Shown here: in pieces, positions 1 to 64,000 of the stretch
How the letters are laid out: the number at the start of each line of letters is the position of its first letter
How positions within the stretch are numbered: position 1 is the stretch's first letter
DNA from: Candidatus Poribacteria bacterium
GTDB taxonomy: Bacteria; Poribacteria; WGA-4E; WGA-3G
Direction of reading: 5' to 3'
Assembly (NCBI GenBank): GCA_965214095.1
Contig: OZ243938.1
Location: forward strand, 3,072,001-3,136,000
DNA: 64,000 bases
Notes under the pieces: generated by a model
Database searches by the model: none
Seen by the model: the letters and a program-made list of their open reading frames with translations, nothing else
What the model was told of the DNA's origin: nothing
Position numbers and translations under genes: made by a program

Positions 1-257
1 ATGTTCATGATAGGAACTGGCCAAAAAAGTCCATTCGGCAGTTTCATTTCGGATGCAACACTTACCGCTTCGGCTATGTTCATATATCCAGACAACGGTG
101 TAAAGTAACCCGATGCAAGCATTACGGCTGATGCAGCTGCTCCTGAACTGATTAGGACAGATGGAAGGTTATCCGCCTCTTTTATCAGTTCAGCACGTTC
201 CGCATCATCCGATACGTAAAGGGGTGTTAAGGTTTCGGCTCCATGTGGTTTAATCAT
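1..257 (-). CDS. sat: Sulfate adenylyltransferase (ATP sulfurylase), 5' part; runs off the window start
   Basis: Manual translation from ATG 257 (RBS AAGGAG upstream): MIKPHGAETLTPLYVSDDAERAELIKEADNLPSVLISSGAAASAVMLASGYFTPLSGYMN...GLFWPVPIMN, a recognisable Sat N-terminus (GYFxPLxGxM, FWPVPI). Absent from the ORF track because it is truncated. Confidence 0.85.
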   Translation of the reverse strand, partial: MIKPHGAETLTPLYVSDDAERAELIKEADNLPSVLISSGAAASAVMLASGYFTPLSGYMNIAEAVSVASEMKLPNGLFWPVPIMN

Positions 258-294
258 TAGTATCTCCTTAAATTATGTGTAAATAAAACCGTTA

Positions 295-2496
295 TCAATC
301 TTCAACTTCTATCTGTTCAACGATACATCCGTTCCATATCCAATGGATATGTCTCTTTGCAGTTTCAATCCGCTTTTTCGTTGTGTAAATCACGAGAGCA
401 ATATGTTCATTATTTACCTCTACAATGGCTTCTTTTTCAACCATTTTGTTGTTGGGAGGCACATAAAGTTTCTTTATAATTCGTTTGCCGTTTGCCAACA
501 TATTAACTTCATGTGTTGCTGCTTCTGCGGATTGAAAGATATTTGTTACCTTATATGTGCCATTCGGCAGGTCAATTCTGAAGGCTGCATCCTCTTTGCC
601 ATGCACAGAATCTCTTGTGAGTGGTGTCGTATTTTCTGGTGGTCCCAAATAAGCTGCACGAGGTGTGATTCGCCAGTTATCTTTATTTAACGGATCTCTC
701 GGATTCCACTCTGTATCCCATCCGTATTTGCCACTGATATACATAGTTTTCGGCGCGACAATATGATGATTCTCCTCTGCCTCTGCACTATCAGGCTGCA
801 TATCAAACCGTATTACCAGATTACCATCTTCTGTCTTGTTCCAAAGTTCAAGTTCAGGTTCAAGTGCTGATTTTCTTTTGAAAAGTTTCAGATGTTCTGT
901 TTGATGAATAATGTCATAGGTATCTTTGAGATCTGCAAACTCCTCTGTTTCTGGGTAGTTCCATGCAACAACATAATCAGCACGGATATAACTTAATCCT
1001 ACACTTTTTTGGTTGTTGCGATTTACCGGAAAATAGTCATAGTTTGCCTCATAGTTTGACATGTGAACGACATCATCAACATATACACCATAGAATGCTT
1101 GTGCATGGATATAGGGTGTGACATATTTGACTTCACCGAGTGCCTCAGATTTGTGTGCTTGTGCCACGCGTATAGCGTATGTGGTATGGGGTTCTATATA
1201 TTCTGTTCCTGAAACAAGTTCAGCAATTTCTGGTGATATCCGGGCATGGTCATAAGCCGTTCTGCCCCAATGAAGTAAAGCAAAAATAACAAGACAGGTT
1301 GTTATTGCATAACGTATGACTCCATGTCTATTCATAGATAGCAATGGTAGTAACTTCGGTCTCTCAGGATATAATTCCTTATCAGGTTGTGTTTCAAAAT
1401 CTGGAATAAGCAACCACGGTGCCACCATCAATAGAATATATATATGAATCCGATCATTAATCCACCCACCAGGTCCATAACCCCACGGTGCCTTCGCAAA
1501 CATATAAGTAAACAGTAATGCTATCAATAGAAACACATCTGTCTGTTTAATCCACTGTCTTCGGTATATCCTATAAATAATAGAAATTATAACGCCGATA
1601 CCTAAAATCACAAGCAATGAATAATTAACAGGAATATGCCAATCCGTAAAGTAAACAATTGACTTAACACCCCAAAAGTAATCCCAAATCCATTCCATAC
1701 CACGATGGCTTCCTGATTGATGCTGCTTAAGACTTTGCAGATAGTATTCCATCAAAACAAAATACATTGGTACCATATAAAGGAAGAAACCGAACAAAGG
1801 TTTGAGACTAACATTGAGACTAACAGTGAATTGTTTGCATGCTGTGAACCAATCTTTCTTCCGTTCCATCCATGCCTCAACCAAGGCGTTGATACCCCAT
1901 ATACATCCTGCTGCTACAGACATGCCTAACACTATTAATCCATAAGAAGCGATATGGGATAGATAAGTGAGTAACAACAATATGTATAAAATGCAGAGAT
2001 GTCTTACCTGTATATTTTCCTTGTGTTTCCACCAGAAACCGAAACTAAAAAAGAAAAAACTAATGCTCAGTGTAAAATTGTAGAATCCCATATAGAGAAG
2101 GTAGTTATATGCAAATGGAAAACCGATCCAAGCGTAAAGATACTTTGAATCCCGCTCTTTATGGACTGCACTGAGGAAATAGAAAAAGGCAATAGGGATT
2201 AATCCAACAGCAATTGTAAGGAATATTTTTTCGGACATCACAGGTGGAAAGATGTATAAGAGCGCAGCAAGGATTATATGTGACAACCAGTTCGGAAAGA
2301 TGGTAATGTTAAGTTTCCATGCATCACGTATTTTGTAGTTTTCATGTTGTCCATACTCTTTTAGTACAAGAGCATTGTAAACATGGCTCGGACCATCTTG
2401 AGATGGGAAATATGCAAAAATCCAAATCGGAAGGAGATGTAATATCAACAACACAACGAATAGGTGTTTCCAAGACAGGTTTCTCCAACTAAACAT
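295..2496 (-). CDS. Polytopic membrane protein, GT-C-like N-terminus with C-terminal beta-sandwich (carbohydrate-binding-like) domain
   Basis: 733 aa with many TM segments, DGPSH loop motif, MGFYNF; soluble C-terminus RFDMQP...KYGW...FRIDLPNGTYKVT. Confidence 0.6.
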   Translation of the reverse strand: MFSWRNLSWKHLFVVLLILHLLPIWIFAYFPSQDGPSHVYNALVLKEYGQHENYKIRDAWKLNITIFPNWLSHIILAALLYIFPPVMSEKIFLTIAVGLIPIAFFYFLSAVHKERDSKYLYAWIGFPFAYNYLLYMGFYNFTLSISFFFFSFGFWWKHKENIQVRHLCILYILLLLTYLSHIASYGLIVLGMSVAAGCIWGINALVEAWMERKKDWFTACKQFTVSLNVSLKPLFGFFLYMVPMYFVLMEYYLQSLKQHQSGSHRGMEWIWDYFWGVKSIVYFTDWHIPVNYSLLVILGIGVIISIIYRIYRRQWIKQTDVFLLIALLFTYMFAKAPWGYGPGGWINDRIHIYILLMVAPWLLIPDFETQPDKELYPERPKLLPLLSMNRHGVIRYAITTCLVIFALLHWGRTAYDHARISPEIAELVSGTEYIEPHTTYAIRVAQAHKSEALGEVKYVTPYIHAQAFYGVYVDDVVHMSNYEANYDYFPVNRNNQKSVGLSYIRADYVVAWNYPETEEFADLKDTYDIIHQTEHLKLFKRKSALEPELELWNKTEDGNLVIRFDMQPDSAEAEENHHIVAPKTMYISGKYGWDTEWNPRDPLNKDNWRITPRAAYLGPPENTTPLTRDSVHGKEDAAFRIDLPNGTYKVTNIFQSAEAATHEVNMLANGKRIIKKLYVPPNNKMVEKEAIVEVNNEHIALVIYTTKKRIETAKRHIHWIWNGCIVEQIEVED

Positions 2497-2523
2497 TTTT
2501 CACTCCAGATAATGTTTCGTCAC

Positions 2524-3192
2524 CTAAGTTTGTATATTCTCTTTAAAATAGAGACAGTGTTGTGTTAATGGACACTTCTCACATAAAGGTTTTCTTGCAT
2601 TACATATTTGCCTACCGAAATAGATGAGGTTCATGTGGAAAGAATATGTTTTTCCGTTAGGGATGATGGCAGGTAATTCAAGATGAGCCTTTTCTGCACT
2701 ACAATTCGGGGAGATTAATCCGAGTCGTTTTGAAATTCGGAGGATATGTGTATCAACGGGGAACACTTCTCTACCACAGGCAAATGAAAGTGTTACCGAG
2801 GCTGTTTTGATTCCGATTCCTTTATGTTGAATAAGGAATTCTAATGCATCCTCCGTTTTCATATCGTGGATAAATTCTAATGACAATTCATTATATTCAG
2901 TTTTGAGCCAAGATAGGAAGTTCTTAATAGTTTCGGTCTTCTGTCTCCCTAATCCTACAATCTTTATTGTTTCTTCAACGGCATTGGCATCTGCTCGTAA
3001 CACATCTTCCCAAGTCGGAAATTTCTCTCTAAGTTGTGCATATCCCTTATCACGACTGACATCAGTTGTGTTCTGTGACAGTATGGTCAGGATGAGACAT
3101 TCCAGGATATCTTCCGTGCCATCCCAAGTAGGGACACCGAGTAAATGTTCCAGTGTGTCCGATATGTATTGTGCTTTCTGATGTAAATTCAA
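2524..3192 (-). CDS. nth: Endonuclease III-family HhH-GPD DNA glycosylase
   Basis: LSQNTTD, HhH KGIGIKTA, FPVDTH, Fe-S motif CNARKPLCEKCPLTQHC; TTG start. Confidence 0.85.
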   Translation of the reverse strand: MNLHQKAQYISDTLEHLLGVPTWDGTEDILECLILTILSQNTTDVSRDKGYAQLREKFPTWEDVLRADANAVEETIKIVGLGRQKTETIKNFLSWLKTEYNELSLEFIHDMKTEDALEFLIQHKGIGIKTASVTLSFACGREVFPVDTHILRISKRLGLISPNCSAEKAHLELPAIIPNGKTYSFHMNLIYFGRQICNARKPLCEKCPLTQHCLYFKENIQT

Positions 3193-3280
3193 GGATAGAT
3201 TCCATTCTAATGTTTTTATTATTATATCACAAAATGAAAAAATAGCAAATATTTCTATGGTGCACTCAACAACAGAACTC

Positions 3281-3309
3281 TTGCCAATTTAAAGAAAACA
3301 TGGTATTAT
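3281..3309 (+). promoter_or_regulatory. Putative sigma70 promoter for ORF 3344
   Basis: TTGCCA(3281)-17 nt-TATTAT(3304) with TG extension; GGAGG RBS before ATG 3344. Confidence 0.4.
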
Positions 3310-3343
3310 CCTATTAATACTAATTCTGCTTGGAGGTCTGATA

Positions 3344-4564
3344 ATGCGTTTTGCTCGTTTCCTGACAACAACGACTGTTTTACTTTTACTTATTAGTTTT
3401 TATGTTTCATCCCCTTCCCACGGTTTTATTGAACGTGAGTTTACGATACGCGAAGTGCTTGATGCATGTACAAATATTGTGTTCGGAGAAGTCCAAGTTG
3501 CCAATGCTCGCAGGTTACAAGCTATCATTACTGTTAAAGAAGATGTAAAAGGCAAAAGTAATTTAAAAGAAATAAAAATGAATTTTGCTACAGGACAATA
3601 TAAACAGAACACTTCACCCCAAATAATGGCCCGTTTGCTAAAAGAGGGTATGCCAATAATTGTGTTCTATCGTGAACAATACGGTATTGATAGTATGTGT
3701 TTCATTGATAATACCTGGTTTCAGATGCGTAGTTATCAGGGCAGACGTAACAGGCTTGAAAGAAACAGTGGTGCATCTTGGTGGAGTTTCACACATATTG
3801 ACCCAATGATGAAACGCACGTATGATGGAAAGACAAAGGATTTTCAGAAAGTTGTTCGTGATATGTTAGCAGGTAAAATGTGGGTCACTGCCCCAAAAAA
3901 CGGGGTAAAAGTTCTCGTCTTAACTGGAAATAGCACCCCTACGACTTGGGGGCAATCTCATGTCCACACAAACACAATGACTTATGAATACAAGGCACTA
4001 CGCAATGTGAAGACGGCTGGAAAACGTCCAATGGCTTATGAATCTACAAAAATGCGTACGTTACCAAACCTAAAAGATGCAGATCTTTTATGGCTCGGAT
4101 ACGAAGAAATATCAAGCTACGGGAGACATCTTCTATCTACTGGGACAGAGAAAAAAATAAAAGACTTCGTCAAAAATGGCGGTATTGTCGTCGTTGCAGG
4201 ACAAGACAGTACAATGCGTAGACCTTGTGGAATCGGATGGTTGCAAGGTAATTTGAAAGGCGTTGAAAGTCCACCAGATAGACATTTTGTGATTATAGAC
4301 AATTCTGAACCCGTATTTTCCACCCCGCACAGAATCCGATCCGGCACACTGTTTATTGATGATGCATGGGTGGAATGGGAAGAAAACGATCAAGTATTTG
4401 CAACTACAAAAGAACGTAATGAACTTGTAGTCGGTGCACGAAAGTATGGAAAAGGGCTATATATCATTACAAGCCTTCGCAATGATACACAGTATACAGT
4501 TTCCAACAACAAACTGCTAATGGAAAACATCCTTCATTATGCTGTGAAGACGCTTAAGAAATGA
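3344..4564 (+). CDS. Secreted hypothetical protein; C-terminal half resembles a class I glutamine-amidotransferase-like fold
   Basis: 406 aa, signal peptide, GGAGG RBS, IKDFVKNGGIVVV and YGKGLYII patterns. Confidence 0.6.
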   Translation: MRFARFLTTTTVLLLLISFYVSSPSHGFIEREFTIREVLDACTNIVFGEVQVANARRLQAIITVKEDVKGKSNLKEIKMNFATGQYKQNTSPQIMARLLKEGMPIIVFYREQYGIDSMCFIDNTWFQMRSYQGRRNRLERNSGASWWSFTHIDPMMKRTYDGKTKDFQKVVRDMLAGKMWVTAPKNGVKVLVLTGNSTPTTWGQSHVHTNTMTYEYKALRNVKTAGKRPMAYESTKMRTLPNLKDADLLWLGYEEISSYGRHLLSTGTEKKIKDFVKNGGIVVVAGQDSTMRRPCGIGWLQGNLKGVESPPDRHFVIIDNSEPVFSTPHRIRSGTLFIDDAWVEWEENDQVFATTKERNELVVGARKYGKGLYIITSLRNDTQYTVSNNKLLMENILHYAVKTLKK

Positions 4565-4576
4565 TGTTATACACGC

Positions 4577-4663
4577 TATAGAAATTTCGTCCACGGTAGG
4601 CGAGGTTTCCTAACCTCGCAGATGCAGAGTGTTCAAGTAATTTCAATTTCAAAATCTACTATA
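4577..4663. mobile_element. Small MITE-like element with TATAG ends carrying a GTAG-type REP hairpin
   Basis: Ends TATAGAAATTTC...AAAATCTACTATA; internal GTAG-GCGAGGTT-TCCT-AACCTCGC (4596-4619); right arm CAAGTAATT...ACTATA resembles the right end of the 20834 element. Confidence 0.55.
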
Positions 4664-4669
4664 TACGTC

Positions 4670-5851
4670 TTATAGAAATTTTGTCACCACTAATGTGATG
4701 TCATCATGTAGGTTTTCACCTTGTTGATATGCTTCAAGATCGGCTAATATCTCAGTCCTAATTTCAACTGGAGATAGGGAGCGATTTTTAACTAGCAGGT
4801 CCTTTAAACGTTCAATCCCATACATCTCAGCATCTGCATTAAATGCTTCAGTGATACCATCAGAATAAAGCACAAGAAAGTCACCGGGTTCCCATGTAGT
4901 TTCTGTACTATGGTAGTGAGTCACTGCATCTTGATCTGGTAATGCAATACCTACTGGCGTAAATTGCGAGTCTAATTCAATGAATTCATCACTCTTCATC
5001 CGATAAAGAAGCATTGAAGGGTGTCCCGCGTTGGCAAATTCAAGTCGATTGTCCTGATGGATAATCACATAACAACATGTCATATAGATAAAGGTCTGTG
5101 CATCTTCCTCCGTGACGCGTTTTACGGCTTGCATTACCTCTGGTACCGATGCATCAAACCGTATTTGTGTCTGAATGCCACTTTTAGTCATCGCTGCGAC
5201 CATCGCAGAATGAAACCCATGCCCCATCACATCACCGATAAAAATTCCAACCTGTTCATTTGGCAGATAGAGATAATCATAATAATCCCCACCGACATTG
5301 TTCGTTGGTTGGCAATATCCGGCAGAAGTAATACACGAATGTTTAATCTCTTCGTTTGGCAAGATTGATTGCTGTACCTGCGCTGCGAGTCGCATAGACT
5401 CCTCTTGGGCGATCTCTTTGCGAATGGCACCCATCTGAACTTCAAGATCATTCCGTATCTTATTATTGAGAACCCGAAACATACCTCTACCAATCAGCGG
5501 AATGCGGGCTAATGCTTGGAAAAAATCGTCACGATCAATACGCAGCAGACGTGTTAAAGTGCACGTTTTAATCGTTGCACTTCTCGGTTTATCGTCAATC
5601 AGCGCAACTTCACCGAAACAATATCCCTTCTCTTTAAATGATAATACTTCTGTTTCAGCTTTGATGATGCTGATTTCGCCATCTACCAAAAAGTAAAGTG
5701 AATCTCCTTCCGCACCTTCCTTAAAAATAGTGTGACTTTTAGGGAAAACTATTTCATGGGCAATGTCGCTAATAGATTCTATATCTGCTATTGAGAGTTC
5801 TGCAAAAAGTTCAGTCTGTTTTAGAAACGTGCTTTTCTCTTTGGCTAACAT
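4670..5851 (-). CDS. cNMP-binding domain / SpoIIE (PP2C) family phosphatase
   Basis: FGEVALIDDKPRSAT (cNMP); VGGDYYD, GDVMGHG, NAGHP, LYSDGITEA, DDIT (PP2C). Start placed at ATG 5851 behind GAGG. Confidence 0.9.
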   Translation of the reverse strand: MLAKEKSTFLKQTELFAELSIADIESISDIAHEIVFPKSHTIFKEGAEGDSLYFLVDGEISIIKAETEVLSFKEKGYCFGEVALIDDKPRSATIKTCTLTRLLRIDRDDFFQALARIPLIGRGMFRVLNNKIRNDLEVQMGAIRKEIAQEESMRLAAQVQQSILPNEEIKHSCITSAGYCQPTNNVGGDYYDYLYLPNEQVGIFIGDVMGHGFHSAMVAAMTKSGIQTQIRFDASVPEVMQAVKRVTEEDAQTFIYMTCCYVIIHQDNRLEFANAGHPSMLLYRMKSDEFIELDSQFTPVGIALPDQDAVTHYHSTETTWEPGDFLVLYSDGITEAFNADAEMYGIERLKDLLVKNRSLSPVEIRTEILADLEAYQQGENLHDDITLVVTKFL

Positions 5852-6095
5852 AAACACAAATATCCTCGGCAATGTGCTTTATTGAGTATTATTTGAAAGA
5901 AATATTCAACTATCGGTTTTATTTAGCAATCGTGGTATTATATCCAACCTACCTGTATTTGTCAAACCTGTTTTTGCCTAAACTCATTAGACATATCTTG
6001 CACAATTGTTCATTGCATAGTATCATTATTTGAATAATGACTTAATGTGACAATTGCATGTTACCATCAATTCACACCAATACTGGAGCACATCT

Positions 6096-6707
6096 ATGAT
6101 CTCAGTCTACAAAATAAAACCTTGGTTTCAACAATTACTAAAACCGGTACTGACAACACTCCATAAAATCGGTTTCACGCCCAACGCTATCACTTGGATG
6201 GCAATACTATTGTCAGCAGTCATCGGTGTTCTATTATGGTTCTATCCTAATGGTGCTATGCTCTGGATATTTGCTGTCGCTTTATTAGTAAGAATGACGT
6301 TGAACGCACTTGATGGGATGATGGCGAAAATGTATAACATGACAAGCACTTCAGGTGAAATACTAAATGAACTTGGTGATGTCATATCCGATGCTGTCAT
6401 GTTTTTCCCGCTGATAAAACTTACTGGGGTCAACTTCTGGTGGGTGCTGTTGTTTATGTTCCTCTCTATGCTAAATGAATTCATCGGAGTCCTAACGAAA
6501 GCTGCGACAGGTACAAGAAGATACGACGGTCCAATGGGTAAGAGTGATAGAGCCTTAATATTGGGGATTACTTGTTTGCTGTTCTTCTTTTGGGAAAAGG
6601 TATCGTTAGCTTTCAATTACATTTTCATTGGAATGAGTATCCTGTTATTATTGAGTTCTGCAATTCGAATTAAAAATGGATTAAAACAAATCGGGAGTGC
6701 TGAATGA
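6096..6707 (+). CDS. CDP-alcohol phosphatidyltransferase family protein (YnbA-like)
   Basis: NALDGMMA...GEILNELGDVISD signature, RRYDGPMGKSDRA; ATG 6096 after GGAG. Confidence 0.9.
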   Translation: MISVYKIKPWFQQLLKPVLTTLHKIGFTPNAITWMAILLSAVIGVLLWFYPNGAMLWIFAVALLVRMTLNALDGMMAKMYNMTSTSGEILNELGDVISDAVMFFPLIKLTGVNFWWVLLFMFLSMLNEFIGVLTKAATGTRRYDGPMGKSDRALILGITCLLFFFWEKVSLAFNYIFIGMSILLLLSSAIRIKNGLKQIGSAE

Positions 6708-7660
6708 ATATACTAAATTTGCTTATAGTTCAACAAAAGGAAATTGCATTAGTTATCGGTTTGATTTTCGGAATTCTCGTTTTTGCATCCTTTCTTTTCT
6801 GGATTTTGGGAAAAGTAAAACCAAAAACCGACCTATCTGAATTAGTCATGAGAACCAAATCGTGGTGGGTAATGGCTATTATCTTTGTTTTGGCTATCAT
6901 TTTACATCCTGTTATCACCTTTATCTCTTTAGGGTTGTTGTCTTTTCTTGCGTTGCGAGAATTATCAACAATAAGCAAAAACGTCAGAGAATCAGATCGA
7001 AAGGTATTGATATGGTGCTTCTTGAGCATTCCATTCCAATATTATTTTGCATACATCGGACAATACAGCCTGTTTATCATCTTCATTCCTGTGTTTATGT
7101 ATCTATGGATCGCATTTATGCTGGTGATAATCGGTGAAACAGAGGATATTAGCCGTTCCATGAGTGTCCTACCTGCCCAATTGATGCTTACCGTTTTTGG
7201 TATCAGTCATCTGGCATTTCTGGTTTCATTGCCTGATATTGATGGCTTTGACGCAGGAGGTAGAGCTCTACTGTTGTTCATTGTTTTCATAACAGAAATG
7301 AACGATGTCTTCCAGTTCACATGGGGAAAGTTACTTGGAAGATTTAAGGTCATTCCAAAGGTCAGTCCGAATAAAACTTGGGAAGGATTGATAGGAGGCG
7401 TTATTACTTCGGTAATTGTTGGTTACTTTTTGCGTTTCTTAACACCATTCTCCGAAATTGAAATTTTGATCACTTGTGGCATAGTAGCAATTACCGGTTT
7501 TGTCGGTGATGTCGTTGTTTCTGCTATTAAGAGAGATATAGGTCTAAAAGATACAGGAGAAGCAATTCCCGGTCATGGTGGGATTTTAGACAGAATTGAT
7601 TCGCTTGCTGTCACGGGACCAGTGTTCTTTCATATTGTGTATAACCTATATTACCTCTGA
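6704..7660 (+). CDS. Phosphatidate cytidylyltransferase (CdsA/YnbB-like)
   Basis: SPNKTWEG, KRDIGLKDTG..IPGHGGILDRIDS; ATGA overlap with the upstream gene. Confidence 0.9.
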   Translation: MNILNLLIVQQKEIALVIGLIFGILVFASFLFWILGKVKPKTDLSELVMRTKSWWVMAIIFVLAIILHPVITFISLGLLSFLALRELSTISKNVRESDRKVLIWCFLSIPFQYYFAYIGQYSLFIIFIPVFMYLWIAFMLVIIGETEDISRSMSVLPAQLMLTVFGISHLAFLVSLPDIDGFDAGGRALLLFIVFITEMNDVFQFTWGKLLGRFKVIPKVSPNKTWEGLIGGVITSVIVGYFLRFLTPFSEIEILITCGIVAITGFVGDVVVSAIKRDIGLKDTGEAIPGHGGILDRIDSLAVTGPVFFHIVYNLYYL

Positions 7661-7702
7661 CATATTCCCACGCCTAAAGGTGGAGGGTTCTTTGTTCTTA
7701 CA
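7658..7702 (-). mobile_element. IS200/IS605-type end hairpin (single-hairpin, PATE-like remnant)
   Basis: Minus strand: GTTAA|TGTAAGAACAAAGAACCCTCCACC-TTTA-GGCGTGGGAATATGTCA, a subterminal hairpin ending in TGTCA. Confidence 0.5.
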
Positions 7703-7777
7703 TTAACGACTTGTGCTAGTTACGTAATAGTTTAGTTATTTTTCACAACTGTTCATATTTTAGTTGATACTTTCAGG

Positions 7778-7848
7778 AAATTGGTAATTTTTTCCGTACA
7801 CGAATCTTGTCTATGACTGGGTTTTTCCGATCAAAAAATTACCAATTT
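7778..7848. repeat. 16-bp perfect inverted repeat (MITE-like)
   Basis: AAATTGGTAATTTTTT (7778-7793) / AAAAAATTACCAATTT (7833-7848). Confidence 0.6.
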
Positions 7849-7860
7849 TACCAATTAGTA

Positions 7861-7942
7861 ATACCATTTCTAATAAAGAATAGTTTATTATGAGATTGTG
7901 AATTCAGACTAAGACAGAGAAAATCAATTTTAGAAATGGTAT
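7861..7942. repeat. 13-bp perfect inverted repeat (MITE-like)
   Basis: ATACCATTTCTAA (7861-7873) / TTAGAAATGGTAT (7930-7942). Confidence 0.55.
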
Positions 7943-7975
7943 AATTTGACAAGATATTGTAGTTCACAAATTAGG

Positions 7976-8073
7976 GGAGGGTACTAAAAAAGTGACCTTA
8001 TGTATATTTGGCTAAATTGCGTAGACATAGGCTTTACGGTATGTTTGCGTTTTTCAAAATTTTAGTACGCTGC
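7976..8073. repeat. Imperfect 14-bp inverted repeat (MITE-like)
   Basis: GGAGGGTACTAAAA versus the reverse complement of the right end, GCAGCGTACTAAAA (12/14 match). Confidence 0.4.
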
Positions 8074-8149
8074 TTATTGAGTAACAGCAGAATGGCTACA
8101 GAAATGTCTTACCTTGAATTTCAGTAATAATATCCTTGTTTTTTCTCTA

Positions 8150-8616
8150 ACTATAGTTTGGACAGTTTTTTGAGGATTTGAACAGTGCTCTGGACAAGGA
8201 GCATCACAGTCATCATATCTATTTCTTGAATGATACACCTATCGCCCCGCTGGGGCTTGCATTGGTCGGGGCACATTTTCTATACACCATAGGCGTCAAT
8301 TTAGCGTCCTTCCAAGTACCGGTAGGTTCGGTTTCCTAACCGAACCGGCTTTGTGCTAAATACCTTCATAGAGGTTCTCGCGTAGGATCCGGTTCGGTTA
8401 GGAAACCGAACCTACCGTCCTGGGGAAAACGCCTAATTTACACTAAATTGACGCCCATGGGGCACATTTTTCTATACACATTCCGCCCCGCTGGGGCTGC
8501 TCATTTTGATGTTTTCACACTTTTTCATCAAAGTATTATCCTATCCAAAACTCACAATATATTGCAAATGCCAGCAATATCAGTATGTAACCAAGAGAAA
8601 TTGTCCAAACTATAGT
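8150..8616. mobile_element. Nested MITE/REP composite
   Basis: Outer 15-bp TIR ACTATAGTTTGGACA (8150-8164/8602-8616); direct repeats CGCCCCGCTGGGGCT (8243, 8484) and GGGGCACATTTT(T)CTATACAC (8268, 8459); inner 17-bp TIR (8288-8304/8443-8459); central 29-bp perfect REP dimer (8320-8348/8389-8417). Confidence 0.75.
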
Positions 8617-8652
8617 AAAACTAAATAACCCTACTAAATAGTCTTGCAATTC

Positions 8653-8681
8653 TTGACTTTTAATCCCAAATATGTTAAACT
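8653..8681 (+). promoter_or_regulatory. Putative sigma70 promoter of the elbD-like operon
   Basis: TTGACT-17 nt-TAAACT with TG extension. Confidence 0.5.
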
Positions 8682-8776
8682 ACATTTACTTGAATGGAAC
8701 ACCTCAAATCCACACGCTATGTTAACAACAACACAATTCTGTTGACAGACAAAAATAAAAACGTCACAAGGATAAT

Positions 8777-11700
8777 ATGTCAATTACCGATTATTTTAAC
8801 GGAAAAGTCTTGCTGATTACGGGTGGTACCGCCTTCCTCGGGCAACCAATGGTTGCCAAAATCCTGACCTCTCTTCCAAATGTCAAAAAAATATATCTTC
8901 TCATTCGGAATCGGGTTGAGTCAAACGGCAAAATCACTTCCGCACAAACACGATTTGAAAAAGAGTTGTTGACCTCCGATGTTTTTGAAGAATTACGTCA
9001 GAAACACGGCACTCAATTTGAAGAATGGGTTAAGGAAAAGATCACTCCTGTTGAAGGTGAACTCACAGATGAAAGACTCGGTTTCAGCGATGCCGACTAT
9101 CAACGTCTACAAAATGAAGTTGACATCTTTATTAATATCGCAGGACTCGTTCAGTTTGATCCGCCATTTGATGCCTCACTAAAAGGTAATACCTTCGCCG
9201 CTAAACATGTTGTGACTTTCGCAAAAGGTTGCTCAAATGCGGTTTTTCTCCATGTTTCCACTGCGTATGTCTGCGGTGACAGAACGGGTCATGTGCCAGA
9301 AGAACTCCATCCACCTTATGAACAATACGCACAAGAACATAACGAAAAAAGTCCAACGAAAATCCCCGCAACCCTCACAGAAGAGATTGATTATCTACTC
9401 TCTTTAAACCAATCCATACGTGATGAAGCTGAATCCGCTGAACAAATAGCACATTTTCAAGAGATTGCTGAAAAGCAATTAAAAGCAGACAAACGTAAAA
9501 GTCGAAAAAACATTGATACCCTCACTGAAGAGGTTAAGGAAGAATGGCTTGAGGAACGTCTGGTGGAAGCGGGACTGGAACACGCGCGGTCACGCGGATG
9601 GAACGACACATATACCTACATGAAATTCCTCGCCGAAGAGGTAATCATGGAAATGCGTGGCGACCTACCGACAGCCATCGTTCGTCCTTCCATCATTGAA
9701 AGTAGTATCGCGGAACCGCATCCAGGGTGGCTCGGTAAATATCGGATGTCCGAACCGCTCATCGTCGGTTTTGCAAAAGGAAGACTCCCCGATTTTCCCG
9801 CAGACCCAGATATTATTTTAGATATTGTGCCTGTTGATTTCGTAGTGAATGCAATGTTAGCCGCAGCAGAAGCCATCGCAGAAAGCGGTGGAATTGAGGT
9901 ATACCACGTCGCTACCGGCACACAAAATCCGCTCTACTTCCGCGGAATTGTAGAAGCTACCTATGACTATTTTACTAAAAATCCTATGATAGAAAACGGG
10001 CAACCTATTCCTGTTCCAGTTTGGCAATATCCCACTTTAGAGGAATTCCAACGAAAATTAGACAGTAAAATGCGTCTGCTTGACCGCGCAATGAAAGCAC
10101 TAACACTACTCCCCTTCAAATCCGCAAAACGACAAAGACGCAGATTGTTCATAAAACAGAGCAGCATAAAAGCAGCACTTCACTATATTCGGATTTACGC
10201 ACCTTATACCCGCACGAACTTTGAATTTGAAACAAAAAAGATGCAAGCACTTTATCAACAACTTTCGCCTGAAGAACAGAAAATGTTTAATTTTGATGTG
10301 TCTCAAATTCAATGGAAACAATACTTCCAAGATATACACATTCCAGGCATCAAAAGACACGTGCTTAAAATTGATGAGGATACACCCAAACAGAAAGAAG
10401 AATCTACACAAGAGGAAGCAGACGATTATCCTGCTCCGGCACCAAATCCTATAGATAACATTTCACCAAGTACAATCGTAGATTTAATTGAGATGCAGGC
10501 GAAACGAGTCCCTGATAGAATTGCTCTCCAGATGGTAACCGAAGATGAATGGGAACGGTATACTTACGCTGAAACCTACTCACATTCACGTCAAGCAGCA
10601 TACCAATTATGGAAAAACGGTTTGCAAAAAGGGGACAGAGTTGTTTTGGTATCAGAAAACCAACCTGAGTGGTGTATCGCCTACCTTGCCGCTTCGCAAA
10701 TCGGGTGTGCAGTTGTTCCACTTGACGCACAAACACCGATAAGAGAGATATTAGCCATCGCGGAGTTCACTACCGCAAAAGCAGTCTTAGCATCAGATGC
10801 TGTTTTAGCCAAATCAAAAACACAACTGACTGAGACAGATATACTCATACAAAACATCAACAAGTTTAACGAAACTGCCAATTTAAAAGACGAGATTCCA
10901 TCAGACTTTCCTAACGTAGAAATTACACCAGACACAGTTGCTTCTATTATCTTTACGATGGGAACAACGGTAGACCCAAAAGGGGCTATGCTAACGCATG
11001 GTGGATTTATCTCTAATGTGAAAGCAGTTGCCAAAGCATTACCACCAACAGATGAAGAACGCATCTTGTCCGCTTTGCCACTGTATCATGCATTGAGTTT
11101 TTCATGTAGTTTATTGATGACTCTTTATGGTGGTACTACCGCAACCTATGTCAACGCACTGCGTCCGACTACTCTTTTGAAAGCCATGCGTGAGGATAAA
11201 ACCACTGCATTTATCAGTGTACCCCGACTCTTTCAAATGCTACAAAGCACTATTGAACGACAAGCATCGCGGGAAGACACACCGGGAGAAACCATTACCG
11301 AAAAAGCAAAAAATGTAATGGGTGGAGACATCCGAGTCCTTGTCAGCGGTGGTGCTGCCCTTGACGATGCTACTTATGATGGATTTCAAAAACTCGGTCT
11401 AACACTTTATCAAGGCTACGGTATGACCGAAACAGCACCGGTCCTTAGCGTCAATCCTTATCTGAATAGTAAACGTGGGTCTGTCGGTCCTCCAGTTGAA
11501 GGTGTTGAATTTCAAGTTTTGAATCCAGATAGTAATGGAGTTGGTGAAATCATCGCAAAAGGTCCCAGTAATATGATAGGATACTATCACAATCAAGATG
11601 CAACCGAAAAGGCTGTCCAAGACGGTTGGCTTTATACAGGTGATCTTGGATACATTGATGAGGATGGTTACCTATTTCTCACAGGACACTGTAAAGATGT

Positions 11701-13012
11701 AATCGTTCCTGCTTCCGGCAAGAACATCTATCCAGTTGAATTAGAAAAACTGTACCAAAACTGTCCAGTCATTGATGAGATGTGCGTCGTTGGCATTCCC
11801 TACGAAGATGGGTTAGATACTGATGTTCATGCAGTAATTATTACAACCGATGACAAAGACAATACGAAAACAGAGGTCCATCATCACTTGCAGAAAATCG
11901 CTAAACAACTGCCGAGTTACCAACATTTTCACAAAACACACCTTTTTCAATCTCCTCTGCCAAAAACCGAAAACGGAGAAATTGACAGGAAAAAGGTTAA
12001 AGTAGAGTTAGAGGAACATCTTGCAAAAGAACAGACTATTATCTCAAATGAAGCAGAACAAGAATCTGAAAATATTCCAGAGGATATTTTAGCACCACTG
12101 GCAGGATTAGCACGGATGCCAGCAAATCAGATTCGTGGAGAAAACCGTTTGGATACCGATCTTGGACTCGATTCACTCACGCGCCTTGACTTGCTGATGC
12201 TCCTCGAATCCAGACTCGGTCAGACAATACCTGAAGCAATAGTTGCGAACTTGCAGACAGTCAACGATGTTGTTGAATTAACACAGACTTTTGCAGAAAC
12301 AGATGTAAATCAATCATCTGGAATATCAGAAAAACCTTTGAAATTGCGGGAAAAACCACATTGGTATGCACGTGCATTTCGTGCAGGTGTACGAAGTTTT
12401 TACAGACACCGTTTTTCATTTGAATGTTTCGGACTTGAAAACATACCACAAGACAAACCTTACATCATCACACCGAACCACGCAAGCCATTTAGATACGC
12501 TTACGGTGATTACAGCACTTGGTCAATATTCACACCGTATGTGGACGCTTGCCGCACGCGATTACTGGTTCGGTAACCGCTTTCAAGGATGGTTTGCACA
12601 CAATTGTCTCAACGCACTGCCTATTGAGCGCGACGGCAATTTTAGTCAGTTTCTACAAGATTTACGTATGGCAAATGCAGTTATGGAGCAAAACAATGGA
12701 TTGCTCATTTTCCCTGAAGGCACACGGTCGGTTGATGGAGAACTACAACCTTTCAAACCGGGTGTTCTCAGTCTACTAATTTATGGAGAACAGGTACCGA
12801 TAATACCGGCATACATTAAAGGCACATATCAAGCACTGCCAAAAGGACAAAACTTACCAAAAAAACATCCGATTCAGATCGCTTTTGGAGAACCACTTCT
12901 ATTTGAAGGCACACAAAACACAGACAACATCACGGAAAATTCGGAAATATACCAGAAATTTCTGACTGAACTTGAAACCCGTGTTGCTGAACTCAAACAA
13001 AAATTATCTTAG
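8777..13012 (+). CDS. Multidomain fatty acyl reductase / AMP-binding / ACP / PlsC acyltransferase (ElbD-like lipid biosynthesis enzyme)
   Basis: FAR: TGGTAFLG, HVSTAYV, YTYMK, IVRPSII, DIVPVD; AMP-binding: QGYGMTET, GWLYTGDLG; ACP: LGLDSL; acyltransferase: NHASHLD, FPEGTRS. Confidence 0.9.
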   Translation: MSITDYFNGKVLLITGGTAFLGQPMVAKILTSLPNVKKIYLLIRNRVESNGKITSAQTRFEKELLTSDVFEELRQKHGTQFEEWVKEKITPVEGELTDERLGFSDADYQRLQNEVDIFINIAGLVQFDPPFDASLKGNTFAAKHVVTFAKGCSNAVFLHVSTAYVCGDRTGHVPEELHPPYEQYAQEHNEKSPTKIPATLTEEIDYLLSLNQSIRDEAESAEQIAHFQEIAEKQLKADKRKSRKNIDTLTEEVKEEWLEERLVEAGLEHARSRGWNDTYTYMKFLAEEVIMEMRGDLPTAIVRPSIIESSIAEPHPGWLGKYRMSEPLIVGFAKGRLPDFPADPDIILDIVPVDFVVNAMLAAAEAIAESGGIEVYHVATGTQNPLYFRGIVEATYDYFTKNPMIENGQPIPVPVWQYPTLEEFQRKLDSKMRLLDRAMKALTLLPFKSAKRQRRRLFIKQSSIKAALHYIRIYAPYTRTNFEFETKKMQALYQQLSPEEQKMFNFDVSQIQWKQYFQDIHIPGIKRHVLKIDEDTPKQKEESTQEEADDYPAPAPNPIDNISPSTIVDLIEMQAKRVPDRIALQMVTEDEWERYTYAETYSHSRQAAYQLWKNGLQKGDRVVLVSENQPEWCIAYLAASQIGCAVVPLDAQTPIREILAIAEFTTAKAVLASDAVLAKSKTQLTETDILIQNINKFNETANLKDEIPSDFPNVEITPDTVASIIFTMGTTVDPKGAMLTHGGFISNVKAVAKALPPTDEERILSALPLYHALSFSCSLLMTLYGGTTATYVNALRPTTLLKAMREDKTTAFISVPRLFQMLQSTIERQASREDTPGETITEKAKNVMGGDIRVLVSGGAALDDATYDGFQKLGLTLYQGYGMTETAPVLSVNPYLNSKRGSVGPPVEGVEFQVLNPDSNGVGEIIAKGPSNMIGYYHNQDATEKAVQDGWLYTGDLGYIDEDGYLFLTGHCKDVIVPASGKNIYPVELEKLYQNCPVIDEMCVVGIPYEDGLDTDVHAVIITTDDKDNTKTEVHHHLQKIAKQLPSYQHFHKTHLFQSPLPKTENGEIDRKKVKVELEEHLAKEQTIISNEAEQESENIPEDILAPLAGLARMPANQIRGENRLDTDLGLDSLTRLDLLMLLESRLGQTIPEAIVANLQTVNDVVELTQTFAETDVNQSSGISEKPLKLREKPHWYARAFRAGVRSFYRHRFSFECFGLENIPQDKPYIITPNHASHLDTLTVITALGQYSHRMWTLAARDYWFGNRFQGWFAHNCLNALPIERDGNFSQFLQDLRMANAVMEQNNGLLIFPEGTRSVDGELQPFKPGVLSLLIYGEQVPIIPAYIKGTYQALPKGQNLPKKHPIQIAFGEPLLFEGTQNTDNITENSEIYQKFLTELETRVAELKQKLS

Positions 13013-13020
13013 GAATTAAA

Positions 13021-13707
13021 TTGGAATCGCTTCAGAAAAATACAATCGCTTTCTTTGATGTAGACGGCACTTTGGTAAGCACAACTATTGTGCATTGTTA
13101 CGTCTGGCTTCGGACTTCATCGTTTTCTCGAATACAGAAACTATTCTGGACTATCGGTTTCTTACCAAAGGTCATCTACTATCTGATTTTAGATCGGATT
13201 AGTAGACCGCAGTTTAATCGGGTATTCTATAGAAATTATCGTGGAATGAACGCGGATACGTTAAAAACTTCAGCATCTGATATGTTCGAAAATTATCTGA
13301 AACACAAAATATATCCTGAAGCTATTACACAAATACAAGAACACAAAGAGCAAGGACACCAAGTTGTGCTTTTGACCGGTTCACTTGACTTCATTGTCAG
13401 TCCTATCGCTGAGTTTTTCGGTGCAGATTCAATATTAGCTCCTGAACTCATGGAGTTCGGAGGGAAGTTCACTGGTGAACTCACAACTGAACCGCTCATC
13501 GGAGAACAAAAGGCAATAGCGATGAAGAAGTTTAGTGAACAAACACAGATTCCACTTGATATATGCTATGCTTATAGTGACAGTCAATCTGATCTACCGA
13601 TGTTAAATGCAGTAGGCAAACCTGTCGCAGTCAATCCGAGCAAAGGCCTTCGCAAACAGGCACTTGAAGCAAACTGGGAAATCCACGAATGGATGAAGGC
13701 ATCTTGA
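13021..13707 (+). CDS. HAD-IB family hydrolase (SerB-like phosphatase)
   Basis: FFDVDGTL, LLTGS, AYSDSQSDLPML..VGKPVAVNP; 8 nt downstream of the megaenzyme stop. Confidence 0.9.
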   Translation: MESLQKNTIAFFDVDGTLVSTTIVHCYVWLRTSSFSRIQKLFWTIGFLPKVIYYLILDRISRPQFNRVFYRNYRGMNADTLKTSASDMFENYLKHKIYPEAITQIQEHKEQGHQVVLLTGSLDFIVSPIAEFFGADSILAPELMEFGGKFTGELTTEPLIGEQKAIAMKKFSEQTQIPLDICYAYSDSQSDLPMLNAVGKPVAVNPSKGLRKQALEANWEIHEWMKAS

Positions 13708-13729
13708 TTATATAGATAAGGAGAAAAAA

Positions 13730-13942
13730 ATGGAAGTCAAACGTTATTTTGAATCAATGTCTGAACCACAAGACACAATGTATGTTGAAATTGCAGGAAT
13801 GCATCGCTTTACGCGCCGTGGAGATGATTGGACAAAATTCCGTGAGGATCTCATCGAACTGCTTGAACAGACAATCTCTGAAGACCTTTCAAAAGAATTT
13901 GCCAAAGCCACAGAGAATTGGGAAAATGAGGAATTGGGATAA
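13730..13942 (+). CDS. Small acidic hypothetical protein (70 aa)
   Basis: Strong AAGGAG RBS, ATG start, operon-like spacing. Confidence 0.65.
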   Translation: MEVKRYFESMSEPQDTMYVEIAGMHRFTRRGDDWTKFREDLIELLEQTISEDLSKEFAKATENWENEELG

Positions 13943-14007
13943 TTATCTACTCCATCTTATAAAATTATCCTAGGCGACCACCAACAAAGAACTTTATGGA
14001 GAAGACT

Positions 14008-14787
14008 ATGAACACCCTATATGACTTTAAAATAAAACAAAAAAAATATATACCAGTCTTTCCAAAGGCAACTGGAAAGCCGACTATTTACATAGAAGGG
14101 TATCCCTATGAGGACGATGAACCTATGGCAGCAACAGGATTTCACGCTGATCAGATCACTACGTTTTCTGATCAACTTTCACGCTATTTCGCGATTAATG
14201 AACACATATATATCGGGGTTGACAATTTCATCTACTATAAGGAAGGTGACATGTCAAAAGTAGTTGCACCTGATATTTATGTTGTGTTTGGTGTAGATAA
14301 ATACCCACAACGGCGTAGTTTTTACACGTGGTCAGAAGGTGCAGTACCGATAGTAGTCTTTGAGTTTCTTTCCGATGCGACTGCAGATAAAGATCGGCAC
14401 GAAAAAGTACAAGTGTATTTGCAAGATATGAGTGCTCAAGAATACTTTATCCATCAACCTGAGATGGAAAAACCTGCGGAGTTCCAAGGATGGCAGCGGA
14501 TGCCTTCGGGAGATATCGTAGAGATAGAACCAGATACAGAAGGTGGACTGTTTAGCGAAGCATTGAACCTTTGGTTCCGTTGGGAAGATAATCAGAATAC
14601 GCAGGTGAGACTCATGCGTCCGTATCTCCCCGATGGCACACCTATAATGACATCTATGGAAGAAAAGCACATGCGGGAAGAAGCACAACACCTTCATGAG
14701 GCAGCGGAAGCGAAGGTAAGTGAATTAGAAACTGAGATAGAACGGTTACGCGCACAAATCGCAAACACAAAATACGAAAGTGCATGA
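14008..14787 (+). CDS. Uma2 (DUF820) family PD-(D/E)XK endonuclease-like protein with C-terminal coiled coil
   Basis: EPMA..H, VAPDIYVVFGV, PIVVFEFLSDATADKD..EK..Y, EYF; alternative start 13996. Confidence 0.85.
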   Translation: MNTLYDFKIKQKKYIPVFPKATGKPTIYIEGYPYEDDEPMAATGFHADQITTFSDQLSRYFAINEHIYIGVDNFIYYKEGDMSKVVAPDIYVVFGVDKYPQRRSFYTWSEGAVPIVVFEFLSDATADKDRHEKVQVYLQDMSAQEYFIHQPEMEKPAEFQGWQRMPSGDIVEIEPDTEGGLFSEALNLWFRWEDNQNTQVRLMRPYLPDGTPIMTSMEEKHMREEAQHLHEAAEAKVSELETEIERLRAQIANTKYESA

Positions 14788-14883
14788 CAAACACCATCCA
14801 TTAGGATAAAATAAGAATTGCTTAACTACAACCATTTACAAATTGCGTTCTCAACCGAAACGGGAGTCTAAACAAACGGATAT

Positions 14884-16779
14884 ATGAGTACATTCTATGT
14901 CACCACCCCTATCTACTACGCCAACGGTGAACCTCATGCCGGACACGCCTACACCACCATCGCTGCGGATGCATTAGCACGATACCACCGAATCAAAGGG
15001 GATGAAGTTTCTTTTCTTACTGGCGTTGATGAACACGGAGCAAACATTGATAAAACAGCTGAAAGCGAAGGACTGGCACCACAAGTATTCTGCGATAAGT
15101 TAGCACCAATTTTCACTAAGTTGTGGGAACGTCTAAATATATCAAATGACATCTTTCTCCGAACAACAAGTGAACTACACAAACGCGGCATAAAAAAGTT
15201 CCTTACTGCCCTATATGAAAGCGGAGATGTCTACAAAGCCCCGTACGAAGGACATTACTGTCGTCCGTGTGAACGTTTTTTTCCTGAGAAAGAACTAACA
15301 GATGAAAAGATCTGTCCTGTCCATAAATTGCCGTTAGAATGGGTGAAAGAGGAAAACTACTTTTTTAGACTATCCAAATATCAAGATCGGTTATTACAAC
15401 ATTATAGCGATAATCCTGATTTCGTATATCCAGAAAGCAGACGGAATGAACTATTGAACGTGCTGGAGTCAGGATTAGAGGATACAAGCATCTCACGTTC
15501 CTCTGTTTCGTGGGGAATACCCTTACCATTTGACCCAGAACACATCGCCTATGTCTGGATAGATGCATTACCCAACTACATAACCGCTCTCGGTTATGAT
15601 GCCGATAGCGAAAAATATCGGACATTTTGGCCCGCGAATGTTCACATGATGGCAAAGGAAATTACCCGATTTCACGCTCTTCTTTGGCCCGCCATGCTAA
15701 TGGCCGCTGACTTACCACTTCCTAAGCAGATAGTCGCACACGGTTGGTTGACGAAAGATGGTGAGGCACTCAGCAAGACACGCGGCATCTTCATTGATAT
15801 GGATGGAGACATCGCAACTTACGGTGTGGATGCATTCCGGTATTATCTCATGCGGGAGTTTAGTTTCGGCAACGATGGCGACTACCGTCCCACTCGCTTA
15901 CATCAACGCTACAACGCTGATCTCGCTAATGATTTAGGTAATCTGCTGAATCGCGTTCTCGGTTTAGTTAACAAGAACTTTGATGGAATCCCAGCACCGT
16001 CAACTCCAGATGATATTGACGTAGAAATCGTGGAGATGGCACAGACCACATCCGAAAAATTAGATGAACACATGGCAACCTTCGCCTTTGATAGTGCATT
16101 AGAGACAATCTGGGAATTTGTGCGACGTGTCAACCGATACGTACAACAAACTGAAGTGTGGACACTTGCAAAACCAGAAACAATGCCGAGGATGGGAACT
16201 ATCCTCTATAATTGTTTAGAAGCGTTACGATATATATCTGTGCTGATTTCACCTTATGTGCCTGAAACTGCTGAGAAAATTCAGAAACAGATCGGTCTAT
16301 CAGACTTCGATACCGTTGCAGAATGGGGACGTTTACCTGTTGACATAAAAGTAAGTAGAGGTGAACCTATCTTCCCGCGTATTAATCTGAAAAAAGAAAA
16401 AACACCACAACCGAAAGAAAGCACAAAACAGGAAAAGAAAACAAAAGAGCAAAAATCCAATCTCATATCCTTCGCAGATTTCCAGAAAATGGATCTACGT
16501 GTTGGATCCGTCATATCTGCTGAACCGATTGAAGATGCGGATCGTCTCCTCAAATTGCAAGTAGACCTTGGAACAGAGGAAAGGCAGGTTGTCGCAGGAA
16601 TAGCAGAACACTATAAGCCAGATGCACTCATCGGAAAACAGGTTATTGTTGTTGTCAATTTAGAACCTGCGACCATACGCAATGTAGAATCACATGGAAT
16701 GATCCTCGCTGCAAGTGATGATTCTGTTGTGTTGGTAAGTCCTGAGACTGAAGTTCCTCTCGGTACACAGGTAAGATAA
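14884..16779 (+). CDS. metG: Methionine--tRNA ligase with C-terminal tRNA-binding domain
   Basis: FYVTTPIYYAN..HAGHAY, Zn knuckle CRPC...CPVH, YVWIDAL, DLANDLGNL, Trbp111-like C-terminus. Confidence 0.97.
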   Translation: MSTFYVTTPIYYANGEPHAGHAYTTIAADALARYHRIKGDEVSFLTGVDEHGANIDKTAESEGLAPQVFCDKLAPIFTKLWERLNISNDIFLRTTSELHKRGIKKFLTALYESGDVYKAPYEGHYCRPCERFFPEKELTDEKICPVHKLPLEWVKEENYFFRLSKYQDRLLQHYSDNPDFVYPESRRNELLNVLESGLEDTSISRSSVSWGIPLPFDPEHIAYVWIDALPNYITALGYDADSEKYRTFWPANVHMMAKEITRFHALLWPAMLMAADLPLPKQIVAHGWLTKDGEALSKTRGIFIDMDGDIATYGVDAFRYYLMREFSFGNDGDYRPTRLHQRYNADLANDLGNLLNRVLGLVNKNFDGIPAPSTPDDIDVEIVEMAQTTSEKLDEHMATFAFDSALETIWEFVRRVNRYVQQTEVWTLAKPETMPRMGTILYNCLEALRYISVLISPYVPETAEKIQKQIGLSDFDTVAEWGRLPVDIKVSRGEPIFPRINLKKEKTPQPKESTKQEKKTKEQKSNLISFADFQKMDLRVGSVISAEPIEDADRLLKLQVDLGTEERQVVAGIAEHYKPDALIGKQVIVVVNLEPATIRNVESHGMILAASDDSVVLVSPETEVPLGTQVR

Positions 16780-16791
16780 CGCCGTGCTATC

Positions 16792-19700
16792 TTGTCACTA
16801 ATCTCACAAATGCAAAATATTGAAGCAACCCTCAAAACCCGCATTCAGAATAACGAAGCAGATTCGTTTGTTATCATTGTGCCAACAGATTCAGCACGTT
16901 TGAATCGTCAACGCGAGTTGATTGACTATCATCCGAACAGTGCCGTTGCTAATCTGCAAGTCTACGACATTCAGAATTTTATCCAGAGGTTATACAATCG
17001 GGTTCGTCCTGCAAGAAAACATATTTCAACAGGAATTCAAAACCTTTGGCTTAACGAAATCGCTGAAGATGATGCTGATAACTATAATGCGTTCAGACCA
17101 ATCCAGAATAAACCCATTCCAGACAGCACACTCTCTCTCATTGCTAACACGATAAATAACCTAAAAGAAAAAAGTGAGACTGTCCAAGATATTGAAGCGG
17201 ATACACCTACTAAGACTGACCTATCAAACATATATAGTCAATATGAGTCAAAACTTGAAAACGGGTGGATAGACGACAAAGGCAAACACCTTTACCTCGC
17301 AAACAATTTTGAAGACGACTTTATCAAACAGGCATTCCCCAAAGTAAATCTCATCGTCGTTGAAGGTTTCTTTGTCCTTTCTAAATCAGATATCAAAATA
17401 CTGACCCGTATTGCGCAGATACCTGAAATAGAGTTATGGTTTCGAACCGACTGTATAGAAGCAAATACTGAATTATTTGAGATTATTAAATCCCTCGTCT
17501 CCCAATTTAGAACAGCGGGTGCACATATAGATACGGACTATGACCGAAATGATGACAACCATATCTATTTCGCACAAAATCTGTTTCGCTCAGATAATAC
17601 CTTAACTCACAAGGAAGACCTGACAGAACAGATAAAAGTATTAGAACCCACAGACCGAACCGAAGAGATAGAGCAGATTGCGCATCTAATTCAAAAACAT
17701 GTGTCTAATGGAGACTGCGAATTGGGAGATATCTGTGTGGCATATTACAACTTAACACAATATCAACAACGGATTGCTGAAATATTTCCTGCTTTTGGTA
17801 TACCCTATTCTCTTGTGGAAAACATACCGCTCACAAAATCAGAAGTCGTCAAAGCCATCTTTTCCCGACTTACGCCAAGGAAAGAGTCTATAGAAGACCC
17901 CTATTTCTCAGATGTCAATCCCGCATCACCTACACGTGCATTTTTTCCAAATGAATTCCAGGATTATATCAACGCCATTTTGGATAAGGGTGGTGTTTTA
18001 CAACGCATACTTAACCCGATGCTACAAAAAAACAGTAAAATCGTTGAAGATGAAGTGAATGCATTACAAACATTTAAGAGGATTGTTGGAGAACTTTGCA
18101 CAACACTAACATCAGAAGAGGAAAGATCGTTTCGACTTGAATACTATATTAATAAACTACACTACATTGCCAAACACACACATTATCAGAACAGAGCACA
18201 GCCGAAAAGTGAAGCTGTCAAGATAGTCACCCTCGGTGAACTCAGGAGTTCGGAGTATGATACTGTCTTTTTAGGTGATTTTGTAGACGGGGGATTCCCA
18301 CCGAATTATCGTCCCGATCCCTTGCTACCAGACACACCATCTCGCACGGAAGAGGAACAACTCTACGATAATCGGTTTCTATTCTATCGTGTGTTGAAAT
18401 CATTTCGTGAAAGGTTGTATCTCCTTACACCGCAACGCGAAAATGTATCGGAATTAATCCCGTCCTTGTTTCTGTCGCAGCTACAAGAAATCGCTAACAT
18501 TGGTTCGGAAACGGTTGAAAATCCCACGCAAAGGAGTGTCCCAGGTTTCCTCAGTGCTTACGGAAAGTATGTGTCAACAGCAGAACATCCACCTACCAAT
18601 ACATTCCCTGAAGAACTTGATGACAGACGTTCCTTAATAGACCATGTTGTTTCTATCGAAAAAAGCCGTGAGGACACACACGAGCTTATGGCTTATGAAG
18701 GCATTTTGAAAGAAGGAAGTCTATCCGAAGAAAGTCAAGCACAATTGGAACAGTTGCGTGAAAAGAAATATTCTGTCACAGATTTGGAAACTTATGCCAA
18801 TTGTCCGTTTCAATACTATATTGATAAAGTTTTAGGTTACAAAGTTGAAGATGACGAGGAAGAAGATGAACCGTCTCCTCTTGAAAAAGGTTCGTTGATT
18901 CATGATGTCCTTTTTGAATTCTACAACAATTGTCGTGAAAATGAAGATCCTCCAATAACACAATGTTCAGATGAAAGCTTTGATAGAGCAAAACAGCAAT
19001 TAGATGAAATATTACACTATAAATCTGAAGAAAAACGGAATCAGCGAGAGAACATAAGTGAAGATAATCTCTTTTGGAAAATTGAGATTGAGAAACAACG
19101 GGTAGCACTACATAAATGGCTTGATGCCGAACGTGAATACGATCTAACTCTTGCACCACGTTATTTTGAAGTTAGTGTCGGATATCCACTAGGTAATACG
19201 GATGAGGAACTGAGCCAATCAGAACCTGTTTTAATAGGCAATGTTAACATGGTTGGTAGAATAGATCGGATTGATATTGGTGCGGGGAGTTTTAACGTCA
19301 TTGACTATAAGACTGGAAGTTCTGTGCCGAAAATGCCAGATATACTTGAAGGTCGGAGCATACAAATTCCGATCTATCTCCAGATCGCACAAAAAATATT
19401 GGAGCAAAATGGTATAACAGGTTTAGAACCTACTGCGGGACTCTATCACAAAATTAGGTTGGATGAATTCAAAGTGGAATTGGGTATTGGAATAGAGGAT
19501 TACAATGATATTGCTTTCAGAAATTTTAATGGCTCAGATTGGGGGCCTGTGGGCACAAGAAGTGGACAATTGTTGTATGACGAACAGTTTGAATCACGAC
19601 TTAATCGCGTAAATGGTTATATTGAACAGTACGTTGAAAACATTTCAAACGGTATCTTTCCAATCATCACACGTGTTGATACTTATGTAGATTCTGTAGA

Positions 19701-19815
19701 GGAAGGGGATGCACCGCTTACTCCGAAAGACCCCACCAAACCTTGTAGTTATTGTGCTTACAAGAGGATTTGTCGTGTTGGAGCATTCGTTGAATCATCC
19801 CAAACAGACGCATAA
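16792..19815 (+). CDS. AddB/RexB-like helicase-nuclease subunit (C-terminal PD-(D/E)XK nuclease with Fe-S cysteines)
   Basis: SVTDLETYANCPFQYY, KGSLIHDVL, GRIDRID, VIDYKTG, QIPIY, CSYCAYKRIC. Confidence 0.8.
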   Translation: MSLISQMQNIEATLKTRIQNNEADSFVIIVPTDSARLNRQRELIDYHPNSAVANLQVYDIQNFIQRLYNRVRPARKHISTGIQNLWLNEIAEDDADNYNAFRPIQNKPIPDSTLSLIANTINNLKEKSETVQDIEADTPTKTDLSNIYSQYESKLENGWIDDKGKHLYLANNFEDDFIKQAFPKVNLIVVEGFFVLSKSDIKILTRIAQIPEIELWFRTDCIEANTELFEIIKSLVSQFRTAGAHIDTDYDRNDDNHIYFAQNLFRSDNTLTHKEDLTEQIKVLEPTDRTEEIEQIAHLIQKHVSNGDCELGDICVAYYNLTQYQQRIAEIFPAFGIPYSLVENIPLTKSEVVKAIFSRLTPRKESIEDPYFSDVNPASPTRAFFPNEFQDYINAILDKGGVLQRILNPMLQKNSKIVEDEVNALQTFKRIVGELCTTLTSEEERSFRLEYYINKLHYIAKHTHYQNRAQPKSEAVKIVTLGELRSSEYDTVFLGDFVDGGFPPNYRPDPLLPDTPSRTEEEQLYDNRFLFYRVLKSFRERLYLLTPQRENVSELIPSLFLSQLQEIANIGSETVENPTQRSVPGFLSAYGKYVSTAEHPPTNTFPEELDDRRSLIDHVVSIEKSREDTHELMAYEGILKEGSLSEESQAQLEQLREKKYSVTDLETYANCPFQYYIDKVLGYKVEDDEEEDEPSPLEKGSLIHDVLFEFYNNCRENEDPPITQCSDESFDRAKQQLDEILHYKSEEKRNQRENISEDNLFWKIEIEKQRVALHKWLDAEREYDLTLAPRYFEVSVGYPLGNTDEELSQSEPVLIGNVNMVGRIDRIDIGAGSFNVIDYKTGSSVPKMPDILEGRSIQIPIYLQIAQKILEQNGITGLEPTAGLYHKIRLDEFKVELGIGIEDYNDIAFRNFNGSDWGPVGTRSGQLLYDEQFESRLNRVNGYIEQYVENISNGIFPIITRVDTYVDSVEEGDAPLTPKDPTKPCSYCAYKRICRVGAFVESSQTDA

Positions 19816-19838
19816 TTTCGTTTATTCGTGAGGTAGAG

Positions 19839-20819
19839 ATGTACGAAATACTTGGAGAGACATCGTTAAAAACAGCTGAGGTAATGGAAGTTGGCGTAAT
19901 CAATGCCCCTGACCAACCCCATGCCGATGAGATAAAGAAGTTTCTTGGACACAAACCGCAATTCTTCGATTGGCACATTGAAAGGTGTGTAGTCGAATCA
20001 CTTGACGAACTGGAGACACGATTCTATGTTGGAAAAGTAGATGGTCATATCATCACTAACATCATGACGGTTGAACATGATGGGATAGGTATATTAGGCC
20101 ATGTATATACACTACCGGATCAACGCAGAAAAGGGGCGTGTAAAGGCACAATGGCTTTTCAGATGGAGGATTTTCGTCAGAGGAACGGACGCGCACTCTA
20201 CCTTGGAACAGGGTACAACAGTCATCCATATCACATATACCACAGCTTTGGATTTGAAAGTGTTTATCCAGAATCTGGTTTTATGAAATATTTTGTGAAC
20301 GATGATTTTGAGGAAACATACTTCGCTACAACTACCGCACTTCCGAAACAAGTTGAGTGGCACGATTGGCCGAAGTTGACTGCGTTGTCTGGAATAGTCG
20401 GGTGCGATACACTCCGCAGTCTGCTATGGAACGTCTATGGTCCAACGAATTTGGAAAGCGGCTTTTTGATTTTGAAGCGCACATTGGAAGTAAGTGATGT
20501 CTTAGATGATGCAAAATTATTGACTACACAGGACGGTGCTATTGTTGGTTGGGCAACGGTGAATAGAGATAGTAAGTGGCGACATAATATCGCACTTCTT
20601 GACCTATTCTTTCATCCTAACTTTGTCGATTCTGTTCCTGCACTCCTTTCATCACTGAAGTTTCCTGAACTGAAAATTCAATGTTATATTGATAGTGATG
20701 CTGAGAAGAAAGCAGAAGTATTAGAAGCATCAGGTTTTTCCCGTGAAGGAAGATTCAAGAATCATATTGAATATAGAGGAAAGAAATACGATGTGTTAGT
20801 GTTTGGACGTGAGGTATAG
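19839..20819 (+). CDS. GNAT family N-acetyltransferase
   Basis: GHVYTLPDQRRKGAC acetyl-CoA motif, YHSFGFE; GAGG RBS. Confidence 0.75.
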   Translation: MYEILGETSLKTAEVMEVGVINAPDQPHADEIKKFLGHKPQFFDWHIERCVVESLDELETRFYVGKVDGHIITNIMTVEHDGIGILGHVYTLPDQRRKGACKGTMAFQMEDFRQRNGRALYLGTGYNSHPYHIYHSFGFESVYPESGFMKYFVNDDFEETYFATTTALPKQVEWHDWPKLTALSGIVGCDTLRSLLWNVYGPTNLESGFLILKRTLEVSDVLDDAKLLTTQDGAIVGWATVNRDSKWRHNIALLDLFFHPNFVDSVPALLSSLKFPELKIQCYIDSDAEKKAEVLEASGFSREGRFKNHIEYRGKKYDVLVFGREV

Positions 20820-20833
20820 AAGTGGAAAGCATG

Positions 20834-20993
20834 TTATAGTGAAATACAAAATATATGCACACTTTTGGTACGTGAGACCTAAACTAACGGACTGGACTGT
20901 GCCGTAGCACAAACTGCCAGTTTGTGCAGTAGTGTACGCAAACTGGCAGTTTGCGCTACAATTGTGTGCAAGTAATTATAGATTTCACTATAA
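20834..20993. mobile_element. 160-bp MITE (TIR TTATAGTGAAAT) carrying a GTAG REP dimer
   Basis: 12-bp perfect TIR; internal GTAGCACAAACTGCCAGTTTGTGC plus an inverted copy; near-identical inverted copy of the element at 31258-31388. Confidence 0.85.
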
Positions 20994-20995
20994 TG

Positions 20996-23900
20996 TTACT
21001 TCAACACCAATATCTTACCAACTTTTTGCACACGATCATCACCTTTGGTAGCAGTGAATTTGTAGATATAGACACCGTTCGCAAGTGGATCACCTTCTGC
21101 ATCTAAACCTTCAAAATGATATTCGTTATAGGAGATTGATGCATCAAGCGTATCAATCGTCGTGATTAGTTTACCAGTCAGTGTGTAAATCTTGAGCGTG
21201 ACTTTATCTGCACCACCCGTGAGATAGTAAGCAAAGTTAGTTCCCTTACCAATGCCTTTGCCAGGACGGAACGGATTAGGGAAGTTTGCGATGTTTTTTA
21301 TCTCAAATCCACCAGCAACTTTCGCGTTTAGACCACTATCCTCTACATTTCCATTTGCATCCTGTGCCTGCAGTCTTATACGGTATTCACCAGCATCCAA
21401 TGCATTTATAGGTGAATAGGTAATGAATAGGACGTTGCTACTCAATGGAGAAGCGGAGACTGTGTATTCATCCTGTGGGACACGATCACCGTTCTTGGTG
21501 AGAATGATATTATCCTGACGTGGATCAATGCCGTTTGCATCCTCAATTTTAGCAGAAAAAGTAGGCGTATCAGAAATGTAGTCACCATCAATGAATCCTT
21601 GATTGTCAACGCTTATCTCTAAGGTCGGTGGTTGTGAATCTGTGTGAGATAGCAAGGCAAATGTCCCTGGTAGTTTCACCTCAGCAGATATAGTATCTTC
21701 TGTCTCTGTTTGCTCTCCAACGCGAATCCAGTTCTCTGTCTCATCGTCTTGCATGTATATGTACAAGGTTTCTTCAGCAGTTTTCACAAACGACGCTGTT
21801 GCAACTAATTCTGATTGCTCGCTCAATTTTAGACGATAGGCAACAGGTGTTGTCTCAGTATCCAATGTGGGAGCAGAAACTATATCAGGTTGGTTTTTGA
21901 TGGTCAACGTTTCCGTTTCAAATGTCATTGCCCCGTGGGTTTCAAGGCTACCGGGAGGAATTGTGATGCTAAGCTTCCCATCTAAACTCTGTATTGGCTT
22001 GTCAATACTATCAGAATCAAAGAAAATATGTGAACTTTCAATTTCCCGTGATGCAATATTATTGTTCGTATTATATTCAGGAAAAATACCATCCGGTTTT
22101 TCTGTCGTTGGCATATCAACAAACACAGCTACAATATATTTACCAGGGTCAGGTCGCCACGGCACACTTGCCACAACAGTTCTATTGGGTGGTAATTCAG
22201 GCAGCAAATACACATCACCGATTGGAGTCGCATTCTGTAACATCTCAAGTGTGACCTCTTGTGTCTCTGCACCATCAGTTACTGGAATTTGAAAGAAACT
22301 TACAGGAACATCTTTGGCAGAAAGGGAATCCCGATTACTTATATGTGCCGAAAGATGAAATGGGGAATTGGTATCCCAATCAAGAGTGTGTTCTAAAACG
22401 GTCAAATCTCCTAATCCAACACTATATGTGGCTGTCTCTGTCTGAAGTATACGTCCATCATTTGGTTTGACATATATATAATAATCAATTTGCTCCCCTG
22501 ATTCTTGTCCAGAGATAGGTTGTTCAGTTCTATAGGTTTTCCCTGCCTGTTTAATCATAGGAATTGCTTCAGCTTCATCTCGGCGGGATTCTATTAGGAA
22601 CGGACTCCAATAGAGTGTAATTTCGTCAATTTCACTTTCATTGGCTACTTCTGCGTAAATATGAACAGGTTGATCCGGTAATACAGGATACGGCTCAAGG
22701 CGAACGTCTTTAATATAGTGATCTACAGGATTAGACGATAAATGACCAATTACATCTTTCTCGTTATTCCATGCATAAGTTCGCAGATGCCATGAATCAT
22801 AAGCACTGTTATATGGTAGTTGGATTTCTGCTTCAAATTTACCATCTACAACTTGCACTGTTGCCATGCGTGGTTCAACATCCATACCCAATCGATTCGT
22901 TGTGGATTCAGAACGGAACCATGTTCGGACTCTTTTGCCCTCTCTGTTTAGCGGATTTGGCAGCACTGTTACCTCTGCGTTTCCACTGAAATTCGGATCA
23001 GGTATTGTGCCAGCAACTGTCAACAAGGTTCCTGCATCAAAAACATCTCTATGTAAGATTTCCTCTGTTTCTGTTTTGATCTGCATCTCTGTATGCGGCA
23101 ATCTTAATTTTGTAGCAGGATCACCAAACAATGTAAACACTTCTGTCAGATCAGGGTAACCCGGTAGATTTATCAAAAAACGTGTCTTTGCTTCTGCCAG
23201 GATGGCACCAATATGTAACATTTTGTCATGGAAAATCACATCTAAAATCTCTTTATTCAGGACGTGATCTTGGTATAATAACCCGATGCTTGTTCCACCG
23301 ATCACACCAATAGCACCACCACTATCCGAACGGAGAAATTCCTCAGCAAGACATCCTGTTTTACTATCAAATTCCCCTGTAAAACAGGTCATACTAATGA
23401 CAAAAGGCAATTGTGATATATTCGTTAAGTTTTTCTGCGGGTCCTCCAAATCCATCATACGACTTGATGCCCACCTACCGCCAGCACCATGCCCAACATA
23501 ATTGACAAGACTTGCCCCACTGTTAAAACCATCAATTACTTGTCTCCCAACTGGTGTGCTACCTTCACCTAATAACTGGTCATCTCCGACGGAAGGGGCT
23601 GCATATATTAATTGGGTTTCATATTTTTCGGTGAGTCTATTTTCTTCAATAAGCGAATCTGTTTGGATGTGAAAATCCTCATCTGAACCCGCAAGCATGA
23701 GTATACGTTTATGCCAAGGTCCAATTTCGTCTGTACTCTCATATTTTATTGCACGTTCAACGAATATCCGTGTATCCACGCTATTTGTTGCTGGAACACG
23801 TCCAATGAACATTTCGGGGAAAAAATCGTTGCCGCGAAATGTAACGAACTGGTGATCACTTGAAGATGAACCATAACCAGGGACTTGTATCTGAATCGTA

Positions 23901-26221
23901 GGAACAACGCTTGTTTTGTCTATAGGATTTGCATCTCCAATTAACAGAACATACGTGGGTGCAGGGGGTTGCCAGTTTTCATAAGTATACTTAAGAAAAT
24001 CACGGATTGCGTATGGATTTAGAATACCATGATTGAATTCATCATAGATATCTTGAACATCTACAACTTTCGATCGCATCCCTTGTTGACTTCTGAAGTC
24101 TGCAAGCGGTTGTACATCTCGCATGAGTTCTGTAGCGGTAATAATAATATAATCTGCACCGTTGTGCTGGTTACGTAAATCGGATGGTGTATCTTTTATG
24201 ATTTTTTCAGGTTTTAGGTATTTGTCGTCTGTTATTGCAATATATTGTATAGCAGTATCAGGGATGTGCGGTTGATCTGGTTGTAATCGCGGTACACCGC
24301 CAATCCGAGTAGATTGGAAAACGACATCGTATACACCTGGATTATCTTCATCTTCTATAGGAGCTAAGCCCACATACCGAGTGCCGTCAACACTAAATAT
24401 TTCAATATTTGGATTGGTAAAGTTTTTGAGGGTGACCTTAAAATTTGGATTTATCTCACCGGTTGCGTCATCTGGTAGTAGAGTAATTGAGAAAGGCAAT
24501 ACGTTCTCATTCGCATCATAGGTTCGCCAATAATCAATTTCAAACCAGTTAATCATGACCAGGTCCAACACATGGTCTTCAGGAATAACTGTTCCTAACG
24601 TATTTATACCGTTCTTGAGAAAAGATTGTGATATTTCTCGGTTTTCAAACCGATATTCCGTTGCTGCAGACCATCCCGGTCTTCCAATCACGATATCGTC
24701 ATTCAACCACAGTTCTGTAAAGTGTGTGCCTTCAGACCTACCGTGTAAAATGACCCGTATGGTTGCTTTGTTGCCAGTGCCTGCTACCCCAGCGAGTGTG
24801 AACGAAAAATCCTTGATCTCTGTGGCACTTATCTGTGCCCAAAACCAACTATCATCGGGCAGTTCGGGTAGTGAATTAATAGTGAAGCCTCGGAATTGAA
24901 GCCCATCGCTAAATTGTTCAATATCGTCACCTTGTTCCAAACCGAAGTTCTTAAATCGTCTGAATTGATTATCCTTTTCCACATGGACACGTGTGTAAAA
25001 GTTATTCGGTTCATATAGGTCAATGGAGTCTGTAGAAATAGTTTTCGTATCCATACGGAGCCCCGGTCCACCATTCCATGTAAGCCAATAGATATTTTCA
25101 TCGGTATATGGATCAAAATATGTTTTTTCTCCACTGTGACGCTGTGCGTAGAAGACAATTTCAGCATCAACACCAAATCCTGAATTATCATTTACTGACT
25201 TTCCGTTACCTGTGTTCCGCACAAATATCGGTATAGGCTTTCCTCTGTTAGACAGTACTAATGTAGAAGGTCTGATCGTTGATACGTCAACCCCAGCAGC
25301 TGCTAAATCGCTTGCTGTAATGTGGTGCATCCCAGTAGAAGTTATAATGACTTTGTAGCGAGACGTAGTACTTGCGGGGGCACCCGCTAAAGATAACGGT
25401 GGGTTGGCGGTAGAAAATGCATCAAAACCAGACAAATCACCCTTTGACAATGTATTTCTATCTGAGGAACGCCATTGCTTAGCAGTTTCTGGATTAATCA
25501 ACAGTTTTCCAAACATTTCTTCATAGACTGAAGATTCTGGACGAAGTATTCCTGGCAAAGAAGAAGGAGTGTTTCTATTACCATTGAACTGCACTTCAAC
25601 CACAAGTTTGTGATAGAGTTTAACAATCCCACTCACAGGATTATATTGAACGGGATTTAGTTGAATAGGAAGTACTCGATTTTCTCTGATCCATCCTGCA
25701 GTTCCAATTTTGGCAAGGTTGTAAGGGTAAAAGCGATTAGTTGCATAATTAGAAACCGATTTGTGCTTGAACAGTGTACCTTCAGAATTGCTTCGTCCTA
25801 TAATGTCTCTATAATCTGCAAGTGTGTGTTTGAGGGTGTATGTGCTAAAGTCACCACTTTCAATAATTCGGACAGAAAAACTTGCATCGGATGGAACTCC
25901 TATTAATGCAGTTTGCACGGGTAGATGCGGATTCCCTGGTTCATAACCGAAACGGCATCTTGGAAAAGAAATAGACTGGAACTGTTTGCCGTCGCGTTCA
26001 TGGGTATTAATCTCAAAATCTGCTTTTGAGACCGAGAGTTGTAAGACCACGCCTTGTGGTGTGGCACTGACCAATTCAATCGCACAATCGCGCTGTGTAT
26101 TATCGCTGGCAGTTGAAGGGTTGTTTTCATAAATAGGTGCAGCATCTACAGATATAACAGCAGAAAACGACACTATCGTTATCAGGAGCAAAAGTGTTGT
26201 GAAGAGGGTATTTTTTTTCAT
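20996..26221 (-). CDS. Large secreted C25 (gingipain/PorU-like) cysteine peptidase with propeptide, Ig-like domains and FlgD/T9SS-like C-terminal domain
   Basis: Signal peptide; ADYIII, DIYDEF, YVLLIGDA, IGRVP, NYVGHG (His), SMTCFTGEFD (Cys), FTLFGDP; C-terminus ANFPNPF...IYTLTGKLI...GVYIYK...KILVLK. Confidence 0.85.
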   Translation of the reverse strand: MKKNTLFTTLLLLITIVSFSAVISVDAAPIYENNPSTASDNTQRDCAIELVSATPQGVVLQLSVSKADFEINTHERDGKQFQSISFPRCRFGYEPGNPHLPVQTALIGVPSDASFSVRIIESGDFSTYTLKHTLADYRDIIGRSNSEGTLFKHKSVSNYATNRFYPYNLAKIGTAGWIRENRVLPIQLNPVQYNPVSGIVKLYHKLVVEVQFNGNRNTPSSLPGILRPESSVYEEMFGKLLINPETAKQWRSSDRNTLSKGDLSGFDAFSTANPPLSLAGAPASTTSRYKVIITSTGMHHITASDLAAAGVDVSTIRPSTLVLSNRGKPIPIFVRNTGNGKSVNDNSGFGVDAEIVFYAQRHSGEKTYFDPYTDENIYWLTWNGGPGLRMDTKTISTDSIDLYEPNNFYTRVHVEKDNQFRRFKNFGLEQGDDIEQFSDGLQFRGFTINSLPELPDDSWFWAQISATEIKDFSFTLAGVAGTGNKATIRVILHGRSEGTHFTELWLNDDIVIGRPGWSAATEYRFENREISQSFLKNGINTLGTVIPEDHVLDLVMINWFEIDYWRTYDANENVLPFSITLLPDDATGEINPNFKVTLKNFTNPNIEIFSVDGTRYVGLAPIEDEDNPGVYDVVFQSTRIGGVPRLQPDQPHIPDTAIQYIAITDDKYLKPEKIIKDTPSDLRNQHNGADYIIITATELMRDVQPLADFRSQQGMRSKVVDVQDIYDEFNHGILNPYAIRDFLKYTYENWQPPAPTYVLLIGDANPIDKTSVVPTIQIQVPGYGSSSSDHQFVTFRGNDFFPEMFIGRVPATNSVDTRIFVERAIKYESTDEIGPWHKRILMLAGSDEDFHIQTDSLIEENRLTEKYETQLIYAAPSVGDDQLLGEGSTPVGRQVIDGFNSGASLVNYVGHGAGGRWASSRMMDLEDPQKNLTNISQLPFVISMTCFTGEFDSKTGCLAEEFLRSDSGGAIGVIGGTSIGLLYQDHVLNKEILDVIFHDKMLHIGAILAEAKTRFLINLPGYPDLTEVFTLFGDPATKLRLPHTEMQIKTETEEILHRDVFDAGTLLTVAGTIPDPNFSGNAEVTVLPNPLNREGKRVRTWFRSESTTNRLGMDVEPRMATVQVVDGKFEAEIQLPYNSAYDSWHLRTYAWNNEKDVIGHLSSNPVDHYIKDVRLEPYPVLPDQPVHIYAEVANESEIDEITLYWSPFLIESRRDEAEAIPMIKQAGKTYRTEQPISGQESGEQIDYYIYVKPNDGRILQTETATYSVGLGDLTVLEHTLDWDTNSPFHLSAHISNRDSLSAKDVPVSFFQIPVTDGAETQEVTLEMLQNATPIGDVYLLPELPPNRTVVASVPWRPDPGKYIVAVFVDMPTTEKPDGIFPEYNTNNNIASREIESSHIFFDSDSIDKPIQSLDGKLSITIPPGSLETHGAMTFETETLTIKNQPDIVSAPTLDTETTPVAYRLKLSEQSELVATASFVKTAEETLYIYMQDDETENWIRVGEQTETEDTISAEVKLPGTFALLSHTDSQPPTLEISVDNQGFIDGDYISDTPTFSAKIEDANGIDPRQDNIILTKNGDRVPQDEYTVSASPLSSNVLFITYSPINALDAGEYRIRLQAQDANGNVEDSGLNAKVAGGFEIKNIANFPNPFRPGKGIGKGTNFAYYLTGGADKVTLKIYTLTGKLITTIDTLDASISYNEYHFEGLDAEGDPLANGVYIYKFTATKGDDRVQKVGKILVLK

Positions 26222-26254
26222 TGGATTCTTTGGATTCTTATGAGTGTAGTTGTT

Positions 26255-26842
26255 TTATTTATTTGTTACGAGATGATAGACTTGAATCTCACGGACTTGT
26301 GCGATTGAAGGTCGCACCACTCTATAATGTGGAAGGTATTGGTCAAACATTGTCTGTCGTTGGTCTACAATTTTGTCACCAGGGTCAGGTTCAAGTTTAT
26401 TTACGACAATATCGTCTACAGTCCGGGTCACGGCAATACGAATCATCTTTGTGTTGAAGTTCAACCTATCAAAAACATACATTCCCTGTGCAGCTTTACC
26501 TTGAAGGTTGCGTCGTTGTATAACAGAACTGAAAGTCTCCCATTCATCGACTTCTGGCTTCAGGTATTCCATTTTAAAACGGAATAGGTTTTCGTTGTGA
26601 ACGATAATTTTGCGTACTGGCTTCACGTCAGCAAATCGGATGATGAAGTAACGTTCATTTGTTGCAGGAATGGTAGCAATCGTTTCAAGATTTCCATCGT
26701 TCAACCCAGGATGGTTTGCTTCAGTGCCGTAATTGGCTTGTGCGATATTTTCACTGTACTGCGTAGATAATACTGCAGCGAGTCGGCATGCATTAAGACT
26801 GAAACAGAGAAAGAAAAGAAAAATAATTGTTAGACATCTCAT
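26255..26842 (-). CDS. Putative lipoprotein with discoidin/galactose-binding-like fold
   Basis: Lipobox-like LNAC; LNDGNLET, IRIAVT, VREIQVY pattern; ATGA overlap with the upstream BMC-P gene. Confidence 0.6.
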   Translation of the reverse strand: MRCLTIIFLFFLCFSLNACRLAAVLSTQYSENIAQANYGTEANHPGLNDGNLETIATIPATNERYFIIRFADVKPVRKIIVHNENLFRFKMEYLKPEVDEWETFSSVIQRRNLQGKAAQGMYVFDRLNFNTKMIRIAVTRTVDDIVVNKLEPDPGDKIVDQRQTMFDQYLPHYRVVRPSIAQVREIQVYHLVTNK

Positions 26843-27126
26843 TCCGTTTCCTCCAGAAATTCCACGTCAAAATGGTCTACAATACCCATAACGAGTTCTC
26901 TGATAGGAGCATTTTCTACGCCAAATACCTCTTGTGCTACACCCGGTCCAGCACCGACAATGACCGTATCACCTTCACCCGCGCCAACATAATCAACAGC
27001 AATAGTTGGGGTACGAACCAGCTCAGAACGGACACTTAACGGTTGAACAAGCAACAACGTCCGGTTTTCATACGCTGGGTGCTTTATTACAGAAACGACT
27101 TTGCCGATAACTTTTGCCAGATACAT
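26839..27126 (-). CDS. EutN/CcmL family microcompartment vertex protein (BMC-P)
   Basis: MYLAKVIGKVVSVIKH...LLLVQP...AVDYVGAGEGDTV...MGIVD. Confidence 0.93.
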   Translation of the reverse strand: MYLAKVIGKVVSVIKHPAYENRTLLLVQPLSVRSELVRTPTIAVDYVGAGEGDTVIVGAGPGVAQEVFGVENAPIRELVMGIVDHFDVEFLEETE

Positions 27127-27153
27127 AACTACCTATGATATTTCATTGGAAAT

Positions 27154-27174
27154 GGGGTTGGAAACCCCGCCAAC
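27154..27174 (-). repeat. Degenerate REP-like hairpin between the two BMC-P genes
   Basis: Minus strand GTTGGCGGGGTTTCCAACCCC, related to GTAGGCGAGGTTTCCTAACCTCGC at 4596. Confidence 0.4.
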
Positions 27175-27217
27175 AAGACTGTTCGTTAAATTAGAAGCAA
27201 TTTAAGCCAATATTACA

Positions 27218-27499
27218 CTAACCTATATTATCAGTGAGTGACATAGAATCCACAATACCGACAATTGCTACATCTACTGGCATCCGTCTGCCGGGTAAAA
27301 CTCCGACAGCATCTCCACCTGTCACCATATAGACTATTTCTCCCACGCCTGCGTCTTGTAGTGTATCTACTGCTACAAGCGGTTCAGAAATCGGTGTGTG
27401 CTTTTCATCCAATGGTTGTACAACGAGAAGTCGTGTGCCTTCCAAACTCGGATCTTTTCGTGTCGCGACAACGGTTCCAATGACTTTTCCTATATCCAT
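27218..27499 (-). CDS. EutN/CcmL family microcompartment vertex protein (BMC-P)
   Basis: GKVIGTVVATRKDPSLEGTRLLVVQP...VAVD..DAGVGE...PVDVAIVGIVD. Confidence 0.93.
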   Translation of the reverse strand: MDIGKVIGTVVATRKDPSLEGTRLLVVQPLDEKHTPISEPLVAVDTLQDAGVGEIVYMVTGGDAVGVLPGRRMPVDVAIVGIVDSMSLTDNIG

Positions 27500-27549
27500 T
27501 AGTATAATCTCAATTTCATTTAATTCATTATATTCTTTGATTATAGACG

Positions 27550-28983
27550 TTATTTGATGTCGTATTCGGTTAACTTTGTATGCAATGTGTTTCGGTTGAT
27601 TCCGAGAATTTCTGACGCTTTACTCCGATTGCCTTCTGTGTGTTCTAACACGATTTCAAAGAGCGGTTTTTCAAAAATTGATCGTATTGCTGTATACAAT
27701 TGTCCATCATCTGTTTCAGATTCCAAATAGTTTGCCACCTGTCTTTGTAGAAGTGTATAGATCTGTTGGTTAGAATCTTGGTGGTCTATCGACGTATCTG
27801 AAATTGACTTTTCAAATATTGGTGAAAAATGTTCTGTTAGAAGTATCTGTCCGGCACACATGACAAGGGCACGTTTAATTGCGTTCTCAAGTTCACGAAC
27901 ATTACCGGGCCATTCATATTCTGTAAGTCTCTTGATTGTGTCAGAAGAAATTCCAATTCTTGGAAGTTGATATTCATGTGCAAAACGGCTTGTAAAGAGG
28001 TCAATCAACTCAGGTATATCTTCTTTCCGTTCCCTAAGAGGAGGTAGCATAATAGTGATGACATTAAGACGGTAGTAAAGATCATCACGAAATGTTTTTT
28101 GCGATATTGCTGTATCAAGTTGTCGGTTCGTTGCAGCAATAATCCGTACGTTCACTGATCGAGTATCATTACTTCCCACTGGTTCTATTTTTCGTTCTTG
28201 AAGGACGCGTAGTAACTTCATTTGCACATCAATAGGTAATTCTCCAACTTCGTCAAGGAAAATCGTGCCACTGTCTGCTTGTTCAAACTTACCTTTCCGA
28301 TCCGTGTGTGCATCCGTAAATGCGCCTTTAACATGCCCAAAAAGTGTGCTTTCAATAAGAGTTGGTGGAATAGCACTACAGTCAACAACAACAAACGGAT
28401 TTTCACAACGTAGACTATTCTCATGAATCAGTTTCGCAACTAATTCTTTTCCAGTGCCACTTTCACCCATAATAAGCACGGTTTCGTCACTAACTGCACC
28501 TCGACCAATGATTTGATAAACGGCTTGCATTGCTGGACTTTGTCCGACCATTCTGTCCTGTGTGTCAATCGCCTGTGTGGTTTGTGCAACACCGATTCCT
28601 GTTTCCTCTTTTGTAATACTGGCTGCAGAGGCAGCGCGATCTATAAGTTCAAGCAATTCATTACGGTCAATTGGTTTTGTGAGGTAACTATATGCCTGTC
28701 GTTTTGCCGCTTCAATAGCAGTCTGTGTTGTTCCGTGCCCCGTAATAATAATAATGGCAGCTGCTGGATTCAGTTCTTGTATAGATTCTATCAATTCCAG
28801 TCCATCGGCATCACCTAAGAAGATATCCAGCAGTATGACATCAAATTCATCTTTCTGGACACAACCTACTGCTTCCTTCCCATTTTTTGCTTGGACTGTG
28901 TCATATCCTGCCTTTTTTAACGCAGCACTTAGGACGGAACGAAGGCTATTGTCGTCATCTGCAATTAAGACTGAATAAGACAT
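27550..28983 (-). CDS. Sigma54-dependent response regulator (NtrC family)
   Basis: Receiver domain (IADDD, LLDI), GESGTGKE, GAFTDA, FLDEVGE, WPGNVRELEN, Fis HTH LGINRNTL. Confidence 0.93.
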   Translation of the reverse strand: MSYSVLIADDDNSLRSVLSAALKKAGYDTVQAKNGKEAVGCVQKDEFDVILLDIFLGDADGLELIESIQELNPAAAIIIITGHGTTQTAIEAAKRQAYSYLTKPIDRNELLELIDRAASAASITKEETGIGVAQTTQAIDTQDRMVGQSPAMQAVYQIIGRGAVSDETVLIMGESGTGKELVAKLIHENSLRCENPFVVVDCSAIPPTLIESTLFGHVKGAFTDAHTDRKGKFEQADSGTIFLDEVGELPIDVQMKLLRVLQERKIEPVGSNDTRSVNVRIIAATNRQLDTAISQKTFRDDLYYRLNVITIMLPPLRERKEDIPELIDLFTSRFAHEYQLPRIGISSDTIKRLTEYEWPGNVRELENAIKRALVMCAGQILLTEHFSPIFEKSISDTSIDHQDSNQQIYTLLQRQVANYLESETDDGQLYTAIRSIFEKPLFEIVLEHTEGNRSKASEILGINRNTLHTKLTEYDIK

Positions 28984-29024
28984 GAATTTTGTTTCCTTTT
29001 GATCAGCAAAGTTACAATAGGTAC

Positions 29025-30590
29025 CTACATGCCAGGTTCTAAGTTACAAGGTAACGTTAGAACAAATGCAGTACCAGTAGATAGGTTTTTATCTACTTCT
29101 ATGCTCCCACCGTGAAGTCCCAATATCTTTTGGCTTATGTATAGACCAAGTCCGGTTCCCTTCTGTTTTGTTGTATAGAATGCATCAAACAGATGTGGTA
29201 TTTCATTCTGTGAAATACCCGGTCCAGTATCTTGTATCCGAATGTTCACTGTTTCAGTTTTTTCTTGTGTGTAAGTGTTAACTGTTAGTGTTCCCCCTGT
29301 TTCCATTGCTTCAATTGCATTAGAAAAAAGGTTGAAAATGACCTGGGTTATCCCATCCTGGTTGAGGTTCACAGGTGGACATTCGGTGTAGTCTCGGACG
29401 ACATCAATATTATGTCTGTCAAATTCCGGTTGATACGTAGCAAGACAGTTTTCAAGTAATTTATCAATCTGGCAAAGTTCTGCATCCGCTATTGCCGGTT
29501 TTCCGAAAGCAAGTAGCTGCTCAATAGAGCGGTTAAGTCTATCAACTTCTTTGATTATAATTGACGTGTATTCATCAATTTCTGTTTGCTCCTCTTTGGG
29601 GAGCGGTGCAAACCTATCAGAAGGTTCGCTGAGAAGTTGTGTTGCCAATCGGATGCTACCGAGTGGATTTCGCACCTCGTGAGCAATCGTTGTTACCAGT
29701 TTACCGAGAGCAGCTAAACGTTCGGATTGGACTAATGCATCAATTGTCTGTTTGATCTTGACCCGTTGTGCGATGATTGAGGCGATGATTGTTAGCACCT
29801 GTTCATCTTCGGCGGCAGAGAGTTCATCTTTCGCTTTGTCAATAATCAATGTGCCGATGACTCTTTCCTCAACAAAAATGGGTAGCACCCAAAAGGCAAT
29901 ATTATCTTTAGATTCAATGAGGTCAGGAGGAAAAAGTTTAACTGAAGGACGCGGAATGCGGGTTCTTGGGACCCCTTTTGCTTTGCCGTCTGCCAGTACC
30001 TCCCGCTCAAATTCCTCTATTTGGTGATCTGTCCCACGTTTTTGCTCCGCTTCAGTTAATCCTAAGACCGCATTCACCGATTTTACCACCTGTCCATTTT
30101 CATAAAGGTTTAATGTGCCACGATATATACCGAGACGTTCAGAGAGGATTTCAATGATTCGGTGAAATAGTTCCTCAAGTTCAAGTGCTGCATTTGCTGC
30201 TTGACTTACCTCAAACACAATGGACAGGTCTCGCACCCGTTTTTCTAATGTTGATTTCTCGCTACTGACCCGATCAACTTCTTTAGCGCGATCCAATCGT
30301 TGAATCCGTAGTTGACGTATTGTTCTAACAAAAATAAACGCTACAATCGGATATAGAAACGCTACTGCAAAACTCTCAAACTGTTTTGGATGCTGCAAAG
30401 CATACACCCAATTTGCAGCAGTTGTCAATCCGAGTAATAAATTCTGATTACGTGTATTACCGTATATGGCGGCTAACAATATCACACCGTAATAAAGGTG
30501 TGAAACGGTGAAATAATACTGATGTGCTCCCGATACGTATACAATAATATTGGCACATAGCACACCGAGTGCTAAAAATATAGTTTTCAT
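29025..30590 (-). CDS. Membrane sensor histidine kinase with GAF domain
   Basis: N-terminal TMs, GAF region, AHEVRNPL H-box, NAIEAM, DTGPGI, FYTTK..GTGLGL. Confidence 0.92.
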   Translation of the reverse strand: MKTIFLALGVLCANIIVYVSGAHQYYFTVSHLYYGVILLAAIYGNTRNQNLLLGLTTAANWVYALQHPKQFESFAVAFLYPIVAFIFVRTIRQLRIQRLDRAKEVDRVSSEKSTLEKRVRDLSIVFEVSQAANAALELEELFHRIIEILSERLGIYRGTLNLYENGQVVKSVNAVLGLTEAEQKRGTDHQIEEFEREVLADGKAKGVPRTRIPRPSVKLFPPDLIESKDNIAFWVLPIFVEERVIGTLIIDKAKDELSAAEDEQVLTIIASIIAQRVKIKQTIDALVQSERLAALGKLVTTIAHEVRNPLGSIRLATQLLSEPSDRFAPLPKEEQTEIDEYTSIIIKEVDRLNRSIEQLLAFGKPAIADAELCQIDKLLENCLATYQPEFDRHNIDVVRDYTECPPVNLNQDGITQVIFNLFSNAIEAMETGGTLTVNTYTQEKTETVNIRIQDTGPGISQNEIPHLFDAFYTTKQKGTGLGLYISQKILGLHGGSIEVDKNLSTGTAFVLTLPCNLEPGM

Positions 30591-30625
30591 GAGTCATCTA
30601 CGTGCCGTTTAGGGAATACTTGACC

Positions 30626-31228
30626 TTACAATTTCAAGAAATTTGACAACATTTTCAGACCGACGCGTCCGCTTTTCTCCAAATGAAATTGTGTTGCAAT
30701 AAGATTATTATGTGCAATCGCGCTACAAAACTCAAGACCGTAAGTTGTTTTTCCGATGATGGTTTCTTTGTTAACAGGGACAGGATAATATGAGTTGACA
30801 AAGTAAAAGTGTGCAGGATTAGGCACACCCTCAAATATCTTATGTTGTTGTGCTTGCCAGACTTCATTCCATCCGATTTGAGGAACTTTTAGATGCTTTT
30901 CAGCAGGATACTTCTTGACAAAACCGGGAAGCAGTCCAAGGCATTCGGTATCCTCTTCCTCACTATGTTCAAAAAGGATTTGTATACCGATACAGATACC
31001 TAACATCGGCTTACCGGTATCGTAAAATTTGAGGAGCACTTCGTCAAGAGAGCCTTTCTGTAGATTTCCCATAGTTGCTTTTGCTGCACCGACTCCAGGG
31101 AAGATAACGCGTTCTGCAGATAAGATGGTTTCTATATCATCGGTGATTCGGTTTTCGTAACCGAGGCTATCCAATGCGCGGGCTACGCTTGTTAGGTTTC
31201 CTGCTTTGTAGTCAATAATTGCTATCAT
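30626..31228 (-). CDS. hisH: Imidazole glycerol phosphate synthase, glutaminase subunit
   Basis: IDYKAGNLTSV, PGVGA, LGICIGIQ, VPQIGWN, QFHLEKSG. Confidence 0.93.
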   Translation of the reverse strand: MIAIIDYKAGNLTSVARALDSLGYENRITDDIETILSAERVIFPGVGAAKATMGNLQKGSLDEVLLKFYDTGKPMLGICIGIQILFEHSEEEDTECLGLLPGFVKKYPAEKHLKVPQIGWNEVWQAQQHKIFEGVPNPAHFYFVNSYYPVPVNKETIIGKTTYGLEFCSAIAHNNLIATQFHLEKSGRVGLKMLSNFLKL

Positions 31229-31257
31229 ATATGTCTAGTAGTTCTGACAAAATTAGT

Positions 31258-31388
31258 TTATAGTGAAATCTATAATTACTTGCACACAAGTGTACACAAA
31301 CTGGCAGTTTGTGCTACGGCACAGTCCAGTCCGTTGGTTTAGGTCTCACGTACCAAAAGTGTGCATATATTTTTGTATTTCACTATAA
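31258..31388. mobile_element. 131-bp MITE, inverted and internally shorter copy of the 20834 element
   Basis: Same TIR TTATAGTGAAAT/ATTTCACTATAA and flanking arms; only one REP hairpin present. Confidence 0.85.
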
Positions 31389-31425
31389 ATCAAAAAGCTT
31401 GTATTATTAAGGTATACTGAAAATA

Positions 31426-31905
31426 TTAAGCCTCAATCTCTTGCAGCTGCTTATGAAGGTTTGCCATTTCTATTGCGGTTACCGCAGCCTCAGCACCTTT
31501 GTTGCCTGCCTTTGTACCTGCACGTTCAATTGCTTGCTCAATCGTATCTGTGGTGATAATTCCATAACTAATCGGAACACCAGTTTGGAGTGAAACTTGC
31601 GCGATACCTTTGGCACTTTCACCCGCAACATAATCAAAGTGAGGCGTAGCACCACGAATGACAGCACCGATACAGATAAGCGCATCGTATCGCTTGCTTT
31701 CAGCGAGTTGTTTAGCAATACTTGGTGTTTCAAAAGCACCGGGAATCCAGACAACATCTACTTCATCTAAGTCACCACCGTGTCGTTTTATCGCATCCAG
31801 TGCACCGTCCAGAAGTTTTGTTGTGATAAAACTATTAAAACGACTGACAATGATACCGAATTTTATTCCATTACAATTTAAGTTGCCTTCATAAACGTTT
31901 GGCAT
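31426..31905 (-). CDS. ribH: 6,7-dimethyl-8-ribityllumazine synthase
   Basis: [40 protein letters not shown]. Confidence 0.97.
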
Positions 31906-31942
31906 AGTATCTCTTTCCTATATGAAAATTGGGATGTTCGTT

Positions 31943-33160
31943 TTAGAGGAGGTGACCAAGTTTCGTACGTTTTGTCTGTAGATAACGTTGGTTATATGGG
32001 TTTGGTGTCGTTTGTAACGGGATTTGCTCTACGATTTCCAATCCATAACCGGACAATCCTTTGACTTTGTGCGGGTTGTTTGTCATCAATCGCATTTTTT
32101 GGACACCTAAATCAACAAGAATCTGTGCACCTATACCGTAGTCACGTAGGTCGGGTGGAAATCCGAGACGTTCATTTGCTTCAACCGTGTCAAGACCTTC
32201 ATTATCCTGAAGTTGATATGCACGAATCTTGTCTTTGAGACCCATGCCACGACCTTCTTGCCGCATATAGAGTAGCACGCCTCTCCCCTCTTTCTCAATG
32301 TTTTGCAGTGCGATTTCAAGTTGTTCTCCACAATCACAACGGAGTGAACCGAAGACATCGCCTGTCAAGCACTGCGAATGCACTCGGACTAATATCGGGT
32401 CGCCATCGTCAACTTGTCCTTTCGTTAATGCAATATGCGTATCAGTGGGTTCACCTGGTGTTGGTTCTCCATCTACATTGCTCTCATAAGCGTGGAGTTT
32501 AAATTCTCCTTGTTCGGTTGGGATGGCTGCGGTTGAAACACGTTTAATAAGTGTTTCAGTGCTTCTACGGTAAGCGATCAAGTCAGAAATAGTGATGATT
32601 TTGAGGTCGTGGTGTTGTGCGAATTCTAATAGTTCGGGAACACGCGCCATAGTGCCATCATCGTTAAGAACTTCACATAGCACGCCTGCGGGATACAGTC
32701 CTGCGAGTTGTGCTAAGTCTACTGTCGCTTCAGTGTGTCCTGCTCTTCGCAGCACGCCTCCCGGTTTTGCTTCTAAAGGAAAGATATGTCCTGGTCTCAC
32801 AAAATCGGATGGTACAGCATTTTCATCAACAAATTTCCGTATAGTATATGCGCGTTCTTGTGCTGAAATGCCAGTGGTAACTTCTTTGGCATCAATTGTC
32901 ACCGTAAATGCTGTCTGCATCTGTGCAGTGTTGTCAGCGACCATCGGATTTAGTTGTAGTTCTACAAGGCGTTCTGAACAAGTAGGCAGGCAAATCAATC
33001 CTCGTCCGAACTTTGCCATAAAATTGATGGACTCTGCTGTCACCTTTTCTGCCGCCATAATGAGATCCCCTTCGTTTTCACGATCAGGGTCATCAACAAC
33101 TATGATTGTCTCACCTTCTTTGATGGCAGAGATAGCTTCAGGAATAGTGCTAAATTCCAT
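31943..33160 (-). CDS. ribBA: Bifunctional DHBP synthase / GTP cyclohydrolase II
   Basis: [46 protein letters not shown]; alternative TTG start at 33187. Confidence 0.96.
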
Positions 33161-33183
33161 AATGTTTTCTTCGTTTATATCCT

Positions 33184-33828
33184 TCAAACATACCCGTGTT
33201 TTTGTAAGAATTCTAAATCAATTGTTCGCGATGGTGGTATCTGGTTCTGCATGAGCGTTTCAATGTAACGTGCCATCACATCAACTTCAATGTTCACGAT
33301 TTCCCCGATCTGTTTTTTACCCAGAGTGGTAACATCTAAAGTATGCGGAATAAGAGCTACCTCAAAGGTATCATCATAAATGTTGGCAATCGTTAAACTC
33401 ACACCATCAACAGCAATCGAGCCTTTATATGCAATGTAAGGTTTCACTTTTGGGTTAACTGCAACCTGCATGCATGAAGAAGAACCCTCATTTTTCCAAC
33501 CACTGATTGTAGCGACTTCATCTACATGGCCTAACACCAAATGCCCTCCGATACGATCACCTAATCGGAGCGAACGCTCCAGATTGACATGTGTGCCTAC
33601 TTTACAATTGCGTAAGGTAGTTCTGCGACAAGTTTCTTCACTGATATCCGCTACAAATGTGTTTTGTTCAAGATCACGTACTGTCAAACAAGGACCACTG
33701 ACAGCAATACTATCTCCTATTTGAATGTCCTCTAATACAGTTGCTGCACCTATCTTAACAGTAATCCCGTTGGAGATTGGTTGTACTTCGGTAATTGTTC
33801 CAATTTCTTCAATGATTCCGGTGAACAT
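33184..33828 (-). CDS. ribE: Riboflavin synthase (alpha chain)
   Basis: MFTGIIEE start, [27 protein letters not shown]. Confidence 0.96.
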
Positions 33829-34930
33829 GATTATTGAGATACCCCTCAATCAATATGTCGCCATCAAGTTCAGTGATCGTCCTTCGTTTTAATTCCGCTG
33901 CATCAGTTAGTTGTGCAATACCTTCGCCACCAAATACACCGGGGGCATCTTTACCACCAATAAATTTTGGAGCTACAAAACACATCACTTTATCTACTAA
34001 ACCAGACAATAATGCAGTTGAGTTGACTTGACCACCGCCTTCTATCAAAACGTTTGTAATGCCGCGTGCTCCTAACGTTTCCAACAATGTTTTGAGACAG
34101 ACCTGTCCATCTTTTGCGGGGATTTCAATTATTTCTGCCCCCGTTATCTTCAGAAGTGCTATATTTCCCGCGAATGCTTGCGGCGTAACAGCAATAATGA
34201 CATCCGCTTCGCTTTCAGGGTTGAATATCTTCGCTGCTGTCGGAGTTCGTGCGTGCGAATCTAAAACAATTCGTGTAGCGTCTTTCCCTTTCTTGTTCGG
34301 TAGTCTTGTCGTTAAAGTCGGATTATCAGTCAACACGGTTCCAATACCAACGATGATTGCGTCTACTTCATCGCGTAACTCATGCACTCTTTGCCTTGAT
34401 GCGGATGATGTAATCCATTGCGATTCACCCGTGGAGGTAGCGATTTTTCCATCAAGACTCATCGCAATTTTTAATATCACAAACGGATAATCTGTTGTCA
34501 TCTGTTTGATAAATACCTCGTTCAGTTTTTCCGCAGCTTCAGCACATAATCCGACGTTGACTTCAATACCAGCTTCTTCTAACTGCTTAATACCTTTTCC
34601 AGAGACTATCGGATTCGGGTCTAAATGTGCTGCGTAGACACACCTAATTTCCGCTTGAATGATTGCATCGGTGCAAGGTGGTGTTCGTCCCGAGTGACAG
34701 CATGGTTCAAGGTTTACATAAAGTGTTCCACCTTTCGCATTCGTTCCTGCTGCCTGAAGTGCATGAATCTCCGCGTGTGGTTCACCTGCTTTCTGATGAT
34801 ACCCTTCACCGACAATTTTTCCAGCATTAACAATCACTGCACCAACAAGGGGATTCGGACTAGTACGTCCCTTACCTTGCTGTGCCAAAGCCAATGCACG
34901 GTTCATAAACGCTGAATGCGTCTTGTTCAT
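33809..34930 (-). CDS. ribD: Bifunctional pyrimidine deaminase/reductase
   Basis: PNPLVGA, HAE, EPCCH..RTPPC, SLDGKIA, IEGG. Confidence 0.96.
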   Translation of the reverse strand: MNKTHSAFMNRALALAQQGKGRTSPNPLVGAVIVNAGKIVGEGYHQKAGEPHAEIHALQAAGTNAKGGTLYVNLEPCCHSGRTPPCTDAIIQAEIRCVYAAHLDPNPIVSGKGIKQLEEAGIEVNVGLCAEAAEKLNEVFIKQMTTDYPFVILKIAMSLDGKIATSTGESQWITSSASRQRVHELRDEVDAIIVGIGTVLTDNPTLTTRLPNKKGKDATRIVLDSHARTPTAAKIFNPESEADVIIAVTPQAFAGNIALLKITGAEIIEIPAKDGQVCLKTLLETLGARGITNVLIEGGGQVNSTALLSGLVDKVMCFVAPKFIGGKDAPGVFGGEGIAQLTDAAELKRRTITELDGDILIEGYLNNHVHRNH

Positions 34931-34983
34931 CGCAAAGTGTTACCTATAATGCTGTACCTGTAATATTATACCACATCTCAATC

Positions 34984-35490
34984 TCAATTCAAAATCATTT
35001 TATTACTGTCAATTGACTTCAGACATTCAAGCACCTCAGCCTGATCTACCAAGTCAAACTGATGTGTTCCAATATACATATACTGAATGATACCGAGTTT
35101 ATCAATGATAAAGGTTGCTGGTCTGGCGATGTTGTATGCCTCAAAACTGAGCCAATGGTAGACACCATAACTCTTTATAACACTCCGATCTTTGTCAACC
35201 AATAGTGGGAACATTATTCCGTTTCGTTCAGCGAAACCGCGTAGTTCCCGTGGCCACTGTCCCGCAATAGCGATTGGTGTCCCGTTGTATTCTTTGTAAC
35301 TATCAACATGTTCTTGTACAGCAGCCAACTGGCGGCGACTGTTTGGTCACCAGGTGCCTCGGAAGAAGGTTAATACTACGTGTTGTTCGTCGCGATAAGA
35401 TGTAAGTGACACAGTTTGTCGTCGATGTGATGGCAGTGAAAATGAGGGGGCGTTATCGCCTATGTTGAGTATTTTGTTTTTACGTGGCAT
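34984..35490 (-). CDS. Peroxiredoxin-like (AhpC/TSA, redoxin) selenoprotein, Sec at codon 48
   Basis: From ATG 35490: MPRKNKILNIGDNAPSFSLPSH..VSLTSYRDEQHVVLTFFRGTW-TGA(35349-35347)-PNSRRQL, continuing in frame into track ORF 34984..35328 (FPLLVD, RPATFIIDK.GII). 168 aa. Confidence 0.85.
35314..35346 (-). promoter_or_regulatory. Candidate bacterial SECIS hairpin immediately 3' of the UGA
   Basis: UGA-CCAA-ACAG-UC-GCCG-CCAGU-UGGC-UG-CUGU: stacked stems with a G in the apical loop. Confidence 0.5.
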
Positions 35491-35646
35491 GGTGTTATTT
35501 TCGCAGAAAATTGGGGTTCTGTCAAGGGTGAAACAGAAAAACCAGGGTTATTTAGTTTTAAGGATTCGCAATTATTAAGGTTAACTTACTGTTAAGTCCC
35601 TTCAACGGTCTGGTCTCATCACTGAATTTATTGGATATATTGATTC

Positions 35647-35809
35647 TTGTCTGAACCAGGATTTTCAGGATGGACAGATTTACAAGATAAGAGTCTGAAA
35701 CATCAAAGTGCTATCCAGATAATAAACGTCAAACTAGGAATAGGAACTTTGGACAGCCAAACTCATAATCCTGAAAATCTACTAATCCTGAAAATCTTGG
35801 TTCAGACAA
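35647..35809. repeat. 163-bp inverted-repeat element (25-bp IR, one mismatch)
   Basis: TTGTCTGAACCAGGATTTTCAGGAT (35647-35671) / ATCCTGAAAATCTTGGTTCAGACAA (35785-35809); extra internal AATCCTGAAAATCT; partial end copy at 59567. Confidence 0.75.
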
Positions 35810-35867
35810 CGAGGACAATGAATTACGCGGCTAGATACACGTTTTGTAAATCTGGGTTGCAACAACC

Positions 35868-36992
35868 TCACATCAACTCCACAAACACTTCATTCGCCAA
35901 AAAAAGGCCGTGCTGCGTAAGGTGAAGATGTGTCCCGGTTTGCTCTAACAACCCTAAATCCATCCACTTCTCTATACTCTTACCAAACACCACGTCAATT
36001 TTCTCACCGAAACGCTGCTCATAATCCGCTAAACAGATACCCTCACGTTTTCGCAGAGCAAGCATCAGTGTCTCAGCTTTTTCTGCATGTCCAGTCATAA
36101 GTTCACTGTCTGACATCGGTTTTTTGTTATTACGGAGTGCTTCAATATAAGGTGGGATACCTTTAATGTTCGTATAGCGGGTGCCATCAACATATCCACA
36201 TGCACCAACACCTAAACCGATATATTCCTGATTATTCCAATAAACAAGATTGTGCTTCACTTCTCGGTTCGGTTTAGCATAGCTACAGATTTCATAGTGG
36301 TTATATCCATGGGAAATCAGTTCTTCAATCGTCCATTGAAACATATCCGCTTCAATGTCCTCGGAAGGAAGAACAAGTTCGCCTGATTTCCACCAATCAT
36401 AAAAAGGTGTCGTTTCTTCCATCACGAGATTATATACCGAGATATGTTCAGGTTCAAGTGAGATTGTCTCGTTTAAGGTGTGCTGCCAATCCTCCATCGT
36501 TTGTTGTGGGAGTGCGAATATCAGATCAATATTAATGTTATCAAATCCGTGTTCTCGTGAAAGATGATAACTATAATGGAATTCCTCAACGGTGTGGATT
36601 CTGCCTAACAGACGTAATATCTCATCTTGCATCGCCTGCAGACCGAAACTGAGTCTGTTAACCCCCGCTTCTTGCATCACACAGAGTTTTTCACTATCAA
36701 CGGTACCCGGATTGCATTCTACTGTGATTTCAGCATCAGGACATATCTGGAAATGTCTATGTATGTTGGTAAATAACTGTTTCAATGAATCGGCAGAAAG
36801 GATGGAAGGAGTGCCACCGCCAATAAAGACAGTTTGTAGGATAGAAGTTTCTGGTGCGTAAAGCGACATCTCCGTTTGGAGTGCGTCTAAATATGCTTTC
36901 GCTTGTTCCTTATGGAAAGAATAGGTATTGAAAGCACAATAATAGCATTTTGTCTCACAAAATGGAATGTGGATGTATAGAGAAGAAACCAT
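35868..36992 (-). CDS. hemW: Radical SAM heme chaperone HemW (HemN-like)
   Basis: YIHIPFCETKCYYCAF, GGGTPS, ECNP, HNLVYW. Confidence 0.9.
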   Translation of the reverse strand: MVSSLYIHIPFCETKCYYCAFNTYSFHKEQAKAYLDALQTEMSLYAPETSILQTVFIGGGTPSILSADSLKQLFTNIHRHFQICPDAEITVECNPGTVDSEKLCVMQEAGVNRLSFGLQAMQDEILRLLGRIHTVEEFHYSYHLSREHGFDNINIDLIFALPQQTMEDWQHTLNETISLEPEHISVYNLVMEETTPFYDWWKSGELVLPSEDIEADMFQWTIEELISHGYNHYEICSYAKPNREVKHNLVYWNNQEYIGLGVGACGYVDGTRYTNIKGIPPYIEALRNNKKPMSDSELMTGHAEKAETLMLALRKREGICLADYEQRFGEKIDVVFGKSIEKWMDLGLLEQTGTHLHLTQHGLFLANEVFVELM

Positions 36993-38093
36993 TTAGTCAA
37001 ATTCTAATCCGACTCTGATAGCAGAACCTTCATCAGCATAGCAAAATGCTTCGTTAATATCGTCAAATCGGAATGTATCAGAGATGATTTTATGGAACGG
37101 ATATTTGTCTCGTGTGCGACTAAGAAAGTCAAGGGCACGCGGTATTACCCAAGGTTCATAGACAATCACACCACGAATTGTTTTGCTACATCTAACGATG
37201 TTCCCGGGGTCTATTTCCGTCGGAAATCCAAGATTTATGTTGCCGATCCATAGATAACGTCCACCCCACCTTAGCATTTCAACACCTTCTGCAAGAACAC
37301 GCGGAGAACCTACAAATTCTGCCACGAGGTCAGCACCGATGCCATTTGTTTGGTCAAGGACATAAGTAACACGTTCCTTGATACTAAGTTCATCAACGTT
37401 AAGGGTATAATCCGCGCCAAACTCCTGTGCAAGGGCAAGACGTGCAGGAAGCCTATCAAGCACGATTATTTTCCCGGCACCCATTTCTCTTGCGACTGCG
37501 GTGGCATATAGACCAAGTCCTCCCGCACCTTGTATAACAACTGTATCTCCAATCGTAATGCCGATCTGATTGAGTCCATAGATTACTTCAGATAAAGCAC
37601 AATTTATCGGAGACACGAGTGAATCTGACAGGTCATCAGGCACTTTAAAAACCCAATGTCCTGCTTTCATGTAGTAATATTCTCCATAAGCACCATGAAA
37701 ATGCGGTGGTTTTTCACTGGAAACACCAAGCCAATCTCTGTAACGGTTTGGACATCCAGGTTTTCCATTGAGACACACCCAACATCGTTGACACGGTTTG
37801 AAATATGAATAAACAATCCGATCCCCTTCAGCAAGTGGCTGTCCCAGACTGTCACCCTTAACACTTTGTCCCAGTGCTTCAATCGTGCCAATCATTTCAT
37901 GACCAAGTACCTGTGGAATACCACTACTTATTTTAGGTCCGTGTCCTCTCCAGAAATGGAGATCAGACCCGCAGATATTCGCCATGCGGATTCGAACGAG
38001 AATATCGTCAGAAGTCACGGATGGAATAGGGTATTCGCGAAACTCTAACGGTGCCTCTGATTGTGTAAAGATTGCTACTCTACCTGTTTTCAT
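36993..38093 (-). CDS. Zinc-binding alcohol dehydrogenase family protein
   Basis: ICGSDLH, LGHE, structural Zn CQRCWVC...C, QGAGGLG. Confidence 0.9.
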   Translation of the reverse strand: MKTGRVAIFTQSEAPLEFREYPIPSVTSDDILVRIRMANICGSDLHFWRGHGPKISSGIPQVLGHEMIGTIEALGQSVKGDSLGQPLAEGDRIVYSYFKPCQRCWVCLNGKPGCPNRYRDWLGVSSEKPPHFHGAYGEYYYMKAGHWVFKVPDDLSDSLVSPINCALSEVIYGLNQIGITIGDTVVIQGAGGLGLYATAVAREMGAGKIIVLDRLPARLALAQEFGADYTLNVDELSIKERVTYVLDQTNGIGADLVAEFVGSPRVLAEGVEMLRWGGRYLWIGNINLGFPTEIDPGNIVRCSKTIRGVIVYEPWVIPRALDFLSRTRDKYPFHKIISDTFRFDDINEAFCYADEGSAIRVGLEFD

Positions 38094-38153
38094 GGAAATT
38101 AAGACTCCGTCAGACTATAGCAAAATTCCCTACACTTTATGCCAAGATAGTTC

Positions 38154-38564
38154 TCAATACTCATCATAATTGACAACTTTCCATTTGCCATCTATATTCT
38201 CAGTCGTAATCACCACATTCCGAGTATGTGTTGCCTCACCACTTTGGTTCTTGATTGTCAATAGGTAGTTGAACAATACGTGTGTCACATTTTCAATTTC
38301 AGTTGATGTCTCTTTTCCAATCTGCTTATATTCCATATTTGGCATTTCTGGGGCAGGTTCATCTTGTGTCCGCACATCTTTAAGCAGTATGATTTCCTTT
38401 TCCAACTTTTCTGTGGCAAGACCTGCAGTTAACTGGAGTGCTACTTGTTGGTTTGCGAGTTTATAATAATTGAAGATAAAGTCATCTGTAACTGCTTGCG
38501 GTGTATTCCTATTTGAGCATGCGATAAATAAAAGGAGGGTTAAAATGGCATACCGAGCTTTCAT
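38154..38564 (-). CDS. Hypothetical lipoprotein
   Basis: Lipobox-like FIAC; C-terminal DGKWKV. Confidence 0.65.
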   Translation of the reverse strand: MKARYAILTLLLFIACSNRNTPQAVTDDFIFNYYKLANQQVALQLTAGLATEKLEKEIILLKDVRTQDEPAPEMPNMEYKQIGKETSTEIENVTHVLFNYLLTIKNQSGEATHTRNVVITTENIDGKWKVVNYDEY

Positions 38565-38568
38565 TGGA

Positions 38569-39924
38569 TCATTTTTCTCTTTTGCGGATCAACGCTACAT
38601 TGAAAATTGGACGTTCATAGTCGTGTGCAGGTTTGTTGACGATATCTCCCAAAGCCCACAATGCTGAGGAACTGCCACCATCAAAGTTAATCGCATGCTT
38701 TACACCAATATCTTTAAAAAAGGTTGCCATATCATAAAGTGTCATTCCCATGCTATGTCCAGCTCGTCTGCCATCAACAACAATTAGGAAGAGTTTTTCG
38801 TCATTAAATCCTAAAGCACTTCGTGGGTGTCGACTTGCACCATTGTTATGTCTATACGCACTTCCACCTCTGGTACGTGCAAACTCGGCTAACTCAGGTT
38901 CTACGACACCGTTTCGTAATAACCTTAGATTGCCACCAATTCCGTTCTGAACTGTCTGCCATTTATTAGGTGTGAGTGCAATTTCCAGAGAACCCTTGGA
39001 ATCCTTGGTAATTCTCTTATACCAACGGCTACCTAAACGTGGTTCTATTGCAAGAACAAGACCGTCAGTCGGAATTATACTGTTACCACGCGGATTAACT
39101 GCTGTCACGACAAATTGGCTGTTATATTTTCCGGTGATAGGAAGTGTCAACTTCTTGAGGACGAATTCGTAACATCTCCGGGTTAGTGTAGATCTACCGA
39201 AGCGAGAGGTATAAAGCACTACTGGACTATATGAATTACAGATTTGGTTAACTGCGTCAATCGTGAGTGTAGAGTTGTCAATACGGATTTTACCATTTAA
39301 GTTAACCGCGTCTAATAAGAATTCTCCATCAGGGGTGACACCAAAACTTGTTTCACCCCACGGTGTTGGTGGAGAATATCCCCACATATCCAGCAATATC
39401 GGAACGCTAACGAGTTCACCGTCTTGGATATGAAGGTTGAAAATCATTCCGCCACGACCATATCCGTCACCACGAATTCCGAAACTCCCATTAACTCCTG
39501 CTAAAGACATTATACCCTTTTTCCTAAGCCGCCGTGTTGCTCCTGAGACAGTCTCACGTCCTATAATTTGAGCGTTTGCAAGTTCCACATCAAATGAAAG
39601 GTTGTCGTTAACACGATCCATCTCTGCAACGTAAACAGTTGCATTACCAGACCAGAAATAACGGTTTAGTCGAAAACCTTCAGGCGAACTTTTTCTTTCC
39701 AGCGTATCCTTGCGACGAATAGATCGCGCCAGTTTTTCTTTTGATCTGACCGTGATAGGTTTAGGATTTGTATCCTTGGCAACATATTTAGTTATAGTTG
39801 GTTGTGATGTATTATCATCATCAAAGGCGCGCATCACATTGATTACAGTTATAAAAAGTAGGAGCAATATACATATTGCAATCAACTTGTGCAATAGGTT
39901 TCGGGGCTTCTTTTCTGTGTTCAT
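38569..39924 (-). CDS. Phosphodiester glycosidase (NAGPA) family protein
   Basis: GVNGSF, RHPRSALG, VVDGR, AINFDGGSSS; N-terminal TM/signal. Confidence 0.85.
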   Translation of the reverse strand: MNTEKKPRNLLHKLIAICILLLLFITVINVMRAFDDDNTSQPTITKYVAKDTNPKPITVRSKEKLARSIRRKDTLERKSSPEGFRLNRYFWSGNATVYVAEMDRVNDNLSFDVELANAQIIGRETVSGATRRLRKKGIMSLAGVNGSFGIRGDGYGRGGMIFNLHIQDGELVSVPILLDMWGYSPPTPWGETSFGVTPDGEFLLDAVNLNGKIRIDNSTLTIDAVNQICNSYSPVVLYTSRFGRSTLTRRCYEFVLKKLTLPITGKYNSQFVVTAVNPRGNSIIPTDGLVLAIEPRLGSRWYKRITKDSKGSLEIALTPNKWQTVQNGIGGNLRLLRNGVVEPELAEFARTRGGSAYRHNNGASRHPRSALGFNDEKLFLIVVDGRRAGHSMGMTLYDMATFFKDIGVKHAINFDGGSSSALWALGDIVNKPAHDYERPIFNVALIRKREK

Positions 39925-40008
39925 TATTTCACCACTATTTATTATGGAAGTATTGTGTCTTTTTTGCTAAAGATGCTTACAAGTAAGATTCCAATAGATC
40001 AACAGGAA

Positions 40009-40296
40009 TCAATTGGATTGGGTAGGTTTGATTATTCTGAATTGCACCTCTCCAGGTTTAACATAACCGAACTTTTTTCTGATAAGACGTTCCTTGGTTA
40101 AGGTGTCATTTTTTAGCATTTCAACACGTTTCTTAAGGTTATCCCGTTTGTTCTCAAGCCACTGTAATTCTTCCTGATACTCTTTCTCCACCCGTTGTGC
40201 TTCTTGCCAGTCGTTATACCCATTCCTGAATTGCCTGACACTGATTACCAGCAATGCTAATGCAATGATAAATAAAATTACACGAAATATATGCAT
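40009..40296 (-). CDS. ftsB: Septum formation initiator (FtsB/DivIC)
   Basis: TM, coiled coil, ERLIRKKFGYVKPGE; conserved position downstream of eno. Confidence 0.8.
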   Translation of the reverse strand: MHIFRVILFIIALALLVISVRQFRNGYNDWQEAQRVEKEYQEELQWLENKRDNLKKRVEMLKNDTLTKERLIRKKFGYVKPGEVQFRIIKPTQSN

Positions 40297-40318
40297 GTGT
40301 GACCTACATATAGACTAC

Positions 40319-40342
40319 TTGGGACAGACTTAACTGTCCCAA
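40319..40342. other. Stem-loop between eno and ftsB
   Basis: TTGGGACAG-ACTTAA-CTGTCCCAA; no U-tract after it on the coding strand, so more likely an mRNA stabiliser or attenuator than a classic terminator. Confidence 0.45.
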
Positions 40343-40355
40343 AATAACGAGTAAC

Positions 40356-41678
<1,323 letters not shown>

Positions 41679-41978
41679 TTATAGTTTTAAAGAAACCTTC
41701 ACTATCAGTGTAGCATATCACCGCTCATTTCTCAAGTCAAAATAAAAGGCAGATACCATACCGATACCTACCTATCCGTTTTGTGTTATTGACTACTTAC
41801 TGTCCGACTGCTTCAGTGTCCTTCCAGCCTTGTGTAATCTCAAAATCCCAGTGCAATCTTTCCGTATATATATGAGGATGTGCATAAATGATCGGTGGAT
41901 CAACATAGATGGTGGCACATGTCACAAACTTCTTCATGTGGATGGACACCATTCTTAGTGCAAAAAGGACAAGATTTT

Positions 41979-42061
41979 GTAGGTCGGGTAGAGCTTGCGA
42001 AACCCGACATGCAAGACTGGATACGATTGTGTCTGGTTTCACTGCGTTCTACCCGACCTAC
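41979..42061. repeat. REPIN-like GTAG REP doublet
   Basis: GTAGGTCGGGTAGAGCTTGCGAAACCCGAC and the inverted GTCTGGTTTCACTGCGTTCTACCCGACCTAC. Confidence 0.75.
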
Positions 42062-42131
42062 GACATAAGCTTAGAATCAAATTTATTTATGCACACCCCT
42101 CAATTAAATACAAAATTGTATCAAGAAAAAA

Positions 42132-42737
42132 TCAATCTTCTACAGATATTGAAAATATGGCATTTTCTGGTGGATTCATTTGACTTAATAAATTTCTAAA
42201 TTCCTGTGCCACCTTTCTGTGTTTAGGATTATCACTATTTTCAAGTTTAGAAATATAGTTTTGTAATTCCTCAATAGATTTAGTTTCAAATGTAGCATTA
42301 CCCTTCTTTGGCTTTAAATCATCAAAGGCAGTAATTCTCTCTCCTTTGTTAACCCCAACATGCTCAATGATTTTTAACGATCCATTTTCGACAAGCTCCT
42401 CTATGGTAGGTATGATAGGATTATCTAAAGACTCTTTTATACTCACTTGTGATTTAGATAAGTCCTCATTTGATTTTGGATCAACATCATCTGATCGCTC
42501 ATGGCTTTCTGATGCCAAATTTTGTTGGTTACTACGCTGCTGTTGTCGCTGTTTTGCATTTTTTATATTTTGTTCCACAATTTTCATTTCTGATTCAGTT
42601 GGAGCTCTATACACTTTTTTAGGCGTACTTAATTCTTGTTGCTGAGATATATTGTAAGCATATAGACCTAAAAAAACTATCGCAATTAACAACAAAAATA
42701 TAATGGCAGTTGTTTTTATAAACTTTTGATTTAACAT
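42132..42737 (-). CDS. Hypothetical membrane-anchored protein (AT-rich)
   Basis: 201 aa, single N-terminal TM, GGAGG RBS, no motif recognised. Confidence 0.6.
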   Translation of the reverse strand: MLNQKFIKTTAIIFLLLIAIVFLGLYAYNISQQQELSTPKKVYRAPTESEMKIVEQNIKNAKQRQQQRSNQQNLASESHERSDDVDPKSNEDLSKSQVSIKESLDNPIIPTIEELVENGSLKIIEHVGVNKGERITAFDDLKPKKGNATFETKSIEELQNYISKLENSDNPKHRKVAQEFRNLLSQMNPPENAIFSISVED

Positions 42738-42811
42738 GATTTATTCGCCTCCACGGTTATTGTTTATAGATAAAATCAATCTATATGGTAGCCTACCTCA
42801 CATCTACAACA

Positions 42812-43507
42812 CTACTCTTCTATAACGACATCGGCAAGCAGATATGCCGAAGCTAAAAAGACTAGACTTGAACCGATCAACAATCCTAACCAGAATCTGT
42901 TATCCAAACCACCAGTTACCAGAATAGAGACGGTGCATTTTGTGCCACCCATAATTATTGGAATAACAAGTGGCAGAAGTATAACAGATAATAGACTTTC
43001 ACCACCATCTGTGCTTGTAGACATCCCCGCTAACAGTACACCGACAGCACAAAAACCGAGTGTGCCAATACTCATCACACCAAATAATCTTAGCAGGACG
43101 ACTACTGTAATTTCATCAAACAAATCAAAAAATTGAAGGGCAATGGGAGTAATGACTATTTCCAGCAGTAGTAGGAAAACGAGATTACTAATGACTTTGG
43201 AAAGATATACGTTGCTTGCATCAACACCCGTGAGACGTATGCCGTGCAATGCACCGTGGGTTCGTTCAATGACAAAAGAACGATTCAAGGAGATTATACC
43301 GGAGAAGACAAAGGCTGCCCATAGGACACTTGCGGTTAATTTTCCGCGTTCACTCTTTTCTAATGGGAAATTCGGTCCAAATGCAAACGCAAAAATAAGC
43401 ACTACGAGGATGCTAAAAACAAATATTAGTGCCAACGTTTCTTTGGAACGGAATTGTAGTCCAATGTCTTTGCGTATTAACGTGGCAATCTGACGAAGTG
43501 CCTTCAT
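42812..43507 (-). CDS. ccmB: Heme exporter permease CcmB
   Basis: KD.....RSKE, SF..E...G.L, LLSVILLPLVIPI; adjacent to ccmA. Confidence 0.88.
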   Translation of the reverse strand: MKALRQIATLIRKDIGLQFRSKETLALIFVFSILVVLIFAFAFGPNFPLEKSERGKLTASVLWAAFVFSGIISLNRSFVIERTHGALHGIRLTGVDASNVYLSKVISNLVFLLLLEIVITPIALQFFDLFDEITVVVLLRLFGVMSIGTLGFCAVGVLLAGMSTSTDGGESLLSVILLPLVIPIIMGGTKCTVSILVTGGLDNRFWLGLLIGSSLVFLASAYLLADVVIEE

Positions 43508-43543
43508 GTTTGTCTCAATTGTAAGAACGACATATCACTGTAT

Positions 43544-44251
43544 TCACGCCGTGTCTATGATCCTTTCTTCATACCTTTGCAGTAAATCCTCTTCAGATAT
43601 TTCTTCTTTTTGTGCGATCTCTTCTAAATCTCCATTTATCATAAACAGAAATCTTGTTCCAACAAGATAACCCAACTCCGTATTATGCGTTGTGATGAGA
43701 ATACCTTTCCCATTTTCACGTTCTTGTGCAATACGTTTCTGAACAAACTGCTTCGCAGCCGCATCCAGTCCGGAGAAAGGTTCATCAAGTAACAGAATTG
43801 AAGGGTTATGTAGGAGGGCTCTGGCAATCATAAAACGTTGTGTCATGCCGCGTGAAAAGATATGAAGCGGTTCGTGAACAAAACGTTGCAATCCGACTTC
43901 ATCCAGAAGGGATTTACATCGGGTTTCAAAATGTTCAATTCCATACATCTGACCGAAAAACTTTAGATTCTCAAACGCAGATAATGTAGGATATGCTAAA
44001 TGATCATGAACAACAACACCCAACAAGTTTCGTGCTGCTGCGTAGTCTACAATTGCGTCATTCCCTTCAATCTCAAGTTCACCAGATGTCGGACGGAGGA
44101 GCGTGGCAAGTATTTTTATGAATGTGGTTTTACCTGCACCGTTGGGACCGAAAATTACAACTACTTCTCCAGAATTAATCGTTAGGTTTGCGTTTTTGAC
44201 TATCGCACGGTGTCCGAAGTGTTTTGAGATTTGGGAAGCACTCAAACGCAT
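43544..44251 (-). CDS. ccmA: Heme ABC exporter ATP-binding protein CcmA
   Basis: GPNGAGKTT, FSRGMTQR, LLLDEPFSGLD; directly upstream of ccmB. Confidence 0.85.
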   Translation of the reverse strand: MRLSASQISKHFGHRAIVKNANLTINSGEVVVIFGPNGAGKTTFIKILATLLRPTSGELEIEGNDAIVDYAAARNLLGVVVHDHLAYPTLSAFENLKFFGQMYGIEHFETRCKSLLDEVGLQRFVHEPLHIFSRGMTQRFMIARALLHNPSILLLDEPFSGLDAAAKQFVQKRIAQERENGKGILITTHNTELGYLVGTRFLFMINGDLEEIAQKEEISEEDLLQRYEERIIDTA

Positions 44252-44292
44252 AGTGTGTTGGAGAAATCTTTAGTTGATGAAACGCGTGAATA

Positions 44293-44323
44293 CAAAAAGA
44301 AAGGGCAGGTGTCATGCCTGCCC
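44293..44323 (-). terminator. Rho-independent terminator after korB
   Basis: Minus strand GGGCAGG-CATGACA-CCTGCCC followed by TTTCTTTTTG. Confidence 0.7.
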
Positions 44324-44336
44324 GTATCATTTCGCT

Positions 44337-45227
44337 TTACATCATACGTTGTATGATTGCATCTCCCTGTTCAGGTGTAACACCCATCGGTTGATGTGCC
44401 ATAGGTCCATTTTCTAAAACTGGTTCCATTTGATCTAATGATTGACTGTTGGTATCATGATAGAATAAGCCAAGTTGGGTATCATGTCCAGTTTTGATCG
44501 CTTGTTCAAGTGCAACTGCTTTGTCACTTGTATCGTGGTTTTCTAAGGAATTAACGCGTTCCTTCCAATAATCGAAAATCTCATCATCTTTCCAGGTTAT
44601 ACAAGGACTGATAACATCAATAAAAGCGAATCCTTTATGCTGCATCCCATTTAACATCAATTCTGTAAGTTCTTTTCGTTCGGAACTAAATGCTCTGGCG
44701 ACATAAGTAGCACCCGACACAATTGCTAAGGCAACAGGATTGAGAGGTGTTTCTATATTACCGTACGGTGTGCTATCGGTTTTCTCGTTGACTTGAGTGG
44801 TAGGTGAGGCTTGTCCAACGGTTAAGCCATAGGTTTCGTTGTTCATCACAATATAGAGTAGGTCAACATTTTTTCGCATCGTGTGTAGAAAATGGTTCCC
44901 ACCGATGCCGTATCCGTCTCCATCACCACCTGTTACGACGACATTCAATTCATGATTAGCCATTTTAGCCCCAGTTGCTACGGCAAGTGAACGTCCATGC
45001 AGGGTATGCATGCCGTAAGTTTTAATGAAGCCAGGTAGATTAGAGGAACACCCGATACCGCTCACAGTGAGATGATCATGATTACCACGACCGAGTTCTG
45101 CATAAGCGTTTTGCAATGCATTAAGCACACCGAAATCTCCGCAACCCGGACACCAATCTGGGTTGACATCACCTTTAAAATCTCGCGCAGTCGGTGCACC
45201 TTTGATAGGTCTTTCTTTTTTTGCCAT
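44337..45227 (-). CDS. korB: 2-oxoacid:ferredoxin oxidoreductase beta subunit
   Basis: WCPGCGDFG, SGIGCSS, HTLHGR, GGDGDG..IGGNH, SPC; substrate not determinable; alternative start 45236. Confidence 0.88.
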   Translation of the reverse strand: MAKKERPIKGAPTARDFKGDVNPDWCPGCGDFGVLNALQNAYAELGRGNHDHLTVSGIGCSSNLPGFIKTYGMHTLHGRSLAVATGAKMANHELNVVVTGGDGDGYGIGGNHFLHTMRKNVDLLYIVMNNETYGLTVGQASPTTQVNEKTDSTPYGNIETPLNPVALAIVSGATYVARAFSSERKELTELMLNGMQHKGFAFIDVISPCITWKDDEIFDYWKERVNSLENHDTSDKAVALEQAIKTGHDTQLGLFYHDTNSQSLDQMEPVLENGPMAHQPMGVTPEQGDAIIQRMM

Positions 45228-45244
45228 CTGATTCATCCTCCTTT

Positions 45245-47038
45245 TTAGACTACTATTTCCTGATATGGAACATAAAGTTCGGTTTTACCGATTAACAGTT
45301 CACGCACGCCGTCAGCGACGTGATGTGGCATAAACGGTTCACCATCATATTTGCGGATATGTCCATCTGCCTTAAAGCCTGTTTCCCCTCGTAAGAACCG
45401 AGCGAACTGTCCTGTGTAGTTGCATTCTACAATAATGGCGTGTCCTGATTTTGCTAACACTTCGTTTACAACATCTTCGTCAATTGGATATAGCCATTTG
45501 AATTGAATGTGGTTTGTCGTAATACCGTCGTCATTTAACATTTGTACTGCTTCGGTAATGACACCGTGTGTGGAACCCCATCCGATGAGTGTTACATCTG
45601 CATCTTCAGGTCCTTCAAGCGTTGGCGGGGGCAGGAGCTCAACAATACCTTCCATCTTCCGCTGTCTTTTTTCCATGATGTCACGACGTTTATGCGGGTT
45701 CGTAAATTCATCACTGATGAGACCGCCATCTTCATCATGGTCATCCGTAGCGACGACGTGCACGTGGCCAGGGGTACCAGGGATGGCACGTGGTGAAATA
45801 CCACTGTCAGTAATCTGATAACGCAAATATTCTTCGTCTGTTTGCCCGAGTTCAGTTATCATATCCCCACGGTCAATCTCTGGTTGCCAATTGATCTCAT
45901 CTGGTGCAAATGTTGTGTAACCTTCACCAAGCATAAGATCTGTGAGAACCATACCGGGGCATTGGAACTTATCAACAAGGTTGAATAGTTCTGGGATCGT
46001 GTTGAATCCGTCAATAATGCTTGTAGGAGCAACAACAATTTTTGGAAAATCTCCTTGACTTGCACCGAGTATCTGCCACAGATCTCCTTGTTCCGTTTTG
46101 GTAGGCAATCCCGTAGAAGGTCCACCGCGTTGGACGTTAATAACAACAATTGGAATTTCCATCATACCGGCACTGCCAATAGCTTCCGACATGAGTGCAA
46201 ATCCACCTCCGGAAGTCGCACACATTGCACGGCATCCAGCATGTGCGGCACCGACGACCATATTGATTACACTGATTTCATCTTCACATTGTCGTACCAT
46301 TATGCTCAGATCGCGAGCGTTTCTTGCCATCCAGCGTAGCACACCTGTTGATGGACTCATTGGGTAAGCAGCATAGAATTTGACACCTGCTGCTGCACCA
46401 CCCATTGCCATTAGCATATTGCCTTGACCGAATGCAAGTGGAGGCTCTTGTTTCTCCATTTTAGTATCAAATTGTGAGAAGTGTTCTGCAGCGTGATCAA
46501 AACCCGCTCTTGCGACTGAAATGTTCGCGTCCACGACATCCTGTCCTTTGCGTTTCAGAAGTGCTTCAATCAGAATCTCCTCAAGCGTTTCTAATTCCGT
46601 ACTCATCATCTGCAAACCAGCACCAAGTAAACATGTATTTAAACATGCTCTTTGTATTTTCCTGTCTTTGATTTCACTGGAGTATTCTTTGTAAGGAATA
46701 GAACACAACTGAATATCATCTCGTTCATACGTTTTTTTGACATCATCACCGTTATAGATAATCGCACCGCCGGGTTTGACGTGTGGAATATGTTTCTCCA
46801 AACTGTTTCTATCAAGGGCGATGATTAGGTCAATCTCGTCGCCGTGGTTGGCAACAGGTTCCGAACTAATTCTGATGGTAAGGAAGGTATGGCCTCCACG
46901 AATGAGGGATTGGTAAGCACTATAGGCAAAAACATGGAGACCATGCCGAGCACAGATTTGACTTAAGTTCTTTCCAGCAGTAGCTATACCTTGCCCGGGC
47001 GCTCCACCTATGGCGACTACAAAATCATACTTTGCCAT
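45245..47038 (-). CDS. korA: 2-oxoacid:ferredoxin oxidoreductase alpha subunit (gamma-alpha fusion)
   Basis: YQSLIRGGH, AAYPMSPST, QCEDEI, ATSGGGFALM, QRGGPSTGLPT; AAGGAG RBS before ATG 47038. Confidence 0.88.
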   Translation of the reverse strand: MAKYDFVVAIGGAPGQGIATAGKNLSQICARHGLHVFAYSAYQSLIRGGHTFLTIRISSEPVANHGDEIDLIIALDRNSLEKHIPHVKPGGAIIYNGDDVKKTYERDDIQLCSIPYKEYSSEIKDRKIQRACLNTCLLGAGLQMMSTELETLEEILIEALLKRKGQDVVDANISVARAGFDHAAEHFSQFDTKMEKQEPPLAFGQGNMLMAMGGAAAGVKFYAAYPMSPSTGVLRWMARNARDLSIMVRQCEDEISVINMVVGAAHAGCRAMCATSGGGFALMSEAIGSAGMMEIPIVVINVQRGGPSTGLPTKTEQGDLWQILGASQGDFPKIVVAPTSIIDGFNTIPELFNLVDKFQCPGMVLTDLMLGEGYTTFAPDEINWQPEIDRGDMITELGQTDEEYLRYQITDSGISPRAIPGTPGHVHVVATDDHDEDGGLISDEFTNPHKRRDIMEKRQRKMEGIVELLPPPTLEGPEDADVTLIGWGSTHGVITEAVQMLNDDGITTNHIQFKWLYPIDEDVVNEVLAKSGHAIIVECNYTGQFARFLRGETGFKADGHIRKYDGEPFMPHHVADGVRELLIGKTELYVPYQEIVV

Positions 47039-47292
47039 CTTGGCTCCTTTCAAATTATAAGCAATTTGTTCACTATTACATATTTATTATTTCGCTTGCT
47101 CTCAACGAAGTTCGAAAATTTTCTTTATAAACAATCCTAATGTTTTCTTTTTGTAATTATATCATATTCAAATGCTGTTTTCAAGTTTTATTTATGACCA
47201 ACAGATGCCAACAATGTTCACTAAGATTTATCCATATAGAATTGAAGTGCTATATACCAACACCACCTATCATAGTGTTCCTATTCAAATCT

Positions 47293-47318
47293 GCAGTGGA
47301 CGGTTGCCACTGTGCTAC
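47293..47318 (-). repeat. GTAG-type REP-like hairpin
   Basis: Minus strand GTAGCA-CAGTGG-CAACCGT-CCACTG-C. Confidence 0.4.
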
Positions 47319-47348
47319 CACAACTTTGTGCGGAATTCTTCCTGCTTC

Positions 47349-47957
47349 CTACAGTAAAGATTTTAGTGCTTCTTCTGCTTCTGGCGTTCCGATTTGGTCT
47401 AATGCAAATGCAACATGGTGCTTAACACGATCAGATTCATCATCAAGTGCTTTGATGAGTGCCGGTACTGCCTCTGCTGCAGCTTCACCCATTTTAGATA
47501 GTGCATAAGCGGAATAAGTTCGTACCTCGGCCGCTGGATCGTTCAAAGCTTGTATGAGCGCAGGTATCGTGCTAACCGCTGTAACTCCCATTCCACCGAA
47601 CGCGCGAACAGCATATTCTCGGAGTTCCTCGCTTGGTTTAGTAGTTAACATGTCAAGCAATGCAGGTATTGCGAGTTCACCAATACGGGTAAGTGTACTG
47701 CATATAACGAGGGCTTGGTGTCTTGGGGCATCCTCTATCTCATCAATAAGATTAGCTATTACTGGTTCACCGATCGCTGCCAAAACATCGCCAGCTTCAT
47801 CCGCAACATCAGATAGATTGTGTCCGAGTGCTTCAATCAATTGCGGTATGGCAGGTTCACCAATTTCAATCAATTCTGTCTTTGCATCTTCCCGCACATC
47901 GTCGTCAAACTCTTCTAAATCTTCAATTAACTCTGCTATGTGTTGTTCATCACTCAT
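47349..47957 (-). CDS. HEAT repeat (PBS lyase-like) protein
   Basis: Repeated units such as AIPQLIEAL, TIPALIQALNDPAAEVR and AVPALIKALDDESDRVK. Confidence 0.85.
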   Translation of the reverse strand: MSDEQHIAELIEDLEEFDDDVREDAKTELIEIGEPAIPQLIEALGHNLSDVADEAGDVLAAIGEPVIANLIDEIEDAPRHQALVICSTLTRIGELAIPALLDMLTTKPSEELREYAVRAFGGMGVTAVSTIPALIQALNDPAAEVRTYSAYALSKMGEAAAEAVPALIKALDDESDRVKHHVAFALDQIGTPEAEEALKSLL

Positions 47958-47991
47958 CCATTACAACCTTTTGTAAGATTTCCAACTTGTA

Positions 47992-49302
47992 TTAACTATC
48001 TATTCCACGTTCTTTCCGCTGATCAAGAATCTCCGACAAACGATCTGTTTGCTCCTTACGTAAACGGTTATAGACCCGTTCTGATATATCCTCTTTTTCA
48101 TGCATCGTATCAAGCATAGTAATTAATTCAAGTCGTGTATTGCGTGTATTTTCCAAATCAGTGTCATTAAGTTTACGAAGCCAACCAGAATCCATTTGGA
48201 TGGCATCTGTAGTATCGGAGTTGTCGGTTGAACGTTGTGTGCCACGGAGCGTGAAAATCGCTGCAACAAGAAAACCACCTGCTAAAGCAGCAGCAACGGC
48301 GATTAATACCATCTGTCCAATATTCGATTCTTGTGTTGCGAATGGTAAACCAGACACTGTAAAACTCAAATCCGGGGTTTCACCGGCTGTGAAACCTCCT
48401 TCAGGGGAGGCTACATATCTTGAATAGGTAACACCGTGAAACTGAGTAGGATTTTCCCGTTTAAATTGTTTTGAATTAGGACTAATATTGATACCTTGCG
48501 GAATAAGTAAAATAATTTCGTCTGTATGAACAGGTATCTGGCGAGATAATCTTAAATCAGGACCGTTTGCAAGAATACTATACCCAAATCCACCTTCAAT
48601 CTTACCTGTAGAAAGGGGTTCTGTTATAATAACCTGACCTTCGTCAGGATTAAATTTTAATGATGCTGGAGAAAACGGTTTAAACAGCGCATTCCCACTT
48701 GGAAGTGAAAAATGAAGACCTACCTCTTCGTCATTGAGTGTTGTCTGAAAAGGTAAAGTGTTCTTGTTTTCAACAACAAACACTTCAAAAATTGACAAGA
48801 TACCGACTCTTAGATGTAATGCAGATTCAAATCCGATGGCAATACTATATGTCTTAATACTGATCATTGAGGGATCATCTGCAATACCCCCGATATTAAT
48901 GTCTACATCAAGCTCAGGTACAAATGAAGATAACACCAAATCCTTTTCTTCGTGTTCAGTGTCATTGTAAGTCATAGTGATTGAATAATGCGTTTGCATA
49001 TCAATCGGCAGCTTCTCAAAATGATAGTGTCCATCTGCATCCGTCGTTGTTTCCTGTTTTGATGTATCTCCCGCTCTATGAATATTCAGTGTAACAGGAT
49101 GATTAGCAATAGGTTCACCTAATTTTCCATCAAAGAGTTCACCATGAATAACACCAGTATCATTTTGGGAATAGGTTGCAGGAAGGAATAAAATAGATGT
49201 CAGTGCTATGACCAATATACATCTAAAATAATAAACAGCATTCAAGCGACCTAAAATGCTGTATCTCTTTTTGATAAAGTTTGGTGTGTAATATATCTTC
49301 AT
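47992..49302 (-). CDS. Ccm-cluster membrane protein with carboxypeptidase-regulatory-like domain
   Basis: Signal/TM, TTTDADGHYHFEKL, C-terminal TM and a CcmI-like helix (LDTMHEKEDISERVYNRLR). Confidence 0.6.
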   Translation of the reverse strand: MKIYYTPNFIKKRYSILGRLNAVYYFRCILVIALTSILFLPATYSQNDTGVIHGELFDGKLGEPIANHPVTLNIHRAGDTSKQETTTDADGHYHFEKLPIDMQTHYSITMTYNDTEHEEKDLVLSSFVPELDVDINIGGIADDPSMISIKTYSIAIGFESALHLRVGILSIFEVFVVENKNTLPFQTTLNDEEVGLHFSLPSGNALFKPFSPASLKFNPDEGQVIITEPLSTGKIEGGFGYSILANGPDLRLSRQIPVHTDEIILLIPQGINISPNSKQFKRENPTQFHGVTYSRYVASPEGGFTAGETPDLSFTVSGLPFATQESNIGQMVLIAVAAALAGGFLVAAIFTLRGTQRSTDNSDTTDAIQMDSGWLRKLNDTDLENTRNTRLELITMLDTMHEKEDISERVYNRLRKEQTDRLSEILDQRKERGIDS

Positions 49303-49304
49303 TA

Positions 49305-49634
49305 TTAACTTTTTTGTTGTTTAAACCTTTCAATTTCAGCTTCTACATCTGTTTGAGCGGCGGCTTCCAGTTGACTTACAACTTGTGCTGTATCTTGCAT
49401 AAGAGCTGTACGCAATTCCTGATAATCCTCATCTGAGAGTTTTCCTGTTTCATAGTCTTCATCAAGGTCGGCTAAAGCAGAATAACACTGTTCACGTTCC
49501 AGATATAGCGTTTGCATGCGTGTTTCAGCTGGATCAACGTCCAGAATTGTATCTACACCTCTAATAAGAGGGAAGGCGATATAAACAAAAATCCCTATCC
49601 CCAAAATTAGAAGCCACAGAAAAACAATAGACAT
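49305..49634 (-). CDS. CcmI N-terminal-like protein
   Basis: TM followed by LADLDEDYETGKLSDEDYQELR; in the ccm operon. Confidence 0.65.
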   Translation of the reverse strand: MSIVFLWLLILGIGIFVYIAFPLIRGVDTILDVDPAETRMQTLYLEREQCYSALADLDEDYETGKLSDEDYQELRTALMQDTAQVVSQLEAAAQTDVEAEIERFKQQKS

Positions 49635-49645
49635 TATTACATCAC

Positions 49646-50179
49646 CTAATTCTGGTTTTTGTATTTATCAAGTTCTGATTCAAGGTGCTGTTGCAATTCA
49701 TCAGAAATCTGCTTATCTGGTTGTGTCGTAACTTTGTTTCCACGCGAACGATGACGGATCCCAAAGATAACGCCACCAATCGCTATCAGAATCACCGCGG
49801 GCATCAGATAGGCAAGTATATTAACCCCTTCTGCTTTCATGACTGCATGAAATTGTGTGCCATACTGTTCTAAGTAGGCAGTCCGAATTTCCTCAACAGT
49901 TTTTCCTTCCAATAATCTATTGCGAAACATGGTTTCAATCCTCTGTGCTGTTTCACAAACACATGCTTTATTCGTTTCCCGGACACATCCACAGAAACAG
50001 TATGTTGTGGTTAGCAGTTCGTCTAATTGCTTTTCCAAATGCATCTCATCATCAGATGTAACACGCAACGTATTATCCGTTTCCTGTGCAATTGGAGATT
50101 TTGAAAAAAGAAATAAAATGACAATCACAAGTAGAGATGTGCATATCTTTATATAAGGATGCAGATTCAGGTCCTTCAT
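49646..50179 (-). CDS. ccmH: CcmH/NrfF-like cytochrome c biogenesis protein
   Basis: CFCGC...CVC, LLEGKTVEEI...EQYG, C-terminal TM; directly after ccmF. Confidence 0.65.
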   Translation of the reverse strand: MKDLNLHPYIKICTSLLVIVILFLFSKSPIAQETDNTLRVTSDDEMHLEKQLDELLTTTYCFCGCVRETNKACVCETAQRIETMFRNRLLEGKTVEEIRTAYLEQYGTQFHAVMKAEGVNILAYLMPAVILIAIGGVIFGIRHRSRGNKVTTQPDKQISDELQQHLESELDKYKNQN

Positions 50180-50189
50180 TTGTATTCAC

Positions 50190-52373
50190 CTATACCGTTT
50201 GAGATCGTGGTGTGGTAATAGACTTCTCGGCTATTGCTACTAGTCCGCCTATCACCATTACAGCAACACCGATCCAGACAACACTGATGAGGGGATTATG
50301 GTAGATAGATAGGCTTACATCAGTTTCACTATCTATTTTCTCTGGCATAGACATTTTGCCACCAAGAATTTCCTTAGTTGGCAAAGGTCCAAGGGCAATA
50401 TAGATATCATTCATACCTTGATGTTGTATTGCGGACTCAATCGTATCTTGCTCTCCTTGTCCTGTAGTATAATAGTAGTGGCGTGAGGGTCTCATCGTTC
50501 TTGGTTTCCCACCATTCCTTCTAACTTCAAATTCAACGCCGGATCGTATAAAATTGTCATGTTCTTCCAAAAACGAATCCTTCATCGTAAATTGATAATC
50601 ACCTACATTCATCGATTCACCAAGTTTGAGCCTACCGTTTTCAAGCAAAAAATACCCTTTAGATCCCATTATACCTATGTAGAGAATTACTATACCGATA
50701 TGAACAATGTAACCACCATATCTCCGTTTATTACGTTGAATGAGAAGTCCTAACCCGTTTAGGAAAGATGTTGCTTGCCGTTTAGAACGAAGTTTCGCAC
50801 CACGATAAAATTCACTAAAGATTGCAACAAGTACAAACACACTTGCTAAAACACAAAGTATTGAAAAGATAGGCATCGGTTGACCGCTGAAAGTAATGAA
50901 GTCCCATACACGTGTTAATAAATTAGGCATCGCAACTTCGGCCGCTTCAGCAGATATCTCTGCAGCAGCCTTAGCATGTGCTCTGAAAATGAGAAATAAC
51001 CAAGCAACTACTCCGCCTATCACACCGAGGAATAGTGGAGATTTGAACATACGTTGAAAATTGTTTGGTGTAATCTTTTTCCACGAAATTATGGGACCAG
51101 CACCCGTCAAGAAGAGAAGTATCAATCCTGGAATAATGACAACTTTGTTGAAGAATGATTCGGGGACTGCGGCTTTATCCCCTTGTATCGCTTCAGAGAT
51201 AATCGGCCACAACGTTCCCCATAGGATAATCAATGTCAATCCTACAAATAGCCAATTGTTAAGGACAAATGCACTTTCTTTGGAAAGAAGGGATTCAAGT
51301 CTGTTAGCACTTTTAAGACGTTGCCAACGGTAAGCAATAAGCGCGATAACACCGCCGGTTGAAATGATGATAAAACCCATAAAATACCAACCGATATCTG
51401 ATTGGGCAAATGCATGAACCGATGTAATAATACCACTACGTGTGATAAATGTACCTAATAAGGTAAATTGGAAGGCTAAGGTAATCAGGAGGATATTCCA
51501 CAGTTTGAGCATGTTCCGCTTTTCTTGAATCATTACAGAATGTAGGTAAGCGGTGCCAAGAAGCCACGGCATGAAAGAGGCATTTTCAACTGGATCCCAT
51601 GCCCAGTAACCACCCCATCCGAGTTCTCTATATGCCCAATTTCCTCCCAGTGTAATACCGACAGTCAAAACAATCCAAGAGAACAACATCCATCTACGAG
51701 AACGGTGTATCCAATCGCTGCCGATTCTTCCAGACAGGAGTGCAGCTACAGCAAAAGCAAAAGGAATTGTTAAACTTATCCAACCAATATACAACGTCGG
51801 GGGATGAAACGCCATGCTGGGAGTCTGTAAAAGCGGATTCATGCCTTGACCGTCAACCATTACCTGTCCACCAGGAAATCTGTCAAGCGGGTTATAAACG
51901 CCTTCAATCCATCCGGTAACAACCATAACGAAAAACAGTTGGACAACTGCAATGGGAATCAGTGCGTAATCGGCAAGGTTATCCGCCGCTTTTCTGTTCT
52001 GCCAAACTACGATAGCACCACCGACAGTAAGCAGCCAGAGCCAGAATAGGAGAGAGCCAGACATTCTGCCCCAAAGCGCAGTTATTTTATAAAAGAGGGG
52101 TTGTGCGGCACTGGATACCTCAACGACATACTTCATTGAGAAATCATCCGTCACAAAACTGAAGATTAATGCCCCTGTGGCGATACTGATGAGAATGAAA
52201 GTTGCAACGACAGCGTTTCGTCCACTCTTGATTATGTTCGGTTTTCTTCCGCGTAATCCTATAGAGAGTGAAACAATTGCCCACAATGCAGAGAATATGG
52301 AAAGGAAGATCGCAGCTTGACCGAGTTCGGCTGCAATACTTTGTATACCACCTACAAGTGTGTCCATAAACAT
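50190..52373 (-). CDS. ccmF: Heme lyase CcmF/NrfE family subunit
   Basis: GMNPLLQ...HPP, WAYRELGWGGYWAWDPVENAS (WWD), TFITRSG..SVHAF, YGGYIVH. Confidence 0.96.
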   Translation of the reverse strand: MFMDTLVGGIQSIAAELGQAAIFLSIFSALWAIVSLSIGLRGRKPNIIKSGRNAVVATFILISIATGALIFSFVTDDFSMKYVVEVSSAAQPLFYKITALWGRMSGSLLFWLWLLTVGGAIVVWQNRKAADNLADYALIPIAVVQLFFVMVVTGWIEGVYNPLDRFPGGQVMVDGQGMNPLLQTPSMAFHPPTLYIGWISLTIPFAFAVAALLSGRIGSDWIHRSRRWMLFSWIVLTVGITLGGNWAYRELGWGGYWAWDPVENASFMPWLLGTAYLHSVMIQEKRNMLKLWNILLITLAFQFTLLGTFITRSGIITSVHAFAQSDIGWYFMGFIIISTGGVIALIAYRWQRLKSANRLESLLSKESAFVLNNWLFVGLTLIILWGTLWPIISEAIQGDKAAVPESFFNKVVIIPGLILLFLTGAGPIISWKKITPNNFQRMFKSPLFLGVIGGVVAWLFLIFRAHAKAAAEISAEAAEVAMPNLLTRVWDFITFSGQPMPIFSILCVLASVFVLVAIFSEFYRGAKLRSKRQATSFLNGLGLLIQRNKRRYGGYIVHIGIVILYIGIMGSKGYFLLENGRLKLGESMNVGDYQFTMKDSFLEEHDNFIRSGVEFEVRRNGGKPRTMRPSRHYYYTTGQGEQDTIESAIQHQGMNDIYIALGPLPTKEILGGKMSMPEKIDSETDVSLSIYHNPLISVVWIGVAVMVIGGLVAIAEKSITTPRSQTV

Positions 52374-52416
52374 TCTGCTCCTCTACTTCTCTGACTGTGA
52401 TACGGCAAAATAGGCT

Positions 52417-52866
52417 TTAATACGACCCTTCAGTCGTTTTGGCACTTTCAGCCTCTTCATATTTGGAAGCACACTTCGTGGTTACCTTATTGGCAATTAT
52501 TACGTTCTGTTTCGCATCGTATTTGCCTTCAACAAAAACATTGCCGCCATCAATGAAGTTATCGGGTTTAAGCTTGTTATAAATCACGTTGACTGTCTCG
52601 GTGTCTTCAATCTTTGTTTCAGTTTCTTCAAGTTCACGCACAGCAAAGGTTAACTTAAATTCGTCTGCATTCCATTTAGTGCTCTCTTCAGAGATGGCAC
52701 CAACAAGCTGCACATTTTGATTATCCATAGTTTCAGCATTGGCAATAAGTTTCACAGGTGTCAACTCCCGCATACTCTCTTTTTTTGTCATCGCTAATAC
52801 TAAAATCACGAAACCGCTGAGCAAAATAAGACTGGCTGCAAATACTTTTAGTCTTCTCTGTTTCAT
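52417..52866 (-). CDS. ccmE: Heme chaperone CcmE (CxxxY variant)
   Basis: TM, KPDNF...VFVEG, TKCASKY; AGGAGG RBS before ATG 52866. Confidence 0.85.
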   Translation of the reverse strand: MKQRRLKVFAASLILLSGFVILVLAMTKKESMRELTPVKLIANAETMDNQNVQLVGAISEESTKWNADEFKLTFAVRELEETETKIEDTETVNVIYNKLKPDNFIDGGNVFVEGKYDAKQNVIIANKVTTKCASKYEEAESAKTTEGSY

Positions 52867-53013
52867 GTGTTCATCCTCCTTGACATTACAAGTCTTTGAA
52901 AACACTCTCACCCAATAGACATGGGATACGTGTATAGAAATCTCCTTGTCTCTACTTTTGTCATTGAAACCAGTAAATCGGATGGGAATAAGTTCATTCT
53001 CCTTAAATAATAC

Positions 53014-53043
53014 TTGACTTTGTATTTAAAATCAAGGTAAAAT
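53014..53043 (+). promoter_or_regulatory. Putative sigma70 promoter of the DapA-like gene
   Basis: TTGACT-18 nt-TAAAAT. Confidence 0.4.
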
Positions 53044-53209
53044 AGATTCAAATTGAACTGTATTACGGAATTCCGTGTATATCCAAATATGAATCATTTC
53101 AGATTTACAGCTTTTCATAAAAAAAACATGTTCGTAGTCGCGCAATTCCTTGTGCCTCTTATATTGACCATATTCCCCATCTCAGATAAAGAGAGGTCTA
53201 GTATTACCC

Positions 53210-54157
53210 ATGAATTTTAATTGGCAGCATCACCCATGGGCAGGTGTATTCCCCGCAACCCTATGCCCTTTCCATTCAGATGAATCGATTGACGAAGAAG
53301 GTTTACGTCAGTATATGCAGGAACTTGCCAGTGTTGATGGCATAAAAGGTGTTGTCTGTAATGGACACACAGGTGAAATCATGTCCCTGCGTTTGCAGGA
53401 AAGACAACGTGTCACACAAATCACAGCAGAAGCAGTTGGTGATAAGGTTAAGGTTGTTTCTGGTATTAGTGCGGAAGGAAGTCTACCTGCAATTGACGAT
53501 GCACTCGCAGCGAAAGAAGCAGGTGCAGATGCAATTCTACTGATGCCTGCACATCACTGGTTGCGTTTCGGTAGAACACCTGAAACCGCAGTCGGCTATT
53601 TCCAAGATGTCGCAGAGGGCGCGGACATACCTATTATTGTGCATCAATATCCTGCTTGGACAAAAACTGGATATAGTCTTGAAGAGATGTCAGAGATGGT
53701 GAAAATCCCGCAAGTTGTCTGTATTAAAATGGGTACTCGTGATATGGCACGTTGGCGGTGGGATTATGAACAACTTAAAGAGGCTGCTCCTGAAGTGCCA
53801 ATCTTAACCTGCCATGATGAATATCTACTCGCTTCCCTATTAGAAGGTAGCGATGGTGCGCTTATCGGATTTGCAGGTTTTGTTCCCGAATTGATGGTGG
53901 CAGTAGTCCACGCCGCACTCAACAATGATTTGATAGGAGCACGTAAGGCACGTAATCAGGTTGATACATTGGCTCGGATTGTCTACAATTTCGGTGAACC
54001 GAGTAGTGATGCACATCAACGTATGAAATGTGCTAGATGGTTGATGGGCAGATTCCCATCAATGACCATGCGTCGCCCCTTGCGTCAATTGTTCACTTCT
54101 GAAATAGATAAAATTCGAAATGAGTTGGAGTCGGTTGGGTATCAATGTATTAACTAA
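53210..54157 (+). CDS. Dihydrodipicolinate synthase / N-acetylneuraminate lyase family class I aldolase
   Basis: NGHTGE, AKEAGADAILL, Schiff-base CIK, RRPL; divergent from true DapA. Confidence 0.85.
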   Translation: MNFNWQHHPWAGVFPATLCPFHSDESIDEEGLRQYMQELASVDGIKGVVCNGHTGEIMSLRLQERQRVTQITAEAVGDKVKVVSGISAEGSLPAIDDALAAKEAGADAILLMPAHHWLRFGRTPETAVGYFQDVAEGADIPIIVHQYPAWTKTGYSLEEMSEMVKIPQVVCIKMGTRDMARWRWDYEQLKEAAPEVPILTCHDEYLLASLLEGSDGALIGFAGFVPELMVAVVHAALNNDLIGARKARNQVDTLARIVYNFGEPSSDAHQRMKCARWLMGRFPSMTMRRPLRQLFTSEIDKIRNELESVGYQCIN

Positions 54158-54184
54158 ATATAATGGTTGATTGGATTAAGCACT

Positions 54185-55645
54185 CTACGGTGTTGAATTG
54201 TTGAGTTTTTGAAGTTGTTCCTCAATAAAAGTTTTGAGTTTTTGTTGTCCCTGCTGTTCTGCAAGTTCTAAGGCAGTTTGGAAATCTAAATTTGCGCCAT
54301 CAAAGTTTTTTAAGTTAACCTTTGCAGCACCGCGGTAGGTGAAGGATTCAGCATAGTCAGATTTAAGACGAATTGCTTCGGTGAAGTCAAGAATTGCAGA
54401 ATTGAGATCTCCTTGTCGCATTTTCTCAAATGCTCTATTGTAGTAAGCCATAGCATAACTTGGATTTATTCGAATTGCGTGTGTATAATCTGCTAGTGCT
54501 TGATTATGGTGCTTAAGCATGCTATGTGAAATACCTCTGTTGTTGTAAGCTTCTGCGTAATCAGGTTTTATACGAATAGCTTCGGAATAATCAACGAGTG
54601 CTTCTGCATGCTGACCTAATTTATCCTTTGAAAAACCGCGTAGATTATATGCCTCCGTGAAATCTGATTTTAGCTCAATTGCCTTATCATAATCTAAGAT
54701 AGCCCGCTCATGTTCTCCGAGTTCATTTTTGGTAGTTGCCCGAAAATAAAATATTTCGGATGACTCAATTCCTAACTCAATCGCTTCATCAAAATCAACA
54801 AGTGCTGATTTGTTTCTACCAAGATGTTTTTTCGCATATCCTCTAACAGCATAGGTTTTGACAAATGATGGATCTAACTTGATCACTATATCAAAATCAG
54901 CAATCGCGGATTCATGCTGTCCTGAACTACCCTTCACACAACCCCGTGTGAAGTAAAGTTCGGCAGAATCAGGACTTAACTCAATTGTCTTATCAAGATC
55001 AATAATTGCTTCTTCGTGTTTGCCAAGTTTTTGAAAGGTTACTCCTCGATTGTAGTAAGCCTCAAGAAAATTGGGGTTTAGTGCAATTGCGTTGCTATAA
55101 GCAAAAAGTGCTTTTTCTATCCTTTTCCCTTGATAGAGAAGAAAACCAATTGAGAAGAAAGCATAGGCAGCGAGATCGTCTTCAGTTCCAGTTTCAAATG
55201 TTTCTTTCTCGGCCAATTTCGGAGATTGTTCTGTCAGTTTAGGAACATAATTATCTTCGTAATCGTTAATGAGACGTATAACCAATTCCATTAACGGAGT
55301 TAATGGGTGATTCTCGTTGTCACCAACAGAATAGACTAATTCTTCAAGGACGTTATCAAGCCACTCATACTCGTCTTCTGTCAAATTGATGACACCGTAA
55401 TGTCCGTGTTGGTTTCCAAATTCGATTAATCCATCTAACACCTCTACTAACCATTGATAGGCACTTTCAGGATATGTTGTAGACACAATAGGGGTAGATC
55501 GGTGAATATGTGTCTGAATCTGTATAGGTTCAGCACTCGCGAACAATTGAGAATCGCTCGGAATCACATCGGATAATACAGGATCAGTTCTTAAATCCTT
55601 TAGCATTGGTGGTGTATTGAACGTATCTTGTGTATCCATCAACAT
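54185..55645 (-). CDS. HigA-like antitoxin region fused to nine TPR repeats
   Basis: TEDEYEWLDNVLEELVYSVGDNENHPLTPLMELVIRLINDYEDNYVP (HigA-like), then nine 34-aa TPRs (e.g. EAYYNRG, EAYNNRG); starts 3 nt after the higB stop. Confidence 0.75.
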   Translation of the reverse strand: MLMDTQDTFNTPPMLKDLRTDPVLSDVIPSDSQLFASAEPIQIQTHIHRSTPIVSTTYPESAYQWLVEVLDGLIEFGNQHGHYGVINLTEDEYEWLDNVLEELVYSVGDNENHPLTPLMELVIRLINDYEDNYVPKLTEQSPKLAEKETFETGTEDDLAAYAFFSIGFLLYQGKRIEKALFAYSNAIALNPNFLEAYYNRGVTFQKLGKHEEAIIDLDKTIELSPDSAELYFTRGCVKGSSGQHESAIADFDIVIKLDPSFVKTYAVRGYAKKHLGRNKSALVDFDEAIELGIESSEIFYFRATTKNELGEHERAILDYDKAIELKSDFTEAYNLRGFSKDKLGQHAEALVDYSEAIRIKPDYAEAYNNRGISHSMLKHHNQALADYTHAIRINPSYAMAYYNRAFEKMRQGDLNSAILDFTEAIRLKSDYAESFTYRGAAKVNLKNFDGANLDFQTALELAEQQGQQKLKTFIEEQLQKLNNSTP

Positions 55646-55648
55646 AAT

Positions 55649-55972
55649 TTACCTCTTCCAGCCGCCTCTATCATATTCTTCGTGTGTGAGCACGTGCATA
55701 ATAGAAACTTCATGCCTTTTGTAATTAATGAATGTTATAAGGCGTACACTCCTACCGATGTTGAAAACTGTCAATGTTGTTCTTTCCCCTGGTTGACTAA
55801 ACTTTCCTGGTCTTGCTGGGACTGGATCCGCTTGAGGAAACGTCTCACGCAAATCTGTAATAGATTCAAAAGTGTCTTCTTCCATCAACTTAGACCACCG
55901 CTCAAGTCTTTGTCTGGTAGTTGGATGTCTCTTTGCAAATCTATCCAGTTTTCTTCGTCCAGTTATATGCAT
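55649..55972 (-). CDS. higB: HigB family type II toxin (RelE superfamily mRNase)
   Basis: MHITGRRKLDRFAKRHP...W...DLRETFPQAD...VFNIG...RLITFINY...VLTHEEYDR. Confidence 0.88.
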   Translation of the reverse strand: MHITGRRKLDRFAKRHPTTRQRLERWSKLMEEDTFESITDLRETFPQADPVPARPGKFSQPGERTTLTVFNIGRSVRLITFINYKRHEVSIMHVLTHEEYDRGGWKR

Positions 55973-56028
55973 TAGTTATTTTGAGTAGGAACCTTTTTAT
56001 ATGTGCTTGCAGCGGTTTTTACAATATT

Positions 56029-56058
56029 ATTATACCATACCAAGCCCTAAGTTGTCAA
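56029..56058 (-). promoter_or_regulatory. Consensus sigma70 promoter for the higB-TPR operon
   Basis: Minus strand TTGACA-18 nt-TATAAT with TG extension. Confidence 0.7.
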
Positions 56059-56102
56059 AAATTGGATTAGTGATAGTATCTTAATGCCTGAAGAGATTAA
56101 AG

Positions 56103-56132
56103 TTGACTTTTAAATAGAAAATTAAATATAAT
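56103..56132 (+). promoter_or_regulatory. Putative sigma70 promoter for the oxidoreductase at 56229
   Basis: TTGACT-18 nt-TATAAT, divergent from the higB promoter. Confidence 0.55.
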
Positions 56133-56228
56133 GGTTAGATGAAAACAATCTATAATATGACTAAGGACCAGAGAATCGTGTATAAAGTCAGGCTTGTAGC
56201 ACAAACTATCCGAAACTTAAAATAGAAT

Positions 56229-57449
56229 ATGCCACAATTAAAATTAAAATATGCATTGATCGGACACGGACGACGCGGTTCGGCACATCTATCAACCGCA
56301 GCAGCACTAAAAGATACTTTTGAAATCGTCGCGGTCTGTGATGCACACCAAGGATCAGCAGAAGCAGGTGCAGCAAGAGTCGGTGTAAAAGCATACACCG
56401 ATGTCCGTAAGATGATTGACGAAACATCTCCTGATGTCTGTGATGTAGTCGTCCCTGTGCAACTACACCATATCGTATCCTGCTATCTCTCCCGTCGCGG
56501 CATCTCACATAACGTTGAAACAGGTCTTTCATCGACTCTCGGTTTGATGGATATGATGATAGCAGATGCTGCTGAAAATGGAGTAAAACTCCAAACATCA
56601 GAGAACTTCCCCTTTGTCCCCGTTGAACAGTTTGTCTGCAAACTTATTCACGAAGATGTAATAGGTATGGTACATAAGTGCTATCGTCTATTTTCCACAA
56701 CTGGCTACCACGGCCTTGCAGCAATACGGTGTAGGATGAACGCAGCCCCTACATCTGTAAGTAGTATAGGTCATTCGATGCCTGTTGTGCCTTATGTTGA
56801 CAGGGCAAAACGCGATTTCAATAGTGAAAGTCTTGAATTCTACGCAATCAATTTTGCCAGCGGTGGAATCGGCATAGCCATGGTAGGTAACAAGAACGGT
56901 TGTCTTGGACGTAATAAACTCGTCGGTTTTGAGACGTGCGGTGAACGCGGCACAATTATCACAAACGGCAACCAAGGTGCAACTGGAGGAGAAACCGTCA
57001 ACGTCTGCACCAACGAGGATATTAGTCAAAATGCAGGCAGAGCACAAACTTACGAATTTCAGAGAGAATATAGTGAGAATAAAGTGCTGCAACGCATTTA
57101 TGTGGAACTTCCCGAATCTCTCGGTGGCACGATTGAATGGCTTAATCCTTACAGGAATACTCAAATTTCCGAGGGTGGAATTTCACTCGCGACCATGCTT
57201 GATGGTATAGCAACCGCAGTGAGAGAGGACACACAACCGATCTGGACAGGAGAAATGGGTAGAGCGGATCAGGAGATGGTCATCGCAAGAAACCGTTCTG
57301 TCCAATCAAATCGGCAGCCTATTCAACTCCCACTCTCACCAGATCCAGCAGAAGAAGCAGCATTTGACCGAAATTTTAAGAAACAATTTGGGGTTCATCC
57401 CCGAGAAGATATTGAAAAAGCATTACAAGTAAATTTCAAAGCGCGTTAA
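56229..57449 (+). CDS. Gfo/Idh/MocA family oxidoreductase (divergent)
   Basis: ALIGHGRRGSAH, VAVCD; VETG in place of EKP; ENF. Confidence 0.8.
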   Translation: MPQLKLKYALIGHGRRGSAHLSTAAALKDTFEIVAVCDAHQGSAEAGAARVGVKAYTDVRKMIDETSPDVCDVVVPVQLHHIVSCYLSRRGISHNVETGLSSTLGLMDMMIADAAENGVKLQTSENFPFVPVEQFVCKLIHEDVIGMVHKCYRLFSTTGYHGLAAIRCRMNAAPTSVSSIGHSMPVVPYVDRAKRDFNSESLEFYAINFASGGIGIAMVGNKNGCLGRNKLVGFETCGERGTIITNGNQGATGGETVNVCTNEDISQNAGRAQTYEFQREYSENKVLQRIYVELPESLGGTIEWLNPYRNTQISEGGISLATMLDGIATAVREDTQPIWTGEMGRADQEMVIARNRSVQSNRQPIQLPLSPDPAEEAAFDRNFKKQFGVHPREDIEKALQVNFKAR

Positions 57450-57467
57450 AGAAATGTCAGATATATT

Positions 57468-57493
57468 GTAGGGTTGGGTCTCTGTGCCTACCC
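57468..57493 (+). repeat. GTAG REP-like hairpin
   Basis: GTAGGGTTGGGTCTCTGTGCCTACCC; same loop as the 59539 copy. Confidence 0.55.
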
Positions 57494-57551
57494 AAAATCG
57501 CAAGCAGTTATTGGATAGAGGTCTTACAAACCTAACAACAGAAGGTAAAAT

Positions 57552-58523
57552 ATGAAAGAAATTAAAATTGGTTTTATTGGATCAGGTGGCAACGCAAACG
57601 GACACATGAATCGGCTATCAGAAATGGAAGGTGCGAATGTCGTTGCAGTCTGCGATATAATAGAGCAAAAGGCACAAAATGCAGCTGAAAAACACAGTGC
57701 CGACCCTTATACTGATCACCGAGAAATGCTGGAACGGGATGATTTAGATGCTATCTATCTAAGTCTACCTGTGTTTGTTCATGGACAACCTGAGTTAGAC
57801 GTGATTGAACGTGGCTTACCATTCTTGGTTGAAAAACCCGTAGCAATTACCATGGACATCGCACGAGAAGTAGAAGCAGCAGTGACAAAAGCCGGATTGA
57901 TTACCTGTGTTGGCTATCAACTGCGTTATCTTGGTTCAACAAAGATAACCCAAGAAATCCTCGCAGGAAAAACAATCAACATGGCTGTCGGTAAGTACTG
58001 GTGTGGTACTGGGCGTGGTAATCCGGAAGGATGGTTGCGACAGATGAGTAAATCAGGGGGACAATTGGTTGAACAAGCCACGCACACAGTTGACATGATG
58101 CGTAACTTACTTGGTGAAGTGGATTCGGTCTTTGCGATGCAAGCAAATCGCACTCTCAAGGAGATTGATTGTCCAGATAGCAATAGCGTTTCACTACAAT
58201 TTTCCAGTGGTGCAGTCGGTTCTTTGACCGCAGCATGGGCGTATACTGGTGGTTGGGACAATGCCAATGTCTTAGATATCCTATATGATGGTGAAATGTT
58301 GAACTGGAATCCTGCAAGGGTCCATTGCAAAGAAGATGGTGAATGGGTAGAAAAAACAGATCCCGGTCCCACCATAGATGAAGTCTTTGTGAACGCAGTC
58401 CGTAGTGGTGATGCATCTCAGATATTGAGTCCCTATACCGATGCGGTCAAAACGCTTGCGATTTCACTCGCAGCAAATCTCTCTGCACAAGAAAATAGAC
58501 CGGTAGAACTTTCTTCGTTGTAA
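57552..58523 (+). CDS. Gfo/Idh/MocA family oxidoreductase
   Basis: IGFIGSGGNA, VEKP, VGYQLRY, SGGQLVEQATHTVD. Confidence 0.92.
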   Translation: MKEIKIGFIGSGGNANGHMNRLSEMEGANVVAVCDIIEQKAQNAAEKHSADPYTDHREMLERDDLDAIYLSLPVFVHGQPELDVIERGLPFLVEKPVAITMDIAREVEAAVTKAGLITCVGYQLRYLGSTKITQEILAGKTINMAVGKYWCGTGRGNPEGWLRQMSKSGGQLVEQATHTVDMMRNLLGEVDSVFAMQANRTLKEIDCPDSNSVSLQFSSGAVGSLTAAWAYTGGWDNANVLDILYDGEMLNWNPARVHCKEDGEWVEKTDPGPTIDEVFVNAVRSGDASQILSPYTDAVKTLAISLAANLSAQENRPVELSSL

Positions 58524-58532
58524 GGTAGAACT

Positions 58533-59516
58533 ATGCCAAAAAAATATCGCGTAGCAATCGTTGGGTGCGGTGGTATTTCGCATGCACACGGCAATGCTTG
58601 GAGAAACGTGCCAGAAATTGAGATCGTCGGTGCATGCGACGAGAAATTTGAGTCTCTATCCCGTTTTGCCACCGAATATGAAGTTGAGAATACTTACAAC
58701 GACCTTCGGCAGATGTTGGAAAAACAGAACCCGGATGTCCTTGTCGTAGCAACGTGGCCCTCAAGCCATCTCAAAAATGTGTTGGAAGCAGTGCGTTGCG
58801 GAATTAAGGGAATCCTCGTTGAAAAGCCAATTGCTGTCAATACATCCCAGCTTGAACAGATGATACAGGTGACAGAACGAGCAAATATCCTCTTAATGGA
58901 AGCGTTCATGTATCGTCATCATCCATTAACATTAGCAGTAAAGGAAAAGGTGGAAGAAGGTGCAATCGGAGAAGTCCGATACGCACGTTCCACTTTTTCG
59001 ACTGGACTCATGGATAGAACAAATTGGCGGCTAAGAGGTGATCTCGGTGGTGGTGCTGTCATGGATTTAGGCTGCTACTGTATCAACATCATCCGTCACC
59101 TCATCGGACGCGAACCACAATCGGCATGGGCAACTGGAAAGTATGAACCGATTAACAATGTTTGGGAAACTCTCATCGGTACAATGGACTTTGGTGATGG
59201 TGTTACAGGACAATTCGATTGTAGTTTCGGATGGACATGGCGTGAGTGTTATGAAGTTACTGGAACAGAGGGCACTCTCTATGTCCAGTCAGCATGGGGC
59301 AATCGTGAAGGGGAATCGCACTTCACCGTCAACGGGGAGACTATTAGCGTTACAGGTGTAAATCCGTATGCTGCCGAAATATTGAATCTTTGTGAAGCAG
59401 TAGAAAACAGCACCCCACTCCACTTACCTATTTCAGATGCGTTAGGAAACATGCGTGTCATAGATGCATTACACGAATCTGCACATACTGGACAACGCAT
59501 TCACGTGCCAAACTAA
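58533..59516 (+). CDS. Gfo/Idh/MocA family oxidoreductase
   Basis: AIVGCGGI, VEKP, MEAFMYRHHP, GGGAVMDLGCY. Confidence 0.92.
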   Translation: MPKKYRVAIVGCGGISHAHGNAWRNVPEIEIVGACDEKFESLSRFATEYEVENTYNDLRQMLEKQNPDVLVVATWPSSHLKNVLEAVRCGIKGILVEKPIAVNTSQLEQMIQVTERANILLMEAFMYRHHPLTLAVKEKVEEGAIGEVRYARSTFSTGLMDRTNWRLRGDLGGGAVMDLGCYCINIIRHLIGREPQSAWATGKYEPINNVWETLIGTMDFGDGVTGQFDCSFGWTWRECYEVTGTEGTLYVQSAWGNREGESHFTVNGETISVTGVNPYAAEILNLCEAVENSTPLHLPISDALGNMRVIDALHESAHTGQRIHVPN

Positions 59517-59538
59517 CCTTTGACCTTGACAATCACAT

Positions 59539-59563
59539 GTAGGTCGGGGTCTCTGTGCCCGAC
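59539..59563 (+). repeat. GTAG REP-like hairpin
   Basis: GTAG-GTCGGG-GTCTCTGTG-CCCGAC, followed at 59567 by a partial copy of the 35647 element end. Confidence 0.55.
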
Positions 59564-59648
59564 ATGTTGTCTGGACCAAGATTTACAGGGTTAGACTCAT
59601 CTCATCTAACAAGGGATTCGTCTGATAGATACACCAAGAATGTCTAAC

Positions 59649-59770
59649 GTCATAGTGACCCACAACCTAAAGGTTGGGACTTGTGCTTCACAGACAGTGC
59701 CGATCAGAGCTACGTCTTAATCCGTCTCCACAGTGGTTGCTAAGCCAACCACTTGCCAGAAGGCAACTAT
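59649..59770 (-). ncRNA. Candidate TnpB omega/reRNA scaffold
   Basis: AGTGGTTG/CAACCACT hairpin, then TGTGGAGACGG.TTAAGAC...GCACTGTC.GTGAAGCA and the terminal TTTA-loop hairpin, matching the layout of tnpB right ends as I recall it. Confidence 0.5.
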
Positions 59771-60073
59771 TTATTTTGATGCGTGTTTTTCAAACGGGAT
59801 GCGATATTTCAATCGTCTTTCCCTACTAACGCACAGTATTATATCAAACGACCCGTCAGGACTATTGTTCTGATAGAACTTAGACACTATAGAAATGACT
59901 GAAGCTTTTACATAGCAGGTTTCAGTGTCAAGCTTATAGCCGAAAAGCCTCTACTATAACCAATGCTGAAGTCTAATAAGTAGACGATTGATAATAAAAA
60001 AGGTTGAGATAATTTTAGAAAAAAAGCCGTCTACATCCCACAAGTTAAAGCATGGGGATTTGACGGAAGATCG
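59649..60073 (-). mobile_element. Non-autonomous IS200/IS605 (IS1341-like) derivative lacking tnpA and tnpB
   Basis: Left-end hairpin CCGTC..ATCCCC..GGGAT..GACGG (60027-60066) preceded by GTTAA; right-end hairpin CCCAACC-TTTA-GGTTGTGGG then TCACTATGAC; no long ORF between. Confidence 0.6.
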
Positions 60074-60207
60074 TTAACAAATTTAAATTAGGTTGAACAA
60101 ATCCACAACTTCCATGTATAATACTATAAACAACAAAACATATCTTTCAAGAAATACTACACCTAATAGTATCCCAACCATTCTGTTGGTAGAGGTAACA
60201 TAACGTA

Positions 60208-62532
60208 ATGTTTGAACAACTCATGAAGTACCCGATTGATGTCTTTCGGGAAGGAGATTTCTCATTCGGCATTCCAATACCGGGACTTCTAATCTTTGTC
60301 CTAATGGTCGGGCTTGTTGCAGCAACCATTTGGGCATATAGGAGTGCAAAAGGTCGTTCTGGAAGTGTATTCCGTGGATTCCTCATTTTTCTACGCATAA
60401 TTGTCCTCTGTGTCCTTGCATTCTGCTTACTCAAGCCTTTCCTAACAATATATCAAAATAATCCAGACGACTCTTACCTGTTAGTAATGGTTGACCGATC
60501 CAAGAGTATGCAAATAACCGATTCAGAAGATGGTGAATCTCGCCTAAGTAGAGCAAATCAATTACTATTTAGTGAGAACAATGAAGATGGAGAAAAACTT
60601 CTTGAAAAACTGAATGCAAACAAATTCAAGGTCAGATTGTTCGGATTTGATTCCGATGCGAAACGGATTCCAAGTGAAACCATACAAAGTGCAGATGGAG
60701 AAAATACTAACATCCCAAATGCTGTCAATGAAGCACTTGATGATTTGCAAGGCATTCCGTTATCCGGAATCGTCCTATGCACCGATGGTGTAGACAGAAG
60801 CGGAACAGATATACAAAAACTGGTCATGAAAGCAAGAGAACGCAAAGTGCCTATCCATACCGTTGGCATCGGTGATGAGGAAGGGATACCAGACATTGAA
60901 TTGGTTAAAGTAGATGTCCCCCGCACTGCAGAAGAGGATTTTCCTGTCGAAATAACCGCTACAGTCAAACGCACAGGAGATGCACAAAAGAAAGCAACAA
61001 TACAACTGATTGAAAATGGCCGGATACTTGAATCGTATCCGATTACCCTAAAAAATGATGTTGCCAGAGTTCCGTTCAAATTTACCCCGCGCCATCCCGG
61101 GACAATAAAATATGAAGTGCAGGTATTACCTGAAACTGATGAGCCAATCCCACAAAACAACAATAAAACATTCATCCTAAAAGTCTTACCTACAAAACGT
61201 GTGAAGGTACTCATCGTTTCCGATCCAGGTTGGGGTTTTAAATTTGTCAGACGCGCTTTAGAAGAAGATCCCAATATTATACTAACTGTGAGATACACGA
61301 CCAGTAAAGGCACCTATGGTGGCACCTTAGGCAGTTCAACGCAAAACTTCAAATTATATCCTGATTCAAAAGAGGCACTCTTCAATTTTGATGCAATCAT
61401 TTTTGGAAATATCGCAGCTTCAGAATTTACACGCACACAACTTGAAAACACCTTAGAATTTGTCCGAACACGTGGCGGTGGATTTTTGATGTTAGGAGGT
61501 TCAAAATCATTAGGTAACTCGGTAATAACCGATTCATATCTCAACACACCAATAGCCGAATTACTCCCTGTTGAATTGGAGTTAGGAGAAGAACCTAAAT
61601 CCCCACCATTACACCTATCACCTGCTCAAATCCCTCGTCCAAAAGGGTTTAAGTTACAACTAACAGCTGAAGGAAAAACGGAACCATTGATGGAACTGGC
61701 AAATTCCTCAACTGAAAATCTGAAAAATTGGGATAAGATGCCAGCACTTTATTATTTTAGTAAAGTCAAGCGGGCAAAAGCCGGTGCAACAGTTCTCGCT
61801 GAACATCCTACGGACAGAAATGAATTTGGAAAACGGATTCTCATTGCTACTCATAATTACAACGCAGGACGCGTTATGGTCTACACACCAAGTAGTTCAG
61901 AACGCTGGCAAATGCACATGGACAGCAAAGATGATAGCAGTGAACGTTTCTGGAGACAGACTGTAAAATGGTTGACCACCGCGCCAAAGTCTGCTATCAA
62001 ACTCGATATTGCAAAAACTGAATATACGCTTAAGGAACCTGTTGTGATTGAAGTTACGGCAACCGACAATACATTTACAGTTACAAATGATGCGAAATTG
62101 CGTGCTATCGTTGTTGACGAAAAAGGGACGCGAAAGGAACTGCAACTTGAACAAGTATTAGGAAAAGATGGATTATACACCGCACGATTTATTCCAAGTC
62201 AATATGGGGAATATACTGTCACCGCAACAGGAACTCTTGATGGCGAAAGCCTCGGAAAACAACAAGCACTATTTGAGGTAAAACCCTCTTTTGAGGAGTT
62301 TAGCGATGCAGCACTTAATGTCCCTCTACTAACAAACCTTGCAATTATGAGCGGCGGAAAATATTATCCCATTGAACAAGCAGGTCAATTAGTCAATCAA
62401 ATCGCATTAGTAGAAAGCGCAACATCAGAAATAACCGATGTGGACATCTGGGATCTACCACTGATTTTTGCATTGATACTCCTATTTCTCTGTCTTGAAT
62501 GGTTCTTACGAAAACGGGCAGGATTAGTATAA
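60208..62532 (+). CDS. Membrane protein with vWA-like, Ig-like and glutamine-amidotransferase-like domains
   Basis: N-terminal TMs, VDRSKSM (MIDAS-like), CTDG, FVRTRGGGFLMLGG, ELLPV, RFWRQ, C-terminal EWFLRKRAGL. Confidence 0.75.
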   Translation: MFEQLMKYPIDVFREGDFSFGIPIPGLLIFVLMVGLVAATIWAYRSAKGRSGSVFRGFLIFLRIIVLCVLAFCLLKPFLTIYQNNPDDSYLLVMVDRSKSMQITDSEDGESRLSRANQLLFSENNEDGEKLLEKLNANKFKVRLFGFDSDAKRIPSETIQSADGENTNIPNAVNEALDDLQGIPLSGIVLCTDGVDRSGTDIQKLVMKARERKVPIHTVGIGDEEGIPDIELVKVDVPRTAEEDFPVEITATVKRTGDAQKKATIQLIENGRILESYPITLKNDVARVPFKFTPRHPGTIKYEVQVLPETDEPIPQNNNKTFILKVLPTKRVKVLIVSDPGWGFKFVRRALEEDPNIILTVRYTTSKGTYGGTLGSSTQNFKLYPDSKEALFNFDAIIFGNIAASEFTRTQLENTLEFVRTRGGGFLMLGGSKSLGNSVITDSYLNTPIAELLPVELELGEEPKSPPLHLSPAQIPRPKGFKLQLTAEGKTEPLMELANSSTENLKNWDKMPALYYFSKVKRAKAGATVLAEHPTDRNEFGKRILIATHNYNAGRVMVYTPSSSERWQMHMDSKDDSSERFWRQTVKWLTTAPKSAIKLDIAKTEYTLKEPVVIEVTATDNTFTVTNDAKLRAIVVDEKGTRKELQLEQVLGKDGLYTARFIPSQYGEYTVTATGTLDGESLGKQQALFEVKPSFEEFSDAALNVPLLTNLAIMSGGKYYPIEQAGQLVNQIALVESATSEITDVDIWDLPLIFALILLFLCLEWFLRKRAGLV

Positions 62533-62607
62533 CACAAGTTGCTACCTATTTAGATTTTTGTTGGATAGGATTCTAATACCGATTAATTCGAAATTCTTAC
62601 ACTTTTT

Positions 62608-63978
62608 ATGAGTAACAATATGAATAATTCTTTTAAAAACGTAATGTTCGTCATAGCAGACGATTGGAGTCGTATTGCAAAATGCTACGGCAACGATATT
62701 ATCAGAACACCCCGAATTGACGAATTCGCAGAACGGGGTGTCGTTTTTGACTATGGATTCTGCACAAGTCCCTCCTGTGCAGTCAGCCGTGCCTGTATAC
62801 TAACAGGACAACATAGCCATACACACGGACAATATGGACACTGCCACGGTATCCACGGTTTTCGCACACACGCGCACATGCAGTCCGCACCAAAAATATT
62901 GAAAGCAAACGGATTTGCCACCGCATGCATCGGCAAAAAGCACGTTGAACCCGTAAACGTTTATCCTTTTGACTATGAACCAAAGGTTAATCCACGAAGT
63001 CCTGTAGATGTTGCAGAGAAAATTGAACAATTCCTATCACAGAACGCAGATAAACCGTTTTATCTACATATTGGCTGCACTTATCCACATCGTGCAGGTA
63101 AAGGCTTCGGAAATGATCGGCAGCACGCGGGCATACAACCCGGTTCCTACAGACCAGACGAAATTATCGTTCCAAATTTCCTCCCGGATGTCCCTGCAGT
63201 TCGTGAAGACCTCGCTGACTATTATGAAAGCGTATCACGATGGGATGCTGTCGTCGGTGCAGCTTTAGATGCACTTGACACATCCGGACGTGCAGACGAT
63301 ACACTTGTTTTTGTCACAACAGACCATGCAATGCCATTTCCCGGTGCAAAAGCATCTAGTTTTGATAGCGGACATCACTGTCCACTGCTGATTGCAAGTC
63401 CCACACAACAACGACGCGGACTCCGCAATCAGGCTCTTGTCAACTGGGTTGACTTTTGTCCAACTATGTTAGACTGGTGCGGTGTTTCGCATCCTGATGG
63501 GGAAGAAGCACTCCCAGGTAGGTCTTTACTACCCATTTTGGAAGATGACAATCCACATCCAGGCAACGGACAATGGGAAGAAACCTATTACTCACACTGT
63601 TTCCACGAAGTCACAAACTACTACCCTTACCGCGTCCTGCGTGGACGCAGATACAAATATGTCCGCAATCTTGCATACCAGTTAGAGACACCACTCCCAA
63701 GTGACCTATTCAGATCTATATCCTGGACAGCCGTGCGAAATGACAACATTCAAGAACTTGGTGAACGACAACGGGAAGATTTTGTACATCAAAGCCGAGA
63801 AGCGTTGTTTGATATGCAGAACGACCCTGCAGAATCGAACAATCTGATTGATGATCCAGAATTACAGGATACAGTCAACGAAATGCGTCGAAAGGTCATT
63901 GAATTCAGGCAGAAAACCAAAGACCCATGGCTTGAACAATCTTTTCAAGAAGGTGAAACACAACCTTTCTTTTCGTAA
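62608..63978 (+). CDS. Sulfatase (sulfamidase / heparan N-sulfatase-like)
   Basis: ADDW, TPRID, SCAVSRACILTG, GKKH, PH, TTDH, HCFHEVTNYYPYR; no signal peptide seen. Confidence 0.9.
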   Translation: MSNNMNNSFKNVMFVIADDWSRIAKCYGNDIIRTPRIDEFAERGVVFDYGFCTSPSCAVSRACILTGQHSHTHGQYGHCHGIHGFRTHAHMQSAPKILKANGFATACIGKKHVEPVNVYPFDYEPKVNPRSPVDVAEKIEQFLSQNADKPFYLHIGCTYPHRAGKGFGNDRQHAGIQPGSYRPDEIIVPNFLPDVPAVREDLADYYESVSRWDAVVGAALDALDTSGRADDTLVFVTTDHAMPFPGAKASSFDSGHHCPLLIASPTQQRRGLRNQALVNWVDFCPTMLDWCGVSHPDGEEALPGRSLLPILEDDNPHPGNGQWEETYYSHCFHEVTNYYPYRVLRGRRYKYVRNLAYQLETPLPSDLFRSISWTAVRNDNIQELGERQREDFVHQSREALFDMQNDPAESNNLIDDPELQDTVNEMRRKVIEFRQKTKDPWLEQSFQEGETQPFFS

Positions 63979-64000
63979 ACAATAGGGACCGTAGCTTAGA

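Follow-up and report, generated by a model that had tools for sequence, protein, structure and literature searches.

The elbD-type gene and its neighbourhood

We identified a gene of the elbD type, in an intact and stop-free reading frame, in the window, as we call the whole 64,000-nucleotide stretch of DNA that was analysed (Table 1). Its product (the query) combines FAR, ANL ligase, ACP and PlsC-type acyltransferase (AT) domains in a single chain, which is the ElbD domain order as judged by Pfam, and also matches NCBIfam PRK08633 (Aas-type acyl-ACP synthetase/acyltransferase). It is the sole ElbD-type ether-lipid megaenzyme of this Poribacteria-type genome, and exactly one ElbD-type gene was found in each of the 21 Poribacteria genomes searched.

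Table 1. Features of the elbD-type gene and the adjoining elbB-like gene, with nucleotide positions in the window
Feature	Residues (aa)	Position	Strand	Evidence
elbD-type gene: FAR, ANL ligase, ACP, PlsC-type acyltransferase	1411 in total	8777..13012	+	ORF, Pfam
FAR (NAD_binding_4)	14-360	8816..9856	+	Pfam, E 1.3e-62
FAR Rossmann motif GGTAFLG	16-22	8822..8842	+	
Sterile domain	464-531			Pfam
ANL (AMP-binding) N-terminal core	572-937	10490..11587	+	Pfam, E 4.8e-78
A3 phosphate loop FTMGTTVDPKG	726-736	10952..10984	+	motif search, phmmer
A5 GYGMTET (kept)	880-886	11414..11434	+	motif search
A7 TGDLG (kept)	954-958	11636..11650	+	motif search
A8 hinge GHCKD	970-974	11684..11698	+	motif search
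A8-loop Gly981	981	11717..11719	+	
ANL C-terminal subdomain (AMP-binding_C)	988-1067	11738..11977	+	Pfam, E 1.5e-6
A10 loop PKTENGEIDR	1062-1071	11960..11989	+	motif search, phmmer
ACP (PP-binding)	1108-1167	12098..12277	+	Pfam
ACP DSL (Ser1133)	1132-1134	12170..12178	+	
PlsC-type acyltransferase	1216-1348	12422..12820	+	Pfam PF01553, E 4.8e-22
Acyltransferase NHASHLD (HxxxxD block)	1234-1240			
Acyltransferase FPEGTRS (EGTR block)	1312-1318			
elbB-like HAD-IB hydrolase		13021..13707	+	PF12710, E 1.6e-36; TIGR01490

The elbB-like gene starts 9 bases downstream of the elbD-type gene. Immediately 3' of elbD, all six related Poribacteria loci have an ORF of 226-242 aa, which encodes a HAD protein in all four of those that were scanned. 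The neighbours comprise cdsA and genes for a CDP-alcohol transferase, HAD and Uma2, as well as metG. Neither a LarA-like elbC nor elbE (NAD-dependent epimerase family) was detected among the neighbours scanned, and no other ACP loader is encoded beside the gene; six Lar_N genes are located at other sites of the genome. Gene-cluster families of sponge symbionts with just elbD and elbB have been described (10.64898/2026.06.23.733905).

Motif changes and their conservation

The ANL fold, with its N-terminal core and C-terminal subdomain, is recognized by Pfam, by phmmer alignment to 4CL and in an AlphaFold2 model of the A-ACP part (pLDDT 88.3, about 90 in the ANL core; pTM 0.85), which matches ANL structures with Z 44-49. 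Three of its motifs deviate from the consensus. The A3 motif, defined as (S/T)(S/T)G(S/T)TGxPK (PMC10510592), is represented by T-M-G-T-T-V-D-P-K, with Ser->Met at aa 728 and Gly->Val at aa 732; aa 733 is acidic. In place of Rx(D/K)xxxxxxG, the A8 motif has His971 for Arg while retaining Lys973 and Gly981; relative to 4CL it has one extra residue of spacing, a trait of all ElbD homologues, those of Myxococcus included. The A10 stretch reads P-K-T-E-N-G-E instead of PxxxxGK, with Glu1068 at the position of the catalytic Lys and Asp1070 in place of the Lys found in Lys-bearing relatives (K1070D), so that both A10-loop lysines are replaced by acidic residues in this genome. These equivalences rest on more than inspection by eye, because phmmer aligns the same stretches with SSGTTGLPKG, DRLKELI and PKSPSGKILRK of the 4-coumarate:CoA ligase structure 5bsm (E 2.8e-49). 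All three of the genome's remaining full-length ANL enzymes have canonical A3, A8 and A10 motifs.

According to a review (PMC10510592), A3 binds the nucleotide phosphates, A8 is the hinge and adenylation depends critically on the A10 Lys, so the substitutions fall on residues with these functions, as the sequence-only reading had assumed. Its motif readings were all recovered, including the persistence of A5 and A7, where the (S/T)GD signature listed as binding the ribose hydroxyls is intact (TGD, aa 954-956). The ACP serine, the acyltransferase HxxxxD (with EGTR) and the FAR YxxxK (YTYMK in the translation) are likewise unchanged, and the FAR glycine motif is altered as reported: TGGTAFLG, compared with TGxxGxxG, has its middle Gly displaced by two positions (GATG->GGTA). 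The statement that three catalytic motifs had been lost is overstated: Thr727, Gly729, Thr730, Lys735, Gly736, Lys973 and Gly981 remain.

An alignment of the query with its 120 nearest homologues (n=121) showed that the substitutions are conserved in the clade. Met728, Val732 and Asp or Glu733 are each found in 121/121 sequences, His971 in 119 and Cys972 in 117; the variant enzymes also conserve Thr727, Gly729, Thr730, Lys or Arg735 and Gly736 of A3. Lys1068 is present in only 4/121, and its column, with 11 residue types, is the most variable of the A10 loop. Thr884, Glu885, Asp956, Lys973 and Gly981 are each invariant (121/121), and ACP Ser1133 is found in 120/121, the remaining row being a gap. 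The TAFLG of the FAR motif is present in all 106 nearest homologues that carry an NAD_binding_4 domain; Myxococcota, other phyla and locus L078 have GATGFLG or GATGFVG.

Estimates of dN/dS, from 16 pairs whose dS did not exceed 1.5, were 0.071 for FAR, 0.067 for the ANL core, 0.077 for the ANL C-terminal subdomain, 0.051 for the ACP and 0.042 for AT. Conserved sites were replaced at 24/110 positions in the ANL core, 7/33 in its C-terminal subdomain, 12/76 in FAR and 6/36 in AT. The C-terminal subdomain is the only relatively faster part of the enzyme, with an amino-acid divergence of 1.46 times that of FAR/AT in Poribacteria versus 0.98 in Myxococcota. By these sequence comparisons, the motif substitutions are clade features under purifying selection and not private decay; conservation and dN/dS together reject private substitutions under relaxed selection, which would have spoken against the sequence-only reading.

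The wider distribution was followed in a tree of 215 A domains, from which the motif columns had been taken out beforehand. It contains three nested clades: 100 rows (support 99), 99 of them with a residue other than Gly at 732; 77 rows (support 97), 65 of them non-Lys; and 25 rows (support 100), all non-Arg. Monophyly of the Lys-free group has moderate support in the maximum-likelihood tree (SH-aLRT 89). The tree has 12 changes of the Gly at A3 position 7 to another residue, some of them in proteins that retain the Lys, and no coupling to loss of the Lys was seen in independent pairs. The deviation is far from chance. In the 115 canonical relatives that fall outside the clade of variant sequences, these columns have Ser728 in 114/115, Gly732 in 99/115, Arg971 in 115/115 and Lys1068 in 113/115. 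For the Lys column, entropy amounts to 3.2 bits within the clade of 77 rows versus 0.14 in the 115 canonical rows, and that of the flanking Pro1062 and Arg1071 stays at 0.1 bit; Gly880, Tyr881, Gly882, Glu885, Asp956 and the A5 Thr are each present in 77/77. Among a further 120 homologues from Acidobacteriota and Gemmatimonadota, Lys is found in 13, Gly732 in none and Arg971 in all 120, with A5, A7, the A8 Gly and the ACP Ser in 119-120. In all five Latescibacterota loci, the phosphate loop has lost two residues.

Judged from this tree, the loss was stepwise and broader than the sequence-only reading had seen: loss of the A10 Lys and the A3 Gly is common to a multi-phylum clade of Acidobacteriota, Gemmatimonadota, Latescibacterota and Poribacteria, in which the Lys column varies freely, and is special neither to this enzyme nor to its phylum. 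Arg971->His was added only by core Poribacteria, and in the alignments only this change, Ser728->Met and the GATG->GGTA change in FAR are specific to Poribacteria.

Comparison with related enzymes

To our knowledge, ElbD of M. xanthus is the only member of this group that has been tested biochemically. It has the same four domains as the query in the same order, an elbB-like HAD neighbour and intact ACP Ser, HxxxxD and YxxxK motifs, and homology to the myxobacterial ElbD lineage extends over the full length, as seen with the orthologue of its congener M. stipitatus (P0384; 31% identity over 1484 columns, E = 0, BLASTP). The sequence comparisons were made with congeners of M. xanthus. A review states that the ACS and ACP activities of M. 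xanthus ElbD were confirmed in vitro (PMC9131029). Its gene lies in the ether-lipid operon elbABCDE (Lorenzen et al. 2014, cited after PMC9131029 and PMC13012113), where, in contrast to the query locus, the LarA-like elbC and elbE belong to the cluster. All 11 Myxococcota-labelled orthologues are fully canonical at A3 (FTSGTTGTPKG), A8 (GRxKD) and A10 (PRTSTRKVKR), whereas the query has Met, Val, His and Glu and lacks the sequence prerequisites for ATP-dependent activation in A3 and A10.

The closest precedent for such losses is the first A domain of the pyridomycin NRPS PyrG, which has neither the critical residues of A3 nor the catalytic Lys. According to the review, which uses PyrG to illustrate tandem pairs with one nonfunctional domain, the activating role of the second domain was confirmed by expressing the two separately and together (PMC10510592). 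However, PyrG has in cis a second A domain that activates isoleucine, whereas the query has none, nor a second ElbD in any of the 21 genomes, and the query variant is conserved over several phyla under purifying selection.

Two other architectures share parts of the query. The FARAT type, described for M. xanthus MXAN_1675 and the eukaryotic FARAT (PMC13012113), joins FAR and PlsC-type acyltransferase in one chain, and bacterial loci of this type (L006, L031, L064, L028, L059) came up as relatives in the same query alignment; they have no ANL and no ACP, both of which the query keeps in highly conserved form. A-ACP-acyltransferase proteins of ~870 aa, the nearest FAR-less relatives in a representative search, follow the same ANL, carrier and PlsC logic. 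Of the 94 FAR-less rows, 84 have the A10 Lys, 8 a different residue and 2 a gap, with Lys lost only near the query.

Possible function of the altered ANL domain

The sequence-only interpretation, that the domain may no longer adenylate fatty acids and might serve ATP-independent acyl transfer to the ACP or the ether-forming step, is partly supported. Beside the observed substitution pattern, its phylogenetic spread, the purifying selection, the intact fold and the single-copy state, we consider it somewhat probable that the domain forms no acyl-adenylate by the canonical ATP mechanism and is kept as an ACP-facing module. On this reading, canonical ATP-dependent adenylation is no longer selected and has probably been lost, and the domain would have been kept for the second, ACP-facing half-site. 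The retained A5, A7, hinge Lys, A8 Gly and ACP Ser speak more for an acyl-transfer or ACP-side function than for the ether-forming step, of which this analysis found no sign.

In this scheme, the first half-reaction of ANL enzymes (fatty acid + ATP -> acyl-AMP + PPi) would have ceased to be selected in a sub-clade, where the formerly glycine- and serine-rich phosphate loop was reshaped to FT-x-GT-x-V-(D/E)-P-K-G and the catalytic-Lys column of A10 became freely variable; core Poribacteria would then have added Ser728->Met and Arg971->His. The parts that serve the second half-reaction are invariant and under strong purifying selection; they comprise the adenosine/ribose pocket, with Thr and Glu of A5 and Asp of A7, together with the Lys of the hinge, the Gly of the A8 loop and the ACP serine. 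In its thioester-forming conformation, the domain may load the built-in ACP with acyl chains, exchange them or hold them there, with acyl-CoA supplied by two stand-alone fatty-acid CoA ligases, for which the genome has genes of this type with canonical A3, A8 and A10, and FAR and AT would afterwards use the thioester substrates. In ANL enzymes, the C-terminal subdomain turns by ~140 degrees and so exposes another face, at which the thioester is formed and the carrier protein bound (PMC10510592). The AlphaFold2 model appears to be in this state, which lends weak support to the scheme: it superimposes on 3cw9 ('thioester-forming conformation') over 485 residues with rmsd 2.9, as compared with 462 residues and rmsd 8.9 for 3cw8, the same enzyme, and reaches a query-normalised TM-score of 0.76 with the LgrA 'thiolation state' 5es8. 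If this is correct, the fatty-acid-activating domain of an ether-lipid megaenzyme probably now has a different job.

Several observations count against this reading. The ATP/Mg-related residues Thr727, Gly729, Thr730, Lys or Arg735, Gly736, Thr884 and Glu885 are retained, which is equally expected of an enzyme that still adenylates; the ACP needs loading somehow, with no neighbouring loader gene; and the A domain as a whole is little more diverged than the adjacent domains. The absent coupling between the A3 Gly and A10 Lys losses and the moderate support for a monophyletic Lys-free group also count here. In a possible, if doubtful, alternative, the domain would still adenylate fatty acids with ATP through a non-canonical arrangement: another basic residue such as Lys735, Lys1063 or Arg1071, or a metal at the new acidic residues, would replace the catalytic Lys, and the remodelled loops would reflect altered substrate or nucleotide preference. 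Strong purifying selection over the whole domain, the retained A3 and A5 residues, new residues that are conserved and not random (Val732, Asp or Glu733, Asp1070), the invariant ACP Ser with no other loader nearby and the single ElbD copy would all suit such an enzyme. However, Lys735, Lys or Arg1063 and Arg1071 are equally present in canonical enzymes and are therefore not compensatory gains, and the free variation of the Lys column, the phosphate-loop deletion in Latescibacterota and the reversed charge of both A10-loop lysines argue against it, as does PyrG, where both losses mark the non-activating domain (PMC10510592).

In favour of the main scheme, FAR and AT can work without an A-ACP module in cis: FAR-AT fusions were found in five of the loci scanned and FAR-HAD fusions in two. 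This dispensability and the faster evolution of the C-terminal subdomain would agree with the ANL domain being a non-catalytic scaffold (pseudoenzyme) that positions FAR, ACP and AT or binds an acyl chain, the ACP having no loading-dependent role through it. We regard this as improbable: the nucleotide-pocket residues (A5 Thr and Glu, A7 Asp), invariant in both the 77-row clade and the nearest set, have no obvious role in a scaffold, the A8 Gly, hinge Lys and ACP Ser are likewise invariant, and the ANL core has no higher a dN/dS than FAR.

The idea that the deviations stem from decay, pseudogene formation or a sequencing error confined to this assembly had nothing in its favour, deserves almost no credence and is ruled out by the conservation data: the 1411-aa frame is intact, the same motifs recur in 119-121 of 121 homologues on many contigs, dN/dS is about 0.07, and a near-identical copy of the gene is present in run X1 (possibly the same source as this DNA), with alleles of ~92-95% identity in contigs of two RNA libraries.

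Domain architecture and altered ANL motifs

The domain order of the 1411-aa protein is that of ElbD. All six of its Pfam families also occur in the nearest homologues (69–95% identity in the A-domain region), which, where named, come from Candidatus Poribacteria; locus L042, whose record title gives Poribacteria, shares 90% identity across the whole protein. Homology to the Myxococcus stipitatus orthologue is likewise full-length, at 31% identity. This homology, the architecture and the HAD neighbour place the protein in the ElbD family; the cluster neighbours elbC and elbE are absent beside the query gene.

Features of the elbD-type locus. Window positions are in nucleotides; protein parts (aa) are Pfam matches. 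dN/dS is from pairwise Nei-Gojobori comparison of 13 Poribacteria genes (16 pairs with dS ≤1.5); the values are rough, dS being high (median about 1.2)
Feature	Position	Strand	Description	dN/dS
ORF	295-2496	-	733 aa
ORF	3344-4564	+	406 aa
Phosphatidyltransferase and cdsA	6054-7660		CDP-alcohol phosphatidyltransferase plus cdsA
Spacer	7661-8776		1.1 kb, upstream of elbD
elbD-type gene	8777-13012	+	single uninterrupted ORF, 1411 aa
FAR dinucleotide motif	8822-8842		GATGFLG to GGTAFLG
FAR	aa 14-360		NAD_binding_4	0.071
Sterile	aa 464-531		Sterile
ANL core	aa 572-937		AMP-binding	0.067
ANL C-subdomain	aa 988-1067		AMP-binding_C	0.077
ACP	aa 1108-1167		PP-binding	0.051
AT	aa 1216-1348		Acyltransferase	0.042
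elbB-like gene	13021-13707		HAD-IB hydrolase, starts 9 bases downstream of elbD-type gene
Uma2-family gene	13996-14787	+	putative endonuclease, between elbB-like HAD and metG
Peptidase_C25 gene	20996-26221	-	1741 aa
ORF	26255-26842	-	195 aa

The sequence-only reading had held that the adenylation domain lost three catalytic motifs, and each motif it named was found in the translation where it had been placed. In a phmmer search against solved structures (E 2.8e-49), FTMGTTVDPKG aligns with SSGTTGLPKG of 4-coumarate:CoA ligase, GHCKD with DRLKE and PKTENGEIDR with PKSPSGKILR, so Met728, Val732, His971 and Glu1068 stand where canonical enzymes have Ser, Gly, Arg and Lys. In the adenylation-domain review PMC10510592, the nucleotide phosphates are bound by A3, (S/T)(S/T)G(S/T)TGxPK, and the ribose hydroxyls by A7, (S/T)GD; A8, Rx(D/K)xxxxxxG, acts as the hinge, and A10, PxxxxGK, carries a lysine critical in the adenylation step. 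The query domain belongs to the ANL fold family but departs from three of the four motifs by which an adenylating member is recognised. A3, A8 and A10 are canonical in the three further full-length ANL enzymes that the query's genome encodes. Both A10-loop lysines of Lys-bearing relatives are acidic (K1068E and K1070D) in core Poribacteria, the clade with A8 Arg replaced by His.

Conservation, spread across phyla and order of change

Among the query and its 120 nearest homologues (n=121), the altered A3 residues are invariant (Met728, Val732 and Asp or Glu733, each 121/121), and in A8 His971 is found in 119 (Leu in two) and Cys972 in 117. Position 1068 has Lys in only 4 of the 121 and holds 11 different residues. 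A5 Thr884 and Glu885, A7 Asp956, hinge Lys973 and A8-loop Gly981 are each present in all 121, and the ACP serine in 120, the remaining row being a gap. The sequence-only reading would have fallen had the substitutions been private to this genome and under relaxed selection; they are shared by the nearest homologues, and dN/dS is low throughout the protein and, rough as the values are, excludes relaxed selection on the ANL domain. Decay to a pseudogene is ruled out by the intact ORF, the low dN/dS and the conservation in 121 sequences. Relative to FAR and AT, amino-acid divergence of the ANL core is 1.0x in Poribacteria and 1.09x in Myxococcota, and that of the C-terminal subdomain, which bears A10, is 1.46x in Poribacteria, 1.17 in Acidobacteriota and 0.98 in Myxococcota.

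The motif change is broader than the sequence-only reading had seen, and is solid as an observation. A representative search (50% identity clusters) with the A-ACP-AT part as query yielded 150 relatives. With the query counted, the A10 Lys is present in 125 of 151 rows, replaced in 21 and gapped in five; few exceptions aside, the rows in which it is replaced are among the query's closest, and the A8 Arg is absent only in the query and one fragment. By contrast with the query, all 11 myxobacterial orthologues, found via homologues of the related protein P0232, are canonical (FTSGTTG-x-PKG, GR-x-KD and PRT-x-(T/S)-(R/K)-KVKR). Seven are named (Myxococcus sp., M. stipitatus, Corallococcus, Hyalangium, two species of Archangium, Melittangium) and four come from metagenome-assembled genomes labelled Myxococcaceae, Anaeromyxobacteraceae or Myxococcales; M. 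xanthus was not among the matches listed. Their canonical motifs matter because, according to a review (PMC9131029), in vitro work confirmed both the ACS and the ACP activity of M. xanthus ElbD.

Motif states by phylum, among loci with organism titles
Phylum	Rows or loci	A3	A8	A10
Planctomycetota	9/11 rows	FTSGTT-(V/L)-x-PK-(G/A)	Arg kept	Lys kept
Acidobacteriota, Gemmatimonadota		mostly FTTGTAVDP-(K/R)-G	Arg kept	Lys mostly lost
Latescibacterota	5/5 loci	two residues shorter	Arg kept	Lys lost
Poribacteria	14/15 loci	FTMGTTV	GHCKD	Lys lost in 13/14; L057 has Lys

Among a further 120 Acidobacteriota and Gemmatimonadota homologues, whose names all derive from metagenome-assembled genomes, 13/120 carry the Lys and 0/120 carry Gly732; A5, A7, A8 Gly and the ACP Ser are kept in 119–120. 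A FastTree phylogeny of 215 A domains, built after the three motif windows had been taken out, contains an outer clade of 100 rows (support 99; non-Gly at 732 in 99), nested in it one of 77 rows (support 97; non-Lys in 65) that includes the query, and within that an inner clade of 25 rows (support 100; non-Arg in all 25). An IQ-TREE 'quick' run on 53 rows recovered the same nesting, with SH-aLRT of 100 for core Poribacteria, 99 for the canonical clade and moderate values (94 and 89) along the backbone. The fifteenth Poribacteria locus, L078, has Met728 yet retains Arg971 and a canonical FAR motif, which suggests that Ser to Met came first, and Arg to His, with the FAR change, later.

In core Poribacteria, all 106 of the 106 homologues that have the domain carry the altered FAR dinucleotide motif, in which the glycine has moved two positions; this change came in together with Arg971 to His. 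In five Latescibacterota loci (L065, L067, L069, L070, L076) the shortened A3 reads FTS-x-x-EPRG and the A10 Lys is absent; an Oxidored_FMN (OYE-like) gene comes next in the two scanned (L065, L069).

Possible activities of the variant ANL domain

Within the 77-row clade, the Lys column has an entropy of 3.2 bits, against 0.14 in the 115 canonical rows, while Pro1062 and Arg1071, which flank it, stand at 0.1 bit. New constraints have appeared at Val732 (61/77), acidic 733 (72/77) and Asp1070 (61/77). Gly880, Tyr881, Gly882, Glu885 and Thr or Ser884 of A5, Gly955 and Asp956 of A7, and Gly970, Gly981, Asn983 and Pro986 of the A8 region are kept in all 77, and Lys973 in 76. The ANL mechanism, as set out in PMC10510592, uses two faces of the C-terminal subdomain: adenylate formation depends on the face with the Lys, and the subdomain then turns by about 140 degrees to present the second, which forms the pantetheine tunnel and carrier-protein interface. 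Read against this mechanism, the kept and released positions look as if selection had been lost on half-reaction 1 and retained on half-reaction 2.

With pLDDT 88.3 and pTM 0.85, an AlphaFold2 model of residues 560–1175 (alignment of 54 rows) shows a well-formed ANL fold. Over its full length it superposes on entries titled for the second conformation, namely 3cw9 ('thioester-forming conformation'; 485 residues, rmsd 2.9), 5bsr (AMP + CoA; 491 residues, rmsd 2.8), 4g37 ('second catalytic conformation') and 5es8 ('thiolation state'; query-normalised TM-score 0.76), but poorly on adenylate-state or ATP-bound entries (3cw8, rmsd 8.9; 5bsm, 2d1q and 4fut, about 11). The predicted thioester-state conformation weakly backs the retention of half-reaction 2, although a feature of this single variant model may not be variant-specific.

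We regard as possible, if rather unlikely, that the domain in ElbD homologues of Acidobacteriota, Gemmatimonadota, Latescibacterota and Poribacteria is an ATP-independent thioester exchanger or a holding station for acyl-ACP. Such a domain would no longer adenylate with ATP but would retain its AMP pocket and the site that faces the carrier and forms the thioester. As an exchanger it might pass acyl groups from acyl-CoA to the built-in ACP through enzyme-bound AMP or acyl-AMP; alternatively, it could hold acyl-ACP. The closest precedent for the combination of motif losses is the first A domain of PyrG (PMC10510592), which has an active partner in cis; the query protein has none.

Several observations speak against any loss of adenylation. 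Thr727, Gly729, Thr730, Lys or Arg735 and Gly736 of A3 remain, as do the A5 Thr and Glu, which an ATP- and Mg-using enzyme would conserve too. Gly732 changes 12 times on the tree, Lys-bearing enzymes included, and loss of the A3 Gly is not coupled to loss of the A10 Lys in independent pairs (8–12 pairs, median p = 1); therefore the A3 Gly change alone is no marker of inactivity. The share of conserved sites replaced in the A domain (24/110 and 7/33) is only slightly above that in FAR (12/76) and AT (6/36). Replaced sites are enriched in the motif windows (Fisher p = 0.022; 5/17 vs 5/70), but these windows were picked after the motifs had been seen, and per domain the A domain exceeds FAR and AT only slightly in changed sites, so the enrichment carries little weight. 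Finally, the ACP needs a loader and nothing else nearby could serve.

Of 21 Poribacteria genomes searched (13 from the same genus, eight from the same order), every one has exactly one ElbD-type gene, so no canonical paralogue backs up the variant; other matches there are stand-alone ANLs of 522–555 aa with about 30% identity. A trans-acting ANL gene beside elbD was found at none of 12 downstream ORFs scanned (501–658 aa) in Acidobacteriota, Planctomycetota, Gemmatimonadota and Latescibacterota loci. By Pfam these ORFs are six Lar_N (LarA-like, elbC-like), three Oxidored_FMN (OYE-like), one zinc ADH (ADH-like) and two without a family. The scanned Poribacteria elbD neighbours (cNMP-binding/SpoIIE, HAD, TPR, aminotransferase and ORFs without Pfam) likewise include no adenylating gene; the divergent cNMP-binding/SpoIIE gene and the HAD are constant among them. 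The query's genome encodes one AcpS-type phosphopantetheinyl transferase.

FAR-AT fusions without the A-ACP module occur in Dehalococcoidia and gammaproteobacterial loci (five scanned), so FAR and the acyltransferase can use the cellular thioester pool. FARAT proteins are described from eukaryotes and myxobacteria in PMC13012113. The five fusions (L006, L031, L064, L028, L059), from Dehalococcoidia and Wenzhouxiangella/Ectothiorhodospiraceae records, have 774–839 aa; two FAR-HAD fusions scanned (L035, L047; Rubrobacteraceae records) likewise lack the A-ACP module and have 755 aa.

In the parts that treat the A domain, two papers on elbD clusters of sponge symbionts (PMC9426513 and preprint 10.64898/2026.06.23.733905) ascribe A-domain differences to substrate specificity and leave lost catalytic motifs unmentioned. 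The class predictions in Table S5 of PMC9426513 are of low probability (0.48 and 0.54), and the preprint, in the part concerned, notes poor scores from its specificity-prediction tools; in its main text 'motif', 'inactive' and 'nonfunctional' each have 0 occurrences. Literature searches on ElbD in connection with ether lipids or adenylation yielded no paper that notes the motif loss; Lorenzen et al. 2014, in text or supplement, may already align the poribacterial homologue. ElbD homology is widely used for inferring ether-lipid capacity in uncultured bacteria, among them sponge symbionts, Acidobacteria and Black Sea metagenome-assembled genomes. Cultured Acidobacteria of subdivision 4 produce ether lipids, and PMC11868695 mentions Pontiella as having ElbD and no ether lipids.

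Adenylation-defining residues are thus missing from a large, multi-phylum part of the ElbD family but present in the one lineage tested biochemically; the M. xanthus mechanism therefore cannot simply be carried over to those phyla. The variant offers enzymologists a strongly conserved natural ANL domain whose two half-reactions appear uncoupled. The question of how ElbD makes ether lipids is narrowed, as activation of a free fatty acid by its own A domain may lie outside ElbD's conserved core. Thioester exchange or acyl-ACP holding, if true, would be a conserved multi-phylum ANL function not yet described, and the variant 'ElbD' enzymes would use the acyl-CoA pool and not free fatty acids.

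Metatranscriptome matches and surroundings of the gene

An allele about 92–95% identical spans the gene, A domain included, in contigs from two metatranscriptome libraries of one study; such contigs are no proof of transcription, DNA carry-over being possible. A search of run X23 for the gene gave no match, and an Rfam scan of the window gave 0 matches.

The phosphatidyltransferase and cdsA lie between the cNMP-binding/SpoIIE gene and elbD; the former has weak archaetidylinositol/PIP-synthase-like NCBIfam matches. Five related Poribacteria loci lack this pair, with elbD about 150–350 bases from the cNMP-binding/SpoIIE gene, and a DNA search found it in only one same-genus genome (78% identity); these two phospholipid head-group genes look like a lineage-specific insertion beside elbD. 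The spacer has no ORF of at least 60 aa and is made of short dispersed repeats, which recur at 75–99% identity in many places of the query's genome, G000 (38 matches), and also in genomes of the same genus. Several of them align to both strands at a single place, which looks like MITE- or REP-type elements. Among six related loci, the site of the Uma2-family gene has no ORF of at least 130 aa in two (L042, L057) and different genes in the others.

The query's genome has six Lar_N (LarA-like) genes, at G000:C1:538819-539427 and five other places. One, with a 519-aa frame, is close in length to the elbC-like genes found downstream of elbD in Acidobacteriota and Planctomycetota, but is unlinked to elbD here. 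The 1741-aa protein combines Propeptide_C25, a gingipain-type Peptidase_C25 and a C-terminal FlgD Ig-like domain. The 733-, 406- and 195-aa ORFs match no Pfam family at E ≤1e-6; by the look of its sequence, the 733-aa product is a multi-pass membrane protein.

Follow-up and report, generated by a model that had tools for sequence, protein, structure and literature searches.

The window, a stretch of 64,000 nucleotides from contig OZ243938.1 of a Candidatus Poribacteria bacterium, contains a two-gene module that we interpret, with a probability of about 0.8, as a HigB (PF09907) type II toxin–antitoxin system whose antitoxin has been remodelled. The assignment as a toxin–antitoxin pair is well supported, and we infer that HigB is toxic and that its partner neutralizes it. 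Type II antitoxins usually combine a toxin-binding segment with a domain for DNA binding through which the operon is autoregulated. In our model, the 486-aa partner would neutralize HigB through a three-helix N-terminal domain (the head), which would derive from the HigA-type toxin-binding N-domain plus one gained helix that also contacts the toxin. A flexible linker would then lead into a nine-repeat TPR superhelix at the place of the canonical HigA HTH. Because the HTH is replaced by TPRs, the antitoxin is probably unable to repress its own promoter, and the operon probably has constitutive expression, driven by a conserved near-consensus promoter. The amount of free HigB would be set post-translationally, depending on how stable the TPR protein is or on its conformation, such that a ligand on the TPR arm, or proteolysis at the disordered N-terminus or the linker, would free HigB and stop translation.

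Table. Features of the higB module and of its genomic site (positions are those of the window).
Feature	Position	Strand	Description
Left border gene of variable site	53210..54157	+	315-aa ORF, 'DapA-like' by eye; convergent with antitoxin gene
Antitoxin gene	54185..55645	-	486-aa ORF, from ORF list
Antitoxin residues 466-486 + stop codon	54185..54250	-	Conserved capping tail ..GQQKLKTFIEEQLQKLNNSTP
Antitoxin residues 160-465	54251..55168	-	Nine TPRs, superhelix; TPR_1 E=3e-59, AF2 pLDDT >90
Antitoxin residues 147-159	55169..55207	-	Flexible acidic linker; pLDDT <50 at 147-152
Antitoxin residues 55-146	55208..55483	-	Predicted three-helix HigB-binding domain + conserved KLTE..P.LAE; AF2
Antitoxin residues 1-54	55484..55645	-	Probably disordered; AF2 pLDDT 28-54; dN/dS 0.55-0.66 (three orthologues)
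higB	55649..55972	-	107 aa, stop codon counted in; putative RelE-superfamily mRNA interferase toxin
5' untranslated leader of higB	55973..56028	-	Sequence kept between window and L005, L010, L009, L008
Promoter, sigma-70-type	56029..56058	-	TTGACA, 18-nt spacer, TG-extended TATAAT; consensus match 12/12
Right border gene of variable site	56229..57449	+	406-aa ORF, 'Gfo/Idh/MocA-like oxidoreductase' by eye

The original prediction described a perfect-consensus promoter followed by higB and, 3 nt later, the gene for the 486-aa protein, with no obvious operator palindrome. The ORF list bears out this arrangement, with both genes on the minus strand and an intergenic gap of 3 nt. A promoter scan returned 9 promoter-like sites compared with a shuffle mean of 7.0, such that the number of sites was not significant; the sole 12/12 scorer among them, at 56058..56029 and with the extended TG, was the one ahead of higB. 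The case for the promoter rests more on family conservation than on the scan. A promoter matching at least 11 of the 12 consensus positions was found in 25 of 38 family higB upstream regions, mostly 48-62 nt before the start codon, and the near-consensus promoter is thus a trait of the family. It is retained in L008 and L009 despite differing DNA farther upstream, and therefore appears, on this sequence comparison, to travel together with the module. No inverted repeat was found around the promoter and leader, as the region 55950-56230 gave only one pair, with arms 228 nt apart, and no palindromic operator of the kind present in E. coli K-12 type HigBA was found near the higB promoter. Metatranscriptome contigs 90-95% identical to the region, from four runs of one study, span higB, the partner gene and intergenic DNA. 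We did not count these contigs as evidence of expression, since a contig is no proof of transcription and may stem from carried-over DNA. In one of the contigs, 72 different letters stand in place of 276 bases of the TPR region, which is consistent with a relative that has another repeat number.

Members of the HigB family are ribosome-dependent mRNA endonucleases. Judged by its sequence, the HigB of the window is a PF09907 family toxin, as it matched this profile with E=2e-18 and 66.9 bits (cut-off 27) over profile positions 2-73 of 74. It also matched the PADLOC model PD-Lambda-2_A (E=1.2e-13) and could be aligned from end to end with E. coli HigB (5ifg_A, 5ycl_B; E about 0.01), with which it has the motifs VFN.G and TH.EYD in common. 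All of the 38 family members compared retain F70, N71, G73, R77, H97 and Y100, among other invariant residues. An extra loop had been noticed in this protein, and the same alignment confirmed it in that ten residues within 52-64 are opposite gaps in E. coli HigB; the length of this loop (residues about 51-64) differs among family members.

Identification of the head depended on profile and structure comparisons. Antitoxin residues 1-159 alone matched no Pfam family at E<=10, a sequence search of the PDB with the head domain gave nothing meaningful, and the head-domain profile found no HigA among PDB sequences. A wide VIA-align search with the head domain returned just generic helical bundles (Z<=7.5) and was uninformative. 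When a profile of the head family (72 members) was compared by hhalign with the genome's own canonical HigA, antitoxin residues 88-138 were paired with HigA residues 7-54 (E=2.1e-5, probability 77%, 48 columns), and this HigA in turn matches E. coli HigA 5ifg_B at 2e-4. A search of 1.84 billion proteins also yielded a bridging protein, P0203, which shares the head motif, matches the window domain at E=3.5e-4 and bears an HTH matching 5ifg_B at 4e-8. With the head-domain model as Foldseek query, E. coli/Shigella HigA chains took 7 of the top 8 ranks, with E values of 0.8-2.8 that are not significant. The head is thus likely a distant homologue of the HigA N-terminus, in agreement with the HigA-like toxin-binding segment proposed originally. 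It comprises helices 60-80, 90-107 and 116-132 in the AF2 models and is the best-conserved part of the antitoxin by dN/dS (0.15-0.19 for three orthologues, crude method).

We also predicted the structure of HigB in complex with the head domain. The median ipSAE was 0.85, compared with 0.01 for the best of 3 controls; 58 of 80 solved complexes attained the ipSAE mark, as did 2 of 110 mismatched pairs. At least 88% of contacts agreed across runs, and the partner pLDDT was at least 81. Since solved HigBA complexes exist, this pass may reflect likeness to known structures. On the antitoxin, the modelled interface involves residues 58-66, 93-115 and 123-138, and it leaves out the invariant HigB residues R77, H97 and Y100. 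From these models the head domain is predicted to bind HigB. Helix 60-80 of the head model, ESAYQWLVEVLDGLI, had been read as a second, degenerate copy of the first helix of the HigA-like segment. It is indeed a conserved element, with W65 invariant and Y58, E60, S61, L66, L70 and L73 at least 90% conserved in 44 proteins. Helix 60-80 and helix 2 have 6 of 13 residues in common when aligned by eye, and the element may have arisen by duplication.

The absence of an HTH and the presence of nine TPRs in the antitoxin also held up. No Pfam or NCBIfam HTH family matched the 486-aa protein, the lone wHTH row (E=0.2) lay within the TPRs, and the AF2 model is all TPR from residue 155 on. No family other than TPR was found in the protein, including NTPase or protease domains, and Foldseek with the full-length model returned TPR proteins only. 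Guided by the AF2 helices, we delimited nine units of 34 residues by hand; they begin at about residue 160 and have a mean pairwise identity of 33%. Tandem Repeats Finder detected no DNA-level tandem repeat in the TPR region, which rules out recent repeat duplication in the window copy. Foldseek best matches of this region were the consensus TPR 9qhb (E=3e-15, 29% identity) and the TPR domain of O-GlcNAc transferase. The C-terminal tail follows the consensus ALELAEQQGN..LK...E..LQELNN, in which L481 is at least 90% conserved in 44 proteins. We infer that the arm serves as a platform to which other proteins bind.

Selection on the arm was estimated by a crude Nei-Gojobori method from three 588-aa orthologues. 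The variable helix-A positions of the TPRs had dN/dS values of 0.18-0.79 and the framework 0.11-0.20, such that no positive selection (dN/dS >1) was detected; this null result is weak evidence because TPR synonymous sites are near saturation in two pairs. The dS values of head and TPR array were discordant (0.55 and 1.40 in one pair, 0.84 and 0.32 in another), a sequence pattern that suggests that TPR arrays have been swapped among loci.

The combination of a HigA-like N-domain and TPRs next to higB was then sought in other genomes. There were 65 N-domain plus TPR proteins at E<=1e-3 among 353 candidates, and 126 of the 176 genomes of the phylum contained a head-domain match, a single genome having as many as 8. 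TPR families were present in 42 of 44 sampled family proteins, and the number of TPRs per member ranged from 2 to about 20. Among 29 top loci, 20 had an intact higB immediately upstream, as did 17 of 20 loci of distant paralogues; 37 intact higB genes were listed, and 25 of the 31 pairs with a gap given had a gap of 3 nt. Because the architecture recurs beside higB in many genomes, the fusion is no isolated case, and the module is part of a large and apparently undescribed family expanded in the sponge-associated Candidatus Poribacteria. Some relatives have a VapB-like tail on the TPR protein followed by a vapC gene, the PIN genes overlapping the 3' end of the tail-bearing TPR genes by 4 nt, and in others the same head is joined to a restriction-endonuclease-like domain. 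On viral contigs, only 1 distant short-form match was found.

HTH-less proteins of ~75 aa follow higB in Chloroflexota, Latescibacterota, cyanobacteria, Acidobacteriota and others. Of 46 loci examined for this minimal form (L099-L144, most of them from other phyla), 24 had higB immediately upstream, and none of 10 tested members reached the Pfam gathering score. Loss of the HTH is therefore not peculiar to the TPR fusion, since the ~75-aa module elsewhere also lacks it. These loci show that the head alone can partner higB, as would be expected if the TPR arm were a structural replacement only, which stabilizes, oligomerizes or scaffolds in place of the HTH dimer without any sensing. The module would then be a selfish addiction cassette, and the arm would tune antitoxin half-life or stoichiometry or tether two toxins. 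We regard this account as possible but doubtful. The repeats are near the consensus TPR, being 29-31% identical to designed CTPR proteins, and a scaffold would also suit the bivalent forms with a VapB-like tail and vapC. Selfish toxin–antitoxin modules typically show the frequent toxin decay and the multi-copy spread seen in this family: in 8 of 28 assessable top loci, higB was damaged by mobile-element-like inserts (L004, L006, L007) or frame disruption (L016, L030), or was present only as a remnant (L021, L029) or absent (L014). The TPR frames had no internal stops. However, the long open arrays are under purifying selection, as judged by the framework dN/dS, the C-terminal tail is conserved, and orphan copies persist without a toxin, all of which point to the arm having a function of its own.

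These orphan head plus TPR genes lacked higB in 5 of 5 loci examined of a class of ~290-360 aa (L036, L038, L067, L072, L073), a class found in about 23 genomes as judged by ORF size and match range. Their existence implies that the antitoxin may have a role beyond holding its neighbour. TPR proteins are enriched in sponge symbionts. Taken with the conservation of the orphans in many genomes, this enrichment would fit a TPR protein that acts mainly outside the pair, perhaps in the symbiosis with the sponge as a eukaryote-like repeat protein, with HigB as an addiction partner that stabilizes inheritance of the gene. We consider this very improbable: no signal peptide or secretion signal is apparent by eye in the N-terminus, the part that is most conserved is the head, which is predicted to bind HigB, and the 3-nt coupling to higB is the rule.

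The module had been described as an apparent insertion between catabolic genes. In accord with this, its site is variable and is empty in seven genus members, in which the border genes are 50-190 bp apart with nothing between. Other genus members have WD40 proteins, a trypsin-like peptidase and unknown ORFs at the same site, contents that rule out a defence island at the window copy. Two short ORFs at the site elsewhere were taken by eye as IS-related. In a sister clade, a Type ISP restriction enzyme gene directly precedes the module in 15 of 20 loci, which were picked as top N-domain matches and not at random; the Type_ISP_C domain of one of them (L069) was recognized with E=5e-100. The window genome's own closest Type ISP gene (C1:989242-992262) is not followed by a higB-TPR pair.

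The restriction genes are among the observations that could point to sensor-gated abortive infection, in which the TPR groove would bind a phage protein, the head would be released or destabilized and HigB would halt translation before the phage cycle is completed. A phage-sensing role of the TPRs is plausible, and we put this full scheme forward only tentatively. The match of HigB to PD-Lambda-2_A, the wide range of TPR number, the discordant dS of head and array and the location of the window copy in a variable site all fit the sensing scheme. So does a reported precedent, a toxin-antitoxin-chaperone module whose HigB is switched on when a lambda tail protein perturbs the partner of the antitoxin (10.1101/2025.01.28.635273). 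On the other hand, the window copy has no defence neighbours and the site holds WD40 proteins and a protease elsewhere, no positive selection was detected in the TPRs, viral contigs gave just the single distant match, and TPRs are abundant in the phylum for other reasons. A broader proposal, which we rate as rather unlikely, is that the Poribacteria head plus TPR proteins are modular innate-immune receptors built from toxin–antitoxin parts, with HigB at the head and sometimes VapC at a VapB-like tail. Such receptors would be fired by a phage or foreign protein in the TPR groove, and their arrays would be exchanged to change specificity.

Under our preferred interpretation as a HigB module with a remodelled antitoxin, the family is a large natural one in which the toxin-binding segment is kept, the DNA-binding domain is swapped for a repeat arm of very variable length, and a second toxin-binding tail and second toxin are sometimes added. 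It thus provides a testable case in which toxin release could be wired to protein recognition instead of transcription. If the arm is a receptor, recognition would be coupled to toxin release in a new way, without transcriptional control, a protease or a nucleotide signal. Part of the well-known TPR excess in Poribacteria may belong to toxin–antitoxin or defence modules and not to host interaction. We found no published description of HigB with a TPR-fused antitoxin, in Poribacteria or elsewhere, or of the ~75-aa HTH-less HigA-like proteins. The main text of a preprint surveying RelE/ParE toxins contains 0 occurrences of 'TPR', and its supplementary tables might list such partners.

The closest characterized relative is HigBA of E. 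coli K-12/Shigella (5ifg, 5ycl, 6kml). Both systems have a toxin of family PF09907, alignable over its full length, and the toxin-first gene order, with the antitoxin immediately downstream in the window, and the N-terminal helical segments of the two antitoxins are linked by profile through the genome's own HigA. They differ in that the XRE-type HTH of E. coli/Shigella HigA is replaced by nine TPRs, the operator palindrome was not found, helix 60-80 is an additional N-terminal element with a predicted HigB contact, and the loop at HigB residues about 51-64 is longer and variable. The ~75-aa HTH-less HigA-like proteins share the core motif TE.EY..L...LD.LID.VGE.E.HPL..LME..G.LIE.YED.H.PEL (matching residues 89-139 of the window antitoxin) and likewise lie 3 nt after higB, but they stop right past the motif, without TPRs and without the extra first helix. 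In PD-lambda-2, component A is matched by the window HigB, whereas the partner matches no component and gave only weak hits to generic TPR models of PADLOC (E=5e-4 at best), and the next gene downstream is convergent. HigBAC also combines a HigB-type toxin with an antitoxin dependent on an additional protein-binding element, and a phage protein that disturbs this element is reported to activate it (10.1101/2025.01.28.635273). In HigBAC a SecB-like chaperone, with a gene of its own, provides the element, whereas in the window the TPR array is fused in cis and the ORF list has no third gene at the module, only two genes being present between the flanking genes. A wider parallel is offered by systems in which a TPR array is joined to an effector that stops the cell, namely Avs/STAND NTPases and the TPR-CHAT of Craspase. 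Unlike these, the window antitoxin has no NTPase (NACHT/NB-ARC) or protease domain, and its putative effector is a separate small RNase that would be held non-covalently.

Pfam HigB_toxin (PF09907) matched the toxin with E=2e-18 and 66.9 bits (cut-off 27). HigB aligned end to end with the E. coli and Shigella HigB structures 5ifg_A and 5ycl_B (E about 0.01), and the extra loop described in the original prediction was recovered as ten residues within 52-64 opposite gaps in this alignment. Family scans of the 486-aa partner returned TPR families alone (TPR_1 E=3e-59; the repeats start near residue 160), in agreement with the claim that it lacks an HTH. Nine 34-residue units could be placed, as predicted, with a mean pairwise identity of 33%; no tandem repeat was found in the TPR region at the DNA level. 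AlphaFold2, given 44 homologues, produced a model (mean pLDDT 85.7) in which residues 1-52 were predicted to be disordered and to be followed by helices at 60-80, 90-107 and 116-132, a low-confidence linker and an unbroken TPR superhelix from residue 155 to 484. Among solved folds, the model lay closest to the consensus TPR 9qhb (29% identical) and to the O-GlcNAc transferase TPR domain. RNA-library contigs from a 90-95% identical relative skipped 276 bases of the TPR region (window 54282-54559), with 72 other letters standing within the gap, which is consistent with different repeat content at the same locus in that relative.

Coordinates of the higB-TPR pair in the window and of related features at loci fetched from relatives (L-numbers)
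Feature	Location	Strand	Remarks
higB	55649..55972	minus	107 aa; PF09907 match
486-aa partner ORF	54185..55645	minus	begins 3 nt past higB stop
Candidate promoter, TTGACA-18-TATAAT with TG extension	56058..56029	minus	12/12
Second promoter-like site, TTGACT-18-TATAAT	56103-56132	plus	11/12
Variable site	54158-56228		matching sites in L053-L064
Second higB of the window's genome	G000:C1:2232187-2232408 (L002:1099-1776)		in-frame TAG stop
Inserts in higB	L004:990-1425; L006:450-1434; L007:2134-3286		436, 985 and 1153 bp
Orphan head+TPR genes	L036:4982-6046; L038:2974-3936; L067:2501-3493; L072:2468-3409; L073:2420-3298		no higB
Type ISP-adjacent modules	L145-L163		e.g. L147:40-3126, L160:9-3128
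Three-gene modules (higB, head+TPR+tail, PIN/VapC)	L069:2171-4698; L071:2171-4794; L074:346-2726		also L147, L150, L154, L160
HSDR_N_2-like class	L079:2441-3553; L080:2441-3529; L084:2357-3439		
Staphylococcal-nuclease-like small gene	L074:2753-3220		PF00565, E=1.7e-6
ORF beside module	L038:4073-4516		staphylococcal-nuclease-like by eye only

Residues 1-159 of the partner matched zero Pfam families at E<=10 and had no meaningful sequence match in the PDB. Searching them against 1.84 billion representative proteins gave 158 matches at E<=1e-3, many of them proteins of 57-80 aa that are made up of one motif (TE.EY..L...LD.LID.VGE.E.HPL..LME..G.LIE.YED.H.PEL) and end just past it. One match, the 135-aa protein P0203 (E=3.5e-4), bears the motif followed by an HTH, and this HTH matched E. 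coli HigA 5ifg_B at the equivalent position (4e-8). A 72-member family profile matched the HigA of the window's own genome (E=2.1e-5, probability 77%), aligning residues 88-138 of the window protein with its residues 7-54; this HigA in turn matched 5ifg_B at 2e-4. When the head-domain model (residues 55-146) was submitted alone to Foldseek, E. coli or Shigella HigA chains took seven of the top eight ranks at non-significant E values of 0.8-2.8, and the head-domain profile found no HigA in the PDB by sequence. Taken together, these matches make it likely that the head domain is homologous to the toxin-binding domain of HigA. The genome's own HigA is an intact, canonical 124-aa protein with an HTH, encoded after a second higB (PF09907 E=2e-30); it is an orphaned conventional antitoxin, since that higB is broken by an in-frame TAG.

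A complex was predicted for HigB (alignment of 38) and partner residues 50-150 (alignment of 44). Its ipSAE had a median of 0.85, versus 0.01 for the best of three controls, above a calibration mark that 58 of 80 solved complexes passed, as did 2 of 110 mismatched pairs; contacts agreed between runs to at least 88%, and the partner pLDDT was at least 81. This pass may reflect likeness to solved HigBA complexes. On the partner side, the predicted interface comprises residues 58-66, in the extra first helix, together with 93-115 and 123-138; on HigB it takes in 2-31, 65, 81-92 and, in the extra loop, 53-59. R77, H97 and Y100, which are invariant in HigB, lie outside it.

The fusion is not a one-off. 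A word-indexed search with residues 1-160 yielded 65 proteins, between 273 and 474 aa long, every one of which carried TPR domains; one of them is named at its source as a Candidatus Poribacteria protein. Head-domain matches occurred in 126 of 176 whole genomes of the phylum (97 of the 133 of high quality) and in 105 of 111 genomes of the window's own family, with up to 8 per genome; the window copy is the sole match in its genome. Among 44 head-domain proteins that were sampled, ranging from 126 to 847 aa, TPR families were found in 42, the other two being short forms. An intact higB lay directly upstream at 20 of the 29 best loci of other genomes and at 17 of 20 more distant paralogue loci. 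At one of the 29 (L011) higB was cut by the contig end, and at 8 it was lost or broken: interrupted by inserts at three, frame-disrupted at L016 and L030, present as a remnant of some 25 residues at L021 and L029, and absent at L014. The TPR reading frames at these 8 loci were free of internal stops. From homology, position, the complex prediction and this pattern of toxin decay, we consider both the toxin-antitoxin reading of the pair and the part assigned to the head domain well supported.

The three inserts differ from one another; by eye, the 985- and 1153-bp inserts resemble IS elements, with long ORFs on the opposite strand, and the 436-bp insert is non-coding, a hairpin-like repeat occurring twice in it. 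A separate class of head+TPR proteins of about 290-360 aa had no higB at 5 of 5 loci examined, where the genes encode about 290-354 aa. ORF sizes and matched ranges suggest that this orphan class is conserved in about 23 genomes. The L038 member directly follows a Type ISP restriction gene and overlaps its end.

In other phyla the core module (residues 89-139) is found as an ORF of ~75 aa, in records titled Chloroflexota, Latescibacterota, cyanobacteria, Acidobacteriota, Desulfobacterota, Planctomycetota and Verrucomicrobiota. A HigB-profile match lay directly upstream at 24 of 46 such loci (L099-L144, a few of them from Poribacteria themselves), where misses may reflect simple ORF calling and contig ends. 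Because minimal HTH-less forms follow higB in other phyla, the HTH-less state, on this distribution, predates the TPR fusion and is more widespread than it.

The perfect-consensus promoter proposed ahead of higB was found. The region held 9 promoter-like sites against a shuffled mean of 7.0, a count not above chance, so a lone site carries little weight. Conservation across the family is a better argument for a putative promoter than any single-site score: a site of at least 11/12 stood in 25 of 38 family higB upstream regions at a similar distance to the start codon, also where the farther-upstream sequence was unrelated. No inverted repeat was found near this promoter, as the original prediction of no obvious operator palindrome had it. 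Because HTH and palindrome are missing and the strong promoter is conserved, we infer that the partner acts without autoregulation. The 11/12 promoter-like site, also a strong one, faces in the opposite direction and towards the gene at 56229, which is oxidoreductase-like.

Searching the genus by DNA with window positions 52400-58500 supported the view that the pair is an insertion. In 7 genomes (G079, G085, G090, G094, G098, G100 and G110) the site was empty, the flanking genes standing 50-190 bp from each other. They enclosed the pair in 5 (G000, G091, G093, G096 and G103), and in at least 12 other DNA filled 1.3-6.8 kb between them. The site was also considered as a defence island, a reading that was rejected on the five ORFs scanned from the other cargo: two WD40 proteins (625-867 aa), one trypsin-like peptidase and two without a family match.

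The next-best head-domain matches, 20 loci with larger flanks and mostly from the sister genus, often have a restriction gene beside the module. A Type ISP gene or fragment was directly upstream at 15 of the 20 (Type_ISP_C E=5e-100 at one), a tail-bearing TPR protein was present at 9 and a PIN gene at 4, and tandem second higB-TPR pairs were common (L148, L151, L160, L163). In the window's genome, no higB-TPR pair follows the closest Type ISP gene. A small staphylococcal-nuclease-like gene stands beside the module in L074, and an ORF that resembles it by eye in L038.

Within Poribacteria the head is fused to C-termini of several kinds. In the first, which includes the window protein, the TPR array ends in a conserved tail, ALELAEQQGN..LK..E..LQELNN. 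The second carries a VapB-like tail, ..GGQWKGKVKI.EDFDELPESF.., with a weak, below-threshold match to DUF2281 (E=0.029). At several loci a PIN-domain gene (PF01850, E=1e-15 to 4e-17) follows the tail-bearing gene with a 4-nt overlap, and the tail-bearing protein may be an antitoxin to two different toxins. The third comprises ~360-aa proteins with one or two TPRs and a restriction-endonuclease-like HSDR_N_2-like domain, sub-threshold in three proteins (18.5-22.6 bits versus a cut-off of 25), with higB upstream at 5 of 8 loci.

A simple Nei-Gojobori count on three 588-aa orthologues gave dN/dS of 0.15-0.19 for the head domain, 0.11-0.20 for TPR framework positions and 0.18-0.79 for variable helix-A positions, with none above 1. 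Synonymous divergence was discordant between head and TPR array (0.55 vs 1.40 for one pair, 0.84 vs 0.32 for another), a pattern that, in three sequences, hints at arrays being exchanged through recombination.

For the TPR arm, the adjoining restriction genes, the varying repeat number, the possible exchange of arrays and precedent in phage-triggered HigB modules favour a role in sensing or defence. The minimal ~75-aa forms, the near-consensus repeats, the bivalent forms with a VapB-like tail and PIN gene, and the orphan copies without higB would fit equally well with an arm that is a scaffold or works independently. We found no published description of HigB with a TPR-fused antitoxin in literature searches that took in the main text of a RelE/ParE survey. 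The precedent is the HigB of a toxin-antitoxin-chaperone module, which is reported to be phage-triggered (10.1101/2025.01.28.635273).
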